In this document: in pieces, positions 1-64,000 of the stretch
Position numbering within the stretch: the first letter of the stretch is position 1
Layout of the letters: each line of letters opens with the position of its first letter
From: Candidatus Aminicenantes bacterium
GTDB taxonomy: Bacteria; Acidobacteriota; Aminicenantia; S016-38
Reading direction: 5' to 3'
Assembly (NCBI GenBank): GCA_026987025.1
Contig: JALSNJ010000040.1
Coordinates: 16,451-80,450, forward strand
Length of the DNA stretch: 64,000 nt
Translations under genes and position numbers: made by a program
Notes under the pieces: generated by a model
Databases searched by the model: none
Seen by the model: the letters and a program-made list of their open reading frames with translations, nothing else
What the model was told of the DNA's origin: nothing

Positions 1-373
1 TATTTTTAAGGAAGACGGAGAAGTTCCCGAGACCCGTGGGGGTAAAGCTTTGCTGAAGCGCCGAACGGCTGATTATGCTCACGCCTCTCCCCATCAGGAT
101 GAAGATAATGGAGGAAAAGGTCATGAGTCCTAGGCCTCCCAGCTGAAGAAGCCCGAGGATTACCAGCTGGCCGAAGAGGGTGAAGTCCTTCCCCGTGTCC
201 TTAACTATGAGTCCCGTGACGCAGACGGCGGAAGTTGAGGTAAAAAGGGCGTCAATGTAGGAAAGCCTTTCTCCCTTAGATGCGGCTGGCAGGGAAAGCA
301 GAATGGAGCCTATTAATATGGCCCCGGCGAAACTTATGAGGAGCAGCCTTTCAGGGGTTAATTTTTTCCTCAT
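1..373 (-). CDS. TrkH/KtrB-family K+ transporter subunit. Only the N-terminal ~124 aa are in the window; the gene runs off the 5' edge.
   Basis: Minus-strand translation from the ATG at 373..371 gives MRKKLTPERLLLISFAGAILIGSILLSLPAAS...LFTSTSAVCVTGL...QLGGLG, the typical TrkH/KtrB N-terminus. It makes an ATGA start/stop overlap with lepB. The ORF track omits it because it is open at the window edge. Confidence 0.7.
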   Translation of the reverse strand, partial: MRKKLTPERLLLISFAGAILIGSILLSLPAASKGERLSYIDALFTSTSAVCVTGLIVKDTGKDFTLFGQLVILGLLQLGGLGLMTFSSIIFILMGRGVSIISRSALQQSFTPTGLGNFSVFLKN

Positions 374-864
374 CTGAGCCACCTTATTCTGGATGGGGGC
401 CAGAAGACCGCCAGAGCCTTACCCTCAATGTAATCGGCAGGAACCAGCCACCCATATCTGCTGTCGTTGCTCACCTCTGAATTGTCTCCCAAAACGAAGA
501 AAAATCCAAGGGGAATTTTCTTTTTGAGTTTAGCCCAGGGCTGTAGCCGGAAACAGGGGCGCTCCAGGGAGGAGCCATTTACCCTGAGCTTCCCCCCGGA
601 AATTTCAATTTCCTCCCCTGGAAGGCCGGCCACCCTCTTTATAAAGCTCCTTCGGGGATTCCTGGGGTACAGAAAGACCACTATGTCGCACCTCCTTATT
701 TTCGGAGGGGGAAATCTGAGGACCAGGATCCTTTCCCCGGGGAATATGGTGGGCGTCATGCTGCGTCCCCGAACGATGAACTCCCCGAAAAAGAGCTGAT
801 TTATCAGGAGGAAAACTATGAAGGCCAGCAGGAGGTCTATGGCAATTTTCTTGAGAAACCTCAA
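370..864 (-). CDS. lepB: Signal peptidase I
   Basis: 164 aa with an N-terminal TM helix, an SMTPTI serine box and a GDNSEVSNDSRYGW C-terminal box. These are canonical LepB motifs. Confidence 0.9.
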   Translation of the reverse strand: MRFLKKIAIDLLLAFIVFLLINQLFFGEFIVRGRSMTPTIFPGERILVLRFPPPKIRRCDIVVFLYPRNPRRSFIKRVAGLPGEEIEISGGKLRVNGSSLERPCFRLQPWAKLKKKIPLGFFFVLGDNSEVSNDSRYGWLVPADYIEGKALAVFWPPSRIRWLR

Positions 865-871
865 ATAAATA

Positions 872-949
872 TGGCGGGGCCGACGGGATTTGAACCCGCG
901 ACCTCTGGCGTGACAGGCCAGCGCTCTAACCGGGTTGAGCTACGACCCC
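872..949 (-). tRNA. tRNA-Asp (GTC), CCA encoded
   Basis: The reverse complement folds as a cloverleaf. The acceptor is GGGGTCG/CGGCCCC, the anticodon loop is CTGTCAC, the T-loop is TTCAAAT, and a 3' GCCA is present. Length is 78 nt. Confidence 0.85.
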
Positions 950-957
950 GCTTAAAA

Positions 958-1029
958 TGGGCGGTAGAGGACTTGAACCTCTGGCCCCCGGCTTGTAAGG
1001 CCAGTGCTCTACCACTGAGCTAACCGCCC
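958..1029 (-). tRNA. tRNA-Val (TAC), CCA not encoded
   Basis: The reverse complement reads GGGCGGTTAGCTCAGTGGTAGAGCACTGGCCTTACAAGCCGG...ACCGCCCA. The anticodon loop is CTTACAA and the acceptor is GGGCGGT/ACCGCCC. Confidence 0.85.
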
Positions 1030-1062
1030 AATGGCTTATTTTATAAGAAACTCCTTCCTTTG

Positions 1063-1428
1063 TCAACCGACGGTCCGGGCCATTTCCTTGGCGCTTTTTT
1101 CCATCATAACCTTGGCCAGCCCCACATTTCCTTCCCTTGGTATGGCGGCCACCAGTATGTAGGGGGTTTCGGGGACGCTGTATATGAAGAAAACGGCCTT
1201 ACCGGATATAACCGAGAGGTTTTTGAAACCTCCGACCTCGGAGGGAAGATATGAGAGGGCTTTGGCTATTTCCCTGTATATAAAGGAATAAACCCTGGCT
1301 GCCTTTTCCGGGTCGTGGCCCGGAAGAAGGGTAACCACCGCCTCCTCCCTTTCCTTTTCAAAATCGTAAATTCCCACGGCCACGCCCTGGGGGATCTTTT
1401 TTATAAGCTGGGCAGCTATGTCCTGCAT
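1063..1428 (-). CDS. Roadblock/LC7 (MglB-like) domain protein
   Basis: 121 aa. The C-terminal half (GGFKNLSVISGKAVFFIYSVPETPYILVAAIPREGNVGLAKVMMEKSAKEM) fits the roadblock/LC7 profile. It is the last gene of the H-NOX operon. Confidence 0.65.
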   Translation of the reverse strand: MQDIAAQLIKKIPQGVAVGIYDFEKEREEAVVTLLPGHDPEKAARVYSFIYREIAKALSYLPSEVGGFKNLSVISGKAVFFIYSVPETPYILVAAIPREGNVGLAKVMMEKSAKEMARTVG

Positions 1429-1439
1429 TTCGCCCTCCT

Positions 1440-1808
1440 TTAAAGGGCCACTATCAGTTCCTTGGCCTTCTCCATGGAAGTTTTTATAAGGCCTATGGGG
1501 GTGGACTTGTCAAAGAAACCCACCATGCCGAAGGGGGCCTCCTTAAGGCTCAGGATAACTATCTGGGCGTTCTCGGTTTCTAAAATGGCCTCCTCTCAAA
1601 CTCCCCGTAGGCGGCCTTGGAGCGAATTTCTATTCCCTTCCTTATGGCCCTTATTATGTCCTGACTTACCGCGGTGGCCACTTCCGGGTCCAGCCCCTCC
1701 AATTTGGAGAGGGAATCCACCAAAAGACCCGCCTCGTCAAACACCCCCCCGCAATAAGTGTTGGGAGCTCTTTACATCACCCTTTCTCGGATTTCTTTCA
1801 CATCCAGT
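1440..1808 (-). pseudogene. Frameshifted Roadblock/LC7 paralog
   Basis: Three minus-strand frames together encode one roadblock-like protein:
- frame 0: ...GDVKSSQHLLRGGV*
- frame 2: VFDEAGLLVDSLSKLEGLDPEVATAVSQDIIRAIRKGIEIRSKAAYGEFERRPF*
- frame 0 again: EEAILETENAQIVILSLKEAPFGMVGFFDKSTPIGLIKTSMEKAKELIVAL*
The frame changes sit at a 7-C homopolymer (1744..1750) and near 1596. Behind the RBS only a short GTG mini-ORF (VKEIRERVM*) and an ATG-TGA pair are present, so there is no intact start. Confidence 0.6.
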
Positions 1809-1817
1809 TTTTCCTCC

Positions 1818-2342
1818 TTATTCAGGGAAGGTTATTCTAACCTCATCCTCTGATATTTGCTCCACCTGCAGGGGGGTTTTGTAGAACTTGCCTACCCCCT
1901 TGGCCAGCCCCATAAATATGGCCATGAGCTTTCGGGGGGACTTGTACTTCATTATAAGCACATTGGGGGCTTCCCAGCGGTACTCAAACCTGGGGGGATG
2001 GGCATTGGGAATGTTCTGGGTGGCCTTTCGGTGAATTTCGTCCATTTTGAGTAGCAGTTCCCTGGCACTGGTCACCCCCCGGTAATAGGGCTTATAGACC
2101 TTGGGCATGTAAACCGTCACCCAGTATTCGCCGAAGGCGTCGGCCACCTCCTCCGGGGACAGGTTCAGGGTTCTGGATATGGACTCCACCACCGCCAGAA
2201 CGGTCTCGTCCGGCACATCTTTCCGGACGGAGAAGGTGGTGGTGCGGGGAAGGCCGGCGTTTTCCAGAACATCCATCCATTTTTCCATGCCAAAGTTTTC
2301 CACTACCAGATCTTTGATGGCGTCAATGATCGCACCCTTCAC
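1818..2342 (-). CDS. hnoX: Stand-alone H-NOX (heme nitric oxide/oxygen binding) sensor domain protein
   Basis: 174 aa. It starts MKGAII like H-NOX domains. The proximal His context is MDEIH, followed by PPRF, a YKSPRK (Y-x-S-x-R heme-propionate) motif and GLAKGVGKFY. Overall it is collinear with Thermoanaerobacter H-NOX. Confidence 0.8.
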   Translation of the reverse strand: MKGAIIDAIKDLVVENFGMEKWMDVLENAGLPRTTTFSVRKDVPDETVLAVVESISRTLNLSPEEVADAFGEYWVTVYMPKVYKPYYRGVTSARELLLKMDEIHRKATQNIPNAHPPRFEYRWEAPNVLIMKYKSPRKLMAIFMGLAKGVGKFYKTPLQVEQISEDEVRITFPE

Positions 2343-2353
2343 AGCTCGCCTCC

Positions 2354-3478
2354 TTAAATCTCTCCCAGCTCCTTCAGGGTTTCCAGGAAGGCAAGTTCGT
2401 ACTTCTTCATAATAACCCTGGCCAGCCCGAGATTCCCCTTTCTGGTCATGGCCACTCCCTGATAGTGCTTTTCCCCCAGCTGCCTCACTAAAATGTAGGC
2501 CCTATCGGTGGTTACCAGGATGTCCTCCGTCTCTCCGACGATTTCTGGCCCCCCTAGCAGTTCTAAGGCCTTGTTGTTCTGCTTTAGAACCTCAGAATAG
2601 GCGGCCGATGCCACCGTGACATCAAAATTGGGGTCCGGTGAATAGGTGGCAATAGCAAGGCCTGAGTCAAAATTGACTATAGAAGTTCCTATTAATTCCG
2701 GAATTTCCCCCGCGGCCTTTTCAAGTAGTTCTTGCAATGTTGACATTTTATCACCTCCTTTAATAATCACCTCCAATTCCTCCTCTTCCTTGGTTTTGTC
2801 CTCGTCCCTGTGCCTGGCGGCCTCCAGGACGAGGTGCATAATGCTTTCCCCTATCCTTCCCTCCTCATCATCCCTGTAGGGCCGGGAGGTAAATACCCCT
2901 CCCTCCCAGTTCATCATCTCCATAAAGGCGTCTATTCCCTTTAAATCCTCGGTTTTGGCCCACATAACCCTTCCATCCTTTATCCCCATCTCCCCCTTCA
3001 GTCCTATGGAATTTTCCACCGAAAGGGTCAGGTCCTTGTTGTAAAACGAGAGAAATTGCAGGATGTCCACCAGCTCCAGGTCGCTCAGGGAAACATCAAA
3101 TCCCTTAGTCTGGAAAATTTTGCCTATGATTCTAAGGAGCTGATTGAGGGCCACGGGCTTTTCCAGGTAAAGCAATGCCCCGGATTTTTTGGCCTTTTCC
3201 TTGAAGAAAGGGGAACCGTAGGCGGTGATGAGGATAACCCTGGTTTGGGGGAGGTTTTCCCTGATCCAGAGCAGAAGGTCAAATCCGTCCTTTCCGGGTA
3301 GTTTTATGTCGGAGATCACCAGGTCCACGGGATGCTTTTTTAAAAACTCCACCGCCTCTTCGTAGCTGTATGCCCCGTGGCATTCAAGCTTCTTGCTCAG
3401 GAATTCCATCATGGAAAGGGTTATGTTGACCTCGTCGTCAACAATGAGGATTTCGGGCTTTTTCTTTTTCTTGGCCAT
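2354..3478 (-). CDS. Response regulator with REC + DUF4388 (PATAN) + C-terminal Roadblock/LC7 domains
   Basis: 374 aa. The N-terminus (MAKKKKKPEILIVDDE...VISDIKLPGKDG) is a CheY-like receiver with a phospho-Asp context. The middle (GFDVSLSDLELVDILQFLSFYNKDLTLSVEN...GRVMWAK...GIDAFMEMMNWEGGVFT) matches DUF4388. The C-terminus (GTSIVNFDSGLAIATY...AMTRKGNLGLARVIMKKYE) is roadblock-like. Confidence 0.75.
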   Translation of the reverse strand: MAKKKKKPEILIVDDEVNITLSMMEFLSKKLECHGAYSYEEAVEFLKKHPVDLVISDIKLPGKDGFDLLLWIRENLPQTRVILITAYGSPFFKEKAKKSGALLYLEKPVALNQLLRIIGKIFQTKGFDVSLSDLELVDILQFLSFYNKDLTLSVENSIGLKGEMGIKDGRVMWAKTEDLKGIDAFMEMMNWEGGVFTSRPYRDDEEGRIGESIMHLVLEAARHRDEDKTKEEEELEVIIKGGDKMSTLQELLEKAAGEIPELIGTSIVNFDSGLAIATYSPDPNFDVTVASAAYSEVLKQNNKALELLGGPEIVGETEDILVTTDRAYILVRQLGEKHYQGVAMTRKGNLGLARVIMKKYELAFLETLKELGEI

Positions 3479-3490
3479 CGTTTTATTTTG

Positions 3491-3506
3491 AGCAAAAAAT
3501 GTGCCA
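3491..3506 (-). promoter_or_regulatory. Sigma-54 (RpoN) -24/-12 promoter for the REC-DUF4388-Roadblock/H-NOX operon
   Basis: The minus strand reads TGGCACattttTTGCT, an 11/11 match to TGGCAC-N5-TTGCW. The GC of the -12 element is 12 nt upstream of the ATG at 3478, which predicts a leaderless transcript. Confidence 0.6.
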
Positions 3507-3561
3507 GAAAATACCCCATTTAAAACTTGATGTTTTCCAGGGGGGTGGTAAAATTTTTTCT

Positions 3562-4467
3562 ATGAAGGAAGCATTGCCCGTAAACCTGGTAGGTTTTTTT
3601 TGCGAATGGGAAGATAGGTTGACAGTTTTGCCGAAGGATTTCTCGGGGCTATTTCTTCCCAAAATGCAGGAGATATTGAAGGAAGTGGAGGGTGGAAAGA
3701 AAATTGTCAGCATAGGGAGCTGCAATTGGGAGGTTTTTGACTTCAGCAGCGAGGTGGGGGAGGGAGGGATTCATAGGCTTTTGATTTTCGTTCCATTAAA
3801 CCGGGAGATGACACACATATACTCCATGATAATTCACGAACTCAAGAACCCCATAGCAGCCATAAGGGCCATGGTTCAGGTTATGGAAACGGGCATAAAG
3901 GAGGGTGTTCAGGAAAGGGAGAAACTCCTTCAATACACCTCCCTGATCCTGGAGGAAATAGACAGGATGAACCGGATTCTTTCTTCCATAATGAAGCTGG
4001 CGAAGCCTAAAACAAGGTTTAGATTTAAATTTGACCTGGTGGAGGAGACGAAAAAGGCCATGGCCACATGGGGTCAGGAATTCAAGTCGCAGGGTATAAA
4101 GATGACCCTGATTACCAACCGGGAGAAAATATACTTCTTGGGAAATCCCGACGAGATCCATCAGATAATAAACAATCTTCTGAGGAACTCTAAAGAAGCC
4201 CTGGAGGGGGTAAAGGAACCCAGGGTGATTGTGGATATAACGGAGACACGGGGGGAAATTATAATGCGGGTAAAAGACAACGGCCGGGGCATGGAGCCGG
4301 AGGTTATGGAAAAGATTAAAACCTCCTTTTATTCCTCCAAACCCCAGGGCCTTGGGCTGGGTCTCTTCGTGGTAAAGAGCATCGTGGGAATGTACGGCGG
4401 AGAACTTAACATAAAATCGGAGGAAGGAAAGGGCTGCGAGATAACCCTGAGGTTTCCCAGAAGATGA
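3562..4467 (+). CDS. Cytoplasmic sensor histidine kinase (HisKA + HATPase_c)
   Basis: The H-box is HELKNPIAAIRAMVQV. The N-box and G-boxes are NLLRNSKEAL, DNGRGM and GLGLGLFVVKSIV. There are no TM segments. The start is ambiguous: the ORF track begins at 3499, but that ATG lies inside the divergent sigma-54 motif, so I prefer the ATG at 3562. Confidence 0.75.
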   Translation: MKEALPVNLVGFFCEWEDRLTVLPKDFSGLFLPKMQEILKEVEGGKKIVSIGSCNWEVFDFSSEVGEGGIHRLLIFVPLNREMTHIYSMIIHELKNPIAAIRAMVQVMETGIKEGVQEREKLLQYTSLILEEIDRMNRILSSIMKLAKPKTRFRFKFDLVEETKKAMATWGQEFKSQGIKMTLITNREKIYFLGNPDEIHQIINNLLRNSKEALEGVKEPRVIVDITETRGEIIMRVKDNGRGMEPEVMEKIKTSFYSSKPQGLGLGLFVVKSIVGMYGGELNIKSEEGKGCEITLRFPRR

Positions 4468-5699
4468 GCGACATCCTCATAGTGGAGGACGACCTGAACT
4501 TTGCGAAGGCGCTGGAGGATTATCTTTCAGCCAGGGGGTTTGAGGTGAAGGTAGTCCTCAACGGGAAAAAGGCCCTGGAAGTTGCCCGCAGCGAAACCCC
4601 TGAGATAGTTCTCCTGGACCTTTTTCTTCCGGATTATAGCGGTCTAGATCTGATACCAGAGCTTTCCTTAACCTCCTCCGTGGTGGTAATAACCGGGGCC
4701 GGGGAGGTGAGACTGGCGGTGGAGGCCATGAGAAGGGGAGCCTACGACTTCCTGGTTAAACCGGTAGATCTGGAGGCCTTAGCCCTGAAACTGGAAAGAT
4801 TTTTTCCGGTCAGGGTCGTGCACGGCTTAATTGGCAATTCCCCTGCCATGAGGAGGGTGGTAGAGGAGGCGAAATTGGCCTCCCGGGGGAGGGCCAGCGT
4901 GCTTATCCTGGGGGAGACAGGGGTGGGAAAGGAGGAGGTGGCCAGGGCAATATACCGTCTCTCAGGCAGAAGGGGAAAGTTCGTGGCGGTAAACGCTTCG
5001 GCCCTTCCTGAGCCCCTTTTTGAGTCGGAGCTTTTCGGCCACAGAAGGGGGGCCTTCACCGGAGCCACCTACGACAAAAAGGGCCTGCTGGAAGAGGCCC
5101 AGGGAGGGGTGTTCTACCTGGACGAAATTACGGAAATGCCCCTTCACCTTCAGGCCAAGCTCCTGAGGGTTCTGGAAACCAGAACTTTGAGAAGGTTGGG
5201 GGAGACCCGGGACAGGGAGGTGGAATTTAAATTTATCGCCTCATCCAATTTGAAAATGGAGGAATTGAAGGAAAGGCTCAGGGAGGACCTCTTTTACAGG
5301 ATTTCCACCTTTATAATTGAAATCCCCCCCCTCAGGGAGAGGAAGGAGGACATAATCCCTCTGGCTAAGCACTTCATAAGGGAATTCGGAAGGGAAAAGG
5401 GAATTTTCGGGATAAGCCCCCCGGCGGAAGAAATTCTCCTGAAGTATTCCTGGCCCGGCAATGTAAGGGAGCTTAGGAACGAGATAGAAAGGGCCTGCTT
5501 AGTGGCCAGCGGAAGGCAACTGGAACCCTCCCATTTCAGCGAGAGGATCAGGGGGGAGCACAGGATTCTTACCCTGGAAGAGATGGAAAGGGAATACATA
5601 AAAAAGGTTCTCCAGATCTGTGGGGGCAACAAAAGCAGGGCCGCTAAGCTTCTGGGAATTTCCCGTCCCACCCTGCGGAAAAAACTGAGCGAGGGCTGA
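4464..5699 (+). CDS. Sigma-54-dependent response regulator (NtrC family: REC + AAA+ sigma-54 activator + Fis-type HTH)
   Basis: 411 aa with a REC domain (VLLDLFLPD), a Walker A (GETGVGKE), ESELFGH, the GAFTGA loop and a C-terminal HTH (RAAKLLGISRPTLRKKL). It overlaps the HK stop by 4 bp. Confidence 0.9.
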   Translation: MSDILIVEDDLNFAKALEDYLSARGFEVKVVLNGKKALEVARSETPEIVLLDLFLPDYSGLDLIPELSLTSSVVVITGAGEVRLAVEAMRRGAYDFLVKPVDLEALALKLERFFPVRVVHGLIGNSPAMRRVVEEAKLASRGRASVLILGETGVGKEEVARAIYRLSGRRGKFVAVNASALPEPLFESELFGHRRGAFTGATYDKKGLLEEAQGGVFYLDEITEMPLHLQAKLLRVLETRTLRRLGETRDREVEFKFIASSNLKMEELKERLREDLFYRISTFIIEIPPLRERKEDIIPLAKHFIREFGREKGIFGISPPAEEILLKYSWPGNVRELRNEIERACLVASGRQLEPSHFSERIRGEHRILTLEEMEREYIKKVLQICGGNKSRAAKLLGISRPTLRKKLSEG

Positions 5700-5704
5700 G
5701 ATTG

Positions 5705-7060
5705 TCAGAGGAATATTTTCCCTGGATTGAGGATATTCTTTGGGTCAAGTAGGCGCTTTATCCCCTTCATTAATCGGTAGGATTCCTCCCCCAATTGTGC
5801 CCTGAGGAAGCTCGCCTTGGTAATCCCGATGCCGTGTTCCCCTGAGATGGCCCCTCCCTTTTTTATAACCCACAGGAAGAGCTCCTTTACCGCCTCCTCC
5901 GCCCTGGGTTTCTCCTCCTCCTCCACCATGAAGTTTACATGGAGGTTTCCGTCCCCCATGTGGCCGAAGACCACCACCATGATGGAGTGTTTTTTCCCCA
6001 AGGAATAAACGAAATCCACCGCCTGAGGAATCAAAGACCTCGGCACCACTATGTCCTCGTTTATCTTTATGGGCTTCAATCTGTTTATGGCCGGTGATAT
6101 GCTCCTTCTAAGTTTCCATACCTCCTCTTCCTGTTCTTCGTCCTCTGAAACCACCATGCTCACCGGGGAGTTTTCCTTCAAACATCGCTTTATCCTCTCC
6201 ATCTGGCTTTTTACGGAGAGTTCATCTCCATCCACCTGGATTATAAGGCTGGCCCCGGCTTTTATTTCAATTCCAAGGTAAGAAGAGGCTGCTTTGAGGC
6301 TCTCGCTATCCACGAATTCCAGGGCGGAAGGGAGAATTCCGCAGCTCAGAAGGGAGGTAGCGGCCAGGGATGCCTCCCTTACATTCCTGAAATCTGCCCT
6401 GAGGCTTCTCCTTAAAGGTGGGAGAGGGATTAACTTTAACCATGCCCTGGTGATGACCCCTAAGGTTCCTTCGCTTCCGATAAAAAGCCCCAGCAAATCG
6501 TAGCCCGCCACATTCTTTTGCAGACCCCTTCCCAGCTCTATGATTTCCCCGGAGGGGAGGACAACCCTGAGGCCCAGGACATAGTTTTTCGTAACTCCGT
6601 ATTTGAGGCACCTGGGGCCACCGGCATTCTCCGCTAAGTTTCCTCCAATGGTGGAGTTTTTCAGGGAGGCAGGATCCGGTGGATAAAAAAGGCCGTGCTT
6701 CTCCGCCTCCCTCTGGAGTTCCTCTGTGATGAGGCCGGGCTCCACCTCCGCCACCATGTCCTCCCCATGGATTTTTAAGTACCTCATGCGGCTTAAGGAG
6801 AGGACCAGGCCTCCCTCTATGGGAACAGCCCCTCCGGAAAAACCAGTTCCCGAACCCCTGGGTACTACAGGAAATTTATATTTATTGGCTAATTTTAAGG
6901 TCTCCGATATCTGGCGCTCATTCACAGGAAAGGCCACCGCATCGGGCCTTGCTTCTATCCTGGTGGCATCAGTGGAATAGGCTAAAAGGTGAGGAGGGTC
7001 TTCCCTTAGAGCCTTTCCGAATAGCTTTTTCAGGGCTTTTTTAGCCTGCTCTGGAATCAT
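5705..7060 (-). CDS. FAD-linked oxidase (GlcD / D-lactate dehydrogenase family)
   Basis: 451 aa with an FAD_binding_4 N-terminus (PVVPRGSGTGFSGGAVP) and an FAD-oxidase C-terminal domain. Confidence 0.8.
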   Translation of the reverse strand: MIPEQAKKALKKLFGKALREDPPHLLAYSTDATRIEARPDAVAFPVNERQISETLKLANKYKFPVVPRGSGTGFSGGAVPIEGGLVLSLSRMRYLKIHGEDMVAEVEPGLITEELQREAEKHGLFYPPDPASLKNSTIGGNLAENAGGPRCLKYGVTKNYVLGLRVVLPSGEIIELGRGLQKNVAGYDLLGLFIGSEGTLGVITRAWLKLIPLPPLRRSLRADFRNVREASLAATSLLSCGILPSALEFVDSESLKAASSYLGIEIKAGASLIIQVDGDELSVKSQMERIKRCLKENSPVSMVVSEDEEQEEEVWKLRRSISPAINRLKPIKINEDIVVPRSLIPQAVDFVYSLGKKHSIMVVVFGHMGDGNLHVNFMVEEEEKPRAEEAVKELFLWVIKKGGAISGEHGIGITKASFLRAQLGEESYRLMKGIKRLLDPKNILNPGKIFL

Positions 7061-7532
7061 GAAATTTTTTCTTCAGCTCCCTGTCCACCACTTCTGGAAC
7101 CAGTTCGGGGAGGCTTCCTCCCAGGCTGTAGATTTCCTTAACCAGCTTGGAACTCAGGAAGGAGTATTCCACCCTGGGCATCATGAAAATTATTTCTATG
7201 GAAGGGTTTAGCTTGAAGTTCATCAGGGCCATCTGGAATTCGTATTCAAAGTCGGATATGGCCCTCAGCCCCCTTATAATAACATCTGCCCTGGTCCTCC
7301 TGGCGTATTCCACCAGAAGCCCTCTGAAGGAACCCACCCTTATATTTGATTTTCCCCTGAATATTTCCCTTATCATATCAACCCTTTCTTCCACAGTGAA
7401 GAGAGGACTCTTGGATGGGTTTTCCAGGACCGCCACCTCCACTATGTCAAAGATTCTGCTGGCCCGCTCTAAAATGTCCACATGTCCATTGGTTATAGGA
7501 TCAAAGGACCCCGGATAAAGAGCCTTTTTCAT
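7041..7532 (-). CDS. coaD: Phosphopantetheine adenylyltransferase
   Basis: MKKALYPGSFDPITNGHVDILERA plus the ISDFEYEFQMALMN motif. Confidence 0.9.
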   Translation of the reverse strand: MKKALYPGSFDPITNGHVDILERASRIFDIVEVAVLENPSKSPLFTVEERVDMIREIFRGKSNIRVGSFRGLLVEYARRTRADVIIRGLRAISDFEYEFQMALMNFKLNPSIEIIFMMPRVEYSFLSSKLVKEIYSLGGSLPELVPEVVDRELKKKFHDSRAG

Positions 7533-9177
7533 CCAGTTCCTCCAGGCTAATAATGGTATAGCTATATCCCTGTTCGGTCAAGAAAATCTGCCTTTTGGCT
7601 GAGTACTCCTCGTCCAAGGTTTCGGCGCTTACTATGGCGTAAAAATAGGCTTCCTTCCCCTCCTTGGGCCTGAGAATTCTTCCGAGCCTCTGGGCCTCTT
7701 CCTGGCGGGAACCGAAGGTCCCGGAAATTTCTATGGCCACATTGGCAGAGGGAAGGTTTATGGCGAAATTGGCCACCTTGGATACCACCAGAAGGTTCAG
7801 TTTACCCTGGCGGAAGCTTTCATAGAGCCTTTCCCTCTCAGAATTGGGGGTGGTCCCTGTTATAAGCGGAGCCTTTAGCTTTTCAGCGGCTTCCTTCAGC
7901 TGATTTATGAATTGACCTATGATAAGAACCTGATCGTTTCTGTGCATTCTCAGAATTTTTGCCAGAGCCTCCATTTTCATGGGGTTGGTGGAGGCCAGGG
8001 TGAACTTCTTTCTTCTGGAGGCCTTCAGATACTTAATTTTTAGCTCTAAGGGCATGGGGACCCTTACCTCAAAGCACCTGGCCTTGGCTATCCATCCCAT
8101 TTCCTCAAAGCTTTTCCACGGAACATCGTATTTTTTGGGACCCACTAAGGCGAAAATCTCATCCTCCTTTCCGTCTTCCCTCACTAAGGTGGCGCTGAGT
8201 CCTAAGCGGCGTTTGGCCTGAATGTCCGCCGTGATTTTGAAAACAGGGGCCGGAAGCAGGTGGACCTCGTCGTAGATTACCAGCCCCCAATTTCTGCTGG
8301 AGAATAGGTCCAGGTGGGAAAATTCCTCCCCCTTTTTCCTTCTGTGGACCAAAATATTGTAGGTGGCCACCGTTATGGGCCGGATTTCCTTCCTCTCCCC
8401 GCTGTATTCCCCGATGTCTTCCTCCGGTATATTGGTCCAGCGAAGGAGCTCATCCTTCCACTGTCGGGCAGCCACAGTAGAGGTCACCACCACTAAGGTT
8501 TGCGTCTGAAGCCTTTCCATAACCCCAATGCCCACCACGGTTTTTCCAGCTCCACAGGGAAGAACCACTATGCCGCTTCCTCCCTTCTCGCTTCCCCCGG
8601 CGTAGAAGGCCTCCACCGCCTCCAACTGATAGGGACGGAGCTTCAGGGTTTCCTTGAGGGTAAAATGGTAAGGTTCCCCCGGGGAGTAACCCGCCCAGTC
8701 CTCCACGGGATAGCCCATTTTGACCAGGAAGAGTTTGAGATGACCCCGGGCATATTTTTTTATTACGAGTTCCTTTTCGCTTAAGACTTCCTGGATGAAT
8801 CCCCGGGCCCTTCTGTCGGAGAATATCAGGAAGGAAATGGAAGGGTCCTCCAGGATGAGATGGAGCCTGCCTTCCTTCATCATCAGCTTCGCCTTTCCGT
8901 ACCTTTCCATGTAGGTCCGCACCTTTTTTACTATGCTCTGGGGAAGTTCATAGGGGGAGTTCTCCTCCAGGAATTTGAGAACGCTCCGGGAGGAAATTCC
9001 CATGGCCGCTGCGTTCCAGAGGGAGATGGGGGTGATTCTGTAAGTGTGGACATACTCAGGGGACTTAACCAGTTCCGCAAAAAGGGAAAGCTCTGTTCTT
9101 ATTTCCCTGAACTTCGGCGAATCCACGAAAAGGAGAACTGTTCCGTCAGTTTGAACTATAAGAGGTTTTTCCCTCAA
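7501..9177 (-). CDS. XPB/Ssl2 (ERCC3/RAD25)-like SF2 DNA helicase
   Basis: 558 aa. The N-terminus looks like an XPB damage-recognition domain. Helicase motifs are present: motif I (PCGAGKT), motif II (DEVHLL), motif III (SATLVRED) and a helicase C-terminal domain. Confidence 0.7.
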   Translation of the reverse strand: MREKPLIVQTDGTVLLFVDSPKFREIRTELSLFAELVKSPEYVHTYRITPISLWNAAAMGISSRSVLKFLEENSPYELPQSIVKKVRTYMERYGKAKLMMKEGRLHLILEDPSISFLIFSDRRARGFIQEVLSEKELVIKKYARGHLKLFLVKMGYPVEDWAGYSPGEPYHFTLKETLKLRPYQLEAVEAFYAGGSEKGGSGIVVLPCGAGKTVVGIGVMERLQTQTLVVVTSTVAARQWKDELLRWTNIPEEDIGEYSGERKEIRPITVATYNILVHRRKKGEEFSHLDLFSSRNWGLVIYDEVHLLPAPVFKITADIQAKRRLGLSATLVREDGKEDEIFALVGPKKYDVPWKSFEEMGWIAKARCFEVRVPMPLELKIKYLKASRRKKFTLASTNPMKMEALAKILRMHRNDQVLIIGQFINQLKEAAEKLKAPLITGTTPNSERERLYESFRQGKLNLLVVSKVANFAINLPSANVAIEISGTFGSRQEEAQRLGRILRPKEGKEAYFYAIVSAETLDEEYSAKRQIFLTEQGYSYTIISLEELDEKGSLSGVL

Positions 9178-9973
9178 GTTTTCTCCTTAAAAGCAAGGAC
9201 AAATTGGAAAAAAGCATGTACGGGGTAAAGGCTCCCACCCCTCCAGGCACCGGGGTCAAAAGCGCTTTTTTCCCTACCTCAGGGTCCACATCGCCCAGGA
9301 TTTTCCCCTCCACCACATTTATTCCCACATCCACCACCAGGGTCTTCTCCTTTACCATGGAGGGTTTTATAAGGTGAGGCCTACCTGCCGCCACCACCAG
9401 GAGGTCGGCCTGAGAGGTGATGGCCTCCAGAGGTCTGGTCCTGGAATGGGCGGTGGACACCGTGGCGTTTTCAGAAAGGAGGAGAAAAATCAGGGGCTTT
9501 CCCACGATAAGGCTCCTACCCACGATAACCGCCAGCTTTCCCTCCAGGGGAAAATTCAATATCTTTAAAATTTCCATGACAGCTAAGGCCGTGGCAGGTC
9601 TTGGCCCCTCTTCCCCCCTCATCAGCCTGCCGAGGTTGGCGGGGGTTACACCTTCCACATCCTTTTCAGGGCTTATAAAGGATGTATGCTTCAGGAAATT
9701 TTCTCTTCTGCAATGGACAATGATCCCATCCACAGAGGGGTCCTGGTTCAGACTCAGGAGTTGCCCCTCATCTCCTTCCATAAGCTCTACCTCCACTCCC
9801 AAGGATTCCCCCTTCTTCTTTATGCTTTTTCTGTAAACTTCCGAGGAAGGCTCTTCCTCCAGGGAAAAGGAAAGCAAAAAGGGGTCCCTTCCCAATCTTT
9901 CTTTAATATGAGAAAATTCCCTCCTGAGGTTTTCCTTTATTTCCTTCCTTCTTTTTTTTATAAGTTCCTTCAT
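9146..9973 (-). CDS. folD: Bifunctional methylene-THF dehydrogenase / methenyl-THF cyclohydrolase
   Basis: The C-terminus carries VVDVGIN...GDVD...TPVPGGVGAFT and IVGRSLIVGKPL. The ORF runs open up to 10147, but the likely start is the internal MKELIKK at 9973, which gives 276 aa. Confidence 0.8.
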   Translation of the reverse strand: MKELIKKRRKEIKENLRREFSHIKERLGRDPFLLSFSLEEEPSSEVYRKSIKKKGESLGVEVELMEGDEGQLLSLNQDPSVDGIIVHCRRENFLKHTSFISPEKDVEGVTPANLGRLMRGEEGPRPATALAVMEILKILNFPLEGKLAVIVGRSLIVGKPLIFLLLSENATVSTAHSRTRPLEAITSQADLLVVAAGRPHLIKPSMVKEKTLVVDVGINVVEGKILGDVDPEVGKKALLTPVPGGVGAFTPYMLFSNLSLLLRRKLEGKTSYSSN

Positions 9974-10055
9974 CAGGATATTATACCAGCAGAGCTTTAC
10001 CTCCTTAAGGATGACCTTGTGGGGAAGTTTTGTTATTATTGGGTGGGAGGTGAAC

Positions 10056-11123
10056 ATGGGCGGATTAATTCTGGCTGTAAATCCAGGGGCCACATCCACG
10101 AAAATAGCGGTTTTTGACGGTGAAAAAGAGGTCCTCAAGAAAAACATAATCCATTCCTCCGAGGAGCTGGCAGAGTTTGAGAGGGTTTATGACCAGAAGG
10201 ATTTCAGGGCTTCTCTGGTTAAAGGGGCTTTAAAGGAGGCCGGTATATCCCCCTCGGAGCTGGCGGCGGTGGTGGGAAGGGGTGGCCTTCTCAAGCCCCT
10301 TCAGAGCGGGACATACCTGGTAAACCAGGCGATGCTCAGGGACCTGGAAAGGGCAGAAAGGGGAGAACACGCTTCTAATCTTGGAGCCATCATAGCCTAT
10401 GAAATAGCCAGAGAAGCCGGGGTGGACGCCTACATCGTAGACCCTGTAAGTGTGGACGAACTCCCCCCCATAGCCAAGATAACGGGCCTGGCCGAGATAG
10501 AAAAACCTGTCCTCTCCCACGCCCTAAACACCAAGGCTGTGGCCAAGAGATACGCCAAGGAAGTGGGGATTCCCTATGGACAGCTTCGCCTTGTGGTAAT
10601 TCACATGGGCTCAGGCAATTCCGTATCCGCCCACAAAGACGGGAGGATGGTGGATGTTACCAATTCCATGGAAGAGGGTTCCTTCGGGATGGATAGGGCA
10701 GGGGGGGTTCCCTGCGTGCAACTTTTAAAGCTGGCCTTCAGCGGGAAGTACGATTTCAAAACCCTCAGGAAAAAGCTTTTCGGAGAGGGCGGGGTGTATT
10801 CTTATTTAAGGACAAAGGATTTCAGGGAGGTGGAGAGCAGAATTCAGCGTGGGGACGAGGTAGCCCTGCAGATAGCCGAGGCCATGGTTTATCAAGTAGC
10901 CAAGGATGCCGGGGCCATGGCTGCGGTCCTCCACGGCCGGGTGGATGCCGTGCTGGTTACAGGGGGACTGGCCAGGAGCCAGTGGGTTCTCCAGAGGCTC
11001 CTTCCTAAGATAGAGTTTATAGCCCCGGTAAAGGTATATCCCGGAGAAGATGAGCTGAGGGCCTTAGCCGAAGGGGTTCTAAGAGTTCTTGAAGGGGAAG
11101 AGGAAGCCAGGGTCTATGCTTAA
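10056..11123 (+). CDS. buk: Butyrate kinase (acetate/butyrate kinase family)
   Basis: MGGLILAVNPGATSTKIAVFDG is a canonical Buk N-terminus. GGGAGG sits 5 nt upstream of the ATG at 10056. The ORF start at 10011 lacks an RBS. Confidence 0.8.
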   Translation: MGGLILAVNPGATSTKIAVFDGEKEVLKKNIIHSSEELAEFERVYDQKDFRASLVKGALKEAGISPSELAAVVGRGGLLKPLQSGTYLVNQAMLRDLERAERGEHASNLGAIIAYEIAREAGVDAYIVDPVSVDELPPIAKITGLAEIEKPVLSHALNTKAVAKRYAKEVGIPYGQLRLVVIHMGSGNSVSAHKDGRMVDVTNSMEEGSFGMDRAGGVPCVQLLKLAFSGKYDFKTLRKKLFGEGGVYSYLRTKDFREVESRIQRGDEVALQIAEAMVYQVAKDAGAMAAVLHGRVDAVLVTGGLARSQWVLQRLLPKIEFIAPVKVYPGEDELRALAEGVLRVLEGEEEARVYA

Positions 11124-12352
11124 TCTAAGGCAGGCCTGAGGAAGAGAAGAAAGGTCCTGTAAAGTATGTGCAGGTCCATGTAGAAGTTTCGGTGTTTTAT
11201 GTAATAGAGGTCGTATTCCAGTTTTCTCAAATGTTGCTGGAAATCATCCCCGGCGTACCCAAAGTGAATTTGAGCCCATCCCGTAACCCCTGGCCTTACC
11301 CTTGTCCTTAAGGGGTAAAGAGGTAGCTTCCTTTCCAGGACCCGGCTAATTTCCGGCCTTTCCGGCCTTGGACCCACTAAGGACATATCTCCCTTTATTA
11401 CATTTAATAATTGCGGAACTTCATCCAGGTGAAGCTTCCTTATGATCTTTCCTATTCGGGTTATCCTGGGGTCGTCCTTCTTGGCGAAAACGGGCTTTCC
11501 TTCCGGCTCTGCGTTGGGAACCATGGTCCTGAACTTTATAAGTCTAAAGGGGCGGCCGTCCTTTCCGAGCCTCTCTTGCAAATAGAAGATGGGTCCCGGG
11601 CTTTCAATCTGGTGGATTAAGGCCAAAAGAAGGGCGGGGGGGAATAGAAGGAGAAGAGCTATAAGGGCTGCGGGGACTTCCAGGAGCCTTTTTATCCCCT
11701 CGTAGGAGTTTTTCTCAACAGCCAGCACCTCTTCAGCTACCCTTTTTTCCGGTTTGAGTTCTAAGGGAACGAGTTTCCCCAGATTTTCCACAAACTCTTC
11801 CAGAGAAAGGACGAGGACTCCCTCCCTGGCCAGAAGCTTGCTGAGGGTTTCCTTGTCCAAACTTCCATTTACCACCACCAGGTCGGAATGGGGAATTTCC
11901 CGGGCAGGTTTCAGTAGAAGGGGGTACTTCTTCTTTATTTCCTCCAGGGGCGTCTCAGCCTTCCAGAGTACCCTGGGAATTTTTGGAGTTTTCCTGGTAA
12001 GGGAATAGAGAAGAGAAAGGAGGAAAAAACTGGCATAGGTGAGCCTTCCCAGATTATGGGAGAAAAAAAGGAAGGACTCTGCAAGGTAAGCCCCGATGAG
12101 GGAAAGGGAAAGTTTTCCCATCCTGGACAGAGCAGAAAATTCCCTTTCCAGAAGGAAGGAGGGAGAATTGGAGGTGAAACCTTCCTGGGCTTCGCAAAGG
12201 ATCAGAAAGACCGCCGAGAGCACCAGAAGGTTGGGATAATATTCCAGAAGAAGGGCCCTCCACCTGCTGAGGGAACCGGCATAGGGAAAAAGGGAAAACG
12301 ATGCCAGCGAAAGGACCACGAGGGAATCCTTGAACCAGCGTTTAAACTTCAT
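11120..12352 (-). CDS. Polyprenyl-phosphate hexose-1-phosphate transferase (WbaP/EPS-initiating 'bacterial sugar transferase')
   Basis: The C-terminus reads RPFRLIKFRTM...DDPRITRIGKIIRKLHLDEVPQLLNVIKGDMSLVGPRPERPE. The N-terminus has multiple TM helices. Confidence 0.85.
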   Translation of the reverse strand: MKFKRWFKDSLVVLSLASFSLFPYAGSLSRWRALLLEYYPNLLVLSAVFLILCEAQEGFTSNSPSFLLEREFSALSRMGKLSLSLIGAYLAESFLFFSHNLGRLTYASFFLLSLLYSLTRKTPKIPRVLWKAETPLEEIKKKYPLLLKPAREIPHSDLVVVNGSLDKETLSKLLAREGVLVLSLEEFVENLGKLVPLELKPEKRVAEEVLAVEKNSYEGIKRLLEVPAALIALLLLFPPALLLALIHQIESPGPIFYLQERLGKDGRPFRLIKFRTMVPNAEPEGKPVFAKKDDPRITRIGKIIRKLHLDEVPQLLNVIKGDMSLVGPRPERPEISRVLERKLPLYPLRTRVRPGVTGWAQIHFGYAGDDFQQHLRKLEYDLYYIKHRNFYMDLHILYRTFLLFLRPALD

Positions 12353-13352
12353 CTTTCAGGGCATTCCAGGCGAGGGTTAAGGCCAAGAAGAAAATGAAGG
12401 ATATGAAGAAGGAATAAAGGATAATCCTTAAACTTGCCCTATTGTAGGCCAGGGGAAGGTTTATTGAGAATATTCTTAACAAAAGACAGTCCCTTTCCAG
12501 TTCCCCCATGACCCTTGAGAGGGCATGGGAAGGAAAGAGGGCTTTAGACTTTTCCTCTGCTTCTTCACAGGAGGACATATTTTGAATTTCGCCGTAAAAT
12601 TCAGAATACCTGGAGAAGTAATCCACCTCCTTATTAAGAACGGCAAGGTCGGTTTCCAGCTCGTGGATGATGATGGAGGATGCCCGGGCCTGAAGGCTGG
12701 GGGAAAGATAGGCGAGAAAGTACGGCTCTACTGAGGTTGCCAGGTTGGGTCCCTCTTTGTTTCCGTATTTTCTTCCAACCCCTTCCAGGAAGATTATTTT
12801 CCCCTTTAGCTCCTGAATTTTCCTTTCTATCCTCGTTCTAAGATAGAGTAGATTCTGGATGTGCACCCTGGAATAATAGGATTTTATTTTAAGCAGGGAA
12901 AACAATTGATTCGTCAACCTTGAAGTCAGGGAATCGATAAAGACCCTTGACTCCTTCTCCGGACCATAAATCCTGAGAGTTTTTAAGTAAAGGGTAGGAG
13001 ATACAACCCTGGTGGGGAGAAACTTGTAATTGGCGGGAAGGGCATATTCTGCGGACACCCGCAGCCCGTGCTCAAAGCGGGAGAGAAGGCCCGATATATT
13101 TTCCTTCCTCAGGAGGGAGTTTTCCTCCAGAGTGTAGGAAACCGAATCCTTCTTCATGGGGTAGTACCGGGTGAAATAAAGGAAGGGGATGTTGTAGGAA
13201 ATTTCCCTTCCCTCCCTCAGCTCCGGGGGAATTTCAATGTAAATCCCGGGGGAGGCCTGGCTGTTGTGATAAAAAACCCAGAGGGCAGATGCAAGGCTGA
13301 CCAAGAAAGCCCCTATCAGGGGATAAACCAATATCAATATTCTCTTTTTCAC
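12342..13352 (-). CDS. Membrane protein with N- and C-terminal TM helices, possibly a Wzz-like polysaccharide co-polymerase
   Basis: 336 aa with TM helices at both ends and a long, coiled-coil-like central region. It sits between two EPS-initiating transferases. I see no diagnostic motif. Confidence 0.35.
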   Translation of the reverse strand: MKKRILILVYPLIGAFLVSLASALWVFYHNSQASPGIYIEIPPELREGREISYNIPFLYFTRYYPMKKDSVSYTLEENSLLRKENISGLLSRFEHGLRVSAEYALPANYKFLPTRVVSPTLYLKTLRIYGPEKESRVFIDSLTSRLTNQLFSLLKIKSYYSRVHIQNLLYLRTRIERKIQELKGKIIFLEGVGRKYGNKEGPNLATSVEPYFLAYLSPSLQARASSIIIHELETDLAVLNKEVDYFSRYSEFYGEIQNMSSCEEAEEKSKALFPSHALSRVMGELERDCLLLRIFSINLPLAYNRASLRIILYSFFISFIFFLALTLAWNALKDEV

Positions 13353-13389
13353 GGAACTATTTTAACTCTTTTGCCGGATTCGTTCCAGC

Positions 13390-14751
13390 TCAATAGGCAC
13401 CCTCCCTTTCCAGAACTGCCTTTGCGGTTTTTACAAGGATTACAAAATCCAGCCAGAGGGACCAATTTCTTACATAAAATTCGTCCAGGGCCAGCCTCAC
13501 TTCAAAGGGAAGGGTGTTTCTTCCCCTTATTTGCCATAGCCCTGTGATTCCGGGTTTTACCCTGAAGATGATTTTCCTGTAACCTCCCATATCTCCCCTC
13601 TCCTTGGGCAGATAGGGTCTTGGTCCCACCAAAGACATCTCCCCCTTTAAAACATTGAAAAGCTGGGGAAGTTCATCAAGGCTCCATTTCCTCAAGAAGC
13701 GTCCCACCCTGGTAACCCTGGGGTCGTTCTTGAGTTTTTTGTACTTTTCCCACTCCTCCCTTAGCTCAGGATTTTTTCTCAAAAGCCTCTGAAGCACCCT
13801 GTCTGCATCGGCCCTCATGCTGCGGAATTTGAAAATATAGAAGGGCCTTTCCCCCATTCCCAGCCTTCTTTGCCTGTAAATAATGGGACCCTTTGAGTCC
13901 AGCTTAATGGCTATGGCAATGGCAAGAAGCAGCGGGGAGAGGAAAAGCAAAAGCAGGGAGGAAAGAAGAAGGTCCATGGCCCTTTTTATAAGGAGGTTTT
14001 CCTTTTTGTAAAGCTTGTGGTAGGGGGAAAGGGTCATATATATCCCTATATTTTTCAACTTACCGTAGGCCAGGGAGATTTTATGCACTTCCGGTATTAT
14101 GTTTATGCTGGCCATTCCCTCCAGCCTCAGCACTAAGGACCGGAGGGTTGAGGGAGCAAAGCAGGAGGAAAGGATGAAAACTTCCCTTATACCGTCTTCC
14201 CGGATCTTTCTCTCTATCCTGTCAGTATCCTCATAGACCTTCTTAACCCTGTAGCCGGCGTACCATTCCCTTTGAAGCTCCATGGCCAGGTCCCGGGCTT
14301 CCTTTTCCCTGCCCACGATGGCCACAGGCCGGAGACCGATGCCCAGGGAAAATAAAATTTTCTTCAGAATAAACCTCAGGGCTGGAACGGCCACCGCAGT
14401 TAGAAACACGGTGGTGAGGAGCATAACCCGTGAAAGCATGAACTCCTTTTTTCCTATGTATGCAATGGAGAGGGTTAAAAATCCGGAGACTATGTCCGTG
14501 GTCCATATTCCCTTGAGTTCCTCCCAGAATCCCCTGTGCTCGTAAAGCTCCTCCTCCCATCCTACAGCTATCCACAAAAGGATAAAAATAAGCAACAGGG
14601 GTATGTATGTGGAGAGGGGTTCCAGATGAGCTATCCGGAGAGAATTGAAGAACTCCGGAATTATCCTCTCCCTTAAAAAGTAAGAGAAGAAAAACGAAAA
14701 GGAAATGGCCAGGGCATCCCCGGCTAAAAGTAACGCCCAGAAAAATCTCAT
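13390..14751 (-). CDS. Second polyprenyl glycosylphosphotransferase (exopolysaccharide biosynthesis type)
   Basis: RPFYIFKFRSMRADAD...DPRVTRVGRFLRKWSLDELPQLFNVLKGEMSLVGPRP, preceded by a multi-TM N-terminal domain. Confidence 0.85.
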   Translation of the reverse strand: MRFFWALLLAGDALAISFSFFFSYFLRERIIPEFFNSLRIAHLEPLSTYIPLLLIFILLWIAVGWEEELYEHRGFWEELKGIWTTDIVSGFLTLSIAYIGKKEFMLSRVMLLTTVFLTAVAVPALRFILKKILFSLGIGLRPVAIVGREKEARDLAMELQREWYAGYRVKKVYEDTDRIERKIREDGIREVFILSSCFAPSTLRSLVLRLEGMASINIIPEVHKISLAYGKLKNIGIYMTLSPYHKLYKKENLLIKRAMDLLLSSLLLLFLSPLLLAIAIAIKLDSKGPIIYRQRRLGMGERPFYIFKFRSMRADADRVLQRLLRKNPELREEWEKYKKLKNDPRVTRVGRFLRKWSLDELPQLFNVLKGEMSLVGPRPYLPKERGDMGGYRKIIFRVKPGITGLWQIRGRNTLPFEVRLALDEFYVRNWSLWLDFVILVKTAKAVLEREGAY

Positions 14752-14812
14752 CAGAGTATATTATAAGCGATTGTGGGAATATGTGTTAGAATTACCCCTT
14801 GAGGCTGCAAAA

Positions 14813-15481
14813 ATGGATGTAATAACGCTGAGGCTTTACGATACAGGGATTATAAAAAGGGTTGACGCCGCGGGGATTCCCTGCGAAGTGGGGGATTTTT
14901 GTGTTATAGAATCCCCCTACGGGGAGGAACTGGGGGAGGTCCTAAGGGAAAATTCCTCGGTGAAGAGGGCCTGGGAAAAGGTTAAGCTGGAAAGGGTTTT
15001 GAGAAAAGCCTCTGAGAAGGACATAAAGTTCTTTCATGAGAAACTGGAGAGGGAAAGGGAAGCATTCCAGTTTTGCCGAAGGAGGATAGAGGAGCGGGGA
15101 ATGCCCATGAAATTGTTGAGGGTAAAGTTCTTTACCAATGAAAGGAAAGTTATGTTCTTCTTTTCTGCCGAGGGAAGGATAGACTTCCGGGATTTGGTGA
15201 AGGACCTGGCCAAGAAATACCGCATGAGAATTGAGATGAGGCAGGTGGGAATAAGGGACGAGGCCAGGATGTTGGGCGGTGTTGGGGTCTGCGGCAGGTT
15301 TCTCTGCTGTATGTATGTGCTTAAGGAGTTCAAGCCCATTGGCTCAGGGCTCCTGAAGGAAATGGAGGTCAAGGTAAACCCCAATAAAATTTCCGGCCTT
15401 TGCGGCAGGCTCATGTGCTGTCTTTCATATGAGGTTGGGGTTCCCCTTAACCTTTCCGACATGGGGGAAGAGGAGGATTGA
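14813..15481 (+). CDS. PSP1 C-terminal domain protein (RicT/YaaT-like)
   Basis: VITLRLYDTGIIKRVDAAGIPCEVGDFCVIESPYGEELGEVL plus the C-terminal CGRFLCCM / CGRLMCCLSYE cysteine motif. The start is taken at the MDVITL ATG (14813) rather than the upstream ORF start at 14705. Confidence 0.7.
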   Translation: MDVITLRLYDTGIIKRVDAAGIPCEVGDFCVIESPYGEELGEVLRENSSVKRAWEKVKLERVLRKASEKDIKFFHEKLEREREAFQFCRRRIEERGMPMKLLRVKFFTNERKVMFFFSAEGRIDFRDLVKDLAKKYRMRIEMRQVGIRDEARMLGGVGVCGRFLCCMYVLKEFKPIGSGLLKEMEVKVNPNKISGLCGRLMCCLSYEVGVPLNLSDMGEEED

Positions 15482-16473
15482 AAAGCATGAAGGGCTGGTT
15501 CAAATCCCTTCTATCCCTTTCGGTAGCCCTTTTGCTTCTATACATTTTCTTCCGGGGTACTGACCTTAAAGCTTTCTGGGGTTACCTCAAGAAGGCAAGG
15601 TTGGTTTATCTGCTCGGATTCGCCTTAGGGCTCGTGTTTTTTTACTGGCTCAGAGGTTTGAGGTGGAGGCTCCTTTACGATGGAGAAGGTGTACCCGGGA
15701 TAAGGGAATTTTTCATGGCCAATGTGGTGGGTTTTTCGGTGAACTACCTTCTCCCCGGGAGGCTGGGTGAAGTGGCCAGGGCAATTTACATTTCCAGAAA
15801 GAGCGAATTTCCATCCAGTTATTCGGTGGCCACGGTGGTGGTGGAGAGGTTTTTTGATTTCTTCTCCATCGGAGTTCTTCTGGTGTTTTACCTTATGAGC
15901 TTCCCGGTCAGGGCAGCCCGCTTGAAGGGGAATCTATCTGCCATAGTCTGGGTGAGTTTTCTGGCCACCCTTTTATTGGTTCTGGGGATTCTTTTCTTAA
16001 CCTTCCTGTGGAGAAGGGGAAAGCTCCATCGCCTTGAGGTTTTGCTGAGGGTCTTTCCCGCCCATCTCAGGGAAAAGCTTAAAAACAGCGGCCGCTCTTT
16101 CGTGCAGGGCCTCCACTTTTTTTCTTCTCCCCGCAGGGCCTTATATTTCACTTTGCTGGGGTTTTTAGTGTGGCTGGCGGTGGCCCTTCAGTACTGGCTG
16201 GGCCTTAAGGCCTTCGGTATTCACAGGCCCTTTTTTCAGATTATTCCCTTCATCGGAGTGCTTTTGGTGGGGGTTTCCATCCCTACCCCTGGTATGGCGG
16301 GAGGATTTGAGGTTGCTTCCAAGTTTTTTATCGTTGAGATATGGAGGTATTCCCCCAACAAGGCGGTGGCAGCCACCATTACCCTTCATGTTATACTTCT
16401 TTTGGTAACCCTTTCCTTAGGAGCTTTGGTGGGGTTGAAGGAGGGCCTTAAACTGAGAAGGCAGAGCCAATGA
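15478..16473 (+). CDS. UPF0104 / lysylphosphatidylglycerol-synthase-TM-like (flippase-like) membrane protein
   Basis: 331 aa, polytopic, with characteristic N-terminal basic residues and a Trp-rich TM1 ([30 protein letters not shown]). Confidence 0.6.
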
Positions 16474-16937
16474 GGTGTCCTTATTGCGGAGCCAATAAAG
16501 ACCGGGTGGTGGATAGCCGGGAGATAAAGAACGGAACCGAGGTGAGGAGAAGAAGGCAGTGCCTGGTTTGTGGAAGGAGATTCACCACCTATGAAAGAAT
16601 AGAGCTCATTCCGGTGATGGTTATCAAAAAGGACGGCAGCCGGCAGCCCTTTTCCAGGGATAAGATAATAAACGGACTTTTAAAGGCCTGTGAAAAAAGG
16701 CCTGTATCCGCCGAGGAGCTGGAGGCCATAGCCGATGAGCTGGAGACCCTGGCCCAGTCTAAGGGGGAGATTTCCTCCAAGGAGATAGGCGAGGTCATTA
16801 TGGAAAGGCTTAAGTCCCTGGACCAGGTGGCCTATGTGAGATTTGCTTCCGTTTACAAGGAGTTCAGGGACCTGGAAGAATTTTACAGGGAGCTGGAAGT
16901 TCTCAAGGGAGGGAGTTCAAATGAAGGAGAGGATTAA
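16470..16937 (+). CDS. nrdR: Transcriptional repressor NrdR (zinc ribbon + ATP-cone)
   Basis: [42 protein letters not shown]. Confidence 0.9.
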
Positions 16938-17280
16938 GGACCATGTTCAGGCATGGGGCAGCTGGACCCCCCCGGTGGATATCAGGGTGGGGCCGGAAAG
17001 GATCAGAATTTTCGTGGAAGTCCCCGGAGTGGATGCCTCTTCCCTGGAGGTCAGGGTTGAGGGGGATAACCTCATAGTGGAAGGAAGGAAGATGCCCCCG
17101 GCGGTGAAGCGAGTTCTTCACACCGAGAGGGAATATGGGGATTTCTTCTTGGTGATAAAATTAAGCGAGGATGTCATTCCATCCTCGGCCAGGGCCAGTT
17201 TGAAAGCCGGGGTTTTGGAGGTGGAGATTTCCAGAATCAACCGAAGAATAAAAATCCAGGTGGAGGAAGAAAATGAGTGA
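16921..17280 (+). CDS. Hsp20/alpha-crystallin small heat-shock protein
   Basis: [28 protein letters not shown]...[12 protein letters not shown]...AGVLEVEI. The start is taken at MKERIKDH (16921), which follows a GGGAGGG motif. It overlaps the nrdR 3' end. Confidence 0.75.
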
Positions 17281-19618
17281 AAAGGTGGAAGTCCCGGAAA
17301 GAATCCCGGTGCTGGCGGTGAGGGATGTGGTTATCTTCCCTCACATGATAGTTCCGCTTTTCGTCAAAAGGGACAAATCGGTGAAGGCCATAAACGAAAG
17401 TCTATCCACCCACAGGAAGATTTTGCTCCTGACTCAGAAGGACCCGGAAATAGAGGAGCCCGGGCCGGAGGACCTTTTCAGGGTGGGGACCGTTTCCATG
17501 ATTTCCAAGATGATCACCCTTCCCGATGGGACCCTGAGGGTTCTTTTTCAGGGTCTGGCCAGGGCCAGAGTTAAAAAAGTGGAAACTGAGGGGCAATACA
17601 TAGAGGCGGAGATTGAGGTGGTGGAGGAGAGGATTGAGGGGAGGAGCGAGGTAGAGGTGGAAGCCCTCAAAAGGAGCCTGAAGGCTGCCCTTGAGAAAAT
17701 AGTAGAGCTTGGGGGCAAAAACCTGACGCCGGATTTCCTCATGTTTATAGGGCGAATAGAGGACCCAGGTAAGCTGGCGGACCTGATAGTGGCCAATCTC
17801 GGGATAAAGACTGAGGAGGCCCAGCAGGTTCTGGAGATTTTCTATCCGGTGGAGAGGATGAAAAAGGTTCTGGAAATTTTGGAAAGGGAAATACAGCTCC
17901 TCCAGGTGCAGAAGGAAATAATGGAGGATACGAAAAAGCGTATGGATAAGATGCAGAGGGAGTTTTTCCTTCGCCAGCAGCTTCAGTCAATACAGAAGGA
18001 GCTGGGTATAGGCTCTGAGCTTGCTGAGGAGATAAAGGAATACAGGGAGAAGCTGGCGAAAATAAAGAAGATGAGCCCTGAGGCCAAGGAGGAGGTGGAA
18101 AAGCAAATATCCCGCCTGGAAAAGCTTCCCCCTGACAGCGCCGAGGCAGGGGTGATAAGAACCTATCTTGACTGGATGCTCTCCCTCCCTTGGGACAGGT
18201 CCACCAAGGACAACCTGGACATAAAGAGGGCAAAGAGAATACTTGACGAGGACCATTATAACCTGGAGAAGGTTAAGGAAAGGATCCTTGAATACCTCAG
18301 CGTCAGGAAGCTTGCTAAGAAAATGAAGGGGCCCATCCTCTGTTTCGTAGGGCCTCCGGGGGTAGGTAAAACCTCCCTGGGAAAGTCCATAGCCCGGGCC
18401 CTGGGAAGAAAATTCGTAAGGGTCTCCTTAGGAGGGGTTAGAGACGAAGCCGAAATAAGGGGGCATCGCAGGACATATGTGGGGGCCCTTCCGGGCAGGA
18501 TAATTCAGGGAATCCGCCAGGCCGGTTCCAACAATCCGGTTTTTATGCTGGACGAGGTGGATAAAATAGGGGCCGACTTTCGGGGAGACCCTTCCTCTGC
18601 CCTCTTAGAGGTCCTGGACCCTGAGCAAAACCACTCCTTCGTGGACCACTACCTGGGGGTTCCCTTTGACCTATCCAAGGTTCTGTTTATAGCCACAGCC
18701 AATGTTACCCATACCATACATCCGGCCTTCCTTGACAGGATGGAGGTCATATACCTTCCCGGTTATACTGAAGAGGAGAAACTGCACATAGCCAGGAAAT
18801 TTCTTATACCCAAGCAGATGAAGGAAAACGGTATAAAGCTGGGTATGCTTCAGATAAGCGACGATGCCGTCAGGAAAATAATCTCCGAATACACCAGGGA
18901 GGCCGGCGTCAGGAACTTAGAGAGGCAGATTGCGGCTGTTATGAGGAAGGTGGCCCGGAGATGGGCCGAAGGCAAGAGGAAAAAAGTGAGGGTTACCGCC
19001 AGAAACCTTCACAGATTCCTGGGTCCCCCCTTGGGTTTCAGGGACGAGGCCCTGCCTGAACCTAAGGTGGGGGTGGCCACCGGGGTGGCCTGGACTCCCA
19101 CCGGGGGCGAGCTTCTTTTCGTAGAATCCATAAAAATGCCGGGAAAGGGGGATATAAAACTTACCGGTTCGCTGGGAGATGTGTTGAAAGAGTCAGCCAT
19201 GGCGGCCATGAGCTACATAAAGGCCAACGCCGAAAGGTTCGGCATAGATCCCGAAGAATTTACCAAAAGCGATGTCCACATCCATATACCCCAGGGGGCC
19301 ATTCCCAAGGACGGACCCTCCGCCGGGGTGGCCATCGTGGCTTCCTTGGTTTCCCTGTTCACCTCCAGGCCGGTGCGAAACGATGTGGCCATGACCGGAG
19401 AAATCACCCTGAGGGGAAGTGTTCTTCCCATTGGAGGGCTGAAGGAAAAGATATTGGCGGCCAAGAGAAGCAAAATACACACCTTCATATTGCCCTCAAA
19501 GAACATGAAGGATGTGGAGGACCTTCCCAAATATGTAAAGGAGAAGATGAAGCTGATCCCCGTGGAAACCGTGGAGGAGGTTTTAAAGGTAGTTCTTCTT
19601 GATGAGAAGCGAGGATGA
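17273..19618 (+). CDS. lon: ATP-dependent protease Lon (LonA)
   Basis: 781 aa with a Lon N-terminal domain, an AAA+ module (GPPGVGKTS) and a proteolytic domain with the catalytic Ser in DGPSAG. Confidence 0.95.
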   Translation: MSEKVEVPERIPVLAVRDVVIFPHMIVPLFVKRDKSVKAINESLSTHRKILLLTQKDPEIEEPGPEDLFRVGTVSMISKMITLPDGTLRVLFQGLARARVKKVETEGQYIEAEIEVVEERIEGRSEVEVEALKRSLKAALEKIVELGGKNLTPDFLMFIGRIEDPGKLADLIVANLGIKTEEAQQVLEIFYPVERMKKVLEILEREIQLLQVQKEIMEDTKKRMDKMQREFFLRQQLQSIQKELGIGSELAEEIKEYREKLAKIKKMSPEAKEEVEKQISRLEKLPPDSAEAGVIRTYLDWMLSLPWDRSTKDNLDIKRAKRILDEDHYNLEKVKERILEYLSVRKLAKKMKGPILCFVGPPGVGKTSLGKSIARALGRKFVRVSLGGVRDEAEIRGHRRTYVGALPGRIIQGIRQAGSNNPVFMLDEVDKIGADFRGDPSSALLEVLDPEQNHSFVDHYLGVPFDLSKVLFIATANVTHTIHPAFLDRMEVIYLPGYTEEEKLHIARKFLIPKQMKENGIKLGMLQISDDAVRKIISEYTREAGVRNLERQIAAVMRKVARRWAEGKRKKVRVTARNLHRFLGPPLGFRDEALPEPKVGVATGVAWTPTGGELLFVESIKMPGKGDIKLTGSLGDVLKESAMAAMSYIKANAERFGIDPEEFTKSDVHIHIPQGAIPKDGPSAGVAIVASLVSLFTSRPVRNDVAMTGEITLRGSVLPIGGLKEKILAAKRSKIHTFILPSKNMKDVEDLPKYVKEKMKLIPVETVEEVLKVVLLDEKRG

Positions 19619-20495
19619 AATAATAGAACTCCTTAGAAGAAGATTTCCGCCCGGCAAGGTCCAGGTGGGGATCGGGGACGATGCGGCGGTATTCGGGGAT
19701 TTGGTTTTTACCTCCGACATGCTGGTGGAGGGAACCCATTTTCTTAGGGAACACCCTCCCTTTTTCTTAGGAAGGAAGTCGGTTAATGTGAACCTCAGCG
19801 ACCTGGCAGCCATGGGGGCAGAGCCCCTTTTTATATTGATGGACCTTGCCCTTCCCCGAAGGCTTACCTCCTCCTGGCTGGACGAGTTCCTGAATGGGGT
19901 GGAATCTGCTTGCTGCGAGGCCGGATGCAGCTTAGTGGGAGGGGACATCTCCTCTTCGGAGAGCCTCTTCGTATCGGTTGCTGCCGTGGGAAGGGCTGAA
20001 GCTCCGGTTTTAAGGGGGAAGGCAAGGAAGGGGGAGGGGATTTACCTCGTGGGGGACCTCGGCCTTTCCAGGGCCGGAAGGGAGGCCATAGAGGAAAAAT
20101 TGGAGGGGTTTCAGACTTTAAAGAGGGCCTTCTGGGACCCAAAGCCCAGGCTGGAGGAAGGCAAGCGGGTAGCGAAGTTCGCCTCTTCCATGATAGATGT
20201 GAGCGATGGTTTCGTCCTGGACCTTAAAAAATTGCTTCAGGATAAGGGGGCCCTTTTGTTCGCAGAAAAATTCCCTATCCACCCGGAGCTTAGAGAATAT
20301 TGCAGGCTCAAAGGCTCTTCCCCCTTGGATTATGTCCTTTACGGGGGAGAGGACTACGCGCTGGTTTATACCGCAGAAAGGGGAGTGGGACCAGGGGTTA
20401 TGGTTGGGAAGGTTACCGGAGATGGAGTTATAAGACTGGATGGAAAGGTCCTCTCCGTCAAGGGATTTTCCCATTTTATGGAAAACTCCGGTTAA
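19599..20495 (+). CDS. thiL: Thiamine-monophosphate kinase
   Basis: IGDDAAV...DMLVEGTHF and an AIR-synthase-related fold. Confidence 0.8.
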   Translation: MMRSEDEIIELLRRRFPPGKVQVGIGDDAAVFGDLVFTSDMLVEGTHFLREHPPFFLGRKSVNVNLSDLAAMGAEPLFILMDLALPRRLTSSWLDEFLNGVESACCEAGCSLVGGDISSSESLFVSVAAVGRAEAPVLRGKARKGEGIYLVGDLGLSRAGREAIEEKLEGFQTLKRAFWDPKPRLEEGKRVAKFASSMIDVSDGFVLDLKKLLQDKGALLFAEKFPIHPELREYCRLKGSSPLDYVLYGGEDYALVYTAERGVGPGVMVGKVTGDGVIRLDGKVLSVKGFSHFMENSG

Positions 20496-20548
20496 AGTTC
20501 TAAAATATAAGAGGAAGTTTTATCTTTTAATTTTTTTAGGAGGAGAAA

Positions 20549-22009
20549 ATGAGGCGTTTTTGGGGTTTGTGGTTTATCCTCCTGTGGGTTAATCTGGCCT
20601 TTCCAAGGATTTTGAACTACCCCCGGGGCCAGGATATCGTGCATCTGGATCCCGCAGCCCAATGGAACAACTACACTTCGGAGGTCCTGGCCAATGTTTA
20701 CGAGGGACTGGTGGAGTTCAAGGGTGAGAGGTACAAAGTTTCTCCTCTGCTGGCAGAGAGATGGGAGATGATGGAAGGGGGGAGGGTCTGGAGATTTTAC
20801 CTTAGGCGGGGGATAAGGTTTCATGATGGGAGTCCCTTCAACGCCGATAGCGTGGTATTTACCTTCAAAAGGCAGAAGGGGACTTCCTTTGAAGCTAAGA
20901 GATCTTTAATGCCCTTTCTTAAAGATGTAAGGAAGGTGGACGACTACACGGTGGACTTCGAGCTTGCGGTGCCCTGCGTACTTTTTCCTTACATACTGGC
21001 CAATCCCTTTGCCTACATAGTGAAGCCTTATAAGGATAAGTTTCTCCCCATAGGGACAGGACCCTTCAAGGTGGAGAGCTGGGTGAGGGGAAAATTTGTT
21101 CTTTTGAAGGCCAACCGGTTCTACTGGAGAGGAAGACCCCGTATAGAAGGGGTAAGGTTTTATGTGGTCAGGAACCCTTACCTCAGGGTTTTACAGCTCA
21201 GAAACGGCAATGCCGATGTGCTGAGCAGACTTTCCAGGAAGGAATACGAGGACCTCAAGAACGACCCTAGGATAGACATCCTCAAATTTCCGGTGCTGGA
21301 CCTTAATTACATAACCTTTAATGTGAAGAAACCCCCCTTTAACGACATAAGGGTGAGGAAGGCCATAACATATCTGATAAACAGGGAAAGGCTGGTAAGG
21401 GTGGTTTTTGGAGACCTGGCGGAGCCCGTAACCCTACCCCTTCCCCCATCCCTTCTGGATAAAAAGGACTACATGGAGGTTCCGAAATATGACCCTGAGG
21501 CGGCCAGGAAACTGCTGCGGGAAGCAGGCTATAAAAATGGGCTGAAGTGCACCTTGTATTACCTGGTGGGCAGTCCTTACGGAGATGTGGCCAATGCCCT
21601 GTCCAGGTCCCTGTTGGAAGCAGGGGTTATAATTAAGCCCGTAGCTTTGCCCTACAAGGTTCTGACGAGGAGGGTGATAAAAGGGGACTTTGAAATGGCC
21701 ATAGGTGGTTGGGTGGCGGATTATCCCGAGGCCGGGAATTTTCTCTATTCCATTATGTTCCCCTTATCCCCCAGGGTAACTTACATGTCCTTACCGCAGG
21801 CCAAGGAATTGCTTTTAAGGGCCAGAGGGACCTTGGACGAGGAAAAGAGGAGGGAACTTTACGCCCAGGTGGTTAAGATTATTTTGAAAAACTATCTAAC
21901 AATACCCCTTTATCGCTCCTACCTCCTGGTGGCATACAGGAAAGGTATTAAAGGGATAGAAATAAATCCCAAGGGTTATTTAATTTTTTACAAGGTTAGG
22001 GTGAAATGA
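20549..22009 (+). CDS. Family-5 (peptide/nickel-type) periplasmic solute-binding protein, signal peptide present
   Basis: 486 aa. The SBP_bac_5 signature is WRFYLRRGIRFHDGSPFNADSVVFTF, preceded by an N-terminal signal sequence (MRRFWGLWFILLWVNLAFP). Confidence 0.8.
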   Translation: MRRFWGLWFILLWVNLAFPRILNYPRGQDIVHLDPAAQWNNYTSEVLANVYEGLVEFKGERYKVSPLLAERWEMMEGGRVWRFYLRRGIRFHDGSPFNADSVVFTFKRQKGTSFEAKRSLMPFLKDVRKVDDYTVDFELAVPCVLFPYILANPFAYIVKPYKDKFLPIGTGPFKVESWVRGKFVLLKANRFYWRGRPRIEGVRFYVVRNPYLRVLQLRNGNADVLSRLSRKEYEDLKNDPRIDILKFPVLDLNYITFNVKKPPFNDIRVRKAITYLINRERLVRVVFGDLAEPVTLPLPPSLLDKKDYMEVPKYDPEAARKLLREAGYKNGLKCTLYYLVGSPYGDVANALSRSLLEAGVIIKPVALPYKVLTRRVIKGDFEMAIGGWVADYPEAGNFLYSIMFPLSPRVTYMSLPQAKELLLRARGTLDEEKRRELYAQVVKIILKNYLTIPLYRSYLLVAYRKGIKGIEINPKGYLIFYKVRVK

Positions 22010-23454
22010 GGGGATTTATTCTTTTTCTAACGCTCGCAGGGAGCCTTCTGGGAAAAACCCTTTACTTCGGCGTGAGGGGGGAACCAGTATCCCTTGACCC
22101 CGCGGCCCAATGGGAGGATGTATCCTCCATGGTGGTTTCCAATATTTTTGAGACCCTGGTGGAGGTAAAGCCCGGTAGCTTAGAGATAATGCCTAAATTG
22201 GCCGTCAGGTGGGAAAGGTCTAAAGATGGGAAGAAATGGGTTTTTTACCTAAGGCCCGGGGTGAAGTTCAGCAACGGCCAGCCCCTTACCTCCAGGGAGG
22301 TGGTTTACAGCTTCAAGAGGCTTCTAAAAATGCCCCCCGGAAGGTTTCTTTTTCCCTACATAAAGGAGATCAAGGCCCTGGGGAAGAACAGGGTGGTCTT
22401 CCTTCTTAAGAGGGAATTTTCTCCTTTCCTCCATCTGCTCACGGTGACCCAGGCCTCGGTAATTTACCCATCCAGAGGAGAATTAGGGTTTTTGGGAACA
22501 GGGCCCTATTATGTGAGCCTCTGGCAGAAGGGCAAGAGGATGGTGCTCAAGAGAAACCCCTTTTACTGGGGGAGGATGGGGAACATAGACAAGGTGGTTA
22601 TGCTCTTTTCCCTTTCCATGGATTCTATCTATTCTCTCCTTCTCAGGGATAAGCTGGACCTTACCAACGGCATATCCATGTCCAGGGTGGAGGCCCTTCG
22701 CAATTCAGGAAGGTTTTACCTTTTGTCTTCTCCGGTCCTTTCCTTAGAATACCTCGTTTTTAACCCTGAGGACCCGTGGGCAAAGAAGGGTTTCGTCAGG
22801 GAGGCCCTTTCCTACATATGGAACAGCCGCTGGGTCAGACTTTCCTTCGGCAACTACAGGGAACCCGCCTGCAGGATAATTCCCTTTTCTTCCAGGAGAT
22901 GCCCCTTCGGATATCAGCCCCGGAAAGCCAGGGCTCTGCTCAGAAAAAACAAAGTCTTCGGGAGAGTGAAGTTGAGCCTGGTATACCCTGACGATGCCCT
23001 CTACGCTAAACTCCTGCTTCCCTTTGTCAACGAGGCCAAGAAAATAGGGATAAACATCAAATTGGTGCCGGTGAGGAGCGGGAGGGAATTGGATGAGATT
23101 TATCGCCGGAGAAAATATTCACTCTCCCTTTTTACCTGGATCTGGGATTATCCGGAACCCTACAATATACTTTCCTTTTTGCTTTCAGGCGAGAAGGTCC
23201 TGACCAGCTATCCCACCATATCATCCTTTCAGGGAGTTAAACTCCTCAGGAATACCCTGGAGGAGGCTCTGTCCATGGACACCTCCCGGCAGAGAAGGGC
23301 CGTTTACGAAAGGGTGGAGGGGGAAATTCTCAGAAAAAGGTGGATTATACCGGTATCGTATCTTAAGGTTTCCCTTTTTGTGAATAGAAGGATAAAGGGG
23401 ATTAAGGTTGATCCCACCGGCCTCGTCAGATTAGGGGAGATCTTCAAGGAATGA
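22006..23454 (+). CDS. Second family-5 solute-binding protein paralog
   Basis: 482 aa with WVFYLRPGVKFSNGQPLTSREVVYSF and a signal peptide. Its 4-bp overlaps with both neighbours are consistent with a single operon. Confidence 0.75.
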   Translation: MRGFILFLTLAGSLLGKTLYFGVRGEPVSLDPAAQWEDVSSMVVSNIFETLVEVKPGSLEIMPKLAVRWERSKDGKKWVFYLRPGVKFSNGQPLTSREVVYSFKRLLKMPPGRFLFPYIKEIKALGKNRVVFLLKREFSPFLHLLTVTQASVIYPSRGELGFLGTGPYYVSLWQKGKRMVLKRNPFYWGRMGNIDKVVMLFSLSMDSIYSLLLRDKLDLTNGISMSRVEALRNSGRFYLLSSPVLSLEYLVFNPEDPWAKKGFVREALSYIWNSRWVRLSFGNYREPACRIIPFSSRRCPFGYQPRKARALLRKNKVFGRVKLSLVYPDDALYAKLLLPFVNEAKKIGINIKLVPVRSGRELDEIYRRRKYSLSLFTWIWDYPEPYNILSFLLSGEKVLTSYPTISSFQGVKLLRNTLEEALSMDTSRQRRAVYERVEGEILRKRWIIPVSYLKVSLFVNRRIKGIKVDPTGLVRLGEIFKE

Positions 23455-25538
23455 AGATCAAATTAAAGCTGATATTGTTTTCTCTGTTCATCATATTTCT
23501 TTCCCTTTCCTTCATCACCGGTTTATTTGTGTTCAAGCTCAGAAGCAGCTTAAAAAAGACAGAAATAGAACACCTTTCAGTTTCCCTGCGAAGGGCCGAA
23601 AGTCTCTTTTACGATTACCTTGCCCAGCTAAACAGAATAGCCACCTTTCTCTCTGAGACGAAGGAAATTTCCGACAATATTGAGAATCCTGAGGTCATGG
23701 GGATTTACCTTCAGCAAAAGGATCTTCTTTTTCCCTCTGGCTCAGTAATAATTTTCAACGAAAGGGGAGATCGTCTTCTTTCCTACAGGGCGGATTCTTC
23801 TCCATGTCCCTTTGAGATTAAGCCCTATTTGAAGTCCAGCCAGGGAATCCTAAGGTTGAGCGGGGTAAAGGAGATGGGGAAGAGCCTTTGCTTTATTTCC
23901 TTGGCACCCATTGTTAATCCCAATTCCTTAGAAGTTAAAGGGTATCTGCTCATAGAAAGGCACATAGATTCCGACTTCGCCGATTACCTGAAGGAAAGGG
24001 TAAGGGAGGAGATCTTCCTTTTTGACAGGACGGGAGATTTCCTGGGGTCTACCTATATTGGAAAGGAGGGAGACAGGATTTTCCCCTCCAGAATGAAAAG
24101 GGAAAGCTGGGGTTGGGTGGGTTACATTGAAGGGCGACCGTATTTTCTAAAGGAAACGCTCATAAGGTGCATGGACGGAAGTGCATGCGGGAAAATTTTA
24201 ATAGGGAAGGAAGAGACGAGAATGGTGGCCCTTCTAAAAAGCTCCGTAAACTATGCCCTCATCGCTTTTTTAGTGGACTTCGCCTTTGCCTTCCTTCTTA
24301 CGATTTTGCTGGGAAATCACTTTACGAAGCCCATAGGACTTCTCTCCGAGGCCGGGCAAAGATGGGCTAAGGGGGCCCTGGATTACAGGTTAAACCTTCA
24401 GAGGAGGGACGAATTCGGCCATCTGGCCAGCGTCTTCAACTACATGGCAGAAGAAATAAAGGTAAAACACGAAGAGCTCCGCAGGACCAAGGCCTTTTAT
24501 CAGACCATAATAGACAGCAACCCGGTGGGGGTGATTGCCTGTGAACCCTCCGGCAGGGTGGTGAGCCTCAACAGGGCCGCCCAAAGGATCTTTTCCGGGA
24601 ACCTGAAGGAGGGGGAAAACCTTTTTGCGATAAAGGGGCTTGAGGGGATAAGGGAAAAATTTACCAGGGCCCTTCTGGAAGGAAAGGCTCAGGAAGCCTT
24701 CGGGGTGGAGGCTGAGGTTCCTGCAAGGAAAATGGTTTTGAAGCTTCTCATGTATCCCGTTCAAAGGGAGGAGGAGCTACTGCTCATAGTTCAGGCCGAG
24801 GATATTACCCGGAAAAGGGAGATGGAGCAAGAACTTTATCACCTGAGGAAGCAGGCTCTTTTAGGAACCCGACTTAGCTCCTACGCCCACGATATAAACA
24901 ACTATTTAACCACCATATTGGGATACCTTGAAATAATGGATTTAAAGGTGGCGGACCCCTCCCTGAAGGAGGAACTTCAACGGGTAAAGAAAACCACCAG
25001 AGCAGCGGCTAAACTTTCCAGGTCCATTCTTGACTTTTCCAAGGAAAAAATGAAGAAGGAGGTGGTGAACCTCAACGATGTGGTGGAGTCCACCCTGGAT
25101 TTCGTAAAAAGGCTTCTTCCCCGAAAAATAGAAATAGAATTCAATAAGGAAGGAGATGGATTCAGAGTCCTGGGGGATCCCAGTAAAATTTCCGTGGGCC
25201 TTTACAATCTTCTTATTAACTCCATAGATGCCATCATGGCTTCGGGAAAGGAAAGGGGAAAAATAAAGGTTAAGGTTGGGGCCGAGTTCGATCCCAGCTC
25301 AGGAGAACATGTGGCCAAATTGGTGGTGGAGGACAACGGCACAGGGATAAGGCAGGAGAACCTGGATAAAATCTTTGAGCCCTATTTCACCACCAAAGGA
25401 AGCGAGGGAACGGGCCTTGGACTTTACATGGTAAGAAATATGGTGGAGGAGATGGGAGGAAAGATAACGGTGGAAAGCAAGCCTGGAGAATGGGCAAGGT
25501 TTACCCTTATGTTCCCCCTGTGGAGGGGAAGGGGCTAA
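23451..25538 (+). CDS. Membrane sensor histidine kinase (periplasmic sensor domain, HAMP, PAS, HisKA, HATPase_c)
   Basis: 695 aa. TM1 is at residues ~5-27, a periplasmic region of ~230 aa follows, and TM2 is at ~262-285. Then come a HAMP domain (HLASVFNYMAEEIK), a PAS domain, an H-box (SYAHDINNYLTTILGYLEI) and G-boxes (DNGTGI / GTGLGL). Confidence 0.85.
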   Translation: MKIKLKLILFSLFIIFLSLSFITGLFVFKLRSSLKKTEIEHLSVSLRRAESLFYDYLAQLNRIATFLSETKEISDNIENPEVMGIYLQQKDLLFPSGSVIIFNERGDRLLSYRADSSPCPFEIKPYLKSSQGILRLSGVKEMGKSLCFISLAPIVNPNSLEVKGYLLIERHIDSDFADYLKERVREEIFLFDRTGDFLGSTYIGKEGDRIFPSRMKRESWGWVGYIEGRPYFLKETLIRCMDGSACGKILIGKEETRMVALLKSSVNYALIAFLVDFAFAFLLTILLGNHFTKPIGLLSEAGQRWAKGALDYRLNLQRRDEFGHLASVFNYMAEEIKVKHEELRRTKAFYQTIIDSNPVGVIACEPSGRVVSLNRAAQRIFSGNLKEGENLFAIKGLEGIREKFTRALLEGKAQEAFGVEAEVPARKMVLKLLMYPVQREEELLLIVQAEDITRKREMEQELYHLRKQALLGTRLSSYAHDINNYLTTILGYLEIMDLKVADPSLKEELQRVKKTTRAAAKLSRSILDFSKEKMKKEVVNLNDVVESTLDFVKRLLPRKIEIEFNKEGDGFRVLGDPSKISVGLYNLLINSIDAIMASGKERGKIKVKVGAEFDPSSGEHVAKLVVEDNGTGIRQENLDKIFEPYFTTKGSEGTGLGLYMVRNMVEEMGGKITVESKPGEWARFTLMFPLWRGRG

Positions 25539-25849
25539 CCGGTGCAGCTTTCCTCAAGCCATTTAAGGTACGCCTCGCTCCCCTGGCTTATGGGAATCGC
25601 CACGATCTGCGGAACCTCGTAAGGGTGGTTTTCCTTTAAAAAAGCCTCAACCTCAGAATATAGACTCTGCTTCGTTTTTATTAGGCAGAGAAATTCCCCG
25701 CTTTTTTCCACCCTTCCTTTCCATCGGTATATGCTGGTGATGGGGCCCAGGATTTGCACGCAGGCGGCCAATCTCCTTTCCACAAGCGCAGCACCGATTT
25801 TTTCCCCATCCTCCCTTTTCTCCAGGGTGGTGAGAACTATTACAAACAT
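25535..25849 (-). CDS. cutA: Divalent-cation tolerance protein CutA
   Basis: 104 aa with a CutA1 fold consensus (VIVLTTLEKREDGEKIGAALVERRLAACVQI...PYEVP). Confidence 0.8.
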   Translation of the reverse strand: MFVIVLTTLEKREDGEKIGAALVERRLAACVQILGPITSIYRWKGRVEKSGEFLCLIKTKQSLYSEVEAFLKENHPYEVPQIVAIPISQGSEAYLKWLEESCTG

Positions 25850-25858
25850 CCCAACCTC

Positions 25859-26734
25859 CTACTGATTTTCCAGAAGGGTCAAGACTGCCGGGTCATCCCT
25901 CCATCCCCTCTTTACCTTGACCACAAGCTCCAGGTATATTTTCTTGCCGAAAATGAATTCCAGCTCCTCCCTGGCCCTTTTACCCACTATTTTGAGATTT
26001 TCCCCTCCCTTTCCTATGACTATTTTCTTGTGATTCTCCTTCTCCACAAAAACCGTGGCATAGATGTAAAGCAGCTCCCCCCTGTCTTCCATTTCCTCTA
26101 CCAGGACCCCCACCGAGTAAGGGAGCTCTGCCCGCAGGCGATGAAGCAGTTTTTCCCTGATTATTTCGGAAACCAGGAACCTGTCCGATATGTTGGTTAC
26201 GGTCTGTGGCGGGAAAAGAGGTTCTCCTTCAGGTAGATACTTATAGATCAGGTCCTCAAGAAGATCCAGGTTAGTTCCCCTGTAGGCGGAGATGGGGACT
26301 ATTTCTTTGAATTCCAGCAGGTCCTTGTAAAGGTCTATAACCGGAAGTATTTTCCCCTTGGAGACGAGGTCTATTTTATTTATGAGCAGAAATTTATCTG
26401 GCTTAACCTCCTTCAGCATGTTGACCACGAACTCGTCGCCCTTCCCAAAGGGCTGGGTTATGTCTATCATTAAGAGGATAAGGTCGGTGTCCCTTAAAGA
26501 TTCGTAAACCCTTTCCATCATCAATTCGTTCAGCTTGTGCAGGGGGCGATGTATGCCGGGATTGTCCATGAAAATTATCTGACCCTTATCTGTGGTTTTG
26601 ATCCCCAGAATCCTATGCCTGGTGGTCTGAGGGGTAGGGGAAACGATGGTCACCTTTCTACCCAGCATGGCGTTGAGCAGGGTGGATTTTCCCACATTGG
26701 GCCTTCCTATTATGGACACGAAGCCTGCCTTCAT
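25859..26734 (-). CDS. era: GTPase Era
   Basis: GFVSIIGRPNVGKSTLLN as the G1 motif, DTPG and a C-terminal KH domain. Confidence 0.95.
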   Translation of the reverse strand: MKAGFVSIIGRPNVGKSTLLNAMLGRKVTIVSPTPQTTRHRILGIKTTDKGQIIFMDNPGIHRPLHKLNELMMERVYESLRDTDLILLMIDITQPFGKGDEFVVNMLKEVKPDKFLLINKIDLVSKGKILPVIDLYKDLLEFKEIVPISAYRGTNLDLLEDLIYKYLPEGEPLFPPQTVTNISDRFLVSEIIREKLLHRLRAELPYSVGVLVEEMEDRGELLYIYATVFVEKENHKKIVIGKGGENLKIVGKRAREELEFIFGKKIYLELVVKVKRGWRDDPAVLTLLENQ

Positions 26735-27897
26735 TTTTTCCTCCTTATAAGAATTTTCTTTATGCTACGACGGTCCGCATCAAGGATTTTGAACCTGTAA
26801 TCCTGATACTCAAATTCCTCCCCCTTCCGGGCGATCCTTCCTAAGTAGGACATTACGAAACCTGAGATGGTGGAATAACTCCCCTCGGGGAATTCTATCC
26901 CCAGGCTTTCCTCTAAATCCCACAGGGGACAGTCACCCTCCACCTCCATGGCCTCCTTCATCCTCTCTATTTCCTTCTCCGGTCTTTCGTCAATTTCCGT
27001 TATTTCCCCGAAAATTTCCTCTATGATGTCCTCCATGGTAATGAGGCCTGAAACTACCCCGTATTCGTCCACCACTATGGCTATTTTTATCCTTTTTTCC
27101 TTCATGGTTTCCAGGGCCCTGGATATGGATACCGCCTCCGGTACGAACACAGCTTCTCTCATGACCTCGGATACCTTTCTTTCCCCTTCGCTGTGGCATA
27201 CCCCCACAATGTCCTTGGCATAAACTATTCCCTGAATGTTGTCCAAACTGCCCTTGTAAACCGGAAGGCGGGATCTTTTTTCCTTCCCGATTATCCTGGC
27301 GGCCTGCCGGAGGGTGGTATCGTGCGACACTGCGATGATTTCCCTCTGGGGGGTCATAACTTCCCTGACCAGGGTGTCGGAAAATTCTATAACATTTCTC
27401 AGGATTTCTTTCTCTTCGCTGTCTATTATCCTTTCCTCCATGGCCTCCTCTATGAGGCCTTCCACTTCCCCTTCCTGGGCTTCAGCTTCCTCTTCCTCCT
27501 TTTTTTCCCTTTCCAGTACAGGGGTAAAAAGCCTGGCCAGGGAAACCGCAAGGGAGAGGCCAGCATCTCTGTAGGAGGAGGAAAGCCACCAGGGAAGAGC
27601 CATGTAGAACAGCAAAAAGGTTCCAGCCACAGTAAGGAGTTCCCAGTAAAGGTTTAAATTAAGGGTCCTGGAGATGTAGCCAACGAAAAGTATGAAGAAG
27701 AAGGTTCCTGCCATGGAGTAAAAAGGTCTGAGGCTTTCCACCGTCCTTAAGTGTTTTGTGGGTATTTTCCTGTTCCACAGGAAGGCAAAAAGCTTTATCC
27801 TTGATATGGAAAGGCTCTGTCTCAGCCACAGAAAGAACAGGGAGGGAAGCAGGAAAAGCAGGGAGAATAGTGCCTGACCTATAGGAACTTCTTCCAT
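26731..27897 (-). CDS. HlyC/CorC-family transporter (DUF21/CNNM TM domain + CBS pair + CorC_HlyC)
   Basis: 388 aa with N-terminal TM helices, tandem CBS domains (VREVMTPQREIIAV... / VMREAVFVPE) and a C-terminal transporter-associated domain. Confidence 0.8.
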   Translation of the reverse strand: MEEVPIGQALFSLLFLLPSLFFLWLRQSLSISRIKLFAFLWNRKIPTKHLRTVESLRPFYSMAGTFFFILFVGYISRTLNLNLYWELLTVAGTFLLFYMALPWWLSSSYRDAGLSLAVSLARLFTPVLEREKKEEEEAEAQEGEVEGLIEEAMEERIIDSEEKEILRNVIEFSDTLVREVMTPQREIIAVSHDTTLRQAARIIGKEKRSRLPVYKGSLDNIQGIVYAKDIVGVCHSEGERKVSEVMREAVFVPEAVSISRALETMKEKRIKIAIVVDEYGVVSGLITMEDIIEEIFGEITEIDERPEKEIERMKEAMEVEGDCPLWDLEESLGIEFPEGSYSTISGFVMSYLGRIARKGEEFEYQDYRFKILDADRRSIKKILIRRKK

Positions 27898-28271
27898 AGC
27901 TTTCTTTCCAGTGCCCTCATTTCTCCGCGGTCGGTTTCGTGGTCGTAGCCCAGAAGATGAAGGAAGCCGTGTATGAGCAGGATTTTAAGTTCCTTCTCCA
28001 AGGAGTGGCCCAGCTGCTGGGCCTGCCTCAAGGCCGTTTCAGTTGAAATTATCACATCCCCAAGATAATCTTCCTGTCCCGCCTGAAAACTTAAAACATC
28101 GGTGGGTTCGTTCTTCCCCCTGAAAAGCCTGTTCAGTTCCTTTATTTTTTTGTCGCTAACCAGAACCACGGTGAAATCCCTCTTTTCGGAAAATTCCTCC
28201 TTCAGCTTTTCCTTGAGCTCAAGAAGAGGTTTTCTGTTTATTTTTACCTTCCTCTGTCGGTTTAGCACCAT
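27879..28271 (-). CDS. ybeY: Endoribonuclease YbeY (16S rRNA 3' maturation)
   Basis: HGFLHLLGYDHETD zinc-binding motif. The ORF begins at 28295; the MVLNRQRK start (28271) is equally possible. Either way the 5' end overlaps the upstream 7TMR-HD gene. Confidence 0.8.
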   Translation of the reverse strand: MVLNRQRKVKINRKPLLELKEKLKEEFSEKRDFTVVLVSDKKIKELNRLFRGKNEPTDVLSFQAGQEDYLGDVIISTETALRQAQQLGHSLEKELKILLIHGFLHLLGYDHETDRGEMRALERKLWKKFL

Positions 28272-29682
28272 TTTTCCCTTCCTTCGGGTACTCAACCCTT
28301 TTGTGGTGTATGGCTGTCAAGCTTTTTATGATTTCTTCCTTGACCACCCTCAATTCCCTCATATTAATGGGGGCTTCGTCAAACTGTCCGTCTTCCAGCA
28401 GGGCTTTGAAGATGGAATTTACCGTGGACCTTATGCTTTCCTCGTTGGGTTCCTTCAGGGACTTTACCGCCGCCTCCGAAGAGTCGCATAGCATAACTAT
28501 GGCTGTTTCCTTGCTCTGGGGCTTTGGGCCAGGATATCGGAAGGTGGTCTCGTCGGCGTCGCTTCCCATTTCCTTCGCCTTGGCGTAGAAGTATTTTACC
28601 AGGGTGGTCCCGTGATGCTGGGCTATGAAATCTATTATTTCCTTGGGAAGCCCCATTTCCTTTCCCATTTCCACCCCTTCCTTCACATGGTTTATTATTA
28701 TCATGGCACTGAGAGAGGGGCTTTTGTTTTCGTGAGGGTTGGGAAGATTCACCTGATTCTCTATGAAATACTGGGGCATTTTTAATTTTCCTATGTCGTG
28801 GTAAAGGGCACCGGCTCTGGCCAGAAGGGAGTTGGCTCCGATGGCGTCGGCGGCCCTCTCGGCCAAGGTGGCCACCATCAGGGAATGATGGAAGGTCCCG
28901 GGGGCTTCCAAGGCCATTTTTTTAAAGACATCCTGATTGGTATTGGCCAGCTCAATAAGCCTCAGGGGCGATACTATTCTAAAGAGATACTCTATGATGG
29001 GCACTAAGAAAGAGGCTATAATGCTCAGCTCAAGGACATTGACCGTGGAGGCAGTCAGGTCGTGGAGGAAGGTTCTGGGGGAGAGTTTCTGAAGGTGCGA
29101 GAAGAGCAGAAACAGGAGGGATGCGGGGTATAATATTACGAAGGCGGTTCTATAGATGGTTCCCCTCCTCATTTTCCCGTAATGCAGGACCCCATAAATG
29201 GCCCCGAAACCGAGGAGGAAGGCATAAAGGAAGGCCATAACATTACCGGTTATTCCCAACACTCCCAGTGATATAAGAACGGTTAGAATTATTGATGATA
29301 AAGGCTCAAAGATGTATGAAAGCACCAGAACAGCAAAGGAATATGGAAAAGAAAACAGGATGATCTCCTCTGCCTGGCTCCCCATGAGCCTCAAAAGTGC
29401 CGTTTTGTGAAGGAGGAAAAGAAGAAAAGTAAAGAGAAAGGAGAAGATAACAACATTAATGGTTTTGTCAAAATTCCTCTTTCCGTTGGCCTCCCGCAGA
29501 ATTTTTGTCAGGAAGTAGAGGAAAAGGAAAGAATAAAGGAGAGCCAGGGGGGAGTAATTCACCGAGTACAGGAAATAAACACCCACGAATACTGTAACTG
29601 CCACACCGATTATCTTGAGGAGAAGACCCACTTTAAGGCTTTCTTCCCTGAGCTTCAGCCCCCCTCGCTTAGGTTTTCCCAT
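28219..29682 (-). CDS. 7TM receptor with intracellular HD-type phosphohydrolase (PgpH/YqfF-like 7TMR-HD)
   Basis: 487 aa with 7 predicted TM helices followed by an HD domain (HHSLMVATLAERAA...GALYHDIGK). Confidence 0.8.
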   Translation of the reverse strand: MGKPKRGGLKLREESLKVGLLLKIIGVAVTVFVGVYFLYSVNYSPLALLYSFLFLYFLTKILREANGKRNFDKTINVVIFSFLFTFLLFLLHKTALLRLMGSQAEEIILFSFPYSFAVLVLSYIFEPLSSIILTVLISLGVLGITGNVMAFLYAFLLGFGAIYGVLHYGKMRRGTIYRTAFVILYPASLLFLLFSHLQKLSPRTFLHDLTASTVNVLELSIIASFLVPIIEYLFRIVSPLRLIELANTNQDVFKKMALEAPGTFHHSLMVATLAERAADAIGANSLLARAGALYHDIGKLKMPQYFIENQVNLPNPHENKSPSLSAMIIINHVKEGVEMGKEMGLPKEIIDFIAQHHGTTLVKYFYAKAKEMGSDADETTFRYPGPKPQSKETAIVMLCDSSEAAVKSLKEPNEESIRSTVNSIFKALLEDGQFDEAPINMRELRVVKEEIIKSLTAIHHKRVEYPKEGKNGAKPTEEGKNKQKTSS

Positions 29683-30631
29683 CCTGCTCCTCTTCCCTTT
29701 TCTCGTAAGCCTCTATTATCTTCTGAACTAAGGGATGACGCACCACATCCTCCTTGGAGAACTCAATGACCTTAATGCCCTCAATGCCGTTTAAAAGCTC
29801 AATGGCCTCCACAAGGCCTGACTTTATGTTCTTGGGCAGGTCTATCTGGGTAATGTCTCCTGTTATAATCGCCTTGGAGTCAAATCCTATCCTGGTAAGA
29901 AACATTTTCATCTGCTCTGAGGTGGTGTTCTGGGCTTCGTCCAGGATTATAACCGAATCGTTCAGGGTTCTACCCCTCATGAAGGCCAAAGGGGCTATTT
30001 CTATGGTTCCCCTCTCCAGGAGCCTCAGGGCCTTTTCGGCCTCTAAAAGGTCATAGAGGGCATCGTAAAGTGGCCGTAGGTATGGGTTTACCTTTTCTTC
30101 CATAGTTCCAGGGAGGAAACCCAGTTTTTCCCCTGCCTCTATGGCCGGCCTTGTGAGAATGATCCTTCCGTATTTTCTTTCAAAAAGAAGGTAGATGGCC
30201 ATGGCCATGGCCAGATAGGTTTTTCCAGTTCCTGCCGGCCCAACGGCGAAGACTATGTCGTATTTCTGTATGGCCTCCATGTAAAGCTTCTGATTAAGGC
30301 TTTTGGGACGAACGGGTTTGCGGGTTCCCCTGAACCTTATCTCCCTTCTCCTGTCAAAGAGGGTTTCCAGGTCGGCCTCCGAATCCTTCTCCAGCATGTC
30401 CAAGGCTATTATGAAATCCTCCTCCCTCAGTGCCCTCACCCTATTGAGGTCCGCCATTTTCTCAAAGTATTCCTTGGCGAATTTAACCCTCTCCTTCGGC
30501 CCTGAGATCATGAGGGTATCCCCCCTGGCGGTTATGTCCACCCTGAGCCTTTTTTCTATGATCAGAAGTGTCCTGTTCAGGCTTCCTGACAGGATTCTTA
30601 TGTAATCTTCCGGAAGGTGCAGCTTCTCCAT
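29669..30631 (-). CDS. phoH: PhoH-like ATPase
   Basis: GPAGTGKTYLAMAMA P-loop and typical PhoH length. Confidence 0.9.
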   Translation of the reverse strand: MEKLHLPEDYIRILSGSLNRTLLIIEKRLRVDITARGDTLMISGPKERVKFAKEYFEKMADLNRVRALREEDFIIALDMLEKDSEADLETLFDRRREIRFRGTRKPVRPKSLNQKLYMEAIQKYDIVFAVGPAGTGKTYLAMAMAIYLLFERKYGRIILTRPAIEAGEKLGFLPGTMEEKVNPYLRPLYDALYDLLEAEKALRLLERGTIEIAPLAFMRGRTLNDSVIILDEAQNTTSEQMKMFLTRIGFDSKAIITGDITQIDLPKNIKSGLVEAIELLNGIEGIKVIEFSKEDVVRHPLVQKIIEAYEKREEEQDGKT

Positions 30632-30641
30632 CTAATTCGTC

Positions 30642-30881
30642 TTATCCATTTAGATTGAAAATGGGGCAGGTCACCGTCCTCTCCACCCCTGCCATTTTCT
30701 GAAGGGTGTTGACAACAAAATCCCCCAAGGAGTTAAAATCCTCGGCTTCCACTAAGCTTATTATATCGTAGGGGCCGCTGACTATGTGGCACTGTTTTAC
30801 CCAGTCCATTTCTCTCATCCTTCTGGTAACTTCGGCGGCTCTTCCTGAACTTACATTCATTAGAATGTAGGCCTTAACCAT
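30642..30881 (-). CDS. Stand-alone Lrp/AsnC-type RAM (ligand-binding) domain protein, no HTH
   Basis: 79 aa. MVKAYILMNVSSGRAAEVTRRMREMDWVKQCHIVSGPYDIISLVEAEDFNSLGDFVV matches the AsnC_trans_reg fold consensus. An RBS (AGGAGA) is present. Confidence 0.6.
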   Translation of the reverse strand: MVKAYILMNVSSGRAAEVTRRMREMDWVKQCHIVSGPYDIISLVEAEDFNSLGDFVVNTLQKMAGVERTVTCPIFNLNG

Positions 30882-30999
30882 TTCTCCTGCCTTTGTTGAT
30901 ATATCTTTTTCTATAATGACTTACCAGGTTCTTTCTCCTTTTTCTGCTCAATATCTCCTTAATTTTAACTTTTCCTTTCATCAACTCTATTATAACATT

Positions 31000-31245
31000 T
31001 CAATGGGATTTAAGGAATTCGTCCCGGCATTCCTTAGAGCAAAAATAGTATGTCTGACCTTTGTAATAAAGTTTTACCGCCATATCCTCCTGTATGTAAA
31101 CCCCGCATACAGGGTCCTTGACCAGCCTTTTAACCCCCGGGGAAGGTGAACCTTCCCGACGGGTCTTTTTCGTTTTATAAGACGGCTTTAGAAAGAGCAG
31201 GTAGAATAGATAGAGGACTATTATCAGAAAAATAAGAAAACTCAT
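31000..31245 (-). CDS. Membrane-anchored YHS/TRASH-type metal-binding domain protein
   Basis: 81 aa. An N-terminal TM helix is followed by DPVCGVYI...YYFCSKECRDEF, which is the YHS signature. Confidence 0.65.
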   Translation of the reverse strand: MSFLIFLIIVLYLFYLLFLKPSYKTKKTRREGSPSPGVKRLVKDPVCGVYIQEDMAVKLYYKGQTYYFCSKECRDEFLKSH

Positions 31246-31715
31246 CTTCCCAGAAGTTTCTTTATTTCGTCGTGGTAAAGGAAAAGATTGGGAACAGAAC
31301 TTCCCGGGGAGGTTGCTATGGGGTATCCCCCTATTTCCTTAAGTTCCATTAATCCGTCCACATGGGGGCTTATGGCATCCAGGGTTTTCAGCAGCCCCTT
31401 AACCTTTTCCTTGGCCTTATTACTATCGCTGGCCACCACGAATATTATGCCGTGCCTTTCCACCGGTTCGCCCTTTATGTAGTATCCTACGAAGGAAGAA
31501 AAGAGGAATTCCCCCTCCGGGGGTTTCCCCACCTCTATTCTCCTTCCGTCGGCGTAATTTATCTCTGTGAGGGAGTCAAAGTGGAAATTTTCCCCTTCCA
31601 TTTCCTTCAGGACGGCCAGAAGGGCTTCCCGTGGTGAAGCTGCCACCCTGAAGAGGTATCGGTGTTTTTCGTCAAAATGGGTGTCCATTCCGAGGCTGAT
31701 GAGGTAAAGCTTCAT
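31242..31715 (-). CDS. Hypothetical protein, 157 aa, no recognisable family
   Basis: It is translationally coupled by 4-bp overlaps to the radical SAM gene upstream and the YHS gene downstream. I recognise no motif. Codon usage looks coding. Confidence 0.5.
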   Translation of the reverse strand: MKLYLISLGMDTHFDEKHRYLFRVAASPREALLAVLKEMEGENFHFDSLTEINYADGRRIEVGKPPEGEFLFSSFVGYYIKGEPVERHGIIFVVASDSNKAKEKVKGLLKTLDAISPHVDGLMELKEIGGYPIATSPGSSVPNLFLYHDEIKKLLGR

Positions 31716-32668
31716 TTTCCCCTCCCGAAGACCCTGGCTATGAAAACCCTTCCCCTGTATTCCACCTCCTTGAGTTTTCCCTCCTGCTTTAGCCTCTCCA
31801 CCAGGTCCCAGCCTGCTCCGGTTTTTTTCAGCAGTTCCTCCACAGCCTCCCTTTCCATGGGGTGGACCGCGGCGGTGGCCAATATGTCCCTTTCCGCATC
31901 TCCGGTGAAACCAAAACTTCCTGGTTCAGAACCCGTCAGGAGAACGGGGCGAAGGCCGTGGGCTTTAAAGATAAGGTAAGCCCTGTGGAGGATTTCTTCA
32001 TCGGCTCCCTGGACCCATTTTTCCGCCGGGGGTCTGGTGGGCACCATTATGTAGGAAGTCTCAGGCCTTATCCTCCGGAGAAATTCGGCGATTTTTTCCA
32101 GCTCCTCCCCGGAGTCGTTAAGGCCTTTTATCAGCATGGTTTCGCTTACCAAACGGTTTTTAAACTCCCGGGAGAACCTTTCCAGCCCCTCCAGTATTTT
32201 TTCCAGGGAAAGCCGGCCGTGGGGTCTGTCCACCCGCCTGAAAACCTGAGGAGATAGGGCATCCACCTTAACGCAAACCCAATCTGCCGGAGCCAGATCC
32301 CTTCTCACCTCCTCCATCCAGAGGAGGGAGGAATTGGTGATGACGGCTATTTTTATTCCCAGGCTCCTGAGAAGCCTTATTTCTTCCCCCAGGTTTACAT
32401 CCAAGGTGGGTTCTCCATCGGGGACGAAGCTAAGGTAATCTATATTTATACCCCGGGAGTTTACCTCCCTTACCCTTTCCTTTACCCTTTCGTAAACCTC
32501 CTCAGGCTCATAAAAGGCCCTTCTGTGAACGGACATCTCCACGGTATTTCCTATCTGACAGTAAACGCAGGAATAGGTGCAGATCTTGGGAGGGATATTG
32601 TTTATACCTAAGCTCATCCCCAGACGCCTGGATGGCACAGGGCCGAAGGCTATGGATGTGGTTTCCAT
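31712..32668 (-). CDS. Radical SAM enzyme of unknown specificity (no SPASM/twitch extension)
   Basis: 318 aa. An N-terminal CTYSCVYCQIG (C-x3-C-x2-C) motif is present. Downstream, a Gly-rich motif (SFVPDGEPTL) and ITNSS fit a radical SAM TIM-barrel fold. There is no Cys-rich C-terminus. Confidence 0.75.
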   Translation of the reverse strand: METTSIAFGPVPSRRLGMSLGINNIPPKICTYSCVYCQIGNTVEMSVHRRAFYEPEEVYERVKERVREVNSRGINIDYLSFVPDGEPTLDVNLGEEIRLLRSLGIKIAVITNSSLLWMEEVRRDLAPADWVCVKVDALSPQVFRRVDRPHGRLSLEKILEGLERFSREFKNRLVSETMLIKGLNDSGEELEKIAEFLRRIRPETSYIMVPTRPPAEKWVQGADEEILHRAYLIFKAHGLRPVLLTGSEPGSFGFTGDAERDILATAAVHPMEREAVEELLKKTGAGWDLVERLKQEGKLKEVEYRGRVFIARVFGRGK

Positions 32669-32684
32669 GGGTAGGAATTATAAC

Positions 32685-33434
32685 TCATTTTGTTCTCGGT
32701 CCCACAGGATGAAGTATAAGGGCGGCGGAGGTGGTGCCGTTCAGTCCCAGAAGCTCGTTGATGTAGGTATCGTAAAAGGCCGCTATCTCTACAGTGGAAA
32801 GTCCAAAGGCCTCACACGCCAGGTAAATATTCTGGGAGATGGCCCCGGCCTCCATATAGGCATACCGGTAGCCCCTGTCCAGGTATTTCCATGTGACCCT
32901 CTGAAAAAAGGAGACCAGCACCAATAATAGAGGAGCCCTGGCCATCATGTCCCCCTGGGGAGAAAAACGAAGAACCTGCCTGCGGAAGCTCTCCCTCTTC
33001 AATAGGCCCACGGAGTTTTCCTCAGGAAGGAAAAGATAAAGGCCCTTTTCCAGCCCTTCCACCTGCTCGGCGAAGAAGTATATGAAAATGGGATAGAGGG
33101 CTCCGGCGGAGGGGGCTGTTCTGAGCTTAATTCCCCATTTTTCGTCGCTTACCCCGTCGGCGGCGTTGAGTATCCCGGAGAGGACCTCCAGTTTAATCCC
33201 GGAACGGAAAAACCTCCTCCTTGACCTCCTTTTGTATAACGCCTCTTGCAGGGAGATGGAAGGGAGCTTTGGGGAGGGGAGTTTAATCTTTTTTATAAAT
33301 TTCCATTCCATTTCAGGCCTCTTCTGCCATTTGACCGGTCCTAAGTACCCCCTGGGTGAGTAGGAAGTCAGATAATGGAACCTGGGCCCTGGAAGGTTCA
33401 AGATTAGAATCAGGGCCAGGTTCCAGAACATCAC
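32685..33434 (-). CDS. SagB-type dehydrogenase / nitroreductase-family (FMN) protein
   Basis: RRSRRRF...PSAGALYPIFIYF...GLYLF...WKYLDRGYRYAYMEAGAISQNIYLACEAFGL...AAFYD match the SagB/ThcOx-type nitroreductase domain. The start could instead be the internal MEWKFIKK at 33308. Confidence 0.7.
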   Translation of the reverse strand: MMFWNLALILILNLPGPRFHYLTSYSPRGYLGPVKWQKRPEMEWKFIKKIKLPSPKLPSISLQEALYKRRSRRRFFRSGIKLEVLSGILNAADGVSDEKWGIKLRTAPSAGALYPIFIYFFAEQVEGLEKGLYLFLPEENSVGLLKRESFRRQVLRFSPQGDMMARAPLLLVLVSFFQRVTWKYLDRGYRYAYMEAGAISQNIYLACEAFGLSTVEIAAFYDTYINELLGLNGTTSAALILHPVGPRTK

Positions 33435-33964
33435 TCAACGAAGACCTGGGAGTCTCCGGTGGATAATACCCTGACCCCTGGCACGAGGGCAAACCTGAGG
33501 TAAACCTGGTAGAGGCTGGGCTGGTCCAGGCTCCATCTCCAGTATCTGAAACCGGTGGATACAGAAAGGTCCAAGAAGAACCTATGGCGGGTGAAAAGCC
33601 TGGCCCTCTTGCTGGAAAGGGAAATGTCAAAGAGCTTCTCCTCACCGCTCTGAAAATAACCAATGGAAGTTCCCCCCAGGAAGAGAACCAGAAGCCTGCG
33701 GGAGGCCCTTTCTGTGTAGGGGGAGGTGAAGCTTATCCAGCGAAGACCAAGACCTATCCCGGCGAAGGTCAGTCCAGCTCCGAAGCCGCTTTCGTTAAGG
33801 AAGCTAAATTCTACCTCTGGAAGCCCCTTGTCCGAGAAACTCCCCTGGGTGTGGAAGAAGGAGAGTCCCAGGCCCAGGTCTAAAAAACCCTCAATATCCT
33901 CGCCCAAAGCTGGGGCAAGGATGAACAGGGCCGCCAGCAAAAACGCCGGTATTTTTCCTCTCAT
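33431..33964 (-). CDS. Small secreted protein with a signal peptide, likely an outer-membrane beta-barrel
   Basis: 177 aa. A signal peptide (MRGKIPAFLLAALFILAPALG) is followed by an alternating hydrophobic, Gly/aromatic-rich pattern typical of small OM barrels. Confidence 0.45.
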   Translation of the reverse strand: MRGKIPAFLLAALFILAPALGEDIEGFLDLGLGLSFFHTQGSFSDKGLPEVEFSFLNESGFGAGLTFAGIGLGLRWISFTSPYTERASRRLLVLFLGGTSIGYFQSGEEKLFDISLSSKRARLFTRHRFFLDLSVSTGFRYWRWSLDQPSLYQVYLRFALVPGVRVLSTGDSQVFVE

Positions 33965-33976
33965 AAACCAATGATA

Positions 33977-35734
33977 TCACAGCTCTATCTCTTCCCATAG
34001 GGTCATGGCTTCCCTCAGCAGCTCCACCCCTTCCAGAATAAGAGTCCCCGCGGTGGTGATTTTGTCCTCTTTAAAGAAGTGCGAAATCTTGGCCTGGGTG
34101 AGGGTTTTTCCGAAAATTTCCGGGTCGAGCCCGGAGAGCCTCTCCGCTTCTCTGAGGTTAACCCTTCCCTTTTCCTCGGTGGCCTCCTGGGCCGATAGCA
34201 GGAATCTTACAAGATGGGGTGTGAGGGGAAACTCTATCCCATCGGGGACTGCAGATATGGCCCTCTTGATTCTCTCCCCTGCCTCGGTGAGACGGTAAAA
34301 TCCTCCGGGAAGAGCGTCTATCAGGGACTGTCCCACAAGCTTTCTCAGGGCAGAACGGACATGTTCCTCCTCCCTTGGGGGAAATTTGCCCAGAATCCAG
34401 GGCTCAAAAACCCCCCTCCACAGGGGCATTTGCTTGAGGACCCTGGCTTCAAAGGCGGAAATCATGGGCAGCCTTTCAATGGAACTGGCCAGCTGGGCGA
34501 AGAATCTTCCGGATTTGCTGGGATATCCGTTGCCGAGAAGACCCTGCTCCTCTGCCTTGGATACCCAGGAATCCCCCGGAGAGAGGTTTTCCATCCTGGT
34601 GGTGGTTATGGCCATTACGGCGGTAGCGGACACTTCCCTTTTACCAGTCTGTTTCCTGTCCTGCAGAACCCTTTCCCCCCACTCCGTCAGTTCATAGACC
34701 AGTTCCCCCTTTTCCCCTATTTTGGAGTGAAGCATCCTGTAGCTTTCCATAAGGTAGAGGGAATAGGAGACCTTCCAGGGCGTTATGGAGTTCTCCTCGG
34801 CCCTCTTCTTGATCTGAGAATAGCTGGGATAGACCTCCGGATTATTTTCGTGGGCCCTCCAGAGTTCTTCTATTATTTCCAGTACGGTAAGGTCCTGAAG
34901 GTCAATGTCTATGGAAGGGTTCACGGTTATCGGTTCCACATAAAGTAGCTGGGCCGCCTTCAGAAAATGTTCGCCGGCAGGGAGAAGGTTTCCTTCCCCA
35001 TCCATGGCGCCCATAAGCATCAATTTCTCCTTTTCTTCTCCCTGGAGTTCTCCCTCCAGCAGGGAAACGAGAATTTCGTCTGTGAGCGGGAAGTTCACCG
35101 GAGCCCCCTTAAGGAGTCCTGCTCTTATCTGCTGTCCTGCCCCGGTGAGGGAGTAGTTGCTCCCGTAGGGAAGGGAGAAGGTCAAAAGCCCCATGGCCTC
35201 CAGTTGCATCACATCTTCTTTATTCAGGGGAAGGAAGGTTTTTTTGCCCGGTCCCGGAGGGGTTTTTTTCAGTTTTTCTGCCAGGGCAGGGGAGATGAAA
35301 ACCCTGGATTCGGCTATTTTGTAGGCCTGAAGAAGAGATTCTCCTATGGGGAGAAGCTTTCCCTCCATGGCCAGGCCTCTTTTCTGGAGAGCTGAGGAGA
35401 TCTCTTTCTTAAGGGATATGTTCCCCTGGCTTAAAACCGCTATCTCCAGCATGGAGATTACCTCGGAACCCACGAATCTGAAGTCCTCCCCCCATTCCTC
35501 CACGGGACCTATGCTCTGCTCACACTCCCTTATGGCCTCAGCCACCATGTGACCTGCCTGGGTGAGGGTATAAACACCATTTTCCTCGGTAAGGAGACCC
35601 TCCAGGTCCAGGTGGAAGAGGTATTCTATTTCTTCTTCAGTAAGTCTATCCAGGATCCGGTCCAGCTCCATCCCCTGCTCCCATTTTTCCGCCATCCTCT
35701 TTATGAGGGCTGCGTGCTTTTTCAGGATTATCAT
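33977..35734 (-). CDS. Large cytoplasmic protein built of ~8 tandem winged-helix-like repeats (each ending in an [aromatic]-x-L-T-x-x-G motif)
   Basis: 585 aa. Repeated recognition-wing-like motifs are YTLTQAGH, YSLTGAGQ, LLPIGESL, LLPAGEHF, YELTEWGE, YRLTEAGE and TTAGTLIL. There is no TM segment or signal peptide. Confidence 0.55.
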   Translation of the reverse strand: MIILKKHAALIKRMAEKWEQGMELDRILDRLTEEEIEYLFHLDLEGLLTEENGVYTLTQAGHMVAEAIRECEQSIGPVEEWGEDFRFVGSEVISMLEIAVLSQGNISLKKEISSALQKRGLAMEGKLLPIGESLLQAYKIAESRVFISPALAEKLKKTPPGPGKKTFLPLNKEDVMQLEAMGLLTFSLPYGSNYSLTGAGQQIRAGLLKGAPVNFPLTDEILVSLLEGELQGEEKEKLMLMGAMDGEGNLLPAGEHFLKAAQLLYVEPITVNPSIDIDLQDLTVLEIIEELWRAHENNPEVYPSYSQIKKRAEENSITPWKVSYSLYLMESYRMLHSKIGEKGELVYELTEWGERVLQDRKQTGKREVSATAVMAITTTRMENLSPGDSWVSKAEEQGLLGNGYPSKSGRFFAQLASSIERLPMISAFEARVLKQMPLWRGVFEPWILGKFPPREEEHVRSALRKLVGQSLIDALPGGFYRLTEAGERIKRAISAVPDGIEFPLTPHLVRFLLSAQEATEEKGRVNLREAERLSGLDPEIFGKTLTQAKISHFFKEDKITTAGTLILEGVELLREAMTLWEEIEL

Positions 35735-35781
35735 GGCGACCTCCTTGTGGATTTTGTCCAGAATAAATTATAAGGGAAGTG

Positions 35782-36729
35782 TCAAAAGGTCTTTTTCCAG
35801 CCCACCTCTATTTTTTGATAAGGAACCCAGACCCCGTCCACCCATCCGGTGGTGAGGGTTAAGGCGAAATGAAATCCGTTTAGAACAACCTCCTTGCGGT
35901 ATCCCAGCCAGGTAAGCTTTTTACCCTGGTAAAGGGGGTCTCCGTCCTGGTGATAAAAATCCTTTCCCCACCATCGGCTCACAAAAAATTCCCCGTATTT
36001 TCCGGAAAGGGAGAGCTCAACCTCGGTTCCCTTTCCGTGGAAGCGGGAAGGTTCCCAGCGGTCCGGGATGAAGTAAGAATAAAAATAGGCTGCAGAGAAC
36101 CTTAAATTCCCCGCAGGTGTTGAGGACTTCAGCCCTCCTCTCGCCATAATGGCCATGTCGTCCCGGGGTCCTATATGATGTTCCAGGTATTCCCCTCCGA
36201 AGTGGACATAGTGATATTGAAAATCGGCGAAGGGCAGTTTTCCTTCCATGTGCAGTTTGGCCCCCACATCAAATTTTTCCTGAACCAATCTTCTCATTTC
36301 CCTTTGCCAGTTTATCCAGGCCTCTGCCCTGATGGAGGTTCCCAGGTAATTTATCTGGAAACCCCTCTCCGCAGGCCTTTCGTAGTAAAGGGTGTCAAAA
36401 TAAAGGGCCCTGTGAAGGCCGTGGAATTTCCTCAGGTTTCCGAAGCGGAAGCTGAGCCTGGGGTAAGGGGAAAAGACGGCTGCCAGATACGGTAAAACCT
36501 CCCGCTCCCCTCCGTAAAACCTCCAGAGAAGAGCTCCTGCCTCCACCTTAACCTTCGGGTTTATCCTCAGGGAGAAAAATCCCTGGATCCAATCTCCGAA
36601 GAAGGTCCTTCCATCGTAATACGGGTTGGATTTGTATTCAAAGTTATAGAAGAGGGAGTAGTTTTCCAAGGTGAAGTTCACTTTCCCAAGAAGCCACCAG
36701 CTTAGAAGCAGAAGAAAAAAGGTTTTTTT
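35782..36729 (-). CDS. Outer-membrane beta-barrel protein (signal peptide, C-terminal aromatic residue)
   Basis: A signal peptide (MKKTFFLLLLSWWLLG) starts at 36729; the ORF track starts further upstream at 36909. The sequence is rich in Tyr/Trp/Gly with beta-strand periodicity and ends GWKKTF. Confidence 0.55.
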   Translation of the reverse strand, partial: KKTFFLLLLSWWLLGKVNFTLENYSLFYNFEYKSNPYYDGRTFFGDWIQGFFSLRINPKVKVEAGALLWRFYGGEREVLPYLAAVFSPYPRLSFRFGNLRKFHGLHRALYFDTLYYERPAERGFQINYLGTSIRAEAWINWQREMRRLVQEKFDVGAKLHMEGKLPFADFQYHYVHFGGEYLEHHIGPRDDMAIMARGGLKSSTPAGNLRFSAAYFYSYFIPDRWEPSRFHGKGTEVELSLSGKYGEFFVSRWWGKDFYHQDGDPLYQGKKLTWLGYRKEVVLNGFHFALTLTTGWVDGVWVPYQKIEVGWKKTF

Positions 36730-36850
36730 CATGAAGTAGGCATTATATAACAGGGTTTTTTTCAGGTCAACGAGGCTGGCTTTTAGATTTGCTGGAGTTG
36801 ACTTTTCAGGGCTTAGTGTAGAAAATATAACTTTAACAGGAGGATAAAAG

Positions 36851-39601
36851 ATGCTTGACCCCAAGGAACTTAAAAGGACCCTGAACCTGCCCAGGACGGA
36901 TTTTCCCATGAAAGCTTCCCTTCCTCAAAGGGAGCCTCAAATTCTTAAGAAGTGGAAGGAAATGAACCTTTATAAACGAATAAGGGAGCAGAGGAAAGGA
37001 AGGCCCAGGTTCATCCTGCACGATGGCCCCCCCTATGCCAACGGTCGCATACACCTGGGGCACGCCCTTAACAAGATTCTTAAGGATTTCGTGGTCAAAT
37101 CCTATTCCATGATGGGCTACGATGCTCCCTATCTTCCTGGATGGGATTGTCACGGGCTTCCCATTGAGATAAAGGTGGAGAACCAGATAGGGAGGCTGGA
37201 GGATAAAATAAAATTCCGCAGGGAGTGCAAAAAGTACGCTGAAAGATTCGTCAAGCTTCAAAGGGATGAGTTTATCAGGCTCGGTGTTTTCGGGGAGTGG
37301 GAGAACCCTTACCTTACCATGGATCCCGGGTATGAAGCTGAGATCATAAGGCACATCAAGGGATTTTTCCAGAGGGGGGAGGTTTACAGGGCCAAGAAAC
37401 CCGTTTACTGGTGTCCCCACTGCAAGACAGCCTTAGCGGAGGCGGAGATAGAGTATCACGAGCACAAATCCCCCTCGGTTTATGTGAAATTTCCCCTTCT
37501 GGAGCCTGAGAAACTATCCCCTTCCCTGAGGGATAAAAAGGTCTTCGTGGTTATATGGACCACCACCCCCTGGACCCTTCCCGCCAATTTAGCCATAGCC
37601 CTTCACCCCGATTACGACTACGGGGTTTTCAGAAACGGGGAGGAATACTACATACTCGCCAGGCTCCTGGCGCCCATGCTGGAGGAGGAGCTGGGGGCCT
37701 CCTTTGAACTGGTGCATAAATTTGAAGGAAGGGAGCTGGAAGGTTTCAAGGCTAAACATCCTTTCCTGAACAGGGAAAGCCTCGTAGTTCTTGCCGATTA
37801 TGTAACCCTGGAACAGGGAACCGGATGCGTTCACACGGCCCCGGGCCACGGAGAGGAGGACTATCAGACCGGCCTGAAGTACGGGCTTGAAATTCTTTCC
37901 CCTGTGGACGATGAAGGGAGGTTCACCGGGGAAGTGGAGTTTCTTCAGGGGAAAACCGTGTGGGAGGCAAATCCCCTGGTGCTTGAAGTCCTTCGGGAAA
38001 AGGGCATGCTCCTTGCCCAGGGCGAGATAACCCACTCCTATCCACATTGCTGGAGGTGTAAGGGTCCTGTAATCTTCAGAGCAACCCCCCAGTGGTTTAT
38101 CTCCATGGATAAAGCAGGTCTCAGGGACAAAGCCCTGAGGGAGATAAAGAAGGTCCGTTGGATCCCTTCCTGGGGAGAAGAAAGAATATACAACATGATA
38201 GAAAACAGGCCCGACTGGTGCATTTCCCGGCAGAGGAGCTGGGGTGTTCCCATCCCTGTTTTTTATTGTAAAAACTGCGGAGAGCCTCTGGTAAAACCGG
38301 AAGTGATGGATAGGGTGGCGGAGGTTTTTGAAAGGGAGGGCTCCGATTCCTGGTTTCTTCATCCACCGGAATATTTCATCCCCGAGGGCATTAAATGCGA
38401 AAAATGTGGAAGCTCCCAATTCGTGAAGGAAAACGACATAGTGGATGTCTGGTTTGAGTCGGGGACATCCCACGCAGTCCTTAAGCACAGGGAGGACCAC
38501 CGCTGGCCTGCGGATGTTTACCTGGAGGGAAACGACCAATATAGGGGCTGGTTCCACAGCTCCTTGCTGGTGGGGCTGGCCAACGAGGGGGAAAGTCCCT
38601 ACAGGGTGGTTATAACCCACGGATGGGTTTTAGACGAGCAGGGAAGGGCCATGTCCAAGTCCATGGGCAATGTTATTGAGCCCGGCGAGATAATAAAGGA
38701 CTACGGTGCAGAGATACTCCGCCTCTGGGTGGCCTTCCTGGATTACACGGAAGATGTGAAGCTGGGGCAAAACATACTTCAACGACTCACAGAAGCCTAC
38801 AGAAAGATGAGGAACACCTGGAGGTTTATGCTGGGAAACCTGCGGGACTTTATACCGCAGGAGCACACTGTTAAAGAGGAGGAACTTCTTCCCTCGGACA
38901 GGTTCATTCTCACCCGGTTCAGGACTCTGGCCGGGAGGGTGAAGGAGCTTTACAGGAACTACCAGTATTATAAGATAGCCCACCTTTTTTACGACTTCTT
39001 TACGGTGGACCTCAGTTCCTTCTACCTTGACATCGTAAAGGACAGGCTTTATTGTTCCGCTCCAGGGGCCCTGGAGAGAAGGGCGGCCCAGACCGCCATA
39101 TTTGAGATGGCCCGGGATAGCATGAGGCTGCTGGCGCCCATTTTATCCTTCACCGCAGAGGAAGCCTGGGAGCACCTGCCGGAATTTCCCGGAAAGAGTC
39201 CTTCGGTTCACCTGGAAGTTTTCCCTCCACAACTTCCTTCCCTTCTTACTGAAGAGGAAGAAAAGGAATGGGATGTTCTCATGAAGTACAGGGACCTGGC
39301 CAACAAGGCTCTGGACCAGGCGAGAAAGGAGGGATTTATAGGGAATTCCCTGGAGGCTTCCCTCTTGTTTTACGCCCCGGCTGAGGAAAAGAGGGTCCTG
39401 GAAAAATACTCACCCTACTTCCTTGAACTCTTCATAGTTTCCGCCTGGAGGATAGAGGAAGGGGAGGAGAGGGTGGAGGTGGAAAGGGCACCTGGAAAGA
39501 AGTGCGAACGCTGCTGGGTTTATCATCCCGAGGTGGGAAAGGACCCGCAGCATCCCAACCTTTGCCCGAGATGCATAGCGGTGGTAAAGGAGCTGATTTG
39601 A
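36851..39601 (+). CDS. ileS: Isoleucyl-tRNA synthetase (type 1, C-terminal zinc finger)
   Basis: [23 protein letters not shown] as the HIGH motif, KMSKS-like AMSKSMGN, and C-terminal CERCW...CPRC. Confidence 0.95.
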
Positions 39602-40080
39602 AGTTAAGTAAGGCTCTGGCCCTTATAGCCCTTCTTGTGGGGGGGGACCAGTACACAAAATGGCTGGTTTCTCAGAACATTCCTCCCTGGAAGGTAATAA
39701 GGCTTACTTCCTTCCTCAGTCTGGTTAATGTAAGAAACCGGGGCATGGTTTTCGGCTTTCTTTCCGATGCCCGCAACCCTCTGATATTCTGGGTTATAAC
39801 CCTTATATCCCTGGGGGCTGCCCTTTTCGTGCTTTACCTTTTTTTCAAGGAGAGGGAAAGGCTGCCCCGGATGGCCCTTTCCCTGATAATCGCCGGAGCC
39901 GGGGGCAACCTTATGAACCGATTTCTTCAGGGAAGCGTGCTGGATTTCATAGATCTACATTGGGAAAAATATCACTGGCCGGTTTTCAACTTCGCCGATG
40001 CCTGCATCACCGTGGGCTCCCTGACCCTGGTAATATACCTTCTTTTTAAGGGAGGTGAAGATGTATCCCATATTGATTAA
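39571..40080 (+). CDS. lspA: Lipoprotein signal peptidase (signal peptidase II)
   Basis: [17 protein letters not shown]...NRGMVFGF...[12 protein letters not shown] are LspA motifs. The start is ambiguous (ATG at 39571 inside the ileS 3' end, or TTG at 39598). The ORF track starts at 39502. Confidence 0.8.
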
Positions 40081-40855
40081 AATAGGGCCTCTTACGGTTT
40101 ACGGATACGGCTTCTGGATAGCCGTGGGGCTTTTAGCTGGGTTCTGGCTCATGGGAAGGGAGGCAAAGAGGCAGGGGCTTCCGCACAATACTGTGGTAAA
40201 CATTGCCTTCTGGACCGTTGTATTCTCCTTCTTAGTTTCAAAATTAGGGCTTTTGTTTGAGGACCCGGGTTATTACTCTTCGCATTTAAAAGAACTCCTT
40301 CGCTCCGGAGGGGTTTTTTACGCAGGCCTCATAGGTGGACTTATTTTCGTAATCCTGGCCCTTAAAATAAAGAAACTTCCCTTCTGGAAGGTCATGGATG
40401 TGTACGCCTTGGTGATTCCGTTGGGGCACGGATTCGGCAGGCAGGGATGCTTTTCCGCCGGATGTTGCTACGGAAGGCCTACGGATGTCCCCTGGGGTGT
40501 GGTTTTCCACAGCCAGTTTGCCCACGAACATGTGGGAACCCCTATTGGTGTAAAAATACACCCTGTGCAGCTTTACGAGTCCTTTTTGAATTTCATCCTT
40601 TTCGGGATCCTTTATTTCGTGGTGAGGAAAAGGAAAAAATTTGATGGGGAGATTTCCGCCCTTTACCTTATAGGATATGGGCTTATAAGGTTTCACGACG
40701 AATATTACAGGGGGGACCCGGGAAGAGGTTGGATAATACACGGGGGGTCCGTATGGACTTCCCTTTCTGTGCCTCAGTTTATAAGCCTTCTTTTAATACT
40801 GGCCGGCATAATAATAATCCTGGTCCGAAGGAGGAATGGGGAAAATAAAGGCTGA
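40055..40855 (+). CDS. lgt: Prolipoprotein diacylglyceryl transferase
   Basis: A polytopic protein with YGYGFWIAVGLLAG...GRPT...HPVQLYES and an Lgt signature region. Confidence 0.85.
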   Translation: MKMYPILIKIGPLTVYGYGFWIAVGLLAGFWLMGREAKRQGLPHNTVVNIAFWTVVFSFLVSKLGLLFEDPGYYSSHLKELLRSGGVFYAGLIGGLIFVILALKIKKLPFWKVMDVYALVIPLGHGFGRQGCFSAGCCYGRPTDVPWGVVFHSQFAHEHVGTPIGVKIHPVQLYESFLNFILFGILYFVVRKRKKFDGEISALYLIGYGLIRFHDEYYRGDPGRGWIIHGGSVWTSLSVPQFISLLLILAGIIIILVRRRNGENKG

Positions 40856-41750
40856 GTTTGAGGTGGAGCAAGAAGGGAGGCTGGATCAATACTTAGCTTC
40901 CCGCCTGGAAGTTTCCAGATCTAAAGTTCAAAAACTCATAAAATCAGGCAAGGTTTTGGTTAATGGCCGAAGGTGCAAACCTTCCCATTGGTTAAGGGTT
41001 GGGGAGAGGGTTTCGGTGGAGGTGGAGGAAGAGGAGGAAGGGCCGAGGCCCGCCGATGTTCATTTCACCCTGATCTACGAGGATTCTCATGTTATGGTGG
41101 TGGACAAACCCTCTGGGCTAACCGTGCATCCGGCTCCAGGGGTTAAAGAACCCACCTTAGTAAACGGACTCCTGAAGTTAAGGCCTGAGTTGCAGGGGGT
41201 GGGAAGCCCTCAGCGTCCTGGAATAGTCCACCGTCTTGATAAAGACACCTCCGGGGTTATGGTTGTAGCCAAAACCCAGGAGGCTTTCCTTTCCCTCCAG
41301 AGGCAATTCCAGGAAAGGGCCGTTAGGAAAAGCTACCTGGCAGTGGTTGAGGGAGAACCCCCTTCCAGGGGGGAGATACCCTTTTCCATAGGGAGGGACC
41401 CCCATCATCCAGGGAGGTTTTCTGTGGGTGCTTACTCTGTGAGGGAGGCCTACACCGAGTTTTTAAAGCTGGCACAAAGGGGAGAATATGCGGTCCTCCT
41501 GGTGTGCCCTAAAACCGGAAGAACCCATCAAATAAGAGTTCACCTTTCCTTTGCAGGTTATCCTATAGTGGGGGACCCCATATATGGCCAGGCCCCGGGC
41601 CCCATGGGAAGGCTTGCCCTTCACGCCTATTGCCTTTCCTTCCTTCATCCGGAGGAGGGGAGGAGGGTGAAATTTTGCTCTAAAATCCCTGAGGAGTTTT
41701 TCCCTTTTCTGAAGGATGTAAAGCTGCCGGAGTTTTGCGCAGATTTTTGA
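40836..41750 (+). CDS. rluD: 23S rRNA pseudouridine synthase, RluA/RluD family (S4 + PseudoU_synth_2)
   Basis: N-terminal S4 domain, catalytic HRLDKDTSGVMVVAKT motif, 304 aa. Confidence 0.85.
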   Translation: MGKIKAEFEVEQEGRLDQYLASRLEVSRSKVQKLIKSGKVLVNGRRCKPSHWLRVGERVSVEVEEEEEGPRPADVHFTLIYEDSHVMVVDKPSGLTVHPAPGVKEPTLVNGLLKLRPELQGVGSPQRPGIVHRLDKDTSGVMVVAKTQEAFLSLQRQFQERAVRKSYLAVVEGEPPSRGEIPFSIGRDPHHPGRFSVGAYSVREAYTEFLKLAQRGEYAVLLVCPKTGRTHQIRVHLSFAGYPIVGDPIYGQAPGPMGRLALHAYCLSFLHPEEGRRVKFCSKIPEEFFPFLKDVKLPEFCADF

Positions 41751-43916
41751 TTATTTATCAAAAAGGGAGGGAAAGAGGGATTCCCAGCTCCTTCGGAGCT
41801 GCTTCAAGGGCAGGTCTAATTTTTTCCTTCCGTTTATGTAGGCCACTAAATCCTGGCCCTTTACTGTCCCCAGTTTTAACACCGGAACATCGGCTTCCAA
41901 TTCTCCTGGGGCGAAGACCAGGGCCCTGGAAGGACTTTCTCCAAAAAGGAAGTAAGCTTCCTCTTCCCGGGTGGAGAAGGAGAGTTCCGCTCCTATGTCT
42001 ATGTGGAAAAGAGCTTCGGCCAGGTTAGGAAGGAGGCCTCCCGGGGAAAGGTCCACCGCGTAGGCTACCTTCCCCTCCCTGACGAGCCTTATGAGCTGCT
42101 GCTGGAGGAGCTTTTCCTTCTCTAAGTCAATTTCCGGAACCCTTCCCCCTGTTTGACCGAGGACGGCTTTGAGGTAAACCGAGGAACCCAAGTCCTTTCC
42201 CGTCCATCCAAGAAGGAATATTCCCATGCCCTCCTCCACCCTCTCGGGCCTCGGTATGGTCCTGTAGTCCTCCACAAGTCCTACAGCCCCTATAACCACT
42301 GTTGGAGGGATGGCCTTTCCCTGGGTCTCGTTGTAGAAGCTTACATTTCCACCGGTGACAGGAACCTCAAAAAACTCTAAGGCTTCCTTCATGCCCTCTA
42401 TGGTTTCCACGAATTGTCCCATGACCTTCGGCTTTTCCGGGTTTCCGAAGTTCAGGCAATTGGTTATTCCTAAGGGTTCTGCCCCCACGCAGGCCAGGTT
42501 CCTGAAGGCTTCCGCTACAGTTAAAACTGCTGCGGCCTTGGGATTTGCCCTTCCCCAGGCAGGGTTGGCATCTATGGTGAGGGCTATGGCCTCCTTCTGT
42601 CCCTTTATTTTAAGAACCGAAGGACCTATTCCTGGAAGAAGAACGGTGTTGGTCTGGACCATGTGGTCGTATTGCTGGTAAATCCACCGTCGGGAGGCCA
42701 TGTGGGGGGAGGAGATTATCTTCAAAAGGGCCTTCTGCCAGTTTCTTTCCTCAGCCCAGGCCGGGTCCTCCCTCTCGTCTATCTCCGGCTTTTCGTAGGG
42801 CCTTTGGTATTGAGGAGCATCTCCGGCCAGGGATTCCACGGGAACATCCGCCACCGGTTCGCCCTTCCAGAAGGCTTTGAACCTGCGGTCTTCTGTGGTT
42901 TTTCCCACCACCACAGCCTCTATTCCCCATTTTTCAAAAATCCTTTTTATCTCCTCCTCCTTTCCCTTCTTGGCCACCATAAGCATCCGTTCCTGGGACT
43001 CCGAAAGCAGGATTTCGTAAGGGTTCATCCCCTCTTCCCTGAGAGGAACCCGGTCCAGATATAGCTCCACCCCCACACCGCCTTTGGAGGCCATCTCCGA
43101 GGAGGAAGAGGTGAGTCCCGCAGCCCCCATGTCCTGAATGCCCTCTATGAGGTTCTTCTCCATTACCTCCAGGGTTGCCTCCATGAGAAGCTTTTCCCTG
43201 AAAGGGTCTCCAACCTGAACATTTACCTTTTTGTGCTCGGTCTCCTGCCCGAACTCCGCCGATGCCATGGTGGCTCCGTGAATTCCATCCCTTCCCGTGG
43301 GGGCACCGGCGTAGACAAGGGAGAGGCCAGGTTTTCCCGCCCTGGCGTAAAATATGCCGTCCTTTTCGGCAATTCCCACGCACATTACATTCACTAAGGG
43401 ATTGTGGGAAAACTCCTCCTCAAAATCCACTTCTCCACCCACCGTAGGAACTCCCACGGGGTTTCCATAGCCCGCTATTCCGCTTACCACTCCCTCCATT
43501 ATTGCCCGATTGGAGGGCCTCTCCAGCGGTCCAAAGTGTAGGGAGTCCAGAAGGGCCACGGGCCTCGCCCCCATGGTAAATATATCCCTCAAAATTCCCC
43601 CCACACCGGTGGCTGCTCCCTGATAGGGTTCCACGAAGGAAGGGTGATTGTGGGATTCTACCTTGAAGACCACGGCCTTTCCGGCGGCTTCCACGACCCC
43701 GGCGTTTTCTCCGGGTCCCTGAATCAGATATTTCCCCTTTGTGGGGAGTTTTTTAAGATGGACCTTAGAGCTTTTGTAGGAGCAGTGCTCTGACCACATT
43801 ACCGAATACAGGCCCAGCTCCACTAAATTGGGCTCCCTTCCGAGTATTTTCTTTATCCTCTGGTATTCTTCTACGGTTAAATTGTGCTCTTCAAGGAGTC
43901 TTTTTAGCGATCTCAT
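41751..43916 (-). CDS. purL: Phosphoribosylformylglycinamidine synthase subunit II
   Basis: 721 aa with duplicated AIRS/AIRS_C domains and the characteristic PurL N-terminus ([21 protein letters not shown]). Confidence 0.95.
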
Positions 43917-44596
43917 GATTCCCTCACATACTTGGCCGCAGATAGGAAGGTCCGAAGACCGTCGGTGGAGCCCAGTTCCGCTTCAGAGGCTCTTTCAGGG
44001 TGGGGCATCATTCCCAGGATATTTCCCCCTCGGTTTATTATCCCTGCTATATCGTTAAGTGAACCGTTGGGGTTTTCCCTGTAGCGGAAAACTACCCTTT
44101 TTTCCCTTTCCAGAAGCGCCAGTTTGTGGGGTTCAATGAAGTAATTGCCGTCTATGTGGGCTATGGGCATCTTTACCCTTTCCCCTTTTTCGTAGAGCAG
44201 GGTGAAGGGGGTTTCGGCGTTTTCCACCTCCAGCTCTTCAAACCGGCATATAAATCTCAGGCCTTTGTTTCTCAGCATGGCTCCGGGAAGAAGCCCTGCC
44301 TCCAATAGAATCTGGAAGCCGTTGCATATTCCCAGAACCAGCCCTCCCCCCTCGGCGAACTCCCTGATGGCCTCCATTATGGGGGAGAAGCGGGCAATGG
44401 CCCCGCTTCTTAGGTAATCTCCGTAGGAAAAACCTCCGGGAAGAACCACCACCTGGGAGCCACGAAGGTCCCGTTCCCGGTGCCAGAGGTAAACAGCCTC
44501 CTCCTCCGCCACCTCCTTTATTACATGGTAGGTGTCCCGGTCGCAGTTGGTCCCGGGGAATACCACCACCCCGAACCTTATTTTTCTGTTTCCCAT
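43913..44596 (-). CDS. purQ: Phosphoribosylformylglycinamidine synthase glutaminase subunit
   Basis: [16 protein letters not shown], a catalytic Cys in GICNGFQ, and a His/Glu at the C-terminus. Confidence 0.9.
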
Positions 44597-44811
44597 CGGA
44601 AGTCCTCTATGACCGGGTTGGCAAGCACCTTTCTGGCTATCTCCTCTATTACCTTCCCGGCGTCCTTTTCGTCCAGTTCAATGTAAAAGACCTTTCCCTG
44701 GCGAACTTCCCTTATGGTGTCGTATCCCAGGGTATGCAGGGCCCTCTTTATGGTCTCCCCCTGGGGGTCCAGGACCTCTGGCTTAAGGAAAACTTCAATT
44801 TTTGCCTTCAT
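44578..44811 (-). CDS. purS: Phosphoribosylformylglycinamidine synthase subunit PurS
   Basis: 77 aa and a PurS fold ([30 protein letters not shown]). Confidence 0.85.
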
Positions 44812-45838
44812 TTTCTCTCCTTAAATAAACAGTTTGTATTGGGAAGGGGATGTCAATTCCCTCCTTCCGGAAGTTCTCAAGTATTCTATCCCTGATCCTG
44901 TTGGCGGTGGAAAATACCTTCTTGGGGTCATCCACATGGAAGACCAGGAGGAAGTTCAGGGAGAAATCGGCAAATTCAGTAAAAAACGCAACGGGCTCCG
45001 GTTCCCTCAGAACCTCATCCACCTCCAGGGCGGACCTTATAAGCACTTCCCTTACCTTCTTCGGGTTCTCTTTGTAGGAGACCCCTACCGAAACCCTCCC
45101 TACGGTTCTGCTTTCGGGCAGGTAAAAATTAAGAACCTTGCTTTTTACCAGGAGGGAGTTCGGAATTACAAGGACATAATTCTCCACGGTTTTTATCTTT
45201 GTGGTCCTCAGACCTATTTCCAGAACATCCCCGAACTCTCCGCTTTCCAGCTTGATCCTGTCACCCACCTTGAAGGGCTGGTCCAGGAGTATGGTTAGCC
45301 CGGCTATTATGTTGGAGAGGGTATCCTGGGCTGCAAGTCCAATGGCCAGGGAGCCCACCCCCATGGATACCACTAAGGAGGATATGTCGTAATTGAACCT
45401 CTTCATCACTATCATTAGCCCTGCGGTCCATACGAAGAGTTTTTCACCGATCTCTAAGATGGGGGCGAAGCGCCGGACGAATTCCTTGTTGGCAGCGCTC
45501 TCGTGAAGCCATTGAACTATGGCCTTGAACAGATTGTTTATGGCGATAACCACCAGCAGAACTATGAGCACGAAGAGGGTATCCTGAATTACCCTGGAGA
45601 AGGATGGTTTCAATGTGGCGAAGTGCAGGGCTATGTGAGCAGCTATAACCACCGCCGCCAACTGGAGGGGAGTGGATAGGGCTTTGAAGGCGTAATCGTC
45701 CAGCCTGGTTTTTGTTTTAGCGGAAATCCCCCTGGCCAGCCTCAGGGCCACCTTCACCAAGAATATGCCCAGGAGGGAGAGGGCTACGAAAAGAATTATA
45801 AAAAGAAGCCATCCTTCCGTTATCATGGGAAACCTCAC
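44795..45838 (-). CDS. Small-conductance mechanosensitive channel (MscS family)
   Basis: 347 aa with N-terminal TM helices and an MscS beta-domain (FKVGDRIKLESGEFGDVLEIGLRTTKIKT). Confidence 0.85.
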   Translation of the reverse strand: MRFPMITEGWLLFIILFVALSLLGIFLVKVALRLARGISAKTKTRLDDYAFKALSTPLQLAAVVIAAHIALHFATLKPSFSRVIQDTLFVLIVLLVVIAINNLFKAIVQWLHESAANKEFVRRFAPILEIGEKLFVWTAGLMIVMKRFNYDISSLVVSMGVGSLAIGLAAQDTLSNIIAGLTILLDQPFKVGDRIKLESGEFGDVLEIGLRTTKIKTVENYVLVIPNSLLVKSKVLNFYLPESRTVGRVSVGVSYKENPKKVREVLIRSALEVDEVLREPEPVAFFTEFADFSLNFLLVFHVDDPKKVFSTANRIRDRILENFRKEGIDIPFPIQTVYLRRENEGKN

Positions 45839-45846
45839 GGGGAAAG

Positions 45847-45933
45847 TGGTGCCGAGGGCGGGACTCGAACCCGCACGGGCTTAGACCCACCAACACCTCA
45901 AGCTGGCGCGTCTGCCAATTCCGCCACCTCGGC
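45847..45933 (-). tRNA. tRNA-Leu (GAG), type II with long variable arm, CCA encoded
   Basis: The reverse complement reads GCCGAGGTGGCGGAATTGGCAGACGCGCCAGCTTGAGGTGTTGG...GGGTTCGAGTCCCGCCCTCGGCACCA. The anticodon loop is TTGAGGT. Confidence 0.85.
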
Positions 45934-45939
45934 ACCCGT

Positions 45940-46227
45940 CTATTTTTTCGTTTCGGTCTGCTGAACCACGGATTTCTCCACCACCGAGGCCTTCCCGGCC
46001 TTTGAGGAGAGGATGTAGAGGCTAAGGGAGGTCAAAACGAAAAGGGTGGCCAGGACCGCGGTGGCCTTGGCCAGAACTGTGGTGGCTCCCCTGGGCCCGA
46101 AAACAGAGGAGCTGCTGGCACCTCCGAAGACCGCAGCTATATCCGCCTTCTGCCCGCTCTGCATTAAAATCACGATGATGAGCAGAACAGAGATAATTAC
46201 ATGAAAAACTAAGATTACGCTATACAT
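45940..46227 (-). CDS. secG: Preprotein translocase subunit SecG
   Basis: 95 aa, two TM helices, LMQSGQKADIAAVFGG. Confidence 0.85.
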   Translation of the reverse strand: MYSVILVFHVIISVLLIIVILMQSGQKADIAAVFGGASSSSVFGPRGATTVLAKATAVLATLFVLTSLSLYILSSKAGKASVVEKSVVQQTETKK

Positions 46228-46954
46228 TATCCTTTCTCCTCAAAGGCCTTAACTCCGGCCATGATTATATCATAAAAGGAGTCCGGTTTCAAGGAAGCTC
46301 CTCCCACCAGGACCCCGTCTATGTGGGGTTGTTTCATTAGTGAAAATGCGTTTTCGGGTTTTACCGAACCGCCATAGAGAACCTTTATGTTTCCCAGATA
46401 TTCCTTGATGAAGGCGTGAACTTCTTCTGCCTGGTCCGGGGTTGCGTTTTTCCCAGTGCCTATGGCCCAGATGGGCTCGTAGGCTATAATGAGCCGGTGA
46501 GGGTCAATTCCGGACAGGTCCGCATCCAGCTGGAATTTTATCTTTTCCATGGTTCTCCCTTCTTCCCTTTCGCCAAGGTGTTCGCCCACGCAGAGGACGG
46601 GTTTCAATCCCCACTTCAGGGCGGCCTTGAGCTTGAGGTTTATGAGCTCGTCGGTCTCTCCGAAGATATTCCTCCTTTCAGAATGGCCCACCAGCACGAA
46701 GTCCGCCCCGGCCTCCACCAGCATCTCTGCAGAGACTTCGCCGGTGAAGGCCCCTTTTTCTCTCCAGTAAAGGTTCTGGCCGCCCAGGGCTATTGCCTTC
46801 CTTTCTGCCAGCTCCTTCACCTGGGGGAGGGTGGGAAAGGGTGGGAATATCACCACCTGCGCTTTTTCCCGGGGGAATTCCTTTATTTCTTCAAAGAAGG
46901 CCTTTCCCCGTATGGGGCCGTTGTTCATTTTCCAGTTTCCGGCTATAAAAGGTC

Positions 46955-46958
<4 letters not shown>
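46227..46958 (-). CDS. tpiA: Triosephosphate isomerase
   Basis: IAGNWKMN...VGHSERR...AYEPIWAIGTG. Confidence 0.95.
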
Positions 46959-49158
<2,200 letters not shown>

Positions 49159-49228
49159 TTATTATCTGCGGCCTCTGGTTGTCAATAGAATTTTTTCGTA
49201 GGATAATTAAGAAACAATGGAGGTTACC

Positions 49229-50005
49229 ATGATAGAGGAAAGGAAAATAACCGAAGCCATAATAAGGAGCTACACGGAGAAACTTCTCCAGCACCTGGAA
49301 AACGATGTCCTGATAGCCGGAAGCGGCCCCTCAGGGCTGGTGGCGGCCTATTATCTGGCGAAGCAGGGGTTAAAGGTGGCGATTCTTGAGAAGAAGCTCA
49401 GCATAGGCGGAGGGATATGGGGAGGCGGCATGATGTTCAATTCCATAGTGGTACAGAGGGAGGGGAAGGAGGTTATGGACGAGTTCGGGATGCCCTCCCG
49501 GGAGTTCGCTCCTGGGTACTTTGTGGCCGATGCGGTTCTTGTGGCCAGTCTTTTGGCGTCCAAGGCCCTTCTGGCCGGGGCTGTGATCTTCAACGGTATT
49601 CTCTTGGAGGATGTGATACTCAAGGAGGGCAGGGTAGGGGGGGCTGTTATCAACTGGTCAGCGGTGCAGGTGGCAGGACTTCATGTGGACCCCCTGGCCC
49701 TTCATTCCAGGTTTCTCATTGACGCCACCGGCCACGATGCCGAGGTGGTGAAGGTTCTCCAGGAGAAGAGCAGGGTAAAGCTGAAAACCCCCTCCGGCAA
49801 AATGGAAGGGGAGAGGTCCATGTGGGCCGACAAGGCAGAAGGCTTCGTGGCCTCCAACACTAAAGAGGTGTTTCCAGGACTTATAGTGGCAGGGATGGCC
49901 GCCAACGCCACCTTCGGAGGTCCAAGAATGGGGCCTATCTTCGGCGGCATGTTTCTCTCGGGAAAAAGGGCCGCCGAAATTATCCTTGAAGAAATCAGGG
50001 GGTGA
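49229..50005 (+). CDS. Thi4-family thiazole synthase (archaeal/bacterial sulfide-dependent type)
   Basis: [19 protein letters not shown] as the FAD/NAD-binding GxGxxG motif, and [24 protein letters not shown] sits 5 nt upstream of the ATG at 49229; the ORF track starts at 49217. Confidence 0.75.
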
Positions 50006-50970
50006 AAATGGCTCAAAAGAATGTCCTCCCCTTTGAAGAACCTATTGTAAAGTTGAGGGAGGAGATAAGAGAACTTCAGAGAAGGAGGGATGAGGAGGCC
50101 AGGCTCAGGGAAAAGGAATTGATGGAGGAACTGGAGAGGGAATGGAAGAGAATTACCTCATCCCTCAACCGGTGGCAGAAAACCCTTCTTGCCCGCCATC
50201 CCCTCCGTCCTTATACCTTAGACTACATTTACCGCCTCTTTGACGATTTCGTGGAATTTCACGGCGACAGGCGATTTGCCGACGACCCGGCCATAGTGGC
50301 AGGTTTTGGCTTTTATCACGGAATTTCCGTGGCAGTGGTGGGCCATCAAAAGGGAAGAACCACCCAGGAAAGGTTAAAGAGGAACTTCGGCCAGGCCAAT
50401 CCTGAGGGTTATCGCAAAGCCATAAGGGTAATGAAGATGGCGGAGAAGTTCCGCAGGCCGGTCATAACCTTCATAGACACCCCTGGAGCCTATCCTGGAA
50501 TAGGCTCAGAGGAGAGGGGACAGGCGGAGGCCATAGCCTACAACCTCATGGAAATGGCGGGGCTTAAGGTTCCCATAGTGTCGGTGGTTATAGGGGAAGG
50601 GGGGAGTGGAGGTGCCCTGGGCATAGGGGTGGCGGATAGAATCCTGATGATGGAATTTTCCATTTACTCAGTGATTTCCCCGGAGGGATGCGCTGCTATT
50701 TTGTGGAGGAATCAGGGGGCAGTGGAGGAGGCGGCGGAGAACCTGAAGCTCACAGCCCAGGACCTTTATTCCTTCGGCATAGCCGACGAGATAATACCGG
50801 AACCCCCGGGAGCTGCCCATAGCTTCCCGGAGATGGCGGCCAAGACGGTGGACGAAGTCCTCTGGAGGAACCTGCAGCAGCTCATGGAAATGGACCCCCA
50901 GGAGAGGATAGAAAGGAGATACGAGAAGTATAGAAAAATAGGGGTTTTCCGTGAGGAGACTAACACCTGA
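50002..50970 (+). CDS. accA: Acetyl-CoA carboxylase carboxyltransferase alpha subunit
   Basis: [23 protein letters not shown] plus an N-terminal coiled region, 322 aa. Confidence 0.9.
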
Positions 50971-53269
50971 GGAAGTAGAGTTTGAAATTCCCGAGGAGCT
51001 GGTTCCCCGGGATTTTTCCAGGCTTAAGAGGGTTAAGGGGATAATCGGCCAGGAAACCGCCTTAAAAGCCCTTAAATTTGGCCTTAGCATAACCAAGAGG
51101 GGCTTCAATGTCTTTGTGGCCGGTGAGCCGGGAACCGGGAGAACTTCCGCCGTAAAAGCCTTTCTTGAGGAAATAGCGGCCAAGCGGAAAACTCCTCCCG
51201 ACCTCGTTTTCGTCAACAACTTTCAGGACCCCTACTCTCCCATTCCAATATTCCTCAAACCAGGGGATGGAAAGAGGCTGGTGGAGGTCCTCTCCCGGGC
51301 CATCAACGAACTTCTGGATTATGCCATAAGGATGGAGGCCAGCGAGGAGTTCAAGAAGGCCACGGAAGATAGAAGAAAGGAGTACGATAGAAAACACGAG
51401 GAATTCATTAAGAAGCTCAACCAGCTGGCCCTGAGCATGGGGTTTGTCCTGGAGGTTTCCCAGGGAGGGGTGGCCATAATCCCCTTAAAGGACGGCAGGA
51501 AGATCCCCCAGGAGGAATTTCAGAAACTGCCGGAGGAGGAGAAGAAGGAGATTCAGAGAAGGCGACAGCAACTGGAGGAGAAAATAGAGGAGCTTTCCAG
51601 GGCGAAGAAGGAGATGGACCAGCAGATGAGAAAAGCCATAGGGGAGGCGGTGAAGCAGATTCTGTCCGGGAAATGGGACGAATTAATGGGGGATGCTGTG
51701 CGAATTCTTTCCCAGAGCAAGGAAGGGAGAACATACCTTCGCCAGGCCAAGGAGGCCTTTTTGCAGATACCCCAGGAGGTCAAGGGGGTTCCCGCAGATG
51801 AAAGGGACAGCTGGTTAAAGGAGGTAAAGAAGAGATTTTCCGTCAACCTTGCCGTGGATAATTCCAAGCTCCGGGGAGCACCCCTTATAATAGAAACAAA
51901 TCCCACCTACAAGAACCTCTTCGGAGTTATAGAAAGGGAGGCAGTTTACGGAACTTATACCACGGACTTCACCATGATTAAGGTAGGTTCCCTTCTTAAA
52001 GCCAACGGAGGCTTTCTTATAGTCCACGCCGAGGATATGACCAATCCCCTTGTCTGGAAAAATCTCAAGAGGGCTTTGGATACAGGATGGGTCAGAATAG
52101 AGGACCTGGAGAGCCTTTTAAACCCCGTTTCCACCAAGGGAATAAAGCCCCTTCCCATACCCGTGGATGTTAAGGTCATCCTCATAGGTTCCTACGGCAT
52201 GTATTCCCTTCTCTATCGTCTGGACCCCGAGTTTAAGGAGGTGTTCAGGATAAAGGCGGAGTTCGATTGGTCCATGCCCATAAACAAAAAAAATCTGAGG
52301 GCCCTGGCCTCCTTCTTCAGGACCTATATTGAGGAGAGGGGATATCTTCCCCTCACCGTGGATGGATTCAAGGAGATGGTTAAATACCTGGCAAGACAGG
52401 TGGAAGGACGGGACAGGATGAGCACCAATTTTGGGCTTATGACCGAAATATTAGCGGAGGCGGACTTCCTTGCCAAGGAAGGGGGAAGAGGGGGTATAGA
52501 TGCCCGGGCAATTAAGCAAGCCATAAGTCAGAGGGAGGAGAGGATTTCCATCTTTAAGAGGAAGGAAATGGAGTTCTTCAAGAAAAACATCCTCAGGCTG
52601 GAGGTCAGCGGAAGGAAAGTTGGGCAGATAAACGGCTTGACCTATGTCAGCATTGATGGCCTTCGTTTCGGGCGTCCGGTGAAAATAACCGCCACCGCCG
52701 CCCCTGGAAAGGAGGGAATTGTAAACATAGAGAAGGAAGCGGCCCTTTCAGGCCCCATCCACACCAAGGGAGTTTGCATCATAAACGGACTGCTGGCCGA
52801 GAGGTTTGCCAGGGACTTTCCCCTTACCCTTTCGGCCAGGGTGGTTTTTGAACAGAGCTATTCGGAAATAGATGGGGATTCGGCCTCCGCCGCAGAATTT
52901 GTGGTTCTTCTTTCCGCCATAACCGGACTGCCGGTAAGGCAGAACTTTGCCCTTACCGGATCGGTTAATCAGAAGGGGGAGATTCAGGCGGTGGGGGGCG
53001 TTAACGAAAAAATAGAGGGTTTCTTTGAGGTTTGCAGAATGAAGGGACTTAGAGGGAAAAAGGGGGTGGTCATCCCGGCGGACAACCTTCTGGACCTGAA
53101 CCTAAGGGATGAGGTGCTTCACGCTGTAAGGGAAGGTAAGTTTGAAATTCACACGGCTCAAAACATAGAGGAGGTGGCGGAATTTATGATGGGCAGGCCC
53201 TTTGAGGAAATAAGGAAGAGGGCTACGGAAAAGCTCCGTCGCTTTTACTCCCTTTCCAGGGAGGGATAA
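50951..53269 (+). CDS. Lon-like protease with a degenerate AAA+ module (LonC / COG1067 type) and C-terminal Lon proteolytic domain
   Basis: 772 aa. The Walker A is GEPGTGRT, with Lys replaced by Arg. The C-terminal S16 domain ([30 protein letters not shown]) carries the Ser-Lys dyad region. Confidence 0.75.
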
Positions 53270-53964
53270 TAGGGTTCCTGGAAAATCTTCTCCAGCTCCC
53301 GCTGGCTTAGATACCGCCATTGTCCCTTTTTTAAGTTTCCGAGGCGGAGGGAGCCTATGGCTTCCCTCTTAAGATAGACCACCCGGAATCCGTAGGATAG
53401 GAAAAATCTCCTCACCACCCTCTTCATTCCTTCGTGTAGAATTATCCTGTATTTTTTCCTCCCCAGCCTTTGAAGGAGGTCCGGTACCACCCTCCTGCCA
53501 TGGATGAAGGTTCCCTTCCTCATGTTCCCCAGCATCTGTGGTGGCACTTCCCTGTCGGTTTTTACCAAATAGCTCTTTTTTATTCCGAAGCTGGGGTGGG
53601 TTATTCTGTAAGCCAGTTCCCCATCGTTGGTGAGTATGAGGAGCCCTTCTGTCTCTTTGTCCAGCCTGCCCACAGGAAACACTCTTTCAGTAACTTCCCC
53701 CAGAAGTTCCAAAACGGTTTTTTCCCCGAACTGGGACTTTGTGGAGGTTACAAATCCTGCGGGCTTGTTCAGCATTATGTAAATTTTCTTCTGGGGAAGT
53801 TTTACTTCCTTCCCGTCCACCTCCACCCGGTTTTTCCCGGGGATTATTCTTTCCCCAATCTTGGCCGGTCTTCCGTCCACGAAGACCCTTCCCTGCCTTA
53901 TGAGCTCCTCCGCCTTCCTTCGGGAACATATCCCGGCCATGGCTATGAACTTCTGAAGCTTCAT
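53245..53964 (-). CDS. Pseudouridine synthase, RsuA/RluB family (S4 + PseudoU_synth_2)
   Basis: An S4 domain (MKLQKFIAMAGICSRRKAEELIRQGRV) and a catalytic GRLDKETEGLLILTNDG motif. Confidence 0.85.
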   Translation of the reverse strand: MKLQKFIAMAGICSRRKAEELIRQGRVFVDGRPAKIGERIIPGKNRVEVDGKEVKLPQKKIYIMLNKPAGFVTSTKSQFGEKTVLELLGEVTERVFPVGRLDKETEGLLILTNDGELAYRITHPSFGIKKSYLVKTDREVPPQMLGNMRKGTFIHGRRVVPDLLQRLGRKKYRIILHEGMKRVVRRFFLSYGFRVVYLKREAIGSLRLGNLKKGQWRYLSQRELEKIFQEPYYPSLERE

Positions 53965-53972
53965 GTCCGCTC

Positions 53973-55826
53973 TCATTTTCCCCGGACCCATATGGCTCTG
54001 GAGGACAGGTTCCCTGCGAAGTCCCGGGCCTGAACCTTTAGAAGGTGTTTACCCTTGGGAATCTTTATCCTGCTGAAGGCAAGCCCCGCATCGTAGTCGT
54101 ATTCAGGGATAAATCTTTTCTTCCCTATGGAAATGTAGATTTCCTCCGGATTCACTCCGCTTCCCCCGTCGGTTATCTTCACGAATATTTTGCCTTTTTT
54201 TATACGAATCCTGCCTATTCTGGGAGGAGCGATGTCCTTAGCCACCACGAAGACGCCCAGAAGCTTGGTTTTTGCCCTCAGGCGGTTTTCCATCAGGGTG
54301 GGCTTAAGTAAGGACCATCCCCTGGAGAACTTCCTGTAAATCCCCACGGTGCTGTCAAATTTTCCCTCAAATTTCATTTCCACCGTGGCGGGATTTTTTA
54401 AAAGAGCTTCCCTGGGGGTTATGAGGTAGAAAGGGGAGAGGGGCAGGAGTTCCCGGGGGAGCTTCTGGGGGGGGATCCTGGAAACCCTCAGGTTCAGGCC
54501 CGGAAAGCTTCCCGGGAGGGCTTTGATTTTTATTTCAGAGGCAGAGTTTGCTATGCGAAAATGGAATCCCTGTACTGTTAGCTCTTCTTCCCCGGGGCTT
54601 AGCACCGAAAAGCATTCCCCCTGACAAAACATGGGGGAAGCAATGGTTCCCCTGGGCAATACTACCCTTTCCCATCCTATGTGGGCTTCTATTCTCCTGG
54701 GGCGGAGCTTCTCCCCTGACTTCAGAGCTTTTCCCCTGTAAAGGATTATCCAGGGGGAAGAGAAACCCCCTGCCCTGACCTTGAAGCGTATATACCCCTG
54801 CGAAGGAATTCTCCCCTTAACCCTTTCCCATCCCTTTACTCCCCATTTATGGGGGCAGCAAATCCCTTTCAGGGAGAAGGGAGAAGGCCAGTGGCGGAGA
54901 AGAAGTTGCACCCGGGAGGAGTTTCCCCGTATGTTCTGGCCGATAACCCTCAGGGTGTGCTCTCCCTTCTCAATACAAAGGGGAGGGGAGGAGAAGGGCG
55001 GAATCACATAATACGGACTTTTGGGGGAGGATAGGGCTAAATTATAGAACCACCCTGCGGTGTGGTTCAGAGAAAACTGAAATTCGTCTCCCCTCAGCTC
55101 AAAAACCTTTTTCCCGTCAAAGTAGGCCTGCAAACGGTAAATCCCGCACCTTCCCTTGCATTTCTCGTAGCCTCGGAGGAAAAGCCTGAAGCAACCGTGT
55201 ACCGGTATTTCTCTCCTTTCCGGAAGCCCGCCGTAAAACCTGGTGGGGCTGAGGCCCACAAAGCTTCCGGGGGAAGCAACTTCAAGGATGTAGGAGCGAA
55301 AAACCACCGGACCTGTGCTGGTAGGGAGGAATTTCAGAGGGTTCAGGGGACGGGTTTCCCCTTTCCTTATCTCAAAATGAAGGTGTGGGCCCCCTGCCCC
55401 CATGGAGCCACTGTAGCCTATGATCTGGCCTCTTTTTACCTTTATGGGTTTTTCCAGGTAATAATTGCCTATATATTTTCTCCCGATTTTTTTCCCCAGG
55501 CTTCTTATAAGGTCCTCCAGGCCAAGCCGCCGGTTTTCAAACCTCAAAAGATGGCCGTATACCGTGACATATCCTCCGGGATGCCTTATGTAAAGGGCCC
55601 TTCCGAAGCCGTACCAGTGGTAAAAAATCCTGAAAATCTCTCCTGAGGCCGCTGCCCTCACGGGAAGCCCTGTCCTTCTGTAGGTGCTGAGGTCAACCCC
55701 GCTGTGAAAATGGGTGGTTCTGTATTCGTAGAAGGTGGAGGTCAGGGCGGTAAAGGGCTTCAGGGGCCATATAAAACCCTGGGCCTTGAGCAAATAGACG
55801 GCCAGGAGGAAGGAAATTCTTTTCAC
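53973..55826 (-). CDS. Secreted M23-family metallopeptidase with a long (~430 aa) uncharacterised C-terminal extension
   Basis: A signal peptide is followed by HSGVDL...GRALYIRHPGGYVTVYGHL...GPHLHFE, the M23 HxxxD / HxH motifs. Confidence 0.75.
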   Translation of the reverse strand: MKRISFLLAVYLLKAQGFIWPLKPFTALTSTFYEYRTTHFHSGVDLSTYRRTGLPVRAAASGEIFRIFYHWYGFGRALYIRHPGGYVTVYGHLLRFENRRLGLEDLIRSLGKKIGRKYIGNYYLEKPIKVKRGQIIGYSGSMGAGGPHLHFEIRKGETRPLNPLKFLPTSTGPVVFRSYILEVASPGSFVGLSPTRFYGGLPERREIPVHGCFRLFLRGYEKCKGRCGIYRLQAYFDGKKVFELRGDEFQFSLNHTAGWFYNLALSSPKSPYYVIPPFSSPPLCIEKGEHTLRVIGQNIRGNSSRVQLLLRHWPSPFSLKGICCPHKWGVKGWERVKGRIPSQGYIRFKVRAGGFSSPWIILYRGKALKSGEKLRPRRIEAHIGWERVVLPRGTIASPMFCQGECFSVLSPGEEELTVQGFHFRIANSASEIKIKALPGSFPGLNLRVSRIPPQKLPRELLPLSPFYLITPREALLKNPATVEMKFEGKFDSTVGIYRKFSRGWSLLKPTLMENRLRAKTKLLGVFVVAKDIAPPRIGRIRIKKGKIFVKITDGGSGVNPEEIYISIGKKRFIPEYDYDAGLAFSRIKIPKGKHLLKVQARDFAGNLSSRAIWVRGK

Positions 55827-55886
55827 TCTGGATATTTTAAACTAAAGGAGCTTTGAGGGAAACCAAAATTCCGTTATCATTACTAC

Positions 55887-56342
55887 ATGATTAATCTTTC
55901 CCTTTACTTGAAGAAGGACCTAATTAAATTGGGGGAGGAGCTTTCCAGCAAGGAGGAAGTCCTCCGCAGGATAGCGGAGCTTCTTTCCGGGGGAGGCTAT
56001 GTGGAGGACCTGGAGAAGGCCTTCTCCGAGCTCAAGAGGAGGGAGGAAATTCAATCCACGGGCATCGGGGGAGGTATAGCCGTGCCTCACCTGCTCTGCG
56101 ACATAGAGGAGCCCGTGGTGGGATTTATGACCCTGAAGGCCCCTGTAGAATTTGATGCCCTGGACGGAAAGCCGGTGGATGTGGTTTTCTTTACCGCTGC
56201 CCCCAATCCCAACCTTCACCTGAGAATGCTGGCCCGCCTGGCCAGGTTGGTTAAATCATCTGGGATAGTGGACAGGATAAGAAAGGCCGAAGGTCCCGAG
56301 GAGGCCTACGAGGCCTTTAAGCAGGAGGAGATAAGTCTGTGA
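55887..56342 (+). CDS. ptsN: PTS EIIA-type-2 (EIIA-Ntr / PtsN-like) protein
   Basis: 151 aa with the phosphorylatable His in STGIGGGIAVPH. Confidence 0.75.
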   Translation: MINLSLYLKKDLIKLGEELSSKEEVLRRIAELLSGGGYVEDLEKAFSELKRREEIQSTGIGGGIAVPHLLCDIEEPVVGFMTLKAPVEFDALDGKPVDVVFFTAAPNPNLHLRMLARLARLVKSSGIVDRIRKAEGPEEAYEAFKQEEISL

Positions 56343-56668
56343 AGCTTTTGGTAGCAGTCATAGTGAAAAGGGAAAAGTTTGAGGAACTCCTGGAGGCCCT
56401 CATTGAGATAGGGACTCCAGGGATAACCATCCTGGATTCCGTGGGGGCCATAGATTATCTGAAGGAGGAAGTTCCCATCTTCGCAGGTTTCAGGGCCCTT
56501 TTTGATGGGAAGACCGCCTTTTCCAAGACCATCTTTTCGGTGATCCCGGATGAGATGGAGGAAGGAGTTCTGAATGAGATTGAAAAGGTCCTGGGGGACC
56601 TGGGCAAGCCCGATACTGGAATAGCCTTCACCCTGCCGGTCTCAAAGGTAAGGGGTCTCAGAAAATAG
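56339..56668 (+). CDS. PII (GlnB)-fold small regulatory protein, non-canonical
   Basis: 109 aa with a beta-alpha-beta-beta-alpha-beta periodicity (MKLLVAVIVKREKFEELLEALIEIGTPGITILDSVG...). It overlaps the ptsN stop by 4 bp. Confidence 0.45.
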   Translation: MKLLVAVIVKREKFEELLEALIEIGTPGITILDSVGAIDYLKEEVPIFAGFRALFDGKTAFSKTIFSVIPDEMEEGVLNEIEKVLGDLGKPDTGIAFTLPVSKVRGLRK

Positions 56669-56728
56669 TAACCTTTTCCCCTGAAATTCGTATAAAATTC
56701 TTTACCTTTCATAATGAAGGAGGCAGTT

Positions 56729-58861
56729 ATGAGATTGAGAGGTTTGGGTTTCCTTTTATCCTTCTCCCTTTTTCTTTTGGGAGCCTCCCATCCGAGGCTT
56801 AAAATACCGAGGCTCCAGGGAAAGATAAAAATTGACGGAAGGCTGACGGAGCCGGCCTGGGAGAAGGCAACGGTGATCTCCCACCTGACCCAGCAGGAAC
56901 CGGTGGAAAATTCCCCGGCCACGGAGAAAACTAAGGTTTACATCTTCTACGATAAGGACTTCCTTTACATAGGGGTGAAGTGCCTTGACAGTCAACCGGA
57001 TAGGATAACCGCCTTCTGGATGAAGAGGGATTTTCCCATCAGGGATGACGATTATGTGGAGGTGCTCATAGACCCCTTCAACGACAGAAGAAACGCCTAT
57101 GTTTTCGCCGTAAATCCCAACGGAGCCAAGTTTGATGGCCTCGTTATAAACAATTCCGAAAGGGTTTACCCGGCCTGGGACGGCATATGGTATGCGGCGG
57201 CCAGCAGGGACGGGAAGGGGTGGTATGCTGAGATGGTCATACCTTTTAAAACCCTTTCCTTCAATCCGAAAACCAGGGTCTGGGGTTTTAACATCATGAG
57301 GAAGATAAAGAGAAAGATGGAGGAGGACCGCTGGGCTTCCCCCTTTCACCAGGTTTATTTCACCAAGGTGGCGGAGGCGGGATACATAGAGGGGATTGAG
57401 AACATCGTGCAGGGAAAGGGTCTTGATGTGAGGCCCTATGGACTGGTGGGTGAGGAAGTGAAGGAGGAAGGAAGCGGAGAAAGGTTGATTTACAACGGAG
57501 GTCTGGATGTTTTCTACAACATAACCCCGGCCCTTAAAGCATCCCTTACCTACAACACGGATTTTGCAGAAACGGAGGTGGACGAGCGAAGGATAAACCT
57601 CACCAGATTCCCCCTGTTTTACCCTGAAAAGAGGAGGTTTTTCTTGGAGGGGAGCGATATATTTTCCTTCTCCGGAGCCCATCCCTTTTCCTTCATCCCC
57701 TTCTATTCCAGGAGGATAGGTCTGGTGGAAGGAGAACAGATCCCCATCCTCGGTGGGGTTAAGGTCACCGGAAGGGCAGGGGATTACAACATAGGGATAC
57801 TGGACATAGCCACCAAGGATTACGAGGATATCAAAGGAAGAAACTTCTTCGTGACCAGAATCTCCAAGAATATCTGGGACGAATCCCTCATAGGTTTCAT
57901 TTTTACCAGCGGAAACCCCCAGGGGGATGCCCGAAACTCCCTTTTCGGGGTGGACTTTAAGTACGGAACCTCCAGGTTCCTCAGGGATAAGAATTTATAT
58001 GTGGTTGGATACTACCTCAGGAGCTTTTCCAGTGACCTGGGCGAAGATTCCCTCTTCGGAGCCTATATAGATTATCCCAACGACACCGTGGACAACTATA
58101 TAAGCTTTATACAGGTGGGGGAGAATTTTTATCCTGCCCTGGGGTTTGTCATGAGAACAGGGATAAGAAGACTACATGTAGGCCTTTCCTACAATCCCAG
58201 GGTGAACGGCAGATTCATAAGGCAGTTTTTCTTTGAGCTTCGGGGAACCGTTACCACTGACCTTAGCGGAAGGGTTGTGGAGTGGAGGCTCTTTACCGCC
58301 CCCTTTAATGTTAGAACCCAATCCGGGGAGCACCTGGAGTTCAACTACATGCCCTATTTTGATTACTTAGATTATCCCTTTGAAGTCTACGAAGGCATAG
58401 TGATACCCCCCGGCAAATACACCATGGATAAGTTCAGGGTGGAGATAAATACCTCCAGGAAGAGGGCCTGGGTTTTTGACCTTTCCGCCAGATTTGGAGA
58501 ATACTACACCGGTCACGCCCTTACCCTGGAGACAGGTCTGCAGCTCAAGCCATCCAGGCATTTGAATCTGGAGATCGTCAGGGAAGGCAATTATGTGCGG
58601 CTTCCCGAGGGTAATTTCAACGCCCAGGTGATCCAGATAAAGTTTGACATTTATTTTAGCCCCAAAGTTTATTTTCAGAACTACATCCAATACGACGATA
58701 TAAGCAAGAGCTGGGGCATTAATTCCAGATTCCGCTGGATAATAAAGGAGGGCAACGACCTTTTCCTCGTCTTCAATCAGGGCTGGGGGAATCCTTTAGA
58801 CCGCTGGTCAGTCCTTTACCGCAAGGCCGAGGTGAAACTTCAATACACCTTCCGCTTTTAA
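56729..58861 (+). CDS. Outer-membrane protein with an N-terminal CBM9-like carbohydrate-binding domain and a large beta-barrel (DUF5916-like)
   Basis: A signal peptide is followed by KIDGRLTEPAWEKATVISHLTQQEPVENSPATEKTKVYIFYDKDFLYIGVKC, which is CBM9-like. The 700-aa Tyr/Gly-rich C-terminus ends in YTFRF. The start is taken at the ATG 7 nt after GAAGGAGG. Confidence 0.6.
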   Translation: MRLRGLGFLLSFSLFLLGASHPRLKIPRLQGKIKIDGRLTEPAWEKATVISHLTQQEPVENSPATEKTKVYIFYDKDFLYIGVKCLDSQPDRITAFWMKRDFPIRDDDYVEVLIDPFNDRRNAYVFAVNPNGAKFDGLVINNSERVYPAWDGIWYAAASRDGKGWYAEMVIPFKTLSFNPKTRVWGFNIMRKIKRKMEEDRWASPFHQVYFTKVAEAGYIEGIENIVQGKGLDVRPYGLVGEEVKEEGSGERLIYNGGLDVFYNITPALKASLTYNTDFAETEVDERRINLTRFPLFYPEKRRFFLEGSDIFSFSGAHPFSFIPFYSRRIGLVEGEQIPILGGVKVTGRAGDYNIGILDIATKDYEDIKGRNFFVTRISKNIWDESLIGFIFTSGNPQGDARNSLFGVDFKYGTSRFLRDKNLYVVGYYLRSFSSDLGEDSLFGAYIDYPNDTVDNYISFIQVGENFYPALGFVMRTGIRRLHVGLSYNPRVNGRFIRQFFFELRGTVTTDLSGRVVEWRLFTAPFNVRTQSGEHLEFNYMPYFDYLDYPFEVYEGIVIPPGKYTMDKFRVEINTSRKRAWVFDLSARFGEYYTGHALTLETGLQLKPSRHLNLEIVREGNYVRLPEGNFNAQVIQIKFDIYFSPKVYFQNYIQYDDISKSWGINSRFRWIIKEGNDLFLVFNQGWGNPLDRWSVLYRKAEVKLQYTFRF

Positions 58862-58862
58862 T

Positions 58863-61022
58863 TTATCTTACGATCTGCAGTTCCTGGAGAATTCTTTTAG
58901 CCCCCTGGAATTTATCGGTGATGAAGAGCACATACCTGGCGTCCACGGAGATGGACCTGGTGATGGGGGGCCAGAAGTAGTAGTCGCTCACCACGCTTTC
59001 CAGGTTGCCGTCAAAAAGGAGTCCCACCAGTTCGCCCCTTCCGTTAAGAACCGGGGAGCCTGAATTTCCTCCCGTGGTATCGTGGGTGGTCAGGAAATCC
59101 ACGGGGATATCCTGGAGTTCGGGGTCTTCGTAGGGGCCGAAGTCCCTGCTTTGCCAGAGTTTTTTGAGTTTTTCCGGGACTATGAAGGGTTCCCTTCCGG
59201 TTTCCTTTTCCATCACTCCCCGGAGGGTCGTCTGGGGAAGGTAGAAGACGGCATCCCTGGGAGAATACCCTTTCACGGTTCCATAGGTCAATCGTAGGGT
59301 TCCGTTGGCGTCAGGATACATGAATTCTCCTCCGAAGACCTCCCTCCACAGGGCATAGTACTTGGGCAGGAAATCCAGGGACTTTCCCGAAAGAACCTTG
59401 CCCTGTCTTTCCATGGCATCCAGTTCGGGCAAAAGCTCTAAGGCGAATTTTATGAAGGGGTCCTGGCATTTTACTATCCTGCTGTAAGGGGAATTGAAGA
59501 GGGCCAGTCTGGTTTTGAGGTCCCCCAGTTTTGTTTTGCTGTAGAGCTCATCAAGGAAGGCCTCTATATTCTTTTCGGAAAAATCCCCGCCAAGCACCCT
59601 TTCCACGGCCTTCAACCTGTATTCCTTAGGTACCTTTCCCTGTTGCATGAGGAAGTATTTGAGAACCTGCCTGTCGGTCCAGGGTTCATAGGCCATATCC
59701 ACCATTTTCAGGCGGATGATGTGGTTTTCCCTATCCCGGTCCATGTAGCCGGGCTTCCTGTCTATGTCCTTCTTCATCCTTTCCCTGGTCCAGTAAACTA
59801 TCTCCAGGGCAGCCGAGAGCAGCCTTGAACCGTAGGGAAACCATCCGGAGTAAAAGCTCTTCATGGTTAAAGCCTTCCATTCCTGGAAGAACTCCCGGTA
59901 GCGGGGCAGAACATCGGAATACTCCGTTTTTAACTCAGGCGATGCTTCAACGGCCTTCAAGAGCTTCTCTTCCAGCCTCTTTTTCTTCTCCACAACCTTC
60001 AGCCTCTTAAATCCATCCAGCTGGCCTCTCCAGTTTTTAATGGCGTTGTTGAGGCCTTTGAGAATGCCGGCGTTTTTAAGCCTGGCCAATTTTCCCCTTT
60101 TGGATCCCTCCTCCAGGATTTTTATCCAGCCTTCTAAGAATTTTATTCGCCCTGGATAATATTCCTTTTCCATGAATTCTGCGTAAAAGCTGGGCATATA
60201 CCTCTGGGTGGCCCCCGGGTATCCTAAGATTAACATGAAATCCCCAGGGTTTATGTTTCGGGCGGAAAATTTAAGGTAAACCATGGGCTGGTAGGGGACA
60301 TTTTTCGGCGAGTATTCTGCCGGCTTACCGTCCGGCCCCACATAAGCCCTGAGAAAGGAAAAATCCCCTGTATGGCGGGGCCACATCCAGTTGTCAATTT
60401 CCCCTCCGTAGTTTCCTATGCTGGAGGGGGGAACATAGACTATCCTTATGTCCTTGAGTTCAAGGTAGGTAAAGAGATAATATTTTTCGCCTCCGTAAAA
60501 ACTACGAATAACGCAGCGATAGCCGGGTTTTTCCCTCCTTTTTATGAGCCTTTTCCTGTTCTTCTCCAGCCTCATGTACCTCTTATAGGGATCCCTTATC
60601 TTCATTACCCCCTTGAGGACTTCGCCCGTCACATCCTCCATTTTGAGAAGAACCAGGGCTTTGTAGCCAGGGGCAGGTATCTCATCCTTCATGGTTTCAG
60701 CTAAGAAGCCCTTTCTTATAAGGTCAATTCCCCTGCTGGCGCTCTGACGCTGGATAGCTCCGAAGGCCACATGGTGATTGGTTACTATAAGACCTTTCGG
60801 GGAGACGAAGGAACCCGTTCCTCCCATCAGGTTCACCACCGCCTGGGAGAGGGAAGGACCTCCCTGCTTCCAGATATCTTCCGGAGTGAGCTGTAGCCCC
60901 ATGGACTTCATCCTCTGGTAAAGGGCGGGGGTGATCCTTTGAGGTAAAAACATCCCCTCTTCCGAAAATAAATAGAAGAAAGCAGCGGCGAAAGCCAACA
61001 GAAAAACGAGAAATTTTCTCAT
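58863..61022 (-). CDS. S46-family dipeptidyl-peptidase (DPP7/DPP11-like serine peptidase)
   Basis: A signal peptide is followed by an N-terminal chymotrypsin-like half with GLIVTNHHVA (His) and a C-terminal TGGNSGSPVLNGRGELVGLLFDGN (Ser). Confidence 0.8.
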   Translation of the reverse strand: MRKFLVFLLAFAAAFFYLFSEEGMFLPQRITPALYQRMKSMGLQLTPEDIWKQGGPSLSQAVVNLMGGTGSFVSPKGLIVTNHHVAFGAIQRQSASRGIDLIRKGFLAETMKDEIPAPGYKALVLLKMEDVTGEVLKGVMKIRDPYKRYMRLEKNRKRLIKRREKPGYRCVIRSFYGGEKYYLFTYLELKDIRIVYVPPSSIGNYGGEIDNWMWPRHTGDFSFLRAYVGPDGKPAEYSPKNVPYQPMVYLKFSARNINPGDFMLILGYPGATQRYMPSFYAEFMEKEYYPGRIKFLEGWIKILEEGSKRGKLARLKNAGILKGLNNAIKNWRGQLDGFKRLKVVEKKKRLEEKLLKAVEASPELKTEYSDVLPRYREFFQEWKALTMKSFYSGWFPYGSRLLSAALEIVYWTRERMKKDIDRKPGYMDRDRENHIIRLKMVDMAYEPWTDRQVLKYFLMQQGKVPKEYRLKAVERVLGGDFSEKNIEAFLDELYSKTKLGDLKTRLALFNSPYSRIVKCQDPFIKFALELLPELDAMERQGKVLSGKSLDFLPKYYALWREVFGGEFMYPDANGTLRLTYGTVKGYSPRDAVFYLPQTTLRGVMEKETGREPFIVPEKLKKLWQSRDFGPYEDPELQDIPVDFLTTHDTTGGNSGSPVLNGRGELVGLLFDGNLESVVSDYYFWPPITRSISVDARYVLFITDKFQGAKRILQELQIVR

Positions 61023-61080
61023 ACGGCCCTCCTTGAAGCTTTTACATGAAATTTTACGAAAGGGAGGAAAAAAAGTTTAC

Positions 61081-61112
61081 AAAATAAAAAAACCCCGTCC
61101 TTTCGGACGGGG
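61081..61112 (-). terminator. Rho-independent terminator downstream of the pilin gene
   Basis: A CCCCGTCC-TTTC-GGACGGGG hairpin (61093..61112) is followed on the minus strand by a 7-T run (plus-strand AAAATAAAAAAA, 61081..61092). It lies 20 nt after the pilin stop. Confidence 0.75.
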
Positions 61113-61132
61113 CGAAGAATTATTAGATAAGC

Positions 61133-61606
61133 TTACTGCTTAGTCCTGGGTCCGCAGACAAGCTGACCGTTGGAGAAAATGATCTCCCGGTCAAACTCAG
61201 CGAGGGTGGTGGGAGGGTCGTAGAGGGTAAAGTTGGCTCCTATAGCGCAGTCACAGATGTCTCCGCAGCTGGCGTTCTTTCCAGGGGAGCCCACTATGTA
61301 GTCTCCTGGATCCGTGTTGTACTGATACTGAAAGGTGTGTCCCCAGGCATCAATAGTCTTCAGAGCCTGGATGTAGAAGCCGCTGTTCTGGGTAAGAACT
61401 GCCAGGTCAGTGGGGGGAGTGTTGTTGTCCAGCCTGTACTCCTCAATGGCCGTGGCGATGTTCCTCAGGTCGGCCATGGTGGATTTCTGTTTGGATTTCT
61501 GGATGGCCACCATAAGGTTGGGGATCAGAATGGCGGCCAGAATTCCGATAATGGCCACCACGATGAGCAACTCAATAAGGGTAAATCCCTTTTGTCTTTT
61601 TCTCAT
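61133..61606 (-). CDS. Type IV pilin / pseudopilin with prepilin N-terminal methylation domain
   Basis: MRKRQKGFTLIELLIVVAIIGILAAI is a class III signal with the G|FTLIE cleavage/methylation motif. 157 aa. Confidence 0.85.
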   Translation of the reverse strand: MRKRQKGFTLIELLIVVAIIGILAAILIPNLMVAIQKSKQKSTMADLRNIATAIEEYRLDNNTPPTDLAVLTQNSGFYIQALKTIDAWGHTFQYQYNTDPGDYIVGSPGKNASCGDICDCAIGANFTLYDPPTTLAEFDREIIFSNGQLVCGPRTKQ

Positions 61607-61644
61607 CGTTTACCTCCTTAAATTTTTATTTTTCAACTTATTAA

Positions 61645-61662
61645 CAGCAAGAAGCATGCCAG
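61645..61662 (-). promoter_or_regulatory. Sigma-54 promoter upstream of the pilin gene
   Basis: The minus strand reads cTGGCATgcttcTTGCTg (TGGCAT-N5-TTGCT). It lies ~40 nt upstream of the pilin ATG, and an AAGGAGG RBS sits in between. Confidence 0.6.
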
Positions 61663-61719
61663 ACAGAAGGGTTTTTACAGGCCCCATCTCCCTCGCGTTG
61701 ACAAAATTTTTAAGGGTTG

Positions 61720-61736
61720 TTGACAAAAATTGTCAA
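61720..61736. promoter_or_regulatory. Perfect 7-3-7 palindrome TTGACAA-AAA-TTGTCAA, plus a TTGACAAAA half-site 22 bp upstream (61698..61706). Candidate enhancer/operator for the pilin sigma-54 promoter.
   Basis: The palindrome is seen directly in the sequence and is centred ~75 bp upstream of the -24 element. It overlaps the GT9 stop codon. Confidence 0.4.
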
Positions 61737-62568
61737 ACAAGCTCCAACAGCCTTTCAAAAACCTCCTCCACCGAGATTTCCCTTATGTTTTCCTTCTTTA
61801 TAATGTTTTCCTTCTGGTTCCAGGGAGCTGTGAGCTCAGGGTGGGTGGCGCTTCCAAAGAGGGAGAGGACCGCTGTTCCCATGGCGTCCGCCAAGTGGAT
61901 GGGTCCGGTGTCGTTGCCGCAAACGATTCTTGCCCGGGCTAAGATCTCCTTCAATCCAAGTATATTTGGAGTGGAGTAGGGGAGGTTTCCGGAGGCCTCC
62001 TGAAGGAGCTCCTTTTCCTTCTCAGAACCCACATATAAAACCGAAAGTCTTTTCCCCCTTAGCCTTTCCCCCAATTCCCTGTAGTTTCTGGCAGGCCACC
62101 TTTTTGACGCCCTGGAGCCCCCAGGGATGAGGACCACATCTATTTCCTTTTCCTGAACCGGTGGCCTCAGGCGAACCTCGGCTTTTAGTTTTTTGCCCAT
62201 TAAATATTCCGCCAGCCTGAGGTACTGCAGAACCTGATGCTGTCTTTCCCATGGGACCCGGTCCGTAAGGAGCGCTCCCCTCATATCCTTAGGGTATCCC
62301 ACCCTTCTTTTAATTCCGCAAATCAGAAAGTTAAGGGCTGAGGAGAAGGAATTGGTGAAAAGAAGACCGATTTCCCGAACCGGGGCGCAGGAGAAAAGGT
62401 GGCGGAAAGGGTATATCCCCCGATAGAAACCCTCGCCGTAAAAAAGCTCACCGAGCCATGGTTTTCCCAGAAGGTAAACCTTAAATTCCTTAGACAGATT
62501 CCTGAGGGCCCCTACGGCCATGACAGAGTCGCCGAGCCAATTGGGCATTCTTACCAGAATCTCTTTCA
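61733..62568 (-). CDS. Family 9 glycosyltransferase (LPS heptosyltransferase, RfaF/WaaF-like)
   Basis: MKEILVRMPNWLGDSVMAVGALRNL is the canonical GT9 N-terminus, and the C-terminus reads GNDTGPIHLADAMGT. The ORF is open up to 62941, but that extension overlaps waaA and has no homology. Confidence 0.8.
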
Positions 62569-62590
62569 TGGTGAATATGTTAAAATTTTT

Positions 62591-63805
62591 TCCGTGCTTT
62601 TGGAAGTATTTACTTATCTGTTGGCCCCCTTTCCCCTTTTTTATTTTTACGCCTCCAGCAAGTTGAAGGGCCGGGAGTTTGAAGTTAAAGGAAAGTTTAA
62701 CCCTCCTGACCTGCCCTCCAAGGAAAAGAGGCGCCTTTGGTTCCACGGGGTTTCCGTGGGGGAGGTGCTTTCCCTGGCTCCGCTTCTGAAAAGGATGGCA
62801 GAGGAGGATTTTGAGCTCCTTCTCTCCACCACCACCTCCACCGGTTATCGTGTGGCCAAGAGGAAATTTCCATCCGTTCCGGTGTTTTATTTTCCCCTGG
62901 ACCTTCCTCATGTGGTGGAAAAATTCCTCAAGAGGATACAACCCGACGGCATCGTAATAGCCGAGACGGAGTTGTGGCCCAATTTTATTAAAAGAGCCTG
63001 TAAAAGGGATATAAAGCTGTTCATAGTGAATGGAAGGCTTTCTTTAAAGAGCCTTCGCTGGTATAAAAGAATAAAGCCGTTGATGAAGAACCTGCTGGGC
63101 TGTTTCCACTGCATCTGCGTTCAGAACGAGGAATATCGTCAACGCTTCCTTCAAATAGGGGCACCCCGGAATAAGCTCTTTGTAACCGGGAACATGAAGG
63201 CGGATTTTGAGATAAAACCGGAGGTTTCCCTGAAAATAAAGGAACCTTACATAGTGGCCGGTAGCACCATGGACAGGGAGGAAGATGCCTTTGTTCTGGA
63301 GGCTTTTAAAGGTTTTGACAAAAGGGGAAAGCTGATAATAGCCCCCAGGCACCCTGAAAGGGCCGAGCAGACCCTGGAAGCCGCCCTGGAGGCCGGCTTT
63401 CTTCCGGTGAGAAGGACAGCTTGGGACGGAAGGGGAGATTGGCAGGTCATGGTGCTGGATACCATGGGGGAGCTTGCAGGCCTTTACGAAGGAGCCCTGC
63501 TTTCCATCATCGGGGGAAGCATCAAGCCCTTCGGAGGACACAACCTCCTGGAGCCGGCATATTTTTCCTCCCCCATAGCCTTTGGTCCCCACATGGAAAA
63601 CTTCTTTGATTTAGCGGAACAGTTCCTGAGCGAGGGAGCTGCCCTCCTTTTTAAAAACCCCGAGGAGCTGAGGTATATCATTGAGAAGGCCTTTGGCGGG
63701 GAATTGGAGGAAGTGGGCCGAAGGGCCAGGGGGCTTCTGGAAAAGTTAAAAGGAGCGGTGAATGATAATGCTTCTTTCATATTATCAGCTTTTAAAAGTC
63801 CTTAG
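62591..63805 (+). CDS. waaA: 3-deoxy-D-manno-octulosonic acid (Kdo) transferase
   Basis: WFHGVSVGEV...IAETELWPNFI...IAPRHPER are WaaA motifs. The start is uncertain. The ORF is open from 62399, but the first 60 codons overlap the divergent GT9 gene. I favour the GTG/TTG cluster just before the membrane anchor (VLLEVFTYLLAPFPLFYFY). Confidence 0.8.
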   Translation, partial: SVLLEVFTYLLAPFPLFYFYASSKLKGREFEVKGKFNPPDLPSKEKRRLWFHGVSVGEVLSLAPLLKRMAEEDFELLLSTTTSTGYRVAKRKFPSVPVFYFPLDLPHVVEKFLKRIQPDGIVIAETELWPNFIKRACKRDIKLFIVNGRLSLKSLRWYKRIKPLMKNLLGCFHCICVQNEEYRQRFLQIGAPRNKLFVTGNMKADFEIKPEVSLKIKEPYIVAGSTMDREEDAFVLEAFKGFDKRGKLIIAPRHPERAEQTLEAALEAGFLPVRRTAWDGRGDWQVMVLDTMGELAGLYEGALLSIIGGSIKPFGGHNLLEPAYFSSPIAFGPHMENFFDLAEQFLSEGAALLFKNPEELRYIIEKAFGGELEEVGRRARGLLEKLKGAVNDNASFILSAFKSP

Positions 63806-64000
63806 TCCCCTGGTTTTCCTTTACCGGTGGGGGGTTTTTCTCAGGAGGTTTTTTACAAAGGGTAAGGTCCCTCCCCTTCCGGTGGTCTCTGTGGGGAACA
63901 TAGCCTTCGGCGGAACCGGCAAGACCCCCGTTAGCATCCACATCGCTAAGGTTATGGCGGAAAAAGGGAGGAAGGTGGGGGTTGGCTTAAGAGGATACGG
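63765..64000 (+). CDS. lpxK: Tetraacyldisaccharide 4'-kinase. Only the N-terminal ~78 aa are in the window; the gene runs off the 3' edge.
   Basis: MIMLLSYYQLLKVLSPLVFLYRWGVFL...VVSVGNIAFGGTGKTPVSIHIAKVMAEKG is the LpxK N-terminus with its P-loop. It overlaps the waaA 3' end. Confidence 0.75.
   Translation, partial: MMLLSYYQLLKVLSPLVFLYRWGVFLRRFFTKGKVPPLPVVSVGNIAFGGTGKTPVSIHIAKVMAEKGRKVGVGLRGY

Follow-up and report, generated by a model that had tools for sequence, protein, structure and literature searches.

An H-NOX-equipped version of a kinase/sigma-54 activator/REC-PATAN-Roadblock module in uncultured Aminicenantes and Acidobacteria

Introduction

Genes for H-NOX proteins usually adjoin those of histidine kinases or diguanylate cyclases; the kinase is inhibited by NO-bound H-NOX, and several regulators can be fed by one kinase (PMC8738867). 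Described examples are hnoX-hnoK (HnoX/HnoK with HnoB, HnoC and HnoD in Shewanella oneidensis and Vibrio cholerae) and the H-NOX/HqsK, LuxU, LuxO relay of Vibrio harveyi and V. parahaemolyticus, in which the sigma-54 activator LuxO is fed by H-NOX/HqsK (PMC3759921, PMC6759604). Genes for PATAN and Roadblock proteins occur in clusters with MglA/MglB and with type IV pilus control (PMC4316618; bioRxiv 10.1101/2021.06.11.447907). The actinobacterial conservons (AGPS), consisting of the CvnA kinase, the CvnB Roadblock protein, CvnC, the CvnD GTPase and the accessory sensors CvnE/CvnF, are Roadblock/GTPase systems in which stand-alone accessory sensors are found beside sensor-less kinases (PMC13343842).

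Here we describe a locus within 64 kb of DNA (the whole stretch analysed, hereafter the window) where a heme gas-sensor gene is set in a conserved signalling cluster at the place in which related bacteria have a small Ras-like GTPase. The locus represents a widespread module of kinase, sigma-54 activator and REC-PATAN-Roadblock regulator in a form that is particular to this lineage and includes an H-NOX. Our literature search found no work linking H-NOX with Roadblock or PATAN; the initial annotation of this DNA had not recognized the combination as a described system.

Organization of the locus

The minus-strand operon runs from the regulator through the H-NOX gene and a broken Roadblock gene to an intact one, and a sensor-less histidine kinase and an NtrC-type activator lie divergently on the plus strand (Table 1). 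All genes of the initial annotation were found where it had placed them, but its order of the last two was swapped, as the decayed Roadblock gene sits between the H-NOX and intact Roadblock genes. Its domain calls (H-NOX, DUF4388, Roadblock, kinase and activator) hold when Pfam is taken together with profile and structure matches; with Pfam alone, HNOB and DUF4388 were recovered, Robl_LC7 reached only E 0.07 for the C-terminal 130 aa of the regulator, and the 121-aa protein had no match.

Table 1 Features of the locus, with positions in the window.
Feature	Position (nt)	Strand	Description	Basis
Roadblock-fold protein, 'type C'	1063-1428	minus	121 aa; intact; last gene of the operon	hhalign, AlphaFold2, Foldseek
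Roadblock paralogue, 'type B'	1440-1801	minus	pseudogene	three-frame translation against intact orthologues
H-NOX	1818-2342	minus	174 aa; stand-alone	Pfam HNOB, PDB matches, invariant motifs
REC-PATAN(DUF4388)-Roadblock response regulator	2354-3478	minus	374 aa; REC ~3125-3451, PATAN ~2798-3091, Roadblock 2357-2746	Pfam, PDB profile search, AlphaFold2
Internal Shine-Dalgarno AAGGAGGT and ATG (candidate start)	2744-2760	minus	in frame; ATG is first residue of the regulator's Roadblock domain	
Predicted sigma-54 (-24/-12) promoter TGGCACATTTTTTGCT	3491-3506	minus	ends 12 nt upstream of regulator ATG	
Predicted sigma-70-like promoter	3527-3554	plus	extended -10 (TTGATG, 16 nt, TG-n-TAAAAT)	consensus scan
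Soluble histidine kinase	3562-4467	plus	301 aa; ~85-aa N-terminal region, HisKA, HATPase_c	
NtrC-type sigma-54 enhancer-binding response regulator	4464-5699	plus	411 aa; REC, AAA+ sigma-54 interaction domain, Fis-type HTH	

Comparison with described systems

As in the hnoX-hnoK systems, the H-NOX stands alone, its distal pocket is apolar and its His and YxSxR motifs are present, and it is accompanied by a soluble kinase that lacks a sensor domain and has more than one receiver as its likely target; as in H-NOX/HqsK-LuxO, one branch ends in a sigma-54 activator. The locus differs from hnoX-hnoK in its outputs, which are a REC-PATAN-Roadblock protein and free Roadblock paralogues rather than c-di-GMP enzymes or quorum-sensing components, in the predicted co-transcription of H-NOX with the regulator and not with the kinase (one orthologous locus, L015, excepted), in the predicted sigma-54 dependence of the sensor operon itself, and in its hosts, uncultured Aminicenantes/Acidobacteria.

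Like the MglA/MglB/MglC-RomR polarity module of Myxococcus and other Deltaproteobacteria, the locus unites Roadblock-fold proteins with a response regulator; the closest similarities of its Roadblock domain are to MglC and single-domain Roadblock proteins. PATAN-associated MglA loci (L094, L089, L128 and L133) carry the same trio of kinase, activator and regulator, followed by a PATAN-Roadblock gene and a clear MglA homologue. In contrast, no MglA-like GTPase is present in any H-NOX-linked locus examined, where H-NOX is present instead, and there are no motility genes near the locus.

In the conservons, too, a Roadblock protein and a distinct accessory sensor accompany a kinase without a sensory domain. 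Sequence matches of the locus's Roadblock domain include the solved conservon structure CvnB (3leq), and the Streptomyces Roadblock/LC7 domain 3kye is the top structural match of its 121-aa protein. Unlike the conservons, the locus has neither CvnC (DUF742) nor a CvnD GTPase, its kinase is a canonical HisKA protein paired with receivers, and, in place of a GAF protein or P450, an H-NOX is the accessory sensor. Fusion of PATAN to a receiver domain is shared with the cyanobacterial PatA-type regulators PixG, PixE and PilG, which work through contacts with other proteins (the pilus motor PilB1/PilC) and not through DNA binding. In those regulators, however, the order is PATAN-REC, whereas here it is REC-PATAN with a Roadblock domain appended, and where those regulators have a chemotaxis-like photoreceptor system, the input here would be a kinase and an H-NOX.

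Sensor, regulator, kinase and activator

The H-NOX is matched end to end by Pfam HNOB (E 4.5e-39), and its matches among solved structures are Nostoc H-NOX (4e-17), Tt H-NOX and sGC beta1. Proximal His104, Pro116/117 and Tyr133-x-Ser135-x-Arg137 are invariant among 44 homologues, and in a motif alignment to the Tt H-NOX sequence Ile142 appears to occupy the position of the distal Tyr140. Judged by these residues, the protein keeps an intact heme-binding signature but lacks the distal tyrosine found in O2-binding H-NOX proteins. Its start codon is a GTG, 11 nt past the stop of the regulator and served by an AAGGAGG of its own. The rest of this H-NOX subfamily is found in anaerobic lineages (Methanoperedens, ANME-1, Electrothrix and Nitrospirae); the Methanoperedens orthologue adjoins heme-biosynthesis genes, and other lineages have the subfamily between cheB and cheA. 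At 56 of the 80 loci of the subfamily, no signalling neighbour was detectable with the queries used.

The receiver and PATAN domains of the regulator are recognized by Response_reg (E 1.6e-23) and DUF4388/PatA_N (E 4.9e-12, 46 bits against a cut-off of 25). For the C-terminal domain, a profile built from 17 sequences was run against solved structures in the PDB and matched the Roadblock structures 7f8m (3e-13), MglC 7ct3 (7e-11), CvnB5 (1e-6) and MglB (8.5e-4), the sequence being nearer to MglC, an adaptor, than to MglB, a GAP. The AlphaFold2 model (mean pLDDT 82) shows three separate domains with flexible, low-confidence linkers at residues 124-133 and 229-241. Many of the 687 homologues are named 'CheY-like / regulator of Ras-like GTPase activity (Roadblock/LC7/MglB)' by JGI. 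The internal Shine-Dalgarno sequence and ATG form a candidate translation start that would give a free 130-aa Roadblock protein. AAAGGAGG, followed after 5-8 nt by ATG, is retained in all eight H-NOX-linked orthologues of the regulator, in L004 despite different encoded residues (KRREAM vs KGGDKM), and was not found in regulator homologues without H-NOX (L099, L089 and L094). In L013, this Roadblock domain is a separate gene directly upstream of H-NOX.

The kinase matches HisKA (2.6e-11) and HATPase_c (2.9e-22), and its catalytic boxes, as read from an alignment of 13 homologues in which the H box (HELKNP, His92) and the N, G1 and G2 boxes are conserved, are intact. It has no recognizable sensor domain, and no hydrophobic segment was seen by eye. 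While the mechanical reading frame begins at 3499, the true start is probably the conserved ATG at 3562, as indicated by orthologue alignment and promoter position. The activator, the start of which has a 4-nt overlap with the kinase stop codon, matches Sigma54_activat (7.5e-57), Response_reg (2.1e-21) and HTH_8 (1.7e-16), and its translation contains the GAFTGA motif; its best NCBIfam models are AtoC, PEP-CTERM RR and NtrC, all under the equivalog cut-offs.

Promoters

The sigma-54 element upstream of the regulator is the sole perfect match to TGGCAC-N5-TTGCW in the 64 kb. It occurs at the same place in L001, L004, L009, L010, L014 and L015, in a weaker form in L002, before a paralogous regulator gene in L095 and a gene in L094, and in ~14 further deltaproteobacteria-like homologous loci, usually as the only match of the locus. 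Because this conserved promoter lies directly upstream of the regulator gene, the neighbouring activator probably drives the regulator/H-NOX operon, which would thus be a target of the activator and not just a parallel branch; no enhancer (UAS) for the activator was identified. No Shine-Dalgarno sequence was found between the promoter and the regulator ATG, and the regulator mRNA would therefore be leaderless or nearly so. The sigma-70-like promoter of the opposite strand ends 7 nt before the kinase ATG, so that the kinase-activator transcript is also predicted to be leaderless; the block GTGGTAAAAT is conserved in six orthologous loci.

Conserved neighbourhood

H-NOX, PATAN-Roadblock regulator, kinase and activator are found together in the window and in L001, L002, L004, L009, L010, L014 and L015, with H-NOX identities to the window from 86% down to 58%. 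The arrangement recurs in at least seven species-level genomes and does not reflect a chance juxtaposition. Conserved synteny in the Aminicenantes/Acidobacteria clade upholds the link among the four genes that the initial annotation had drawn; to its interpretation we add the sigma-54 promoter upstream of the regulator. In L015 all four genes are on one strand (regulator, H-NOX, kinase, activator), with H-NOX directly upstream of the kinase, which is the classical hnoX-hnoK order.

The trio of kinase, activator and regulator is a widespread module, found in ~35 metagenome loci. Elsewhere it is followed by PATAN-Roadblock and an MglA-like GTPase, and the Aminicenantes/Acidobacteria clade, with 7 of the 80 species-level H-NOX loci, is the only one where H-NOX takes their place. 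The lack of a neighbouring small GTPase noted initially extends further, as searches of the window, of the 7.6 kb past its left end and of four orthologous loci detected no MglA-like GTPase; pilus, gliding, flagellar and other GTPase genes were likewise not found within the 64 kb. Every locus has as many H-NOX genes as 'A-type' Roadblock domains, with one of each in the window, L002, L004, L013, L014 and L015 and two of each in L001, L009 and L010, a parity drawn from ~9 loci of related genomes in which one free copy (L010) is 5'-truncated. According to neighbour-joining trees, shallow and without support values, the L001 lineage and the L009/L010 lineage gained their second copies separately.

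Proposed mechanism and alternatives

The most likely reading of the locus, in which our confidence is about even, is an NO-responsive two-component system akin to hnoX/hnoK, with one branch leading to transcription and the other to the PATAN-Roadblock protein. By analogy with HnoX and HnoK, the H-NOX would bind heme and signal NO (perhaps CO or redox state) to the kinase, which would phosphorylate two receivers, the activator and the REC-PATAN-Roadblock protein. The phosphorylated activator would turn on the sigma-54 promoter, so that sensor, regulator and Roadblock paralogues would themselves be induced in a feedback loop. The phosphorylated REC-PATAN-Roadblock protein would work by protein-protein contacts, most likely with cell-polarity or surface-motility machinery, since PATAN and Roadblock proteins act there in other bacteria.

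Some observations on gene order run against an H-NOX-kinase pairing. In the window, the H-NOX gene is on the opposite strand from the kinase with the regulator gene between them; its nearest and most constant neighbour is the Roadblock domain, not the kinase; L013, a 2.7 kb contig, holds Roadblock and H-NOX only; and H-NOX copy number follows that of A-type Roadblock domains, not kinases. Homologous kinases of deltaproteobacteria-like loci are also sensor-less, yet have no H-NOX, and kinase input may therefore come from the Roadblock/GTPase side.

The copy-number match and the occurrence of H-NOX in the place of PATAN-Roadblock/MglA leave the Roadblock domain open as an alternative partner. 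It is conceivable, though rather unlikely, that H-NOX is a ligand-controlled partner docking on the A-type domain (the regulator C-terminus and free copies) and fills the role of the MglA-like GTPase of homologous loci. In that case the GTP/GDP switch would be replaced by one of heme ligation (NO-bound or free), a Roadblock dimer would read it, and the kinase would either sense the H-NOX:Roadblock complex or act upstream only. H-NOX always lies directly downstream of an A-type coding sequence (gaps of 2-33 nt), the pair occurs in L013 without REC or PATAN, and a free Roadblock domain could come from the conserved internal start, but such tight gene order is equally expected of any co-expressed signalling partners. 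Deltaproteobacteria-like loci have PATAN-Roadblock and MglA after the same regulator and never H-NOX, and the H-NOX loci examined never have MglA; the regulator's Roadblock domain, however, is nearer to MglC than to MglB and so need not bind a switch protein, and the copy-number parity that favours docking should be weighed with the few related loci, the truncated copy and the shallow trees behind it. TRAPP is a GTPase-exchange complex assembled with longin/Roadblock-like subunits. The H-NOX fold resembles that of V4R/TRAPPC3, a TRAPP subunit (PMC10933270), which also favours docking, yet Roadblock binding is not known for any H-NOX.

We consider it improbable that H-NOX and regulator are functionally separate and linked by shared transcription only, with H-NOX controlling a partner encoded elsewhere (a diguanylate cyclase or another kinase) and the regulator pairing with a GTPase from elsewhere in the genome. 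Given the many subfamily loci without a detectable signalling neighbour, the protein is evidently able to act with distant partners, and the fast turnover of accessory Roadblock genes (the window pseudogene, the truncated L010 copy) suggests weak constraint. However, the adjacency survives to 58% H-NOX identity, through kinase-activator inversions and rearrangements (L015) and repeated co-duplication with Roadblock, and the 11-nt gap with the H-NOX's own Shine-Dalgarno sequence points to coupled expression. That the H-NOX responds to the redox state of heme or thiols, or to the supply of heme, and not to gas binding is very doubtful in view of the invariant heme-binding set (His, Pro-Pro, YxSxR) and a distal pocket that is apolar like that of NO-selective H-NOX proteins. 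On its side are the heme-biosynthesis genes beside the Methanoperedens orthologue and the hosts, known solely as metagenome-assembled genomes, NO exposure not being guaranteed in the anaerobic lineages of the subfamily. For some H-NOX proteins such a role has been suggested; both oxidative activation and redox sensing without heme are documented for H-NOX (PMC12329717, PMC8738867).

Small Roadblock genes

The 121-aa protein matches the Roadblock profile with a probability of 99.3% (E 7e-21, hhalign), and its AlphaFold2 model (pLDDT 93) has the topology alpha-beta-beta-alpha-beta-beta-beta-alpha. By Foldseek, Roadblock/MglB structures match the model at TM 0.84-0.88, with TM 0.86 and rmsd 1.6 for Streptomyces Roadblock 3kye and M. 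xanthus MglB 6hjm. As just seven relatives were found among 1.84 billion representatives, the protein represents a small lineage-specific branch. The pseudogene, read against the intact orthologues L004 8541-8900 and L014 2564-2929, is interrupted by an in-frame TAA (1772-1774) and, near 1592-1597, by a frameshift; once repaired, its sequence matches the Roadblock profile with a probability of 96.5% (hhalign). Its bases are identical, with 0 mismatches, in two other assemblies (ENA, Logan).

Organization of the H-NOX locus

The genes of the locus are listed below together with the other window features discussed here. The four minus-strand genes between 3478 and 1063 are spaced about 10-16 nt apart, and the operon ends at 1063, as the tRNA-Val and tRNA-Asp genes downstream have a sigma-70-like promoter of their own. 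Synteny of this tRNA pair with a downstream signal peptidase gene is kept in two related loci, L009 and L010. The initial annotation had the regulator and the H-NOX gene in their correct order but swapped the two small Roadblock genes, the broken copy in fact lying between H-NOX and the intact one; the divergent kinase and NtrC-type activator that it described are both present on the plus strand according to the ORFs and Pfam. The mechanically called kinase start at 3499 was rejected, as it leaves 20 nt between the divergent genes and overlaps the sigma-54 promoter.

Features of the H-NOX locus and other elements of the window
Feature	Position (nt)	Strand	Basis or remark
REC-PATAN-Roadblock regulator, 374 aa	2354-3478	-	ORF listing and direct reading of the strand
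H-NOX, 174 aa	1818-2342	-	GTG start after AAGGAGG; ORF listing and direct reading
Broken Roadblock reading frame	1440-1801	-	ORF listing and direct reading
Roadblock-fold gene, 121 aa	1063-1428	-	ORF listing and direct reading
Histidine kinase	3499-4467 (ORF); orthologue-shared start ATG 3562	+	ORF listing, orthologue comparison
Activator	4464-5699	+	Start overlaps kinase stop
Sigma-54 promoter, TGGCACATTTTTTGCT	3491-3506	-	
Near-consensus sigma-70 promoter, TTGACA, 17 nt, TAAAAT	1038-1066	-	11/12 positions; overlaps stop codon of 121-aa gene
tRNA-Val	957-1030		Just downstream of the sigma-70-like promoter
tRNA-Asp	872-949		Beyond tRNA-Val, past the end of the H-NOX operon
Sigma-54-like site, TGGCATGCTTCTTGCT	61646-61661	-	Second-best in window, one mismatch
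S46 peptidase	58863-61022		
Membrane HAMP-PAS histidine kinase	23451-25538	+	No apparent tie to the H-NOX locus
7TM-HD (7TMR-HD) protein	28219-29682	-	No apparent tie to the H-NOX locus
DUF505 protein, winged-helix N-terminus	33977-35734	-	No apparent tie to the H-NOX locus

Compared with its intact orthologues in the related loci L004 and L014, the broken Roadblock gene carries an in-frame TAA at codon 10, which arose by substitution, and a frameshift further on. The window is base-for-base identical to both the ENA assembly and the Logan assembly, so that three assemblies agree, though they may share reads; the lesions are therefore not the product of one assembler, and an assembly artefact was rejected as their source. 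A second case of decay among accessory Roadblock genes is seen in the close relative L010, where a free copy of the regulator's Roadblock domain (7243-7503; type A below) has lost its first ~40 codons by 5' truncation.

Domain assignments

The H-NOX call of the initial annotation is well founded: Pfam HNOB (PF07700) matches over its full length (positions 1-163 of a 163-position profile; 134.4 bits, cut-off 25.5), the protein matches the solved Nostoc, Tt and sGC H-NOX structures, and 44 homologues show no variation at the proximal His104, Pro116/117 or Tyr133-x-Ser135-x-Arg137. His104 and the YxSxR motif align to the heme ligands of Nostoc H-NOX (His105, YxSxR). The positions that we take to be those of Tyr140, Trp9 and Asn74 in the O2-binding Tt reference, from a motif alignment with the Tt sequence, are occupied by Ile142, Ile9 and Trp74. 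A distal-pocket tyrosine is needed for O2 binding by H-NOX (PMC8738867). With neither this tyrosine nor the Trp9/Asn74 network, the protein is judged from its sequence to fall outside the Tt-type subclass. The invariant heme-binding motifs and the isoleucine at the distal-tyrosine position lead to the prediction that it binds heme and resembles the NO-selective class in its behavior.

For the regulator, Pfam confirmed the receiver and DUF4388/PatA_N (PATAN) domains that had been proposed, the latter (PF14332) at residues 130-227 with a score of 46.4 bits (cut-off 25), while Robl_LC7 (PF03259) remained below threshold on the C-terminal domain (13.3 bits against 23, E 0.07). Pfam gave no Roadblock match for the 121-aa protein or the repaired pseudogene, and neither Pfam nor NCBIfam was usable for the small operon proteins; these were assessed instead by profile-profile comparison, PDB profile search and structure prediction. 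The Robl_LC7 model does match 5 of 17 members of the regulator's Roadblock family (best 2e-13), and a 17-sequence profile of the C-terminal domain retrieved from the PDB a Thorarchaeota Roadblock (7f8m, 3e-13), MglC (7e-11), CvnB5 (1e-6) and MglB (8.5e-4). In hhalign comparisons with the Roadblock profile, the probability is 99.3% for the 121-aa protein and 96.5% for the broken gene after repair. The fold was defined as alpha-beta-beta-alpha-beta-beta-beta, with an additional C-terminal helix in the MglB type; the 121-aa protein, as modeled by AlphaFold2 (pLDDT 93), has this topology and is similar to 3kye (Streptomyces Roadblock) and 6hjm (M. xanthus MglB), with Foldseek TM scores of 0.84-0.88. 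Judged by profiles and model, the Roadblock calls for the regulator's C-terminus and both small genes are thus correct despite the sub-threshold Pfam scores. In its model, the whole regulator consists of three domains independent of one another, with disordered linkers between them. Relatives of the 121-aa protein numbered two in a word-indexed homology search and seven in an exhaustive one; the family really is tiny.

Kinase, activator and regulatory signals

Pfam finds only HisKA and HATPase_c in the kinase, with 85 aa outside these domains. The activator contains REC, Sigma54_activat and HTH_8 domains and, in its translation, GAFTGA, and is thus of the NtrC type. The sigma-54 promoter before the regulator is the sole perfect match to TGGCAC-N5-TTGCW in 64 kb and lies 12 nt before the regulator ATG; over the window and the orthologous intergenic regions, the distance from the end of the -12 element to this ATG is 12-13 nt. 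The element lies at the same place in orthologues and also precedes the paralogous regulator gene, and it is found in ~14 deltaproteobacteria-like loci, which usually have no other match. The adjacent activator therefore probably drives the regulator/H-NOX/Roadblock operon, a step absent from the earlier model. A search for its enhancer upstream of the promoter gave nothing convincing, the only other conserved block being the extended -10 of the kinase promoter, TGGTAAAAT, on the plus strand, which ends 7 nt before ATG 3562. The second-best sigma-54-like site of the window lies ~620 nt upstream of an S46 peptidase gene, with no obvious gene start just downstream.

No Shine-Dalgarno sequence precedes the regulator ATG or the kinase ATG, in contrast to the strong ones before the genes inside the operon. 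The regulator transcript should therefore be leaderless or nearly so, and both divergent transcripts (window 3478-3562 and orthologous intergenic regions) appear to be leaderless. Inside the regulator gene, the Roadblock domain opens at an in-frame ATG with AAGGAGG before it. All eight H-NOX-linked orthologues keep this signal, including where it encodes different residues, and regulator homologues without H-NOX lack it. This points either to an internal start from which the Roadblock domain would be made as a free protein or to a conserved vestige of a gene fusion.

Conservation of the neighborhood

Gene neighborhoods were scanned in one genome per species, yielding 80 loci of the window's H-NOX subfamily, with partners sought within 3 kb. 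H-NOX beside PATAN/Roadblock, for which neighborhood mining had been suggested, was found in seven, all from MAGs labeled Candidatus Aminicenantes or Acidobacteria and with an H-NOX at least 58% identical to that of the window. CheA/CheB was found in nine loci (ANME-1, Methanosarcinales, Bacteroidetes), a sigma-54 activator in four (Electrothrix), a histidine kinase only in three and a receiver domain only in one; in the other 56, the queries used detected no partner within this distance.

In the Aminicenantes/Acidobacteria clade, the regulator always directly precedes H-NOX and the kinase and activator genes are always adjacent. This pair is divergent in most loci; in L015 it lies downstream of H-NOX and reads in the same direction. 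The genes after H-NOX vary. If Roadblock domains are divided into type A (the regulator's C-terminal domain and its free copies), type B (the gene broken in the window) and type C (the 121-aa gene), then they are of types B and C in the window and in L004 and L014, they are a second H-NOX and a free type A gene in L001, L009 and L010, and in L002 there are none. L013 consists solely of a free type A gene with H-NOX after it. The number of H-NOX genes equals that of type A domains in every locus, and L001 appears to have gained its second copies separately from L009/L010. The most divergent H-NOX-linked regulator (L015, 425-1795, 456 aa) has an insert of ~100 aa between PATAN and Roadblock and a PATAN region below the Pfam threshold, a longer form common to the protein matches P0130 and P0131.

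The regulator itself has hundreds of homologues of the same three-domain architecture. Gene neighborhoods and a metagenome scan gave ~35 loci, some from MAGs labeled Deltaproteobacteria, with a 287-aa sensor-less kinase, a 441-aa activator and one or two REC-PATAN(-Roadblock) regulators in this order; a PATAN-Roadblock protein, a clear MglA homologue and a further PATAN protein often come next. H-NOX is absent from all of these wider loci, and none of the H-NOX-linked loci contains an MglA-like gene. The initial annotation had noted that no small GTPase gene lies nearby, and this extends further: an HMM of five MglA sequences found no match in six-frame translations of the window, of the same genome beyond the window's left end (L095) or of L001, L009 and L004.

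L095 was reached through the regulator match P0121, which gave 7.6 kb beyond the left end (the corresponding H-NOX, P0001, is 99% identical). At 15150-19176, ~4-8 kb past that end, it holds a second, paralogous cluster on one strand, with genes for a 185-aa protein, a kinase of 320 aa, an NtrC-type activator of 442 aa and, behind a sigma-54 promoter of its own, a REC-PATAN-Roadblock regulator of 358 aa. Such a cluster also occurs in L004 and L009/L010; in L095, H-NOX and a GTPase are both missing from it. Two proteins of the paralogous cluster, of 185 aa and 191 aa, which have no Pfam match, were considered as a hidden GTPase and rejected, having no P-loop and resembling short PATAN-Roadblock proteins.

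Comparison with known systems and proposed mechanism

All components belong to known families, and the arrangement of H-NOX with PATAN/Roadblock is confined so far to uncultured bacteria. As in hnoX-hnoK systems, hnoX lies beside a kinase without a sensor of its own, one gene away and divergent in the window, and directly downstream on the same strand in L015. While an MglA/MglB GTPase-GAP module would be expected to have a cognate MglA-like neighbor, the five regions searched by HMM have none; and while conservons (AGPS) place CvnC (DUF742) and a CvnD GTPase beside the kinase and Roadblock genes, both are absent from the window and from the Pfam annotation of L095 and L001. The known endpoints of bacterial H-NOX signaling are c-di-GMP turnover, quorum sensing and chemotaxis receptors. 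Full-text literature searches found no paper linking H-NOX with Roadblock, PATAN or DUF4388, the sole co-mention being a fold similarity between H-NOX and TRAPPC3, and a published neighborhood network of H-NOX groups lists kinases, GGDEF/EAL, FIST, Nudix and others, with no Roadblock, PATAN or DUF4388.

We propose an hnoX/hnoK-like system, the best supported of the readings and one that stands an even chance. H-NOX would report NO to the sensor-less kinase, which would feed two targets, the sigma-54 activator and the REC-PATAN-Roadblock protein; this step is proposed because of analogy (PMC8738867, PMC3759921, PMC6759604, PMC13343842). The activator would induce the operon carrying the sensor and the second regulator, as the sigma-54 promoter is conserved. 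The PATAN-Roadblock branch would act post-translationally, probably on polarity or surface motility, given the known roles of these domains (PMC4316618; 10.1101/2021.06.11.447907). A redox rather than a gas signal to H-NOX is less likely, the protein being predicted to be of the NO-selective class. Also less likely is mere co-expression of the H-NOX and PATAN-Roadblock genes.

The main rival, an unlikely reading in which H-NOX and Roadblock touch directly, is that H-NOX has taken over the small GTPase role in this clade. Its NO-bound or NO-free form would bind a dimeric type A Roadblock platform in the way that MglB is bound by MglA-GTP or MglA-GDP; the platform would be formed by the C-terminus of the regulator together with a free copy translated from the candidate internal start. 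The equal numbers of H-NOX genes and type A domains, the candidate internal start and the missing MglA would all be compatible with it. Eukaryotic TRAPP pairs a Bet3-like fold with one of Roadblock/longin type. H-NOX is related in fold to V4R/TRAPPC3 (PMC10933270). An H-NOX:Roadblock complex, if real, would therefore be a bacterial pairing of the same kind. Direct binding, if true, would be to our knowledge the first non-nucleotide switch on this ancient GTPase-regulator fold.

A conserved link of H-NOX to PATAN and Roadblock would add a new output class to H-NOX signaling. The best-understood PATAN/Roadblock relatives establish cell polarity and regulate type IV pili, and the locus could therefore connect NO sensing to polarity or surface movement; we know of no cultured, genetically tractable members of the host phylum. 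The larger module of sensor-less kinase, sigma-54 activator and sigma-54-dependent REC-PATAN-Roadblock operon, plus MglA or H-NOX, is previously undescribed as far as literature searches show, and places PATAN, a poorly understood domain, in a regulatory context that can be tested.

Other settings of the H-NOX subfamily

In Methanoperedenaceae (L006-L008, L042), an orphan H-NOX, 47% identical and with no signaling partner nearby, lies ~4 kb from a heme/siroheme biosynthesis run (hemL-like aminotransferase, hemC, a TP_methylase gene, hemD). In Bacteroidetes (L032, L049), a stand-alone H-NOX of the same subfamily, 173-174 aa long, adjoins cheB and a REC-kinase inside chemotaxis operons. ANME-1 and Methanosarcinales (L067, L074, L076, L077, L059, L065) carry a stand-alone H-NOX of this subfamily and of 173-174 aa inside chemotaxis operons, in the order cheB, H-NOX, cheA in ANME-1; the presence of a stand-alone H-NOX in archaeal che operons seems unusual.

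Follow-up and report, generated by a model that had tools for sequence, protein, structure and literature searches.

This locus raises the question of whether a sigma-54 promoter can lie so close to its gene that transcription begins on the start codon, or within a few nucleotides of it. The locus belongs to a 64-kb window (the whole stretch of 64,000 nt that was analysed) from an Aminicenantes bacterium, in which an 83-bp region, 3479-3561, separates two divergent transcription units. The minus strand carries an operon that opens with a REC-PatA_N(DUF4388)-Roadblock gene and includes an H-NOX gene; the plus strand carries a histidine kinase gene followed by the gene for an NtrC-type enhancer-binding protein (EBP). 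The earlier note had proposed that a near-consensus sigma-54 promoter stands 12 nt before the first ATG of the H-NOX operon, with no Shine-Dalgarno (SD) sequence in between, and that the mRNA would be leaderless. The features considered below are collected in Table 1.

Table 1. Positions in the window of the promoters, sites and genes discussed in the text
Feature	Position	Strand	Remarks
Sigma-54 (-24/-12) promoter CTGGCACATTTTTTGCT	3507-3491	minus	11/11 match to the RpoN consensus
Predicted transcription start zone	3478..3481	minus	predicted from promoter geometry; canonical +1 at 3480, other purines possible (3481, 3479, 3478)
REC-PatA_N(DUF4388)-Roadblock-like response regulator	2354..3478	minus	374 aa; first operon gene; Pfam Response_reg, DUF4388
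H-NOX (HNOB) haem sensor	1818..2342	minus	second operon gene; Pfam HNOB, E = 4.5e-39
Roadblock-like gene	1443..1801	minus	frameshift near 1595; intact (119-120 aa) at orthologous loci
Roadblock-like protein	1063..1428	minus	121 aa; last operon gene; SD-led
tRNA-Val and tRNA-Asp	872-1030		after the operon; own near-consensus sigma-70-like promoter
17-bp dyad TGGTAAAATTTTTTCTA	3546..3562		candidate EBP enhancer (UAS); consensus TGGTAAA-N3-TTTACCA
Sigma-70-type promoter of the kinase-EBP operon	3527..3554	plus	-35 TTGATG, 16-nt spacer, extended -10 TGgTAAAAT
Cytoplasmic histidine kinase (HisKA, HATPase_c)	3562..4467	plus	Pfam; start at 3562, not 3499
NtrC-type EBP (REC, AAA+ Sigma54_activat, AAA lid, HTH_8)	4464..5699	plus	Pfam
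Second sigma-54 promoter TGGCATgcttcTTGCT	61646..61661	minus	40 nt upstream of a pilin-like gene
SD-less operon-first gene	13390..14751	minus	TATAAT, 8 nt
SD-less operon-first gene	31712..32668	minus	TATAAT, 8 nt
SD-less operon-first gene	33431..33964	minus	TATCAT, 6 nt
SD-less operon-first gene	12342..13352	minus	TAAAAT, 6 nt
SD-less operon-first gene	53973..55826	minus	TAAAAT, 7 nt
SD-less operon-first gene	55887..56342	plus	TATCAT, 6 nt

Read on the minus strand, 3506..3491 gives TGGCACattttTTGCT, which matches TGGCAC-N5-TTGCW exactly and confirms the earlier count of 11 consensus positions out of 11. The GG of the -24 element falls at 3505-3504 and the GC of the -12 element at 3493-3492, the two doublets being one helical turn apart inside the consensus; read on through the ATG, the strand gives CTGGCACATTTTTTGCTCAAAATAAAACGATG (3507-3476). 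The motif is intergenic, in the sense orientation for the REC-PatA_N gene, and is the single exact TGGCAC-N5-TTGCW match in the window, where dinucleotide shuffles lead one to expect 0.05 (at least one match appeared in 4 of 100 shuffles). A sigma-54-like site on the plus strand (3587-3603, TGGTAGG...TTGC) was set aside for its GG-to-GC spacing of 14 rather than 12.

A motif of this kind might still be a chance match, or non-promoter sequence unrelated to RpoN such as upstream coding or regulatory DNA of the kinase. The region is A/T-rich, and the motif overlaps an alternative kinase start, as the earlier note had seen: the ATG at 3499-3501 shares one base, the final one, with the -24 hexamer. 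Furthermore, neither rpoN nor any gene for an RpoN-box protein was found in the window or in the Aminicenantes loci compared, a result that is uninformative at 64 kb. Against the chance explanation stand the low shuffle expectation and the fact that the 3499 start is unconserved, whereas the ATG at 3562 and its -10 context are conserved in orthologues; we accordingly rejected 3499 and kept 3562, as the earlier note had done. The comparison with orthologues bears on the matter more widely.

Orthologous loci were gathered from genome and metagenome collections, and the EBP neighbourhood was searched by local tblastn. Close orthologues are present in three Aminicenantes MAGs, which, along with recovery of the same contig in ENA and Logan assemblies, places the contig in an uncultured Candidatus Aminicenantes bacterium; the closest orthologues (83-85% identity) do not count as independent observations. 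Loss of the motif from orthologous loci had been named as a counter-test, and the motif is retained directly upstream of the gene in all nine Aminicenantes-type loci (48-100% protein identity), in the form of TGGCAC, TGGCAT, TGGCAA or AGGCAT followed after N5 by TTGCT or TTGCC. It recurs in a distinct clade of about 13 distant loci (36-52% identity), and GGCA and TTGC are invariant across both sets. The motif is present beside a kinase-EBP pair, be that pair divergent, co-oriented upstream or downstream (the last in L109), and is missing in about 20 orthologues that have no adjacent EBP. Because it is conserved and strictly co-occurs with an adjacent kinase and GAFTGA-bearing EBP, chance is untenable; together with the shuffle expectation, this conservation led us to rule chance out, and we regard that explanation as effectively refuted, with at most a very slight probability of being right. 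The motif is thus very likely, as far as sequence can tell, to be a genuine sigma-54 promoter, and its co-occurrence with the kinase-EBP pair indicates the neighbouring EBP as the activator. This protein, which the earlier note had placed divergently and 1 kb away, was found there, with a Sigma54_activat domain (E = 7.5e-57) and an intact GAFTGA loop at residue 195; its gene overlaps that of the kinase by 4 nt.

How near the promoter comes to translation depends on the start codon, which is the ATG at 3478-3476 (minus strand) of the REC-PatA_N(DUF4388)-Roadblock gene. We take this start to be secure, because it is the sole in-frame ATG, GTG or TTG following the preceding stop and because beginning at the next one in frame (M23/M24) would cost the receiver domain its invariant acidic pocket. 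Other start codons, upstream or downstream, were rejected on the same grounds, with no in-frame candidate after the stop and none before the essential REC residues. The N-terminus that follows from this ATG is conserved (M-x-KKKKP-x-(V/I)LIVDDE).

Between the C of the -12 element (3492) and the A of the ATG lie 13 A/T-rich nucleotides, tcaaaataaaacg, which hold no G-run and no SD-like purine-rich stretch, so that the claim of a missing SD was borne out by direct reading. The distance of 12 nt put forward along with it holds when counted from the final T of TTGCT; from the C of the -12 GC it is 13 nt. Two published datasets allow the transcription start site (TSS) to be predicted from this geometry. 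The rule applied to E. coli sigma-54 ChIP-seq sites sets the TSS 19 bp past the midpoint of the 17-nt motif, with the C at -12 (PMC4591121), and on that rule +1 would be 3480 and the 5' UTR 2 nt long. In C. jejuni, dRNA-seq placed the end of the sigma-54 motif 8-13 nt before the TSSs that it mapped (PMC3847290). This spread amounts to 10-15 nt from the C to +1, and at 13 nt the A of the ATG falls in the middle of it. The proposal that transcription starts on the start codon itself needs a small correction: A3478 is within the empirical spread, but the canonical +1 is 2 nt before it, and our expectation is a 5' UTR of 0-3 nt, not of exactly 0. A UTR of the predicted length would count as leaderless under the operational limit of 5 nt (PMC12754779). 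When the first 62 nt of the predicted mRNA are folded, the MFE structure leaves roughly the first 36 nt, with the AUG and the ~30 nt after it, essentially unpaired (the fold z-score of -1.65 is owed to a downstream hairpin), and an Rfam search of the region returned sub-threshold noise only and no family.

A UTR so short and SD-less would be unlike those of the E. coli sigma-54 systems, where the 41 intergenic sense sites of protein-coding genes lie such that the predicted TSS is at least 18 nt from the gene start (PMC4591121 Table 1). The shortest protein-coding distance there is the 18 nt of rutA, others range up to several hundred nucleotides, and the only distance of '1' nt in that table belongs to glmY, an sRNA gene (PMC4591121). 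The present window offers a case of its own in the second sigma-54 promoter, whose 40-nt interval to a type IV pilin-like gene (61133..61606) contains a canonical AAGGAGG SD. This organism thus makes SD leaders behind sigma-54 promoters, and its REC-PatA_N modules are the exception. Taken with the SD-led distant orthologues described below, the E. coli and pilin distances support the earlier statement that sigma-54 transcripts normally have leaders.

The short distance is shared by most of the Aminicenantes-type loci, being 13-17 nt in eight of the nine, and all nine use ATG. Counted from the -12 C up to the first base of the ATG, it is 13 nt in the window (L001), L083 and L161 (62% identity), 14 nt in L003, L004 (which has a second ATG at 11), L005 (68% identity) and L163 (48% identity), and 17 nt in L164/L165. 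The filler between motif and ATG has meanwhile diverged among loci (tcaaaataaaacg, tttaatagaaaacg, ttgtttaagggcg, tctttatgggtgaa, tattaaaaagtgct). The exception is L162, with ~72 nt from motif to ATG, a poly-T run and no SD, owing to which tight spacing cannot be called universal. Extension of the reading frame upstream by gene callers is a typical artefact at leaderless genes, and two of the orthologues had been mis-started in this way, their called starts reaching back to the TTG in the -12 element. A paralogous module just outside the window (L001 11150-13125) repeats the arrangement: an EBP gene, a second promoter with an 11/11 match (TGGCACgaattTTGCT), an interval of 16 nt without an SD and the ATG of a second REC-PatA_N gene, with L003 arranged alike around other filler. 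In this paralogue and in L164 the predicted UTR would reach 5-6 nt.

These last intervals, of 16-17 nt, bring up a reading in which transcription starts 2-6 nt before the AUG and the resulting short-leadered mRNA is poorly translated, so that the first cistron is kept low or needs a special factor. The canonical +1 at 3480, not 3478, would agree with it, and 5' extensions, even of a few bases, are said to have been found by Krishnan et al. in 2010 (cited in PMC3616915) to lower leaderless translation in E. coli. It is nonetheless unlikely in our estimation: a UTR of up to 5 nt still counts as leaderless (PMC12754779), the spread of sigma-54 TSSs reaches the A of the ATG (PMC3847290), and the gene is conserved at full length and must therefore be expressed.

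The same loci allow us to weigh whether the sigma-54 site, while real, is secondary to an unrecognised main promoter farther upstream, near or inside the 5' end of the kinase gene. The transcript would then have a longer, A/U-rich, SD-less leader with S1-dependent translation, and the sigma-54 complex would either add a further, conditional promoter or form a roadblock. The A-rich caaaataaaacg could be an unstructured SD-less leader of this type, L162 with its 72-nt SD-less gap could be another instance, and TATTTT or TAAAAT does stand immediately upstream of TGGCAC in L001, L003 and L004. However, the TAAAAT-like hexamer is not kept in L083, L005, L161 or L163, that is, beyond the closest relatives, and a promoter scan of the minus strand over 3479-3700 gave no sigma-70-like promoter; for these two reasons a minus-strand sigma-70 promoter with a longer leader was rejected. 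A dominant upstream promoter would also leave unexplained why the spacing stays at 13-14 nt despite sequence turnover, and why the SD was lost solely in the lineage whose promoter abuts the gene. We hold it to be improbable. The mRNA made from the sigma-54 promoter is, as a prediction, very probably leaderless or nearly so. The comparative evidence supports the reading given in the earlier note, which held in each element that could be checked.

The SD-led state is seen in the ~13 distant loci, which are on Desulfobacterota-like contigs (L105, L110/L008, L111, L113-L122) and resemble the Aminicenantes ones in gene family, sigma-54 promoter, kinase-EBP pair and single dyad. They differ in that the promoter is 23-31 nt from the ATG, with a GAGG-type SD 6-9 nt before that codon, that the kinase-EBP pair is co-oriented upstream, and that an A/T-rich element is present. 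In L109 the distance is 25 nt, with AGGGAGGAG. From this distribution one may suppose that in Aminicenantes, at two paralogous modules or more, sigma-54 promoters came to lie right beside start codons, giving leaderless mRNAs, and that the Desulfobacterota-like loci still display the SD-leader ancestry; we give this history an even chance of being correct.

If the neighbouring EBP acts on the promoter, a binding site for it may be expected in the divergent region, and the earlier note had advised a search at 3510-3560. The dyad listed in Table 1 is the candidate found there. It has two mismatches to its consensus and is centred at ~-74 from the predicted sigma-54 TSS; in eight of the nine Aminicenantes-type loci the dyad shows 0-2 mismatches, with its centre -76 to -81 from the ATG, and in L004, L005 and L163 it is perfect. 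Dyads of 7-3-7 format are those of NtrC-family sites, which is why we read this one as a candidate, and in our view probable, EBP site. The dyad also overlaps the kinase -10 box and the kinase start codon at 3562, and its conservation could partly stem from a double role as that -10 box. At L161 a copy of the dyad is separate from the kinase -10 box, and at L109 the same dyad (TGGTAATTTTTTTATCA, at ~-117) occurs without a divergent kinase promoter. A dyad of another sequence, GTGGCGATATCCGCCAC, is strongly conserved at ~-107 in the Desulfobacterota-like clade, and is followed by the A/T-rich element and then the promoter. With its single recognisable copy at ~-74, the locus in the window departs from canonical sigma-54 systems, which have their sites at -100 to -150, and the dyad is nearer the promoter than most characterised enhancers. 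A possible second dyad, with five mismatches, lies inside the kinase CDS ~149 bp upstream of the first (~3693-3709).

Facing the opposite way, the kinase-EBP operon has a sigma-70-type promoter whose extended -10 ends 7 nt short of the ATG at 3562, on account of which we predict that the kinase-EBP mRNA is leaderless too. The geometry of this promoter is kept in L003, L004 and L083, and a block GTGGTAAAATTTTTTC(C/T)ATG sets the extended -10 exactly 7 nt from the kinase ATG in four of the five aligned orthologues. Its variants are TGnTAAAAT, TAATTT or TAAATT, with a TTG-containing -35 element 16-17 nt upstream.

A '-10 adjacent to ORF' signature is known for leaderless genes elsewhere (PMC12340547, PMC4842269), and signs of it were found in other genes of this genome. 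A strict GGAGG-type SD precedes 41 of the 97 genes of the window and related loci when the longest-ORF starts are used, a share that rises when alternative in-frame starts are allowed in the window. Among these 97 ORFs, a small but consistent sample, TANNNT ending 5-8 nt upstream of the start was found in 10 SD-less genes and in 0 genes with an SD, the TANNNT background being ~0.9 per position. In the window, about seven operon-first genes, the divergent kinase among them, are SD-less and have a TATAAT, TAAAAT or TATCAT hexamer that stops 6-9 nt short of the start codon (Table 1). Two further candidates, 49217..50005 and 56714..58861, were dropped from the leaderless set, each having an SD-led ATG a few codons downstream.

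As to what the sigma-54 promoter controls, homologues of the 374-aa protein of the first gene carry Roadblock/LC7/MglB annotation. The H-NOX protein has the YxSxR haem-binding motif, and its gene is SD-led (taaggaggcgagctGTG, a GGAGG SD). The frameshift of the third gene shows in tblastn as two HSPs that meet at 1595, each in its own frame.

From these elements we infer the TSS position, the mode of translation, the acting EBP, its binding to the dyad, a link between H-NOX and kinase, and autoregulation, in the following model. On the minus strand of the 83-bp region, the sigma-54 promoter would hold RNA polymerase in a closed complex. The adjacent kinase would phosphorylate the NtrC-type EBP, and the H-NOX protein of the operon may modulate the kinase, presumably by an interaction between the two. 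The EBP would then bind the TGGTAAA-N3-TTTACCA dyad at ~-74 and remodel the closed complex, so that transcripts of the REC-PatA_N-Roadblock gene would begin within 0-3 nt of its AUG. This first cistron would be translated in a leaderless or near-leaderless manner without an SD, and the H-NOX and Roadblock-like cistrons by way of ordinary SDs. On the plus strand, the extended -10 sigma-70 promoter would yield a leaderless kinase-EBP mRNA; because the kinase promoter and start codon are both overlapped by the dyad, an EBP bound there could repress its own operon while activating that of H-NOX. For this model in full, meaning an mRNA whose UTR does not exceed 5 nt, translated SD-free and activated by the adjacent EBP, we consider the case reasonably good, though less firm than that for the promoter itself.

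Each part of this arrangement has counterparts in known systems. The glnAp2, pspA and zraP/zraSR systems of E. coli likewise have TGGCAC-N5-TTGCW and a REC-AAA+-HTH_8 GAFTGA activator encoded beside a kinase; NtrC sites share the 7-3-7 upstream dyad, and zraP/zraSR shares the divergent layout, except that the divergent partner promoter is here of the sigma-70 and not the sigma-54 type. Leaderless genes with an adjacent sigma-70 -10 element are known from Deinococcus-Thermus, Actinobacteria and some alpha-proteobacteria (in Bradyrhizobium with an extended -10, TGnTA). They resemble the gene studied here in their AUG, missing SD, unstructured 5' end and promoter at a fixed short distance, whereas its promoter is a sigma-54 one, enhancer-dependent and without basal activity. 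In H-NOX/HnoK-type operons, H-NOX stands next to a sensor-less histidine kinase with several response regulators; a YxSxR H-NOX is similarly encoded here beside a cytoplasmic kinase and at least two receiver proteins, but in this locus one of the receivers is a sigma-54 activator that apparently controls the H-NOX operon itself. A paper on Myxococcus PexR describes a sigma-70 leaderless EBP gene beside a sigma-54 target, which is one half of the present arrangement in mirror image. Sigma-54 promoters and leaderless mRNAs are each well understood, but among the top-ranked matches in the open full-text literature, including work on S. meliloti, B. japonicum, Leptospira, Campylobacter, Myxococcus, Methylosinus, Cupriavidus and Deinococcus-Thermus, the most relevant papers deal with one or the other, and we found no report of a sigma-54-dependent leaderless mRNA, which is short of proof that none exists. 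The locus is a combination of known kinds, a sigma-54 promoter and a leaderless mRNA, and not a new kind of system.

If sigma-54 promoters have indeed moved against start codons in Aminicenantes, a promoter class with almost no basal activity would be producing leaderless mRNAs directly. Activation by the EBP would be the sole control point, there being no 5' UTR for control by an SD, an sRNA or a riboswitch, and the first codons would also serve as the initially transcribed region. The loci would also record a datable evolutionary shift, under one sigma-54 promoter, from SD-led to leaderless expression. Confirmation would mean that sigma-54 holoenzyme is able to initiate essentially on a start codon, that a gene can be expressed without a leader and yet be under tight, enhancer-dependent control, and that a conserved regulon can turn leaderless merely by the deletion of ~12-15 nt. 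The 83-bp divergent region, in which candidate enhancer and kinase promoter overlap, is compact and makes a convenient template for work in vitro. Finally, gene callers mis-start genes of this sort, and annotation of the Aminicenantes, which are widespread and uncultured, should allow for leaderless starts.

Some orthologous operons carry H-NOX as a tandem pair, with copies 75–86% identical to the window's H-NOX, which is a single gene, as are those of orthologous loci L161 and L164. The haem-binding motif YxSxR appears in the H-NOX sequence as YKSPR. Further along the operon, the Roadblock-like gene is split between two reading frames in the window vs. whole (119–120 aa) in L161 and L164; the split apparently stems from a 1-nt deletion within ...gagtttgag-ag-gaggcc.... 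Only a 47-aa ORF is called here in both independent assemblies of the contig (L001 and L002), and the window's gene is either a pseudogene or an assembly error common to the two. The tRNA pair beyond the operon is preceded by a near-consensus sigma-70 promoter (TTGACA, 17 nt, TAAAAT; 11/12) that overlaps the 121-aa Roadblock-like gene at its 3' end.

A paralogous module on the same contig presents an NtrC-type enhancer-binding protein (EBP) gene, then a sigma-54 motif (an 11/11 match), then a second REC-PatA_N gene, whose ATG lies 16 nt after the motif and lacks a Shine-Dalgarno sequence. This arrangement is kept in orthologous locus L003, unlike in L004, where the paralogue is operon-internal and has no promoter. 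Among the Aminicenantes-type orthologues of the main promoter, L162 is the only one with so long a distance from sigma-54 motif to ATG; its insert holds a 15-T run and, beginning 12 nt downstream of the -12 C, a mini-ORF of 5 codons (ATGAAGTTAGCTTTTTAA), and the extra sequence is either an insertion or an artefact of assembly in this 3-kb contig. The window's second sigma-54 promoter lies 40 nt upstream of a type IV pilin/pseudopilin gene (157 aa, with GFTLIELL at the N-terminus) that is preceded by a canonical Shine-Dalgarno sequence, AAGGAGG. A 189-aa ORF antisense to it, 61410..61979 (+), is probably spurious. A terminator-like hairpin lies 3' of the pilin gene, at ~61100.

Features and their coordinates in the window and in orthologous loci
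Feature	Locus	Position	Strand	Remarks
Tandem H-NOX pair	L003	7128-8191		
Tandem H-NOX pair	L004	5994-7057		
Tandem H-NOX pair	L083	5141-6707		
tRNA-Val(TAC), tRNA-Asp(GTC) and their sigma-70 promoter	Window	872-1066	-	tRNAs directly downstream of operon
Roadblock-like gene	Window	1443-1801	-	Two frames, abutting at 1595
Second dyad-like element	Window	about 3693-3709		Inside kinase gene; TGACAATTTTCTTTCCA in REC orientation
Divergent intergenic region with overlapping TATAATATA	Window	14752-14770		Between ATG 14751 (-) and possible TTG 14771 (+)
Divergent intergenic region with -10 box TAAAAT	Window	55827-55886	-	7 nt before GTG 55826
Divergent intergenic region with -10 box TATCAT	Window	55827-55886	+	6 nt before ATG 55887
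Sigma-54 promoter TGGCATgcttcTTGCT and pilin gene	Window	61133-61661	-	
Sigma-54 motif TGGCAAtctttTTGCC to ATG	L162	1208-1295		About 72 nt apart
Paralogous module with TGGCACgaattTTGCT	L001	11150-13125		Just past window position 1

Elsewhere in the window, two very short divergent intergenic regions (14752-14770 and 55827-55886) have -10 boxes adjoining the start codons on both strands, and they look like paired leaderless promoters set back to back.

Upstream of the sigma-54 promoters of Desulfobacterota-like orthologues (metagenome loci L105, L110, L111 and L113-L122; region about 45–110 nt upstream of each promoter), a palindrome, GTGGCGATATCCGCCAC, is strongly conserved at about -107, with an A/T-rich block, AATAATATTATATAGTTATCATAA, between it and the promoter; together these resemble an enhancer accompanied by a bend or IHF-like element. 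The palindrome differs from the Aminicenantes dyad, TGGTAAA-N3-TTTACCA. About 149 bp upstream of that first dyad, the window has a second, weaker dyad-like element, which reads TGATAATTTTTTTTCCA in L003 and L004 and lies at -225 from the REC ATG in these two, -228 in L164 and -210 in L005. Because it is conserved beyond what the protein identity of the kinase (59–69%) would lead one to expect, the second element could be a distal EBP site.

What the first reader, a model, noticed from the sequence alone, without database searches (positions are those of the whole stretch)
20549..25538. Operon of two family-5 solute-binding proteins followed by a HAMP-PAS histidine kinase, with no permease or ATPase genes
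Seen in sequence: two paralogous SBP_bac_5 proteins with signal peptides are translationally coupled by 4-bp overlaps, both to each other and to a 695-aa membrane HK with a ~230-aa periplasmic domain. No ABC permease, ATPase or response regulator is adjacent; the next gene is convergent cutA.

Established knowledge: orphan SBPs can act as co-sensors for HKs, as in LuxP/LuxQ, TorT/TorS, ChvE/VirA and BctC. Family-5 (peptide/nickel/oligosaccharide) SBPs are not the usual partners.

Inference: a periplasmic ligand-capture signalling system using two SBPs with possibly different ligands. The ligand and the cognate regulator are unknown.
Basis: partly seen in the sequence, partly recalled or inferred. 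Interest (0 to 1): 0.6.

Follow-up and report, generated by a model that had tools for sequence, protein, structure and literature searches.

The report
Twin binding proteins coupled to kinase
Two periplasmic "transporter-type" binding proteins with no transporter are encoded in a deeply conserved three-gene unit with a membrane sensor kinase, so they most likely act as its ligand-capturing antennae, a new variant of a known signalling design.

Summary
Three ORFs (20549-22009, 22006-23454, 23451-25538) encode two paralogous SBP_bac_5 proteins and a 695-aa kinase (TM, ~236-aa periplasmic domain, TM, HAMP, PAS, HisKA, HATPase_c). Both junctions overlap by 4 bp. No ABC permease or ATPase lies anywhere in the 64-kb window, and the nearest receiver domains are about 15-18 kb away. 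The organism is an uncultured Candidatus Aminicenantes bacterium.

Overlaps are common in this genome, so they prove little alone. The comparative evidence is strong, though. The kinase's sensor domain defines a tiny family: 29 hits among 1.84 billion representatives. In every relative with usable upstream DNA, an SBP2-type gene sits directly before the kinase, nearly always with an ATGA overlap. This holds at about 30% protein identity, 28-67% GC and at least six different flanking contexts, never with a permease. SBP1-type copies vary from 0 to 2. Some relatives carry a fused or adjacent receiver.

The modelled sensor domain (pLDDT 85) best matches the LuxQ periplasmic domain, which docks LuxP.

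Best reading: a dedicated, transporter-independent, SBP-dependent sensor kinase that works like LuxPQ or CBP-ChiS. Ligand and regulator are unknown. It is a new variant of a known kind.

The parts
20496..20548 (+). AT-rich 53-bp gap between thiL and SBP1. It is the only intergenic gap between lon and the kinase. It holds a weak sigma-70-like match (20479-20506) and a strong AGGAGGAG ribosome-binding site (about 20538-20545). Possible module promoter.
   Evidence: Promoter-like matches in the region are not more frequent than in shuffles (15 against 10.5 +/- 3.5), so the promoter is only a suggestion.
20549..22009 (+). SBP1 (486 aa): a family-5 solute-binding protein of the accessory 'a' type. 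It has an N-terminal signal-peptide-like segment, the family-5 signature region WRFYLRRGIRFHDG at residue 81, and Asp391, which aligns with DppA Asp408.
   Evidence: Pfam SBP_bac_5 9e-87. The nearest solved relatives are 5u4o, DppA and HbpA/AibA, at E 1e-53 to 1e-60. All NCBIfam equivalogs score far below cut-off. Purifying selection: dN/dS 0.05-0.15, with dS saturated.
22006..23454 (+). SBP2 (482 aa): a diverged family-5 solute-binding protein of the core 'b' type, which always sits directly upstream of the kinase. It has a signal-peptide-like N-terminus and Asp381, which aligns with DppA Asp408.
   Evidence: Pfam SBP_bac_5 4e-60. Only 8 orthologous clusters were found, then identity drops to 32% or less. 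The 'b' clade is monophyletic in the tree. The ATGA overlap with the kinase is conserved across the family. dN/dS is 0.11-0.18.
23451..25538 (+). Sensor histidine kinase (695 aa), non-hybrid. All catalytic motifs are intact: His480 in AHDINN, N box at 584, G1 at 628, F at 642 and G2 at 653.
   Evidence: Only six full-length orthologous clusters were found among 5.8 billion proteins.
23469..23537 (+). Kinase transmembrane helix 1 (about residues 7-29).
   Evidence: Hydropathy scan.
23541..24248 (+). Kinase periplasmic sensor domain (about residues 31-266). It has a double PAS/Cache-like fold, closest to the LuxQ periplasmic domain, and is not covered by any Pfam family above threshold.
   Evidence: AF2 model with pLDDT 85.4 and pTM 0.80. 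Foldseek top hits are LuxQ entries 3c38, 2hje, 2hj9 and 1zhh, with TM 0.58-0.69. A profile search found 29 hits among 1.84 billion representatives. Pfam CHASE4 and dCache_1 matches are below cut-off.
24249..24320 (+). Kinase transmembrane helix 2 (about residues 267-290).
   Evidence: Hydropathy scan.
24309..24458 (+). HAMP domain (residues 287-336).
   Evidence: Pfam PF00672, 9.6e-10.
24492..24815 (+). Cytoplasmic PAS domain (about residues 348-455). Pfam matches only its N-terminal part.
   Evidence: Pfam PAS 9e-5 and PAS_8 2e-4. Stronger PAS hits occur in orthologues.
24873..25043 (+). HisKA dimerisation/phosphoacceptor domain. The phospho-accepting His480 codon is at 24888.
   Evidence: Pfam PF00512, 1.7e-7. 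Motif position.
25176..25520 (+). HATPase_c catalytic domain (residues 576-690).
   Evidence: Pfam PF02518, 2.6e-23.

Best explanation
This is a dedicated, transporter-independent, SBP-dependent two-component sensor.

**Proposed mechanism**
- SBP2, the kinase-proximal 'b' type, is exported to the periplasm. It docks on the LuxQ-like double-PAS/Cache periplasmic domain of the kinase dimer.
- Ligand-induced closure of the SBP changes the sensor-domain arrangement. The change passes through TM2, HAMP and the cytoplasmic PAS domain and switches the HisKA/HATPase core between kinase and phosphatase states.
- SBP1, the 'a' type and an ancient paralogue, is an accessory second antenna. It either adds a second ligand specificity or partners with SBP2.
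- Output goes to a receiver domain. That receiver is fused or adjacent in some relatives but is encoded elsewhere in this genome.

**Shown here**
- The gene anatomy, and the absence of transporter genes in the window and in the flanks held for related loci.
- Family-wide conservation of the SBP2-type/kinase pair and of its start/stop overlap.
- Co-divergence of the two SBP lineages with the kinase.
- A LuxQ-like fold in the model of the sensor domain.
- Intact catalytic motifs and purifying selection on all three genes.

**Inferred**
- Physical SBP-kinase binding.
- The direction of regulation.
- The division of labour between the two SBPs.
- The ligand. It may be a peptide-like compound bearing an amine, because both SBPs are DppA-like and keep the Asp that binds the peptide N-terminus in DppA. 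This guess has low confidence.
For: **1. Conservation of the module**
- All close orthologues (55-82% kinase identity) keep thiL-SBP-SBP-HK.
- A more distant branch was recovered from metagenomes, with the kinase about 30% identical. In 26 loci a tblastn-detectable SBP_bac_5 gene lies directly upstream of the kinase. A 27th locus (L109) holds the SBP and only the start of the kinase.
- In 17 of those loci an SBP1-type gene lies just before the SBP2-type gene.
- The SBP2-to-kinase junction is ATGA (-4) in all of these loci; L076, a more divergent relative (37% kinase identity), has -11. The SBP1-to-SBP2 junction is mostly -4 or -1.

**2. The flanks differ while the module stays**
- thiL | trio | cutA-era: window and L005.
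- thiL | trio | era: L002 and L003.
- thiL | trio | hslVU: L076.
- thiL | trio | hypothetical gene and polyprenyl synthase: L112.
- NMO | trio | LPG synthase-lon-thiL: L098 and relatives.
- ispF | trio | mscS: L114.
- lysS | SBP-HK-SBP-SBP | glycosyltransferase: L113.
- SBP-HK-REC | purA: L105.
- GC content ranges from 28% to 67%.

**3. No transporter**
No Dpp/Opp-type permease or ABC ATPase was found in 410 kb of module loci plus the window. The only hits were the positive controls, which include an unrelated ABC-2 exporter in L114.

**4. Phylogeny**
The 'a' and 'b' SBPs are each monophyletic and are sister clades. Their internal topologies mirror each other. The single SBP of L105 is of the 'b' type.

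**5. Sensor fold**
The best PDB matches are LuxQ periplasmic domains, including chains crystallised with LuxP (TMq 0.58-0.63, TMt 0.66-0.69). Ligand-binding dCache chemoreceptors score about 0.48.

**6. Receiver domains in relatives**
L076 and L112, and by their length (836-850 aa) P0241 and P0243, are hybrid kinases with a receiver. L105 has a stand-alone receiver directly downstream.

**7. Precedent**
CBP-ChiS pairs an SBP_bac_5 protein with a 'dCache-like, not annotated' kinase sensor. SBPs that stimulate kinases tend to be encoded next to signalling genes (PMC8050422). CBP-ChiS interaction is supported by a co-localisation assay (bioRxiv 10.1101/2020.01.10.902320).

**8. A related case in another phylum**
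The closest non-module relative of SBP2, in a KSB1 genome, also sits next to a kinase, an NtrC-type regulator and a receiver, with no permease in the flanks held.
Against: - No interaction data exist, and nothing here tests binding.
- Adjacent sbp and kinase genes were shown experimentally not to interact in P. aeruginosa (AgtS/AgtB/PA0602 and AruS/PA4985; PMC11113362).
- The LuxQ resemblance concerns only the kinase side. LuxP belongs to a different SBP family (Peripla_BP_4; PMC8050422), so the interface cannot be homologous.
- dCache-like domains usually bind small ligands directly, and that remains possible here.
- Only the 64-kb window and up to 10 kb of flank per related locus were inspected. 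An Opp/Dpp permease set elsewhere in the genome could still use these SBPs. Orphan family-5 SBPs that borrow a distant permease are known, such as MppA (my own knowledge; PMC8050422 lists mppA without an adjacent transporter gene).
- No cognate regulator was identified.
- The AF2 model of SBP2 was too poor (pLDDT 49) to inspect its pocket.
- The Asp408 equivalent is missing in the distant 'a' clade and in one 'b' orthologue. The ligand guess is therefore weak.
Confidence: 0.62

Rival explanations
1. The SBPs are ordinary uptake proteins that deliver substrate to an Opp/Dpp-type ABC permease encoded elsewhere. The kinase either senses the same substrate directly with its Cache-like domain or merely regulates and co-expresses the SBP genes. 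In this reading the SBPs do not signal through the kinase.
For: - Both SBPs are DppA/HbpA/GsiB-like by sequence.
- Orphan family-5 SBPs that use a distant permease exist, such as MppA (my own knowledge; PMC8050422 lists mppA without an adjacent transporter gene).
- dCache-like domains commonly bind ligands directly; the second tier of fold hits are ligand-bound chemoreceptors.
- Neighbouring sbp and kinase genes were shown not to interact in P. aeruginosa.
- Only part of the genome could be inspected.
Against: - No permease or ATPase was found in any of about 40 module loci with diverse flanks.
- The start/stop overlap between the SBP2 type and the kinase is conserved at about 30% identity. 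That argues for stoichiometric co-production, which a transporter SBP produced in excess would not need.
- SBP2 is a long-branch, lineage-restricted clade that co-diverges with the kinase.
- The sensor fold is closest to LuxQ, a domain that works through an SBP.
Confidence: 0.2
2. Dual-function system like CBP-ChiS: the SBPs both feed a distant ABC importer and control the kinase, which regulates the uptake and catabolic genes.
For: - The CBP-ChiS and GltB-GtrS precedents are marked 'transporter and signalling' in PMC8050422 Table 1.
- The DppA-like sequence is compatible with transport.
Against: - In the precedents the SBP gene heads or adjoins the transporter operon. Here it never does.
- Whole genomes could not be examined.
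Confidence: 0.12
3. Fortuitous adjacency in a compact genome: three unrelated genes packed into a long co-directional cluster whose overlaps carry no functional meaning.
For: - 13 of 20 neighbouring same-strand junctions overlap in this genome.
- The upstream genes nrdR, hsp20, lon and thiL are functionally unrelated yet also overlap.
Against: - The trio persists while its flanks change completely, across 28-67% GC and about 30% identity.
- The sensor-domain family has only 29 members among 1.84 billion representatives. Every member whose context could be read has the SBP partner.
Confidence: 0.02
4. Metal (nickel/cobalt) sensing: the SBPs are NikA-like metallophore binders, linked to the neighbouring cutA and corC genes.
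For: - The top NCBIfam hits for SBP2 are nickel-SBP models (98 and 94 bits).
- cutA and corC lie just downstream in the window.
Against: - These scores are far below the cut-offs of 600 and 393, and the DppA model scores comparably.
- cutA is absent in the 82%-identical orthologous locus, and the downstream genes differ entirely in other lineages.
Confidence: 0.04

Closest known systems
CBP-ChiS of Vibrio cholerae (chitin oligosaccharide-binding protein plus hybrid sensor kinase)
   Same: - A family-5 (SBP_bac_5) periplasmic binding protein controls a membrane histidine kinase.
- The kinase's periplasmic domain is 'dCache-like, not annotated' (PMC8050422 Table 1).
- The SBP stays bound and modulates the kinase/phosphatase balance.
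   Different: - cbp is associated with both transporter and signalling genes (PMC8050422 Table 1), and the chb operon it induces is required for chitobiose uptake. ChiS is a hybrid kinase that also binds DNA itself.
- Here there are two paralogous SBPs, no transporter in any locus, a non-hybrid kinase with HAMP and PAS, and no detectable specific sequence relationship to ChiS. That relationship was not tested directly, because AFDB was unavailable.
LuxP-LuxQ of Vibrio (AI-2 receptor)
   Same: - The periplasmic sensor domain has its best structural match in LuxQp, with TM up to 0.69.
- The SBP gene lies next to the signalling gene without a transporter (luxP is marked 'SPa' in PMC8050422).
- The architecture is collinear: periplasmic double PAS, cytoplasmic PAS, HisKA and HATPase. 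The receiver found in LuxQ is also present in hybrid members of this family.
   Different: - LuxP is a Peripla_BP_4 protein, not family 5.
- There is one SBP, not two.
- This kinase has a HAMP domain and, in this genome, no receiver.
- The NCBIfam LuxQ model scores 90.6 bits against a cut-off of 1200.
- Sequence identity in the sensor domain is 12-14%.
DppA/OppA-type ABC importers (E. coli DppABCDF)
   Same: - The SBPs are DppA-like by sequence: 1dpp at E 4e-56 for SBP1 and 2e-24 for SBP2.
- The Asp that binds the peptide N-terminus (DppA D408) is kept.
   Different: - No permease or ATPase genes are linked in any locus.
- Scores are far below the equivalog cut-offs (169 against 1005 for DppA).
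- The DppA Arg355 position is Ser in SBP1.
- Both proteins are about 20 residues shorter than mature DppA (507 residues in 1dpp) once their signal peptides are removed.
DppA-Tap and AibA/AibB-TlpB (family-5 SBPs signalling to chemoreceptors)
   Same: - Family-5 SBPs are used as indirect ligand sensors.
- AibA/AibB is a precedent for two SBPs feeding one receptor (PMC8050422).
- AibA (6ofq) is among the best solved relatives of both SBPs.
   Different: - The receivers there are chemoreceptors, not kinases.
- Those SBP genes lie with transporters.
- AibA and AibB belong to different families, whereas the two SBPs here are paralogues.

Membership tests
Dpp/Opp/Nik-type SBP-dependent ABC importer | The binding protein belongs to SBP family 5 (PF00496). 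| tested here: met
   Pfam 9e-87 for SBP1 and 4e-60 for SBP2.
Dpp/Opp/Nik-type SBP-dependent ABC importer | Two BPD_transp_1 permease genes and one or two ABC_tran ATPase genes lie in the same operon or locus. | tested here: not met
   None in the 64-kb window. None in 410 kb of module loci. The rest of the genome was not searched.
Dpp/Opp/Nik-type SBP-dependent ABC importer | The SBP reaches a curated equivalog cut-off (DppA, OppA, NikA, GsiB or SapA). | tested here: not met
   Best scores are 171 bits against 594 (GsiB) and 169 against 1005 (DppA) for SBP1, and 98 against 600 for SBP2.
LuxPQ autoinducer-2 receptor | The kinase periplasmic domain has the LuxQp tandem-PAS fold. | tested here: met
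   The Foldseek top hits are 3c38, 2hje, 2hj9 and 1zhh, with TMt 0.66-0.69 and E about 1e-7, on a model with pLDDT 85. This is fold resemblance only, at 12-14% identity.
LuxPQ autoinducer-2 receptor | The partner is LuxP, a Peripla_BP_4 protein that binds AI-2. | tested here: not met
   Both partners are SBP_bac_5 proteins.
LuxPQ autoinducer-2 receptor | The kinase is a LuxQ equivalog, a hybrid kinase with a receiver that feeds LuxU/LuxO. | tested here: not met
   NCBIfam LuxQ_Vibrio scores 90.6 bits against a cut-off of 1200. The window kinase has no receiver domain. Some relatives are hybrids.
CBP-ChiS chitin sensor | A family-5 SBP acts as co-sensor of a kinase with an unannotated dCache-like periplasmic domain. 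| tested here: met
   The feature is as listed in PMC8050422 Table 1. The co-sensing function itself is inferred, not tested.
CBP-ChiS chitin sensor | The SBP gene is part of, or adjoins, the cognate ABC transporter (chb) operon. | tested here: not met
   No transporter genes were found in any module locus.
CBP-ChiS chitin sensor | The hybrid kinase has a C-terminal DNA-binding output, and the ligand is (GlcNAc)n. | not testable with these tools
   The window kinase ends right after HATPase_c, so a ChiS-like output domain is absent. The ligand cannot be determined computationally here.
SBP-dependent sensor kinases (general functional class) | The ligand-loaded SBP physically binds the kinase sensor domain and changes its activity. 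| not testable with these tools
   Only indirect support exists: conserved gene pairing and overlap, co-divergence and the LuxQ-like fold.
Functional class-I histidine kinase (HisKA/HATPase_c) | The H box with phospho-acceptor His and the N, G1, F and G2 boxes are all present. | tested here: met
   His480 (AHDINN), N box at 584, DNGTGI at 628, FEPYFTTK at 642 and GTGLGL at 653. Pfam HisKA and HATPase_c are above cut-off.

The most novel reading that the evidence does not exclude
The module defines a previously unrecognised receptor family. A Pfam-unannotated, LuxQ-like sensor domain is specialised to dock cluster-C (family-5) binding proteins. An obligate SBP2-type partner is produced 1:1 with the kinase, and exchangeable SBP1-type antennae (0-2 copies) add ligand specificities. 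The result would be a transporter-free, combinatorial periplasmic receptor complex. The KSB1 locus (SBP_bac_5, kinase, NtrC-type regulator) hints that transporter-free family-5 SBP sensing is broader than this family.
Probability: 0.3. Interest if true: 0.65.

Novelty: new variant of a known kind. Interest (0 to 1): 0.5.

Why it matters
- **Few cases are known.** SBP-dependent kinases are thought to be under-recognised, and the review PMC8050422 compiles relatively few documented systems.
- **The case is unusually clean.** The kinase family is tiny, and each member whose context could be read is welded to a family-5 SBP and never to a transporter. In transport-linked systems such as CBP-ChiS, signalling and uptake are hard to separate. 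Here they are already separated.
- **It offers a design to study.** The paired, anciently duplicated SBPs give a natural system for asking how one kinase integrates two periplasmic binding proteins.
- **It provides an annotation rule.** An "ABC transporter substrate-binding protein" next to this sensor domain is probably a signalling protein.
- **It gives a handle on what uncultured Aminicenantes sense.** These bacteria are abundant in sediments and hot springs (my own knowledge).

Tried and rejected
- **Sensor-domain profile search.** The search for homologous proteins with the sensor-domain alignment returned nothing, not even the self proteins. The exhaustive HMMER search replaced it.
- **First metagenome scan.** It was repeated with three closer sequences.
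- **AF2 model of SBP2.** With an 8-sequence alignment the model reached only pLDDT 49. It was unusable, so no pocket analysis or fold search was done.
- **Search for the cognate regulator.** The fused or adjacent receiver domains of relatives were used as queries. They gave only weak hits (E about 1e-4) to the two receivers already known in the window, so no candidate emerged.
- **Promoter and terminator scan.** Matches were not enriched over shuffles. The site upstream of SBP1 is only suggestive.
- **Link to cutA/corC and metal sensing.** Rejected because those neighbours are not conserved.
- **Translational coupling in this genome as evidence.** Rejected as weak because overlaps are the norm here.
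- **dN/dS.** dS is saturated (above 1), so the ratios show purifying selection only qualitatively.
- **Taxon names for distant family members.** None were recorded.

Full report
**1. Observation**

The three ORFs are exactly as reported: 20549-22009 (486 aa), 22006-23454 (482 aa) and 23451-25538 (695 aa). Both junctions are ATGA overlaps.

Pfam assigns SBP_bac_5 to the first two, at 9e-87 and 4e-60. The third has HAMP, PAS, HisKA and HATPase_c. Its N-terminal part gives only sub-threshold CHASE4 and dCache_1 matches.

The two binding proteins are paralogues, 32% identical with E 2e-55. The kinase has two hydrophobic segments at about residues 7-29 and 267-290. These enclose a periplasmic domain of about 236 residues. 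All catalytic boxes are intact, with His480 as the phospho-acceptor.

cutA (25535-25849, minus strand) is convergent. Pfam annotation of essentially all sizeable genes in the 64 kb shows no ABC permease or ATPase, and tblastn agrees. The only receiver domains are far upstream:
- an RR-DUF4388 protein at 2354-3478;
- an NtrC-type regulator at 4464-5699, which is itself coupled to a small cytoplasmic kinase at 3499-4467.

The source is an uncultured Candidatus Aminicenantes bacterium. The 70%-identical orthologue lies in MAG JAMOUJ01. The window corresponds to positions about 27750-91749 of a 300-kb metagenomic contig. LPS-core genes in the window and a lipid A deacylase gene fit a diderm cell with a periplasm.

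**2.

Translational coupling is not distinctive in this genome. In the 22 kb around the trio, 13 of 20 same-strand junctions overlap, and six are exactly -4. The trio is also the tail of a long co-directional run: PSP1, LPG synthase, nrdR, hsp20, lon, thiL. Taken alone, the overlaps would be weak evidence.

**3. Comparative evidence**

*How rare the components are.* The kinase has only six full-length orthologous clusters among 5.8 billion proteins. SBP2 has eight, after which identity drops to 32% or less. An exhaustive profile search with the sensor domain against 1.84 billion representatives found 29 proteins at E <= 1e-3. Most are kinases of about 700 aa, and a few are hybrids of 836-850 aa.

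*What surrounds every readable member.*
- Close orthologues keep thiL-SBP-SBP-HK.
- L076 (37% kinase identity) keeps the trio with a hybrid kinase-receiver and different downstream genes, hslVU.
- L112 is another hybrid member with different downstream genes.
- A metagenome scan seeded with the distant branch gave 30 loci. In 26 of them an SBP_bac_5 gene is detectable directly upstream of the kinase. A 27th locus (L109) holds the SBP and only the first residues of the kinase. The other three have at most 210 nt of upstream sequence.
- In 17 of these loci an SBP1-type gene immediately precedes the SBP2-type gene.
- In that branch the trio sits between a nitronate monooxygenase gene and LPG synthase-lon-thiL. 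That is a different position relative to the same neighbours.
- L114 has ispF | SBP-SBP-HK | mscS.
- L113 has lysS | SBP-HK-SBP-SBP | a glycosyltransferase.
- L105 has a single SBP, the kinase, a stand-alone receiver and then purA.

*Range and junctions.* GC content ranges from 28% to 67%, and kinase identity to the window falls to 27-32%. Even so, the SBP2-to-kinase junction is ATGA in all of these loci; L076, with 37% kinase identity, has -11. The SBP1-to-SBP2 junction is -4 or -1 in most. No Dpp-type permease or ABC ATPase occurs in 410 kb of these loci, apart from the positive controls.

*Phylogeny.* A neighbour-joining tree places all kinase-proximal SBPs in one clade ('b', SBP2-type, including the lone SBP of L105). 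All others fall in a sister clade ('a', SBP1-type). The two clades have mirrored internal topology (no bootstrap was run). In L113 the upstream SBP is 'b' and the two downstream SBPs are 'a'.

The core unit is therefore SBP2-type plus kinase, and SBP1-type antennae vary from 0 to 2. All three window genes are under purifying selection, with dN/dS of 0.05-0.18 and dS saturated.

**4. The sensor domain**

An AF2 model of residues 30-267 was confident (pLDDT 85.4, pTM 0.80). It shows a long N-terminal helix followed by two alpha/beta modules.

The best Foldseek PDB matches are LuxQ periplasmic domains: 3c38, 2hje, and the 2hj9 and 1zhh chains crystallised with LuxP. Their scores are TMq 0.58-0.63, TMt 0.66-0.69 and E about 1e-7. 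Ligand-binding dCache chemoreceptors (PctA, CtaA, Mlp37) follow at TM of about 0.48.

LuxQp works by docking an SBP. The resemblance concerns fold only, at 12-14% identity, and LuxP belongs to another SBP family. This is an analogy in design, not evidence of family membership.

**5. The binding proteins**

Both are DppA/HbpA/GsiB-like by sequence but fall far below every curated equivalog cut-off. The Asp that binds the peptide N-terminus in DppA (D408) is retained in SBP1 (D391), in SBP2 (D381) and in nearly all 'b' proteins. It is absent from the distant 'a' clade. DppA Arg355 aligns with Ser in SBP1.

A peptide-like or amine-bearing ligand is a reasonable guess but a weak one. The AF2 model of SBP2 was unusable, at pLDDT 49.

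**6. Mechanism proposed**

SBP2 is produced in fixed ratio with the kinase and docks on its LuxQ-like periplasmic domain. Ligand-induced closure is relayed through TM2, HAMP and PAS to the HisKA/HATPase core. SBP1 provides a second input.

Output goes through a receiver domain. The receiver is fused in L076 and L112, and by their length in P0241 and P0243. It is adjacent in L105 and unlinked here. The HisKA region resembles AtoS, NtrB and ZraS-type kinases. In the KSB1 analogue the partner is an NtrC-type regulator. A sigma-54 activator is therefore a plausible partner but an untested one.

**7. Comparison with known systems**

SBP-dependent kinases are established. The review PMC8050422 lists LuxPQ, TorTS, ChvE-VirA, BctCE, AioXS and GltB-GtrS. 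For family 5 specifically it lists CBP-ChiS, DppA-Tap and AibA-TlpB. It also notes that SBPs acting on kinases tend to be encoded beside signalling genes. CBP stays bound to ChiS and shifts its kinase/phosphatase balance.

What is new here:
- a dedicated module with no transporter in any locus examined;
- two anciently duplicated family-5 paralogues;
- a Pfam-unannotated sensor-domain family that appears devoted to this partnership.

A sober counter-example is P. aeruginosa, where adjacent sbp and kinase genes did not interact in vitro (PMC11113362).

**8. Verdict**

Direct interaction, the ligands and the regulator remain to be shown. I classify the module as a new variant of a known kind. 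Interest is moderate at 0.5.

My confidence that the SBP2-type protein and the kinase are functionally linked is high, about 0.85-0.9. Confidence in the specific docking mechanism is about 0.6.

Noticed in passing
L110 6001-11531 (candidate division KSB1 MAG GCA_016931935.1): The closest non-module relative of SBP2 (P0129) is also not in an ABC operon. The order is SBP_bac_5, a 486-aa kinase (faint sCache_3_2, HAMP, HisKA, HATPase_c), an NtrC-type sigma-54 regulator and a stand-alone receiver. Family-5 SBP/kinase pairing with no permease nearby may therefore occur in a second phylum with a different sensor domain.
   Followed up: partly
window 1818-5699: This looks like a haem-NO/oxygen signalling cluster. 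An H-NOX protein (1818-2342, minus strand) and an RR-DUF4388 protein (2354-3478, minus strand) are divergent from a small cytoplasmic HisKA kinase (3499-4467, plus strand). That kinase overlaps an NtrC-type sigma-54 regulator (4464-5699, plus strand) by 4 bp. These are the only receiver domains in the window.
   Followed up: partly
window 23805-23807, 23889-23891, 24168-24170, 24186-24188 (kinase residues C119, C147, C240, C246): The periplasmic domain has cysteines that are invariant across the window clade. C119 and C147 are also kept in L076, while C240 and C246 are lost there. They may form periplasmic disulfides. They are not conserved in the wider family.
   Followed up: no
L113 5464-12315 (JGI Ga0248667_100090, 28% GC): A variant module has three family-5 SBP genes around the kinase: one 'b'-type gene upstream that overlaps the kinase, and two 'a'-type genes downstream. 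This shows that the accessory SBP has expanded.
   Followed up: partly
L105 998-5093; L076 4998-7517; L112 7001-9553: The output differs within the family. L105 has a stand-alone 122-aa receiver 5 bp after the kinase. L076 and L112 have a receiver fused to the kinase (839 and 850 aa). The window lineage has neither.
   Followed up: partly
window 58863-61022 (minus strand): A Peptidase_S46 (DPP7/DPP11-type dipeptidyl-peptidase, E 2e-209) is encoded about 33 kb downstream. It would generate dipeptides and fits a proteolytic lifestyle, but no link to the module was established.
   Followed up: no
window 25535-25538: The stop codons of the kinase (plus strand) and cutA (minus strand) overlap by 4 bp in a tail-to-tail arrangement. 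No room is left for an intrinsic terminator between the convergent genes. cutA is absent at this position in the 82%-identical orthologous loci L002 and L003.
   Followed up: partly
window 14705-20495 and L098, L112: The genes LPG_synthase_TM, nrdR, hsp20, lon and thiL stay near the SBP-SBP-HK module in several deeply diverged lineages, although the module's position relative to them changes. It is unclear whether this reflects lineage synteny or a functional tie to proteostasis.
   Followed up: no
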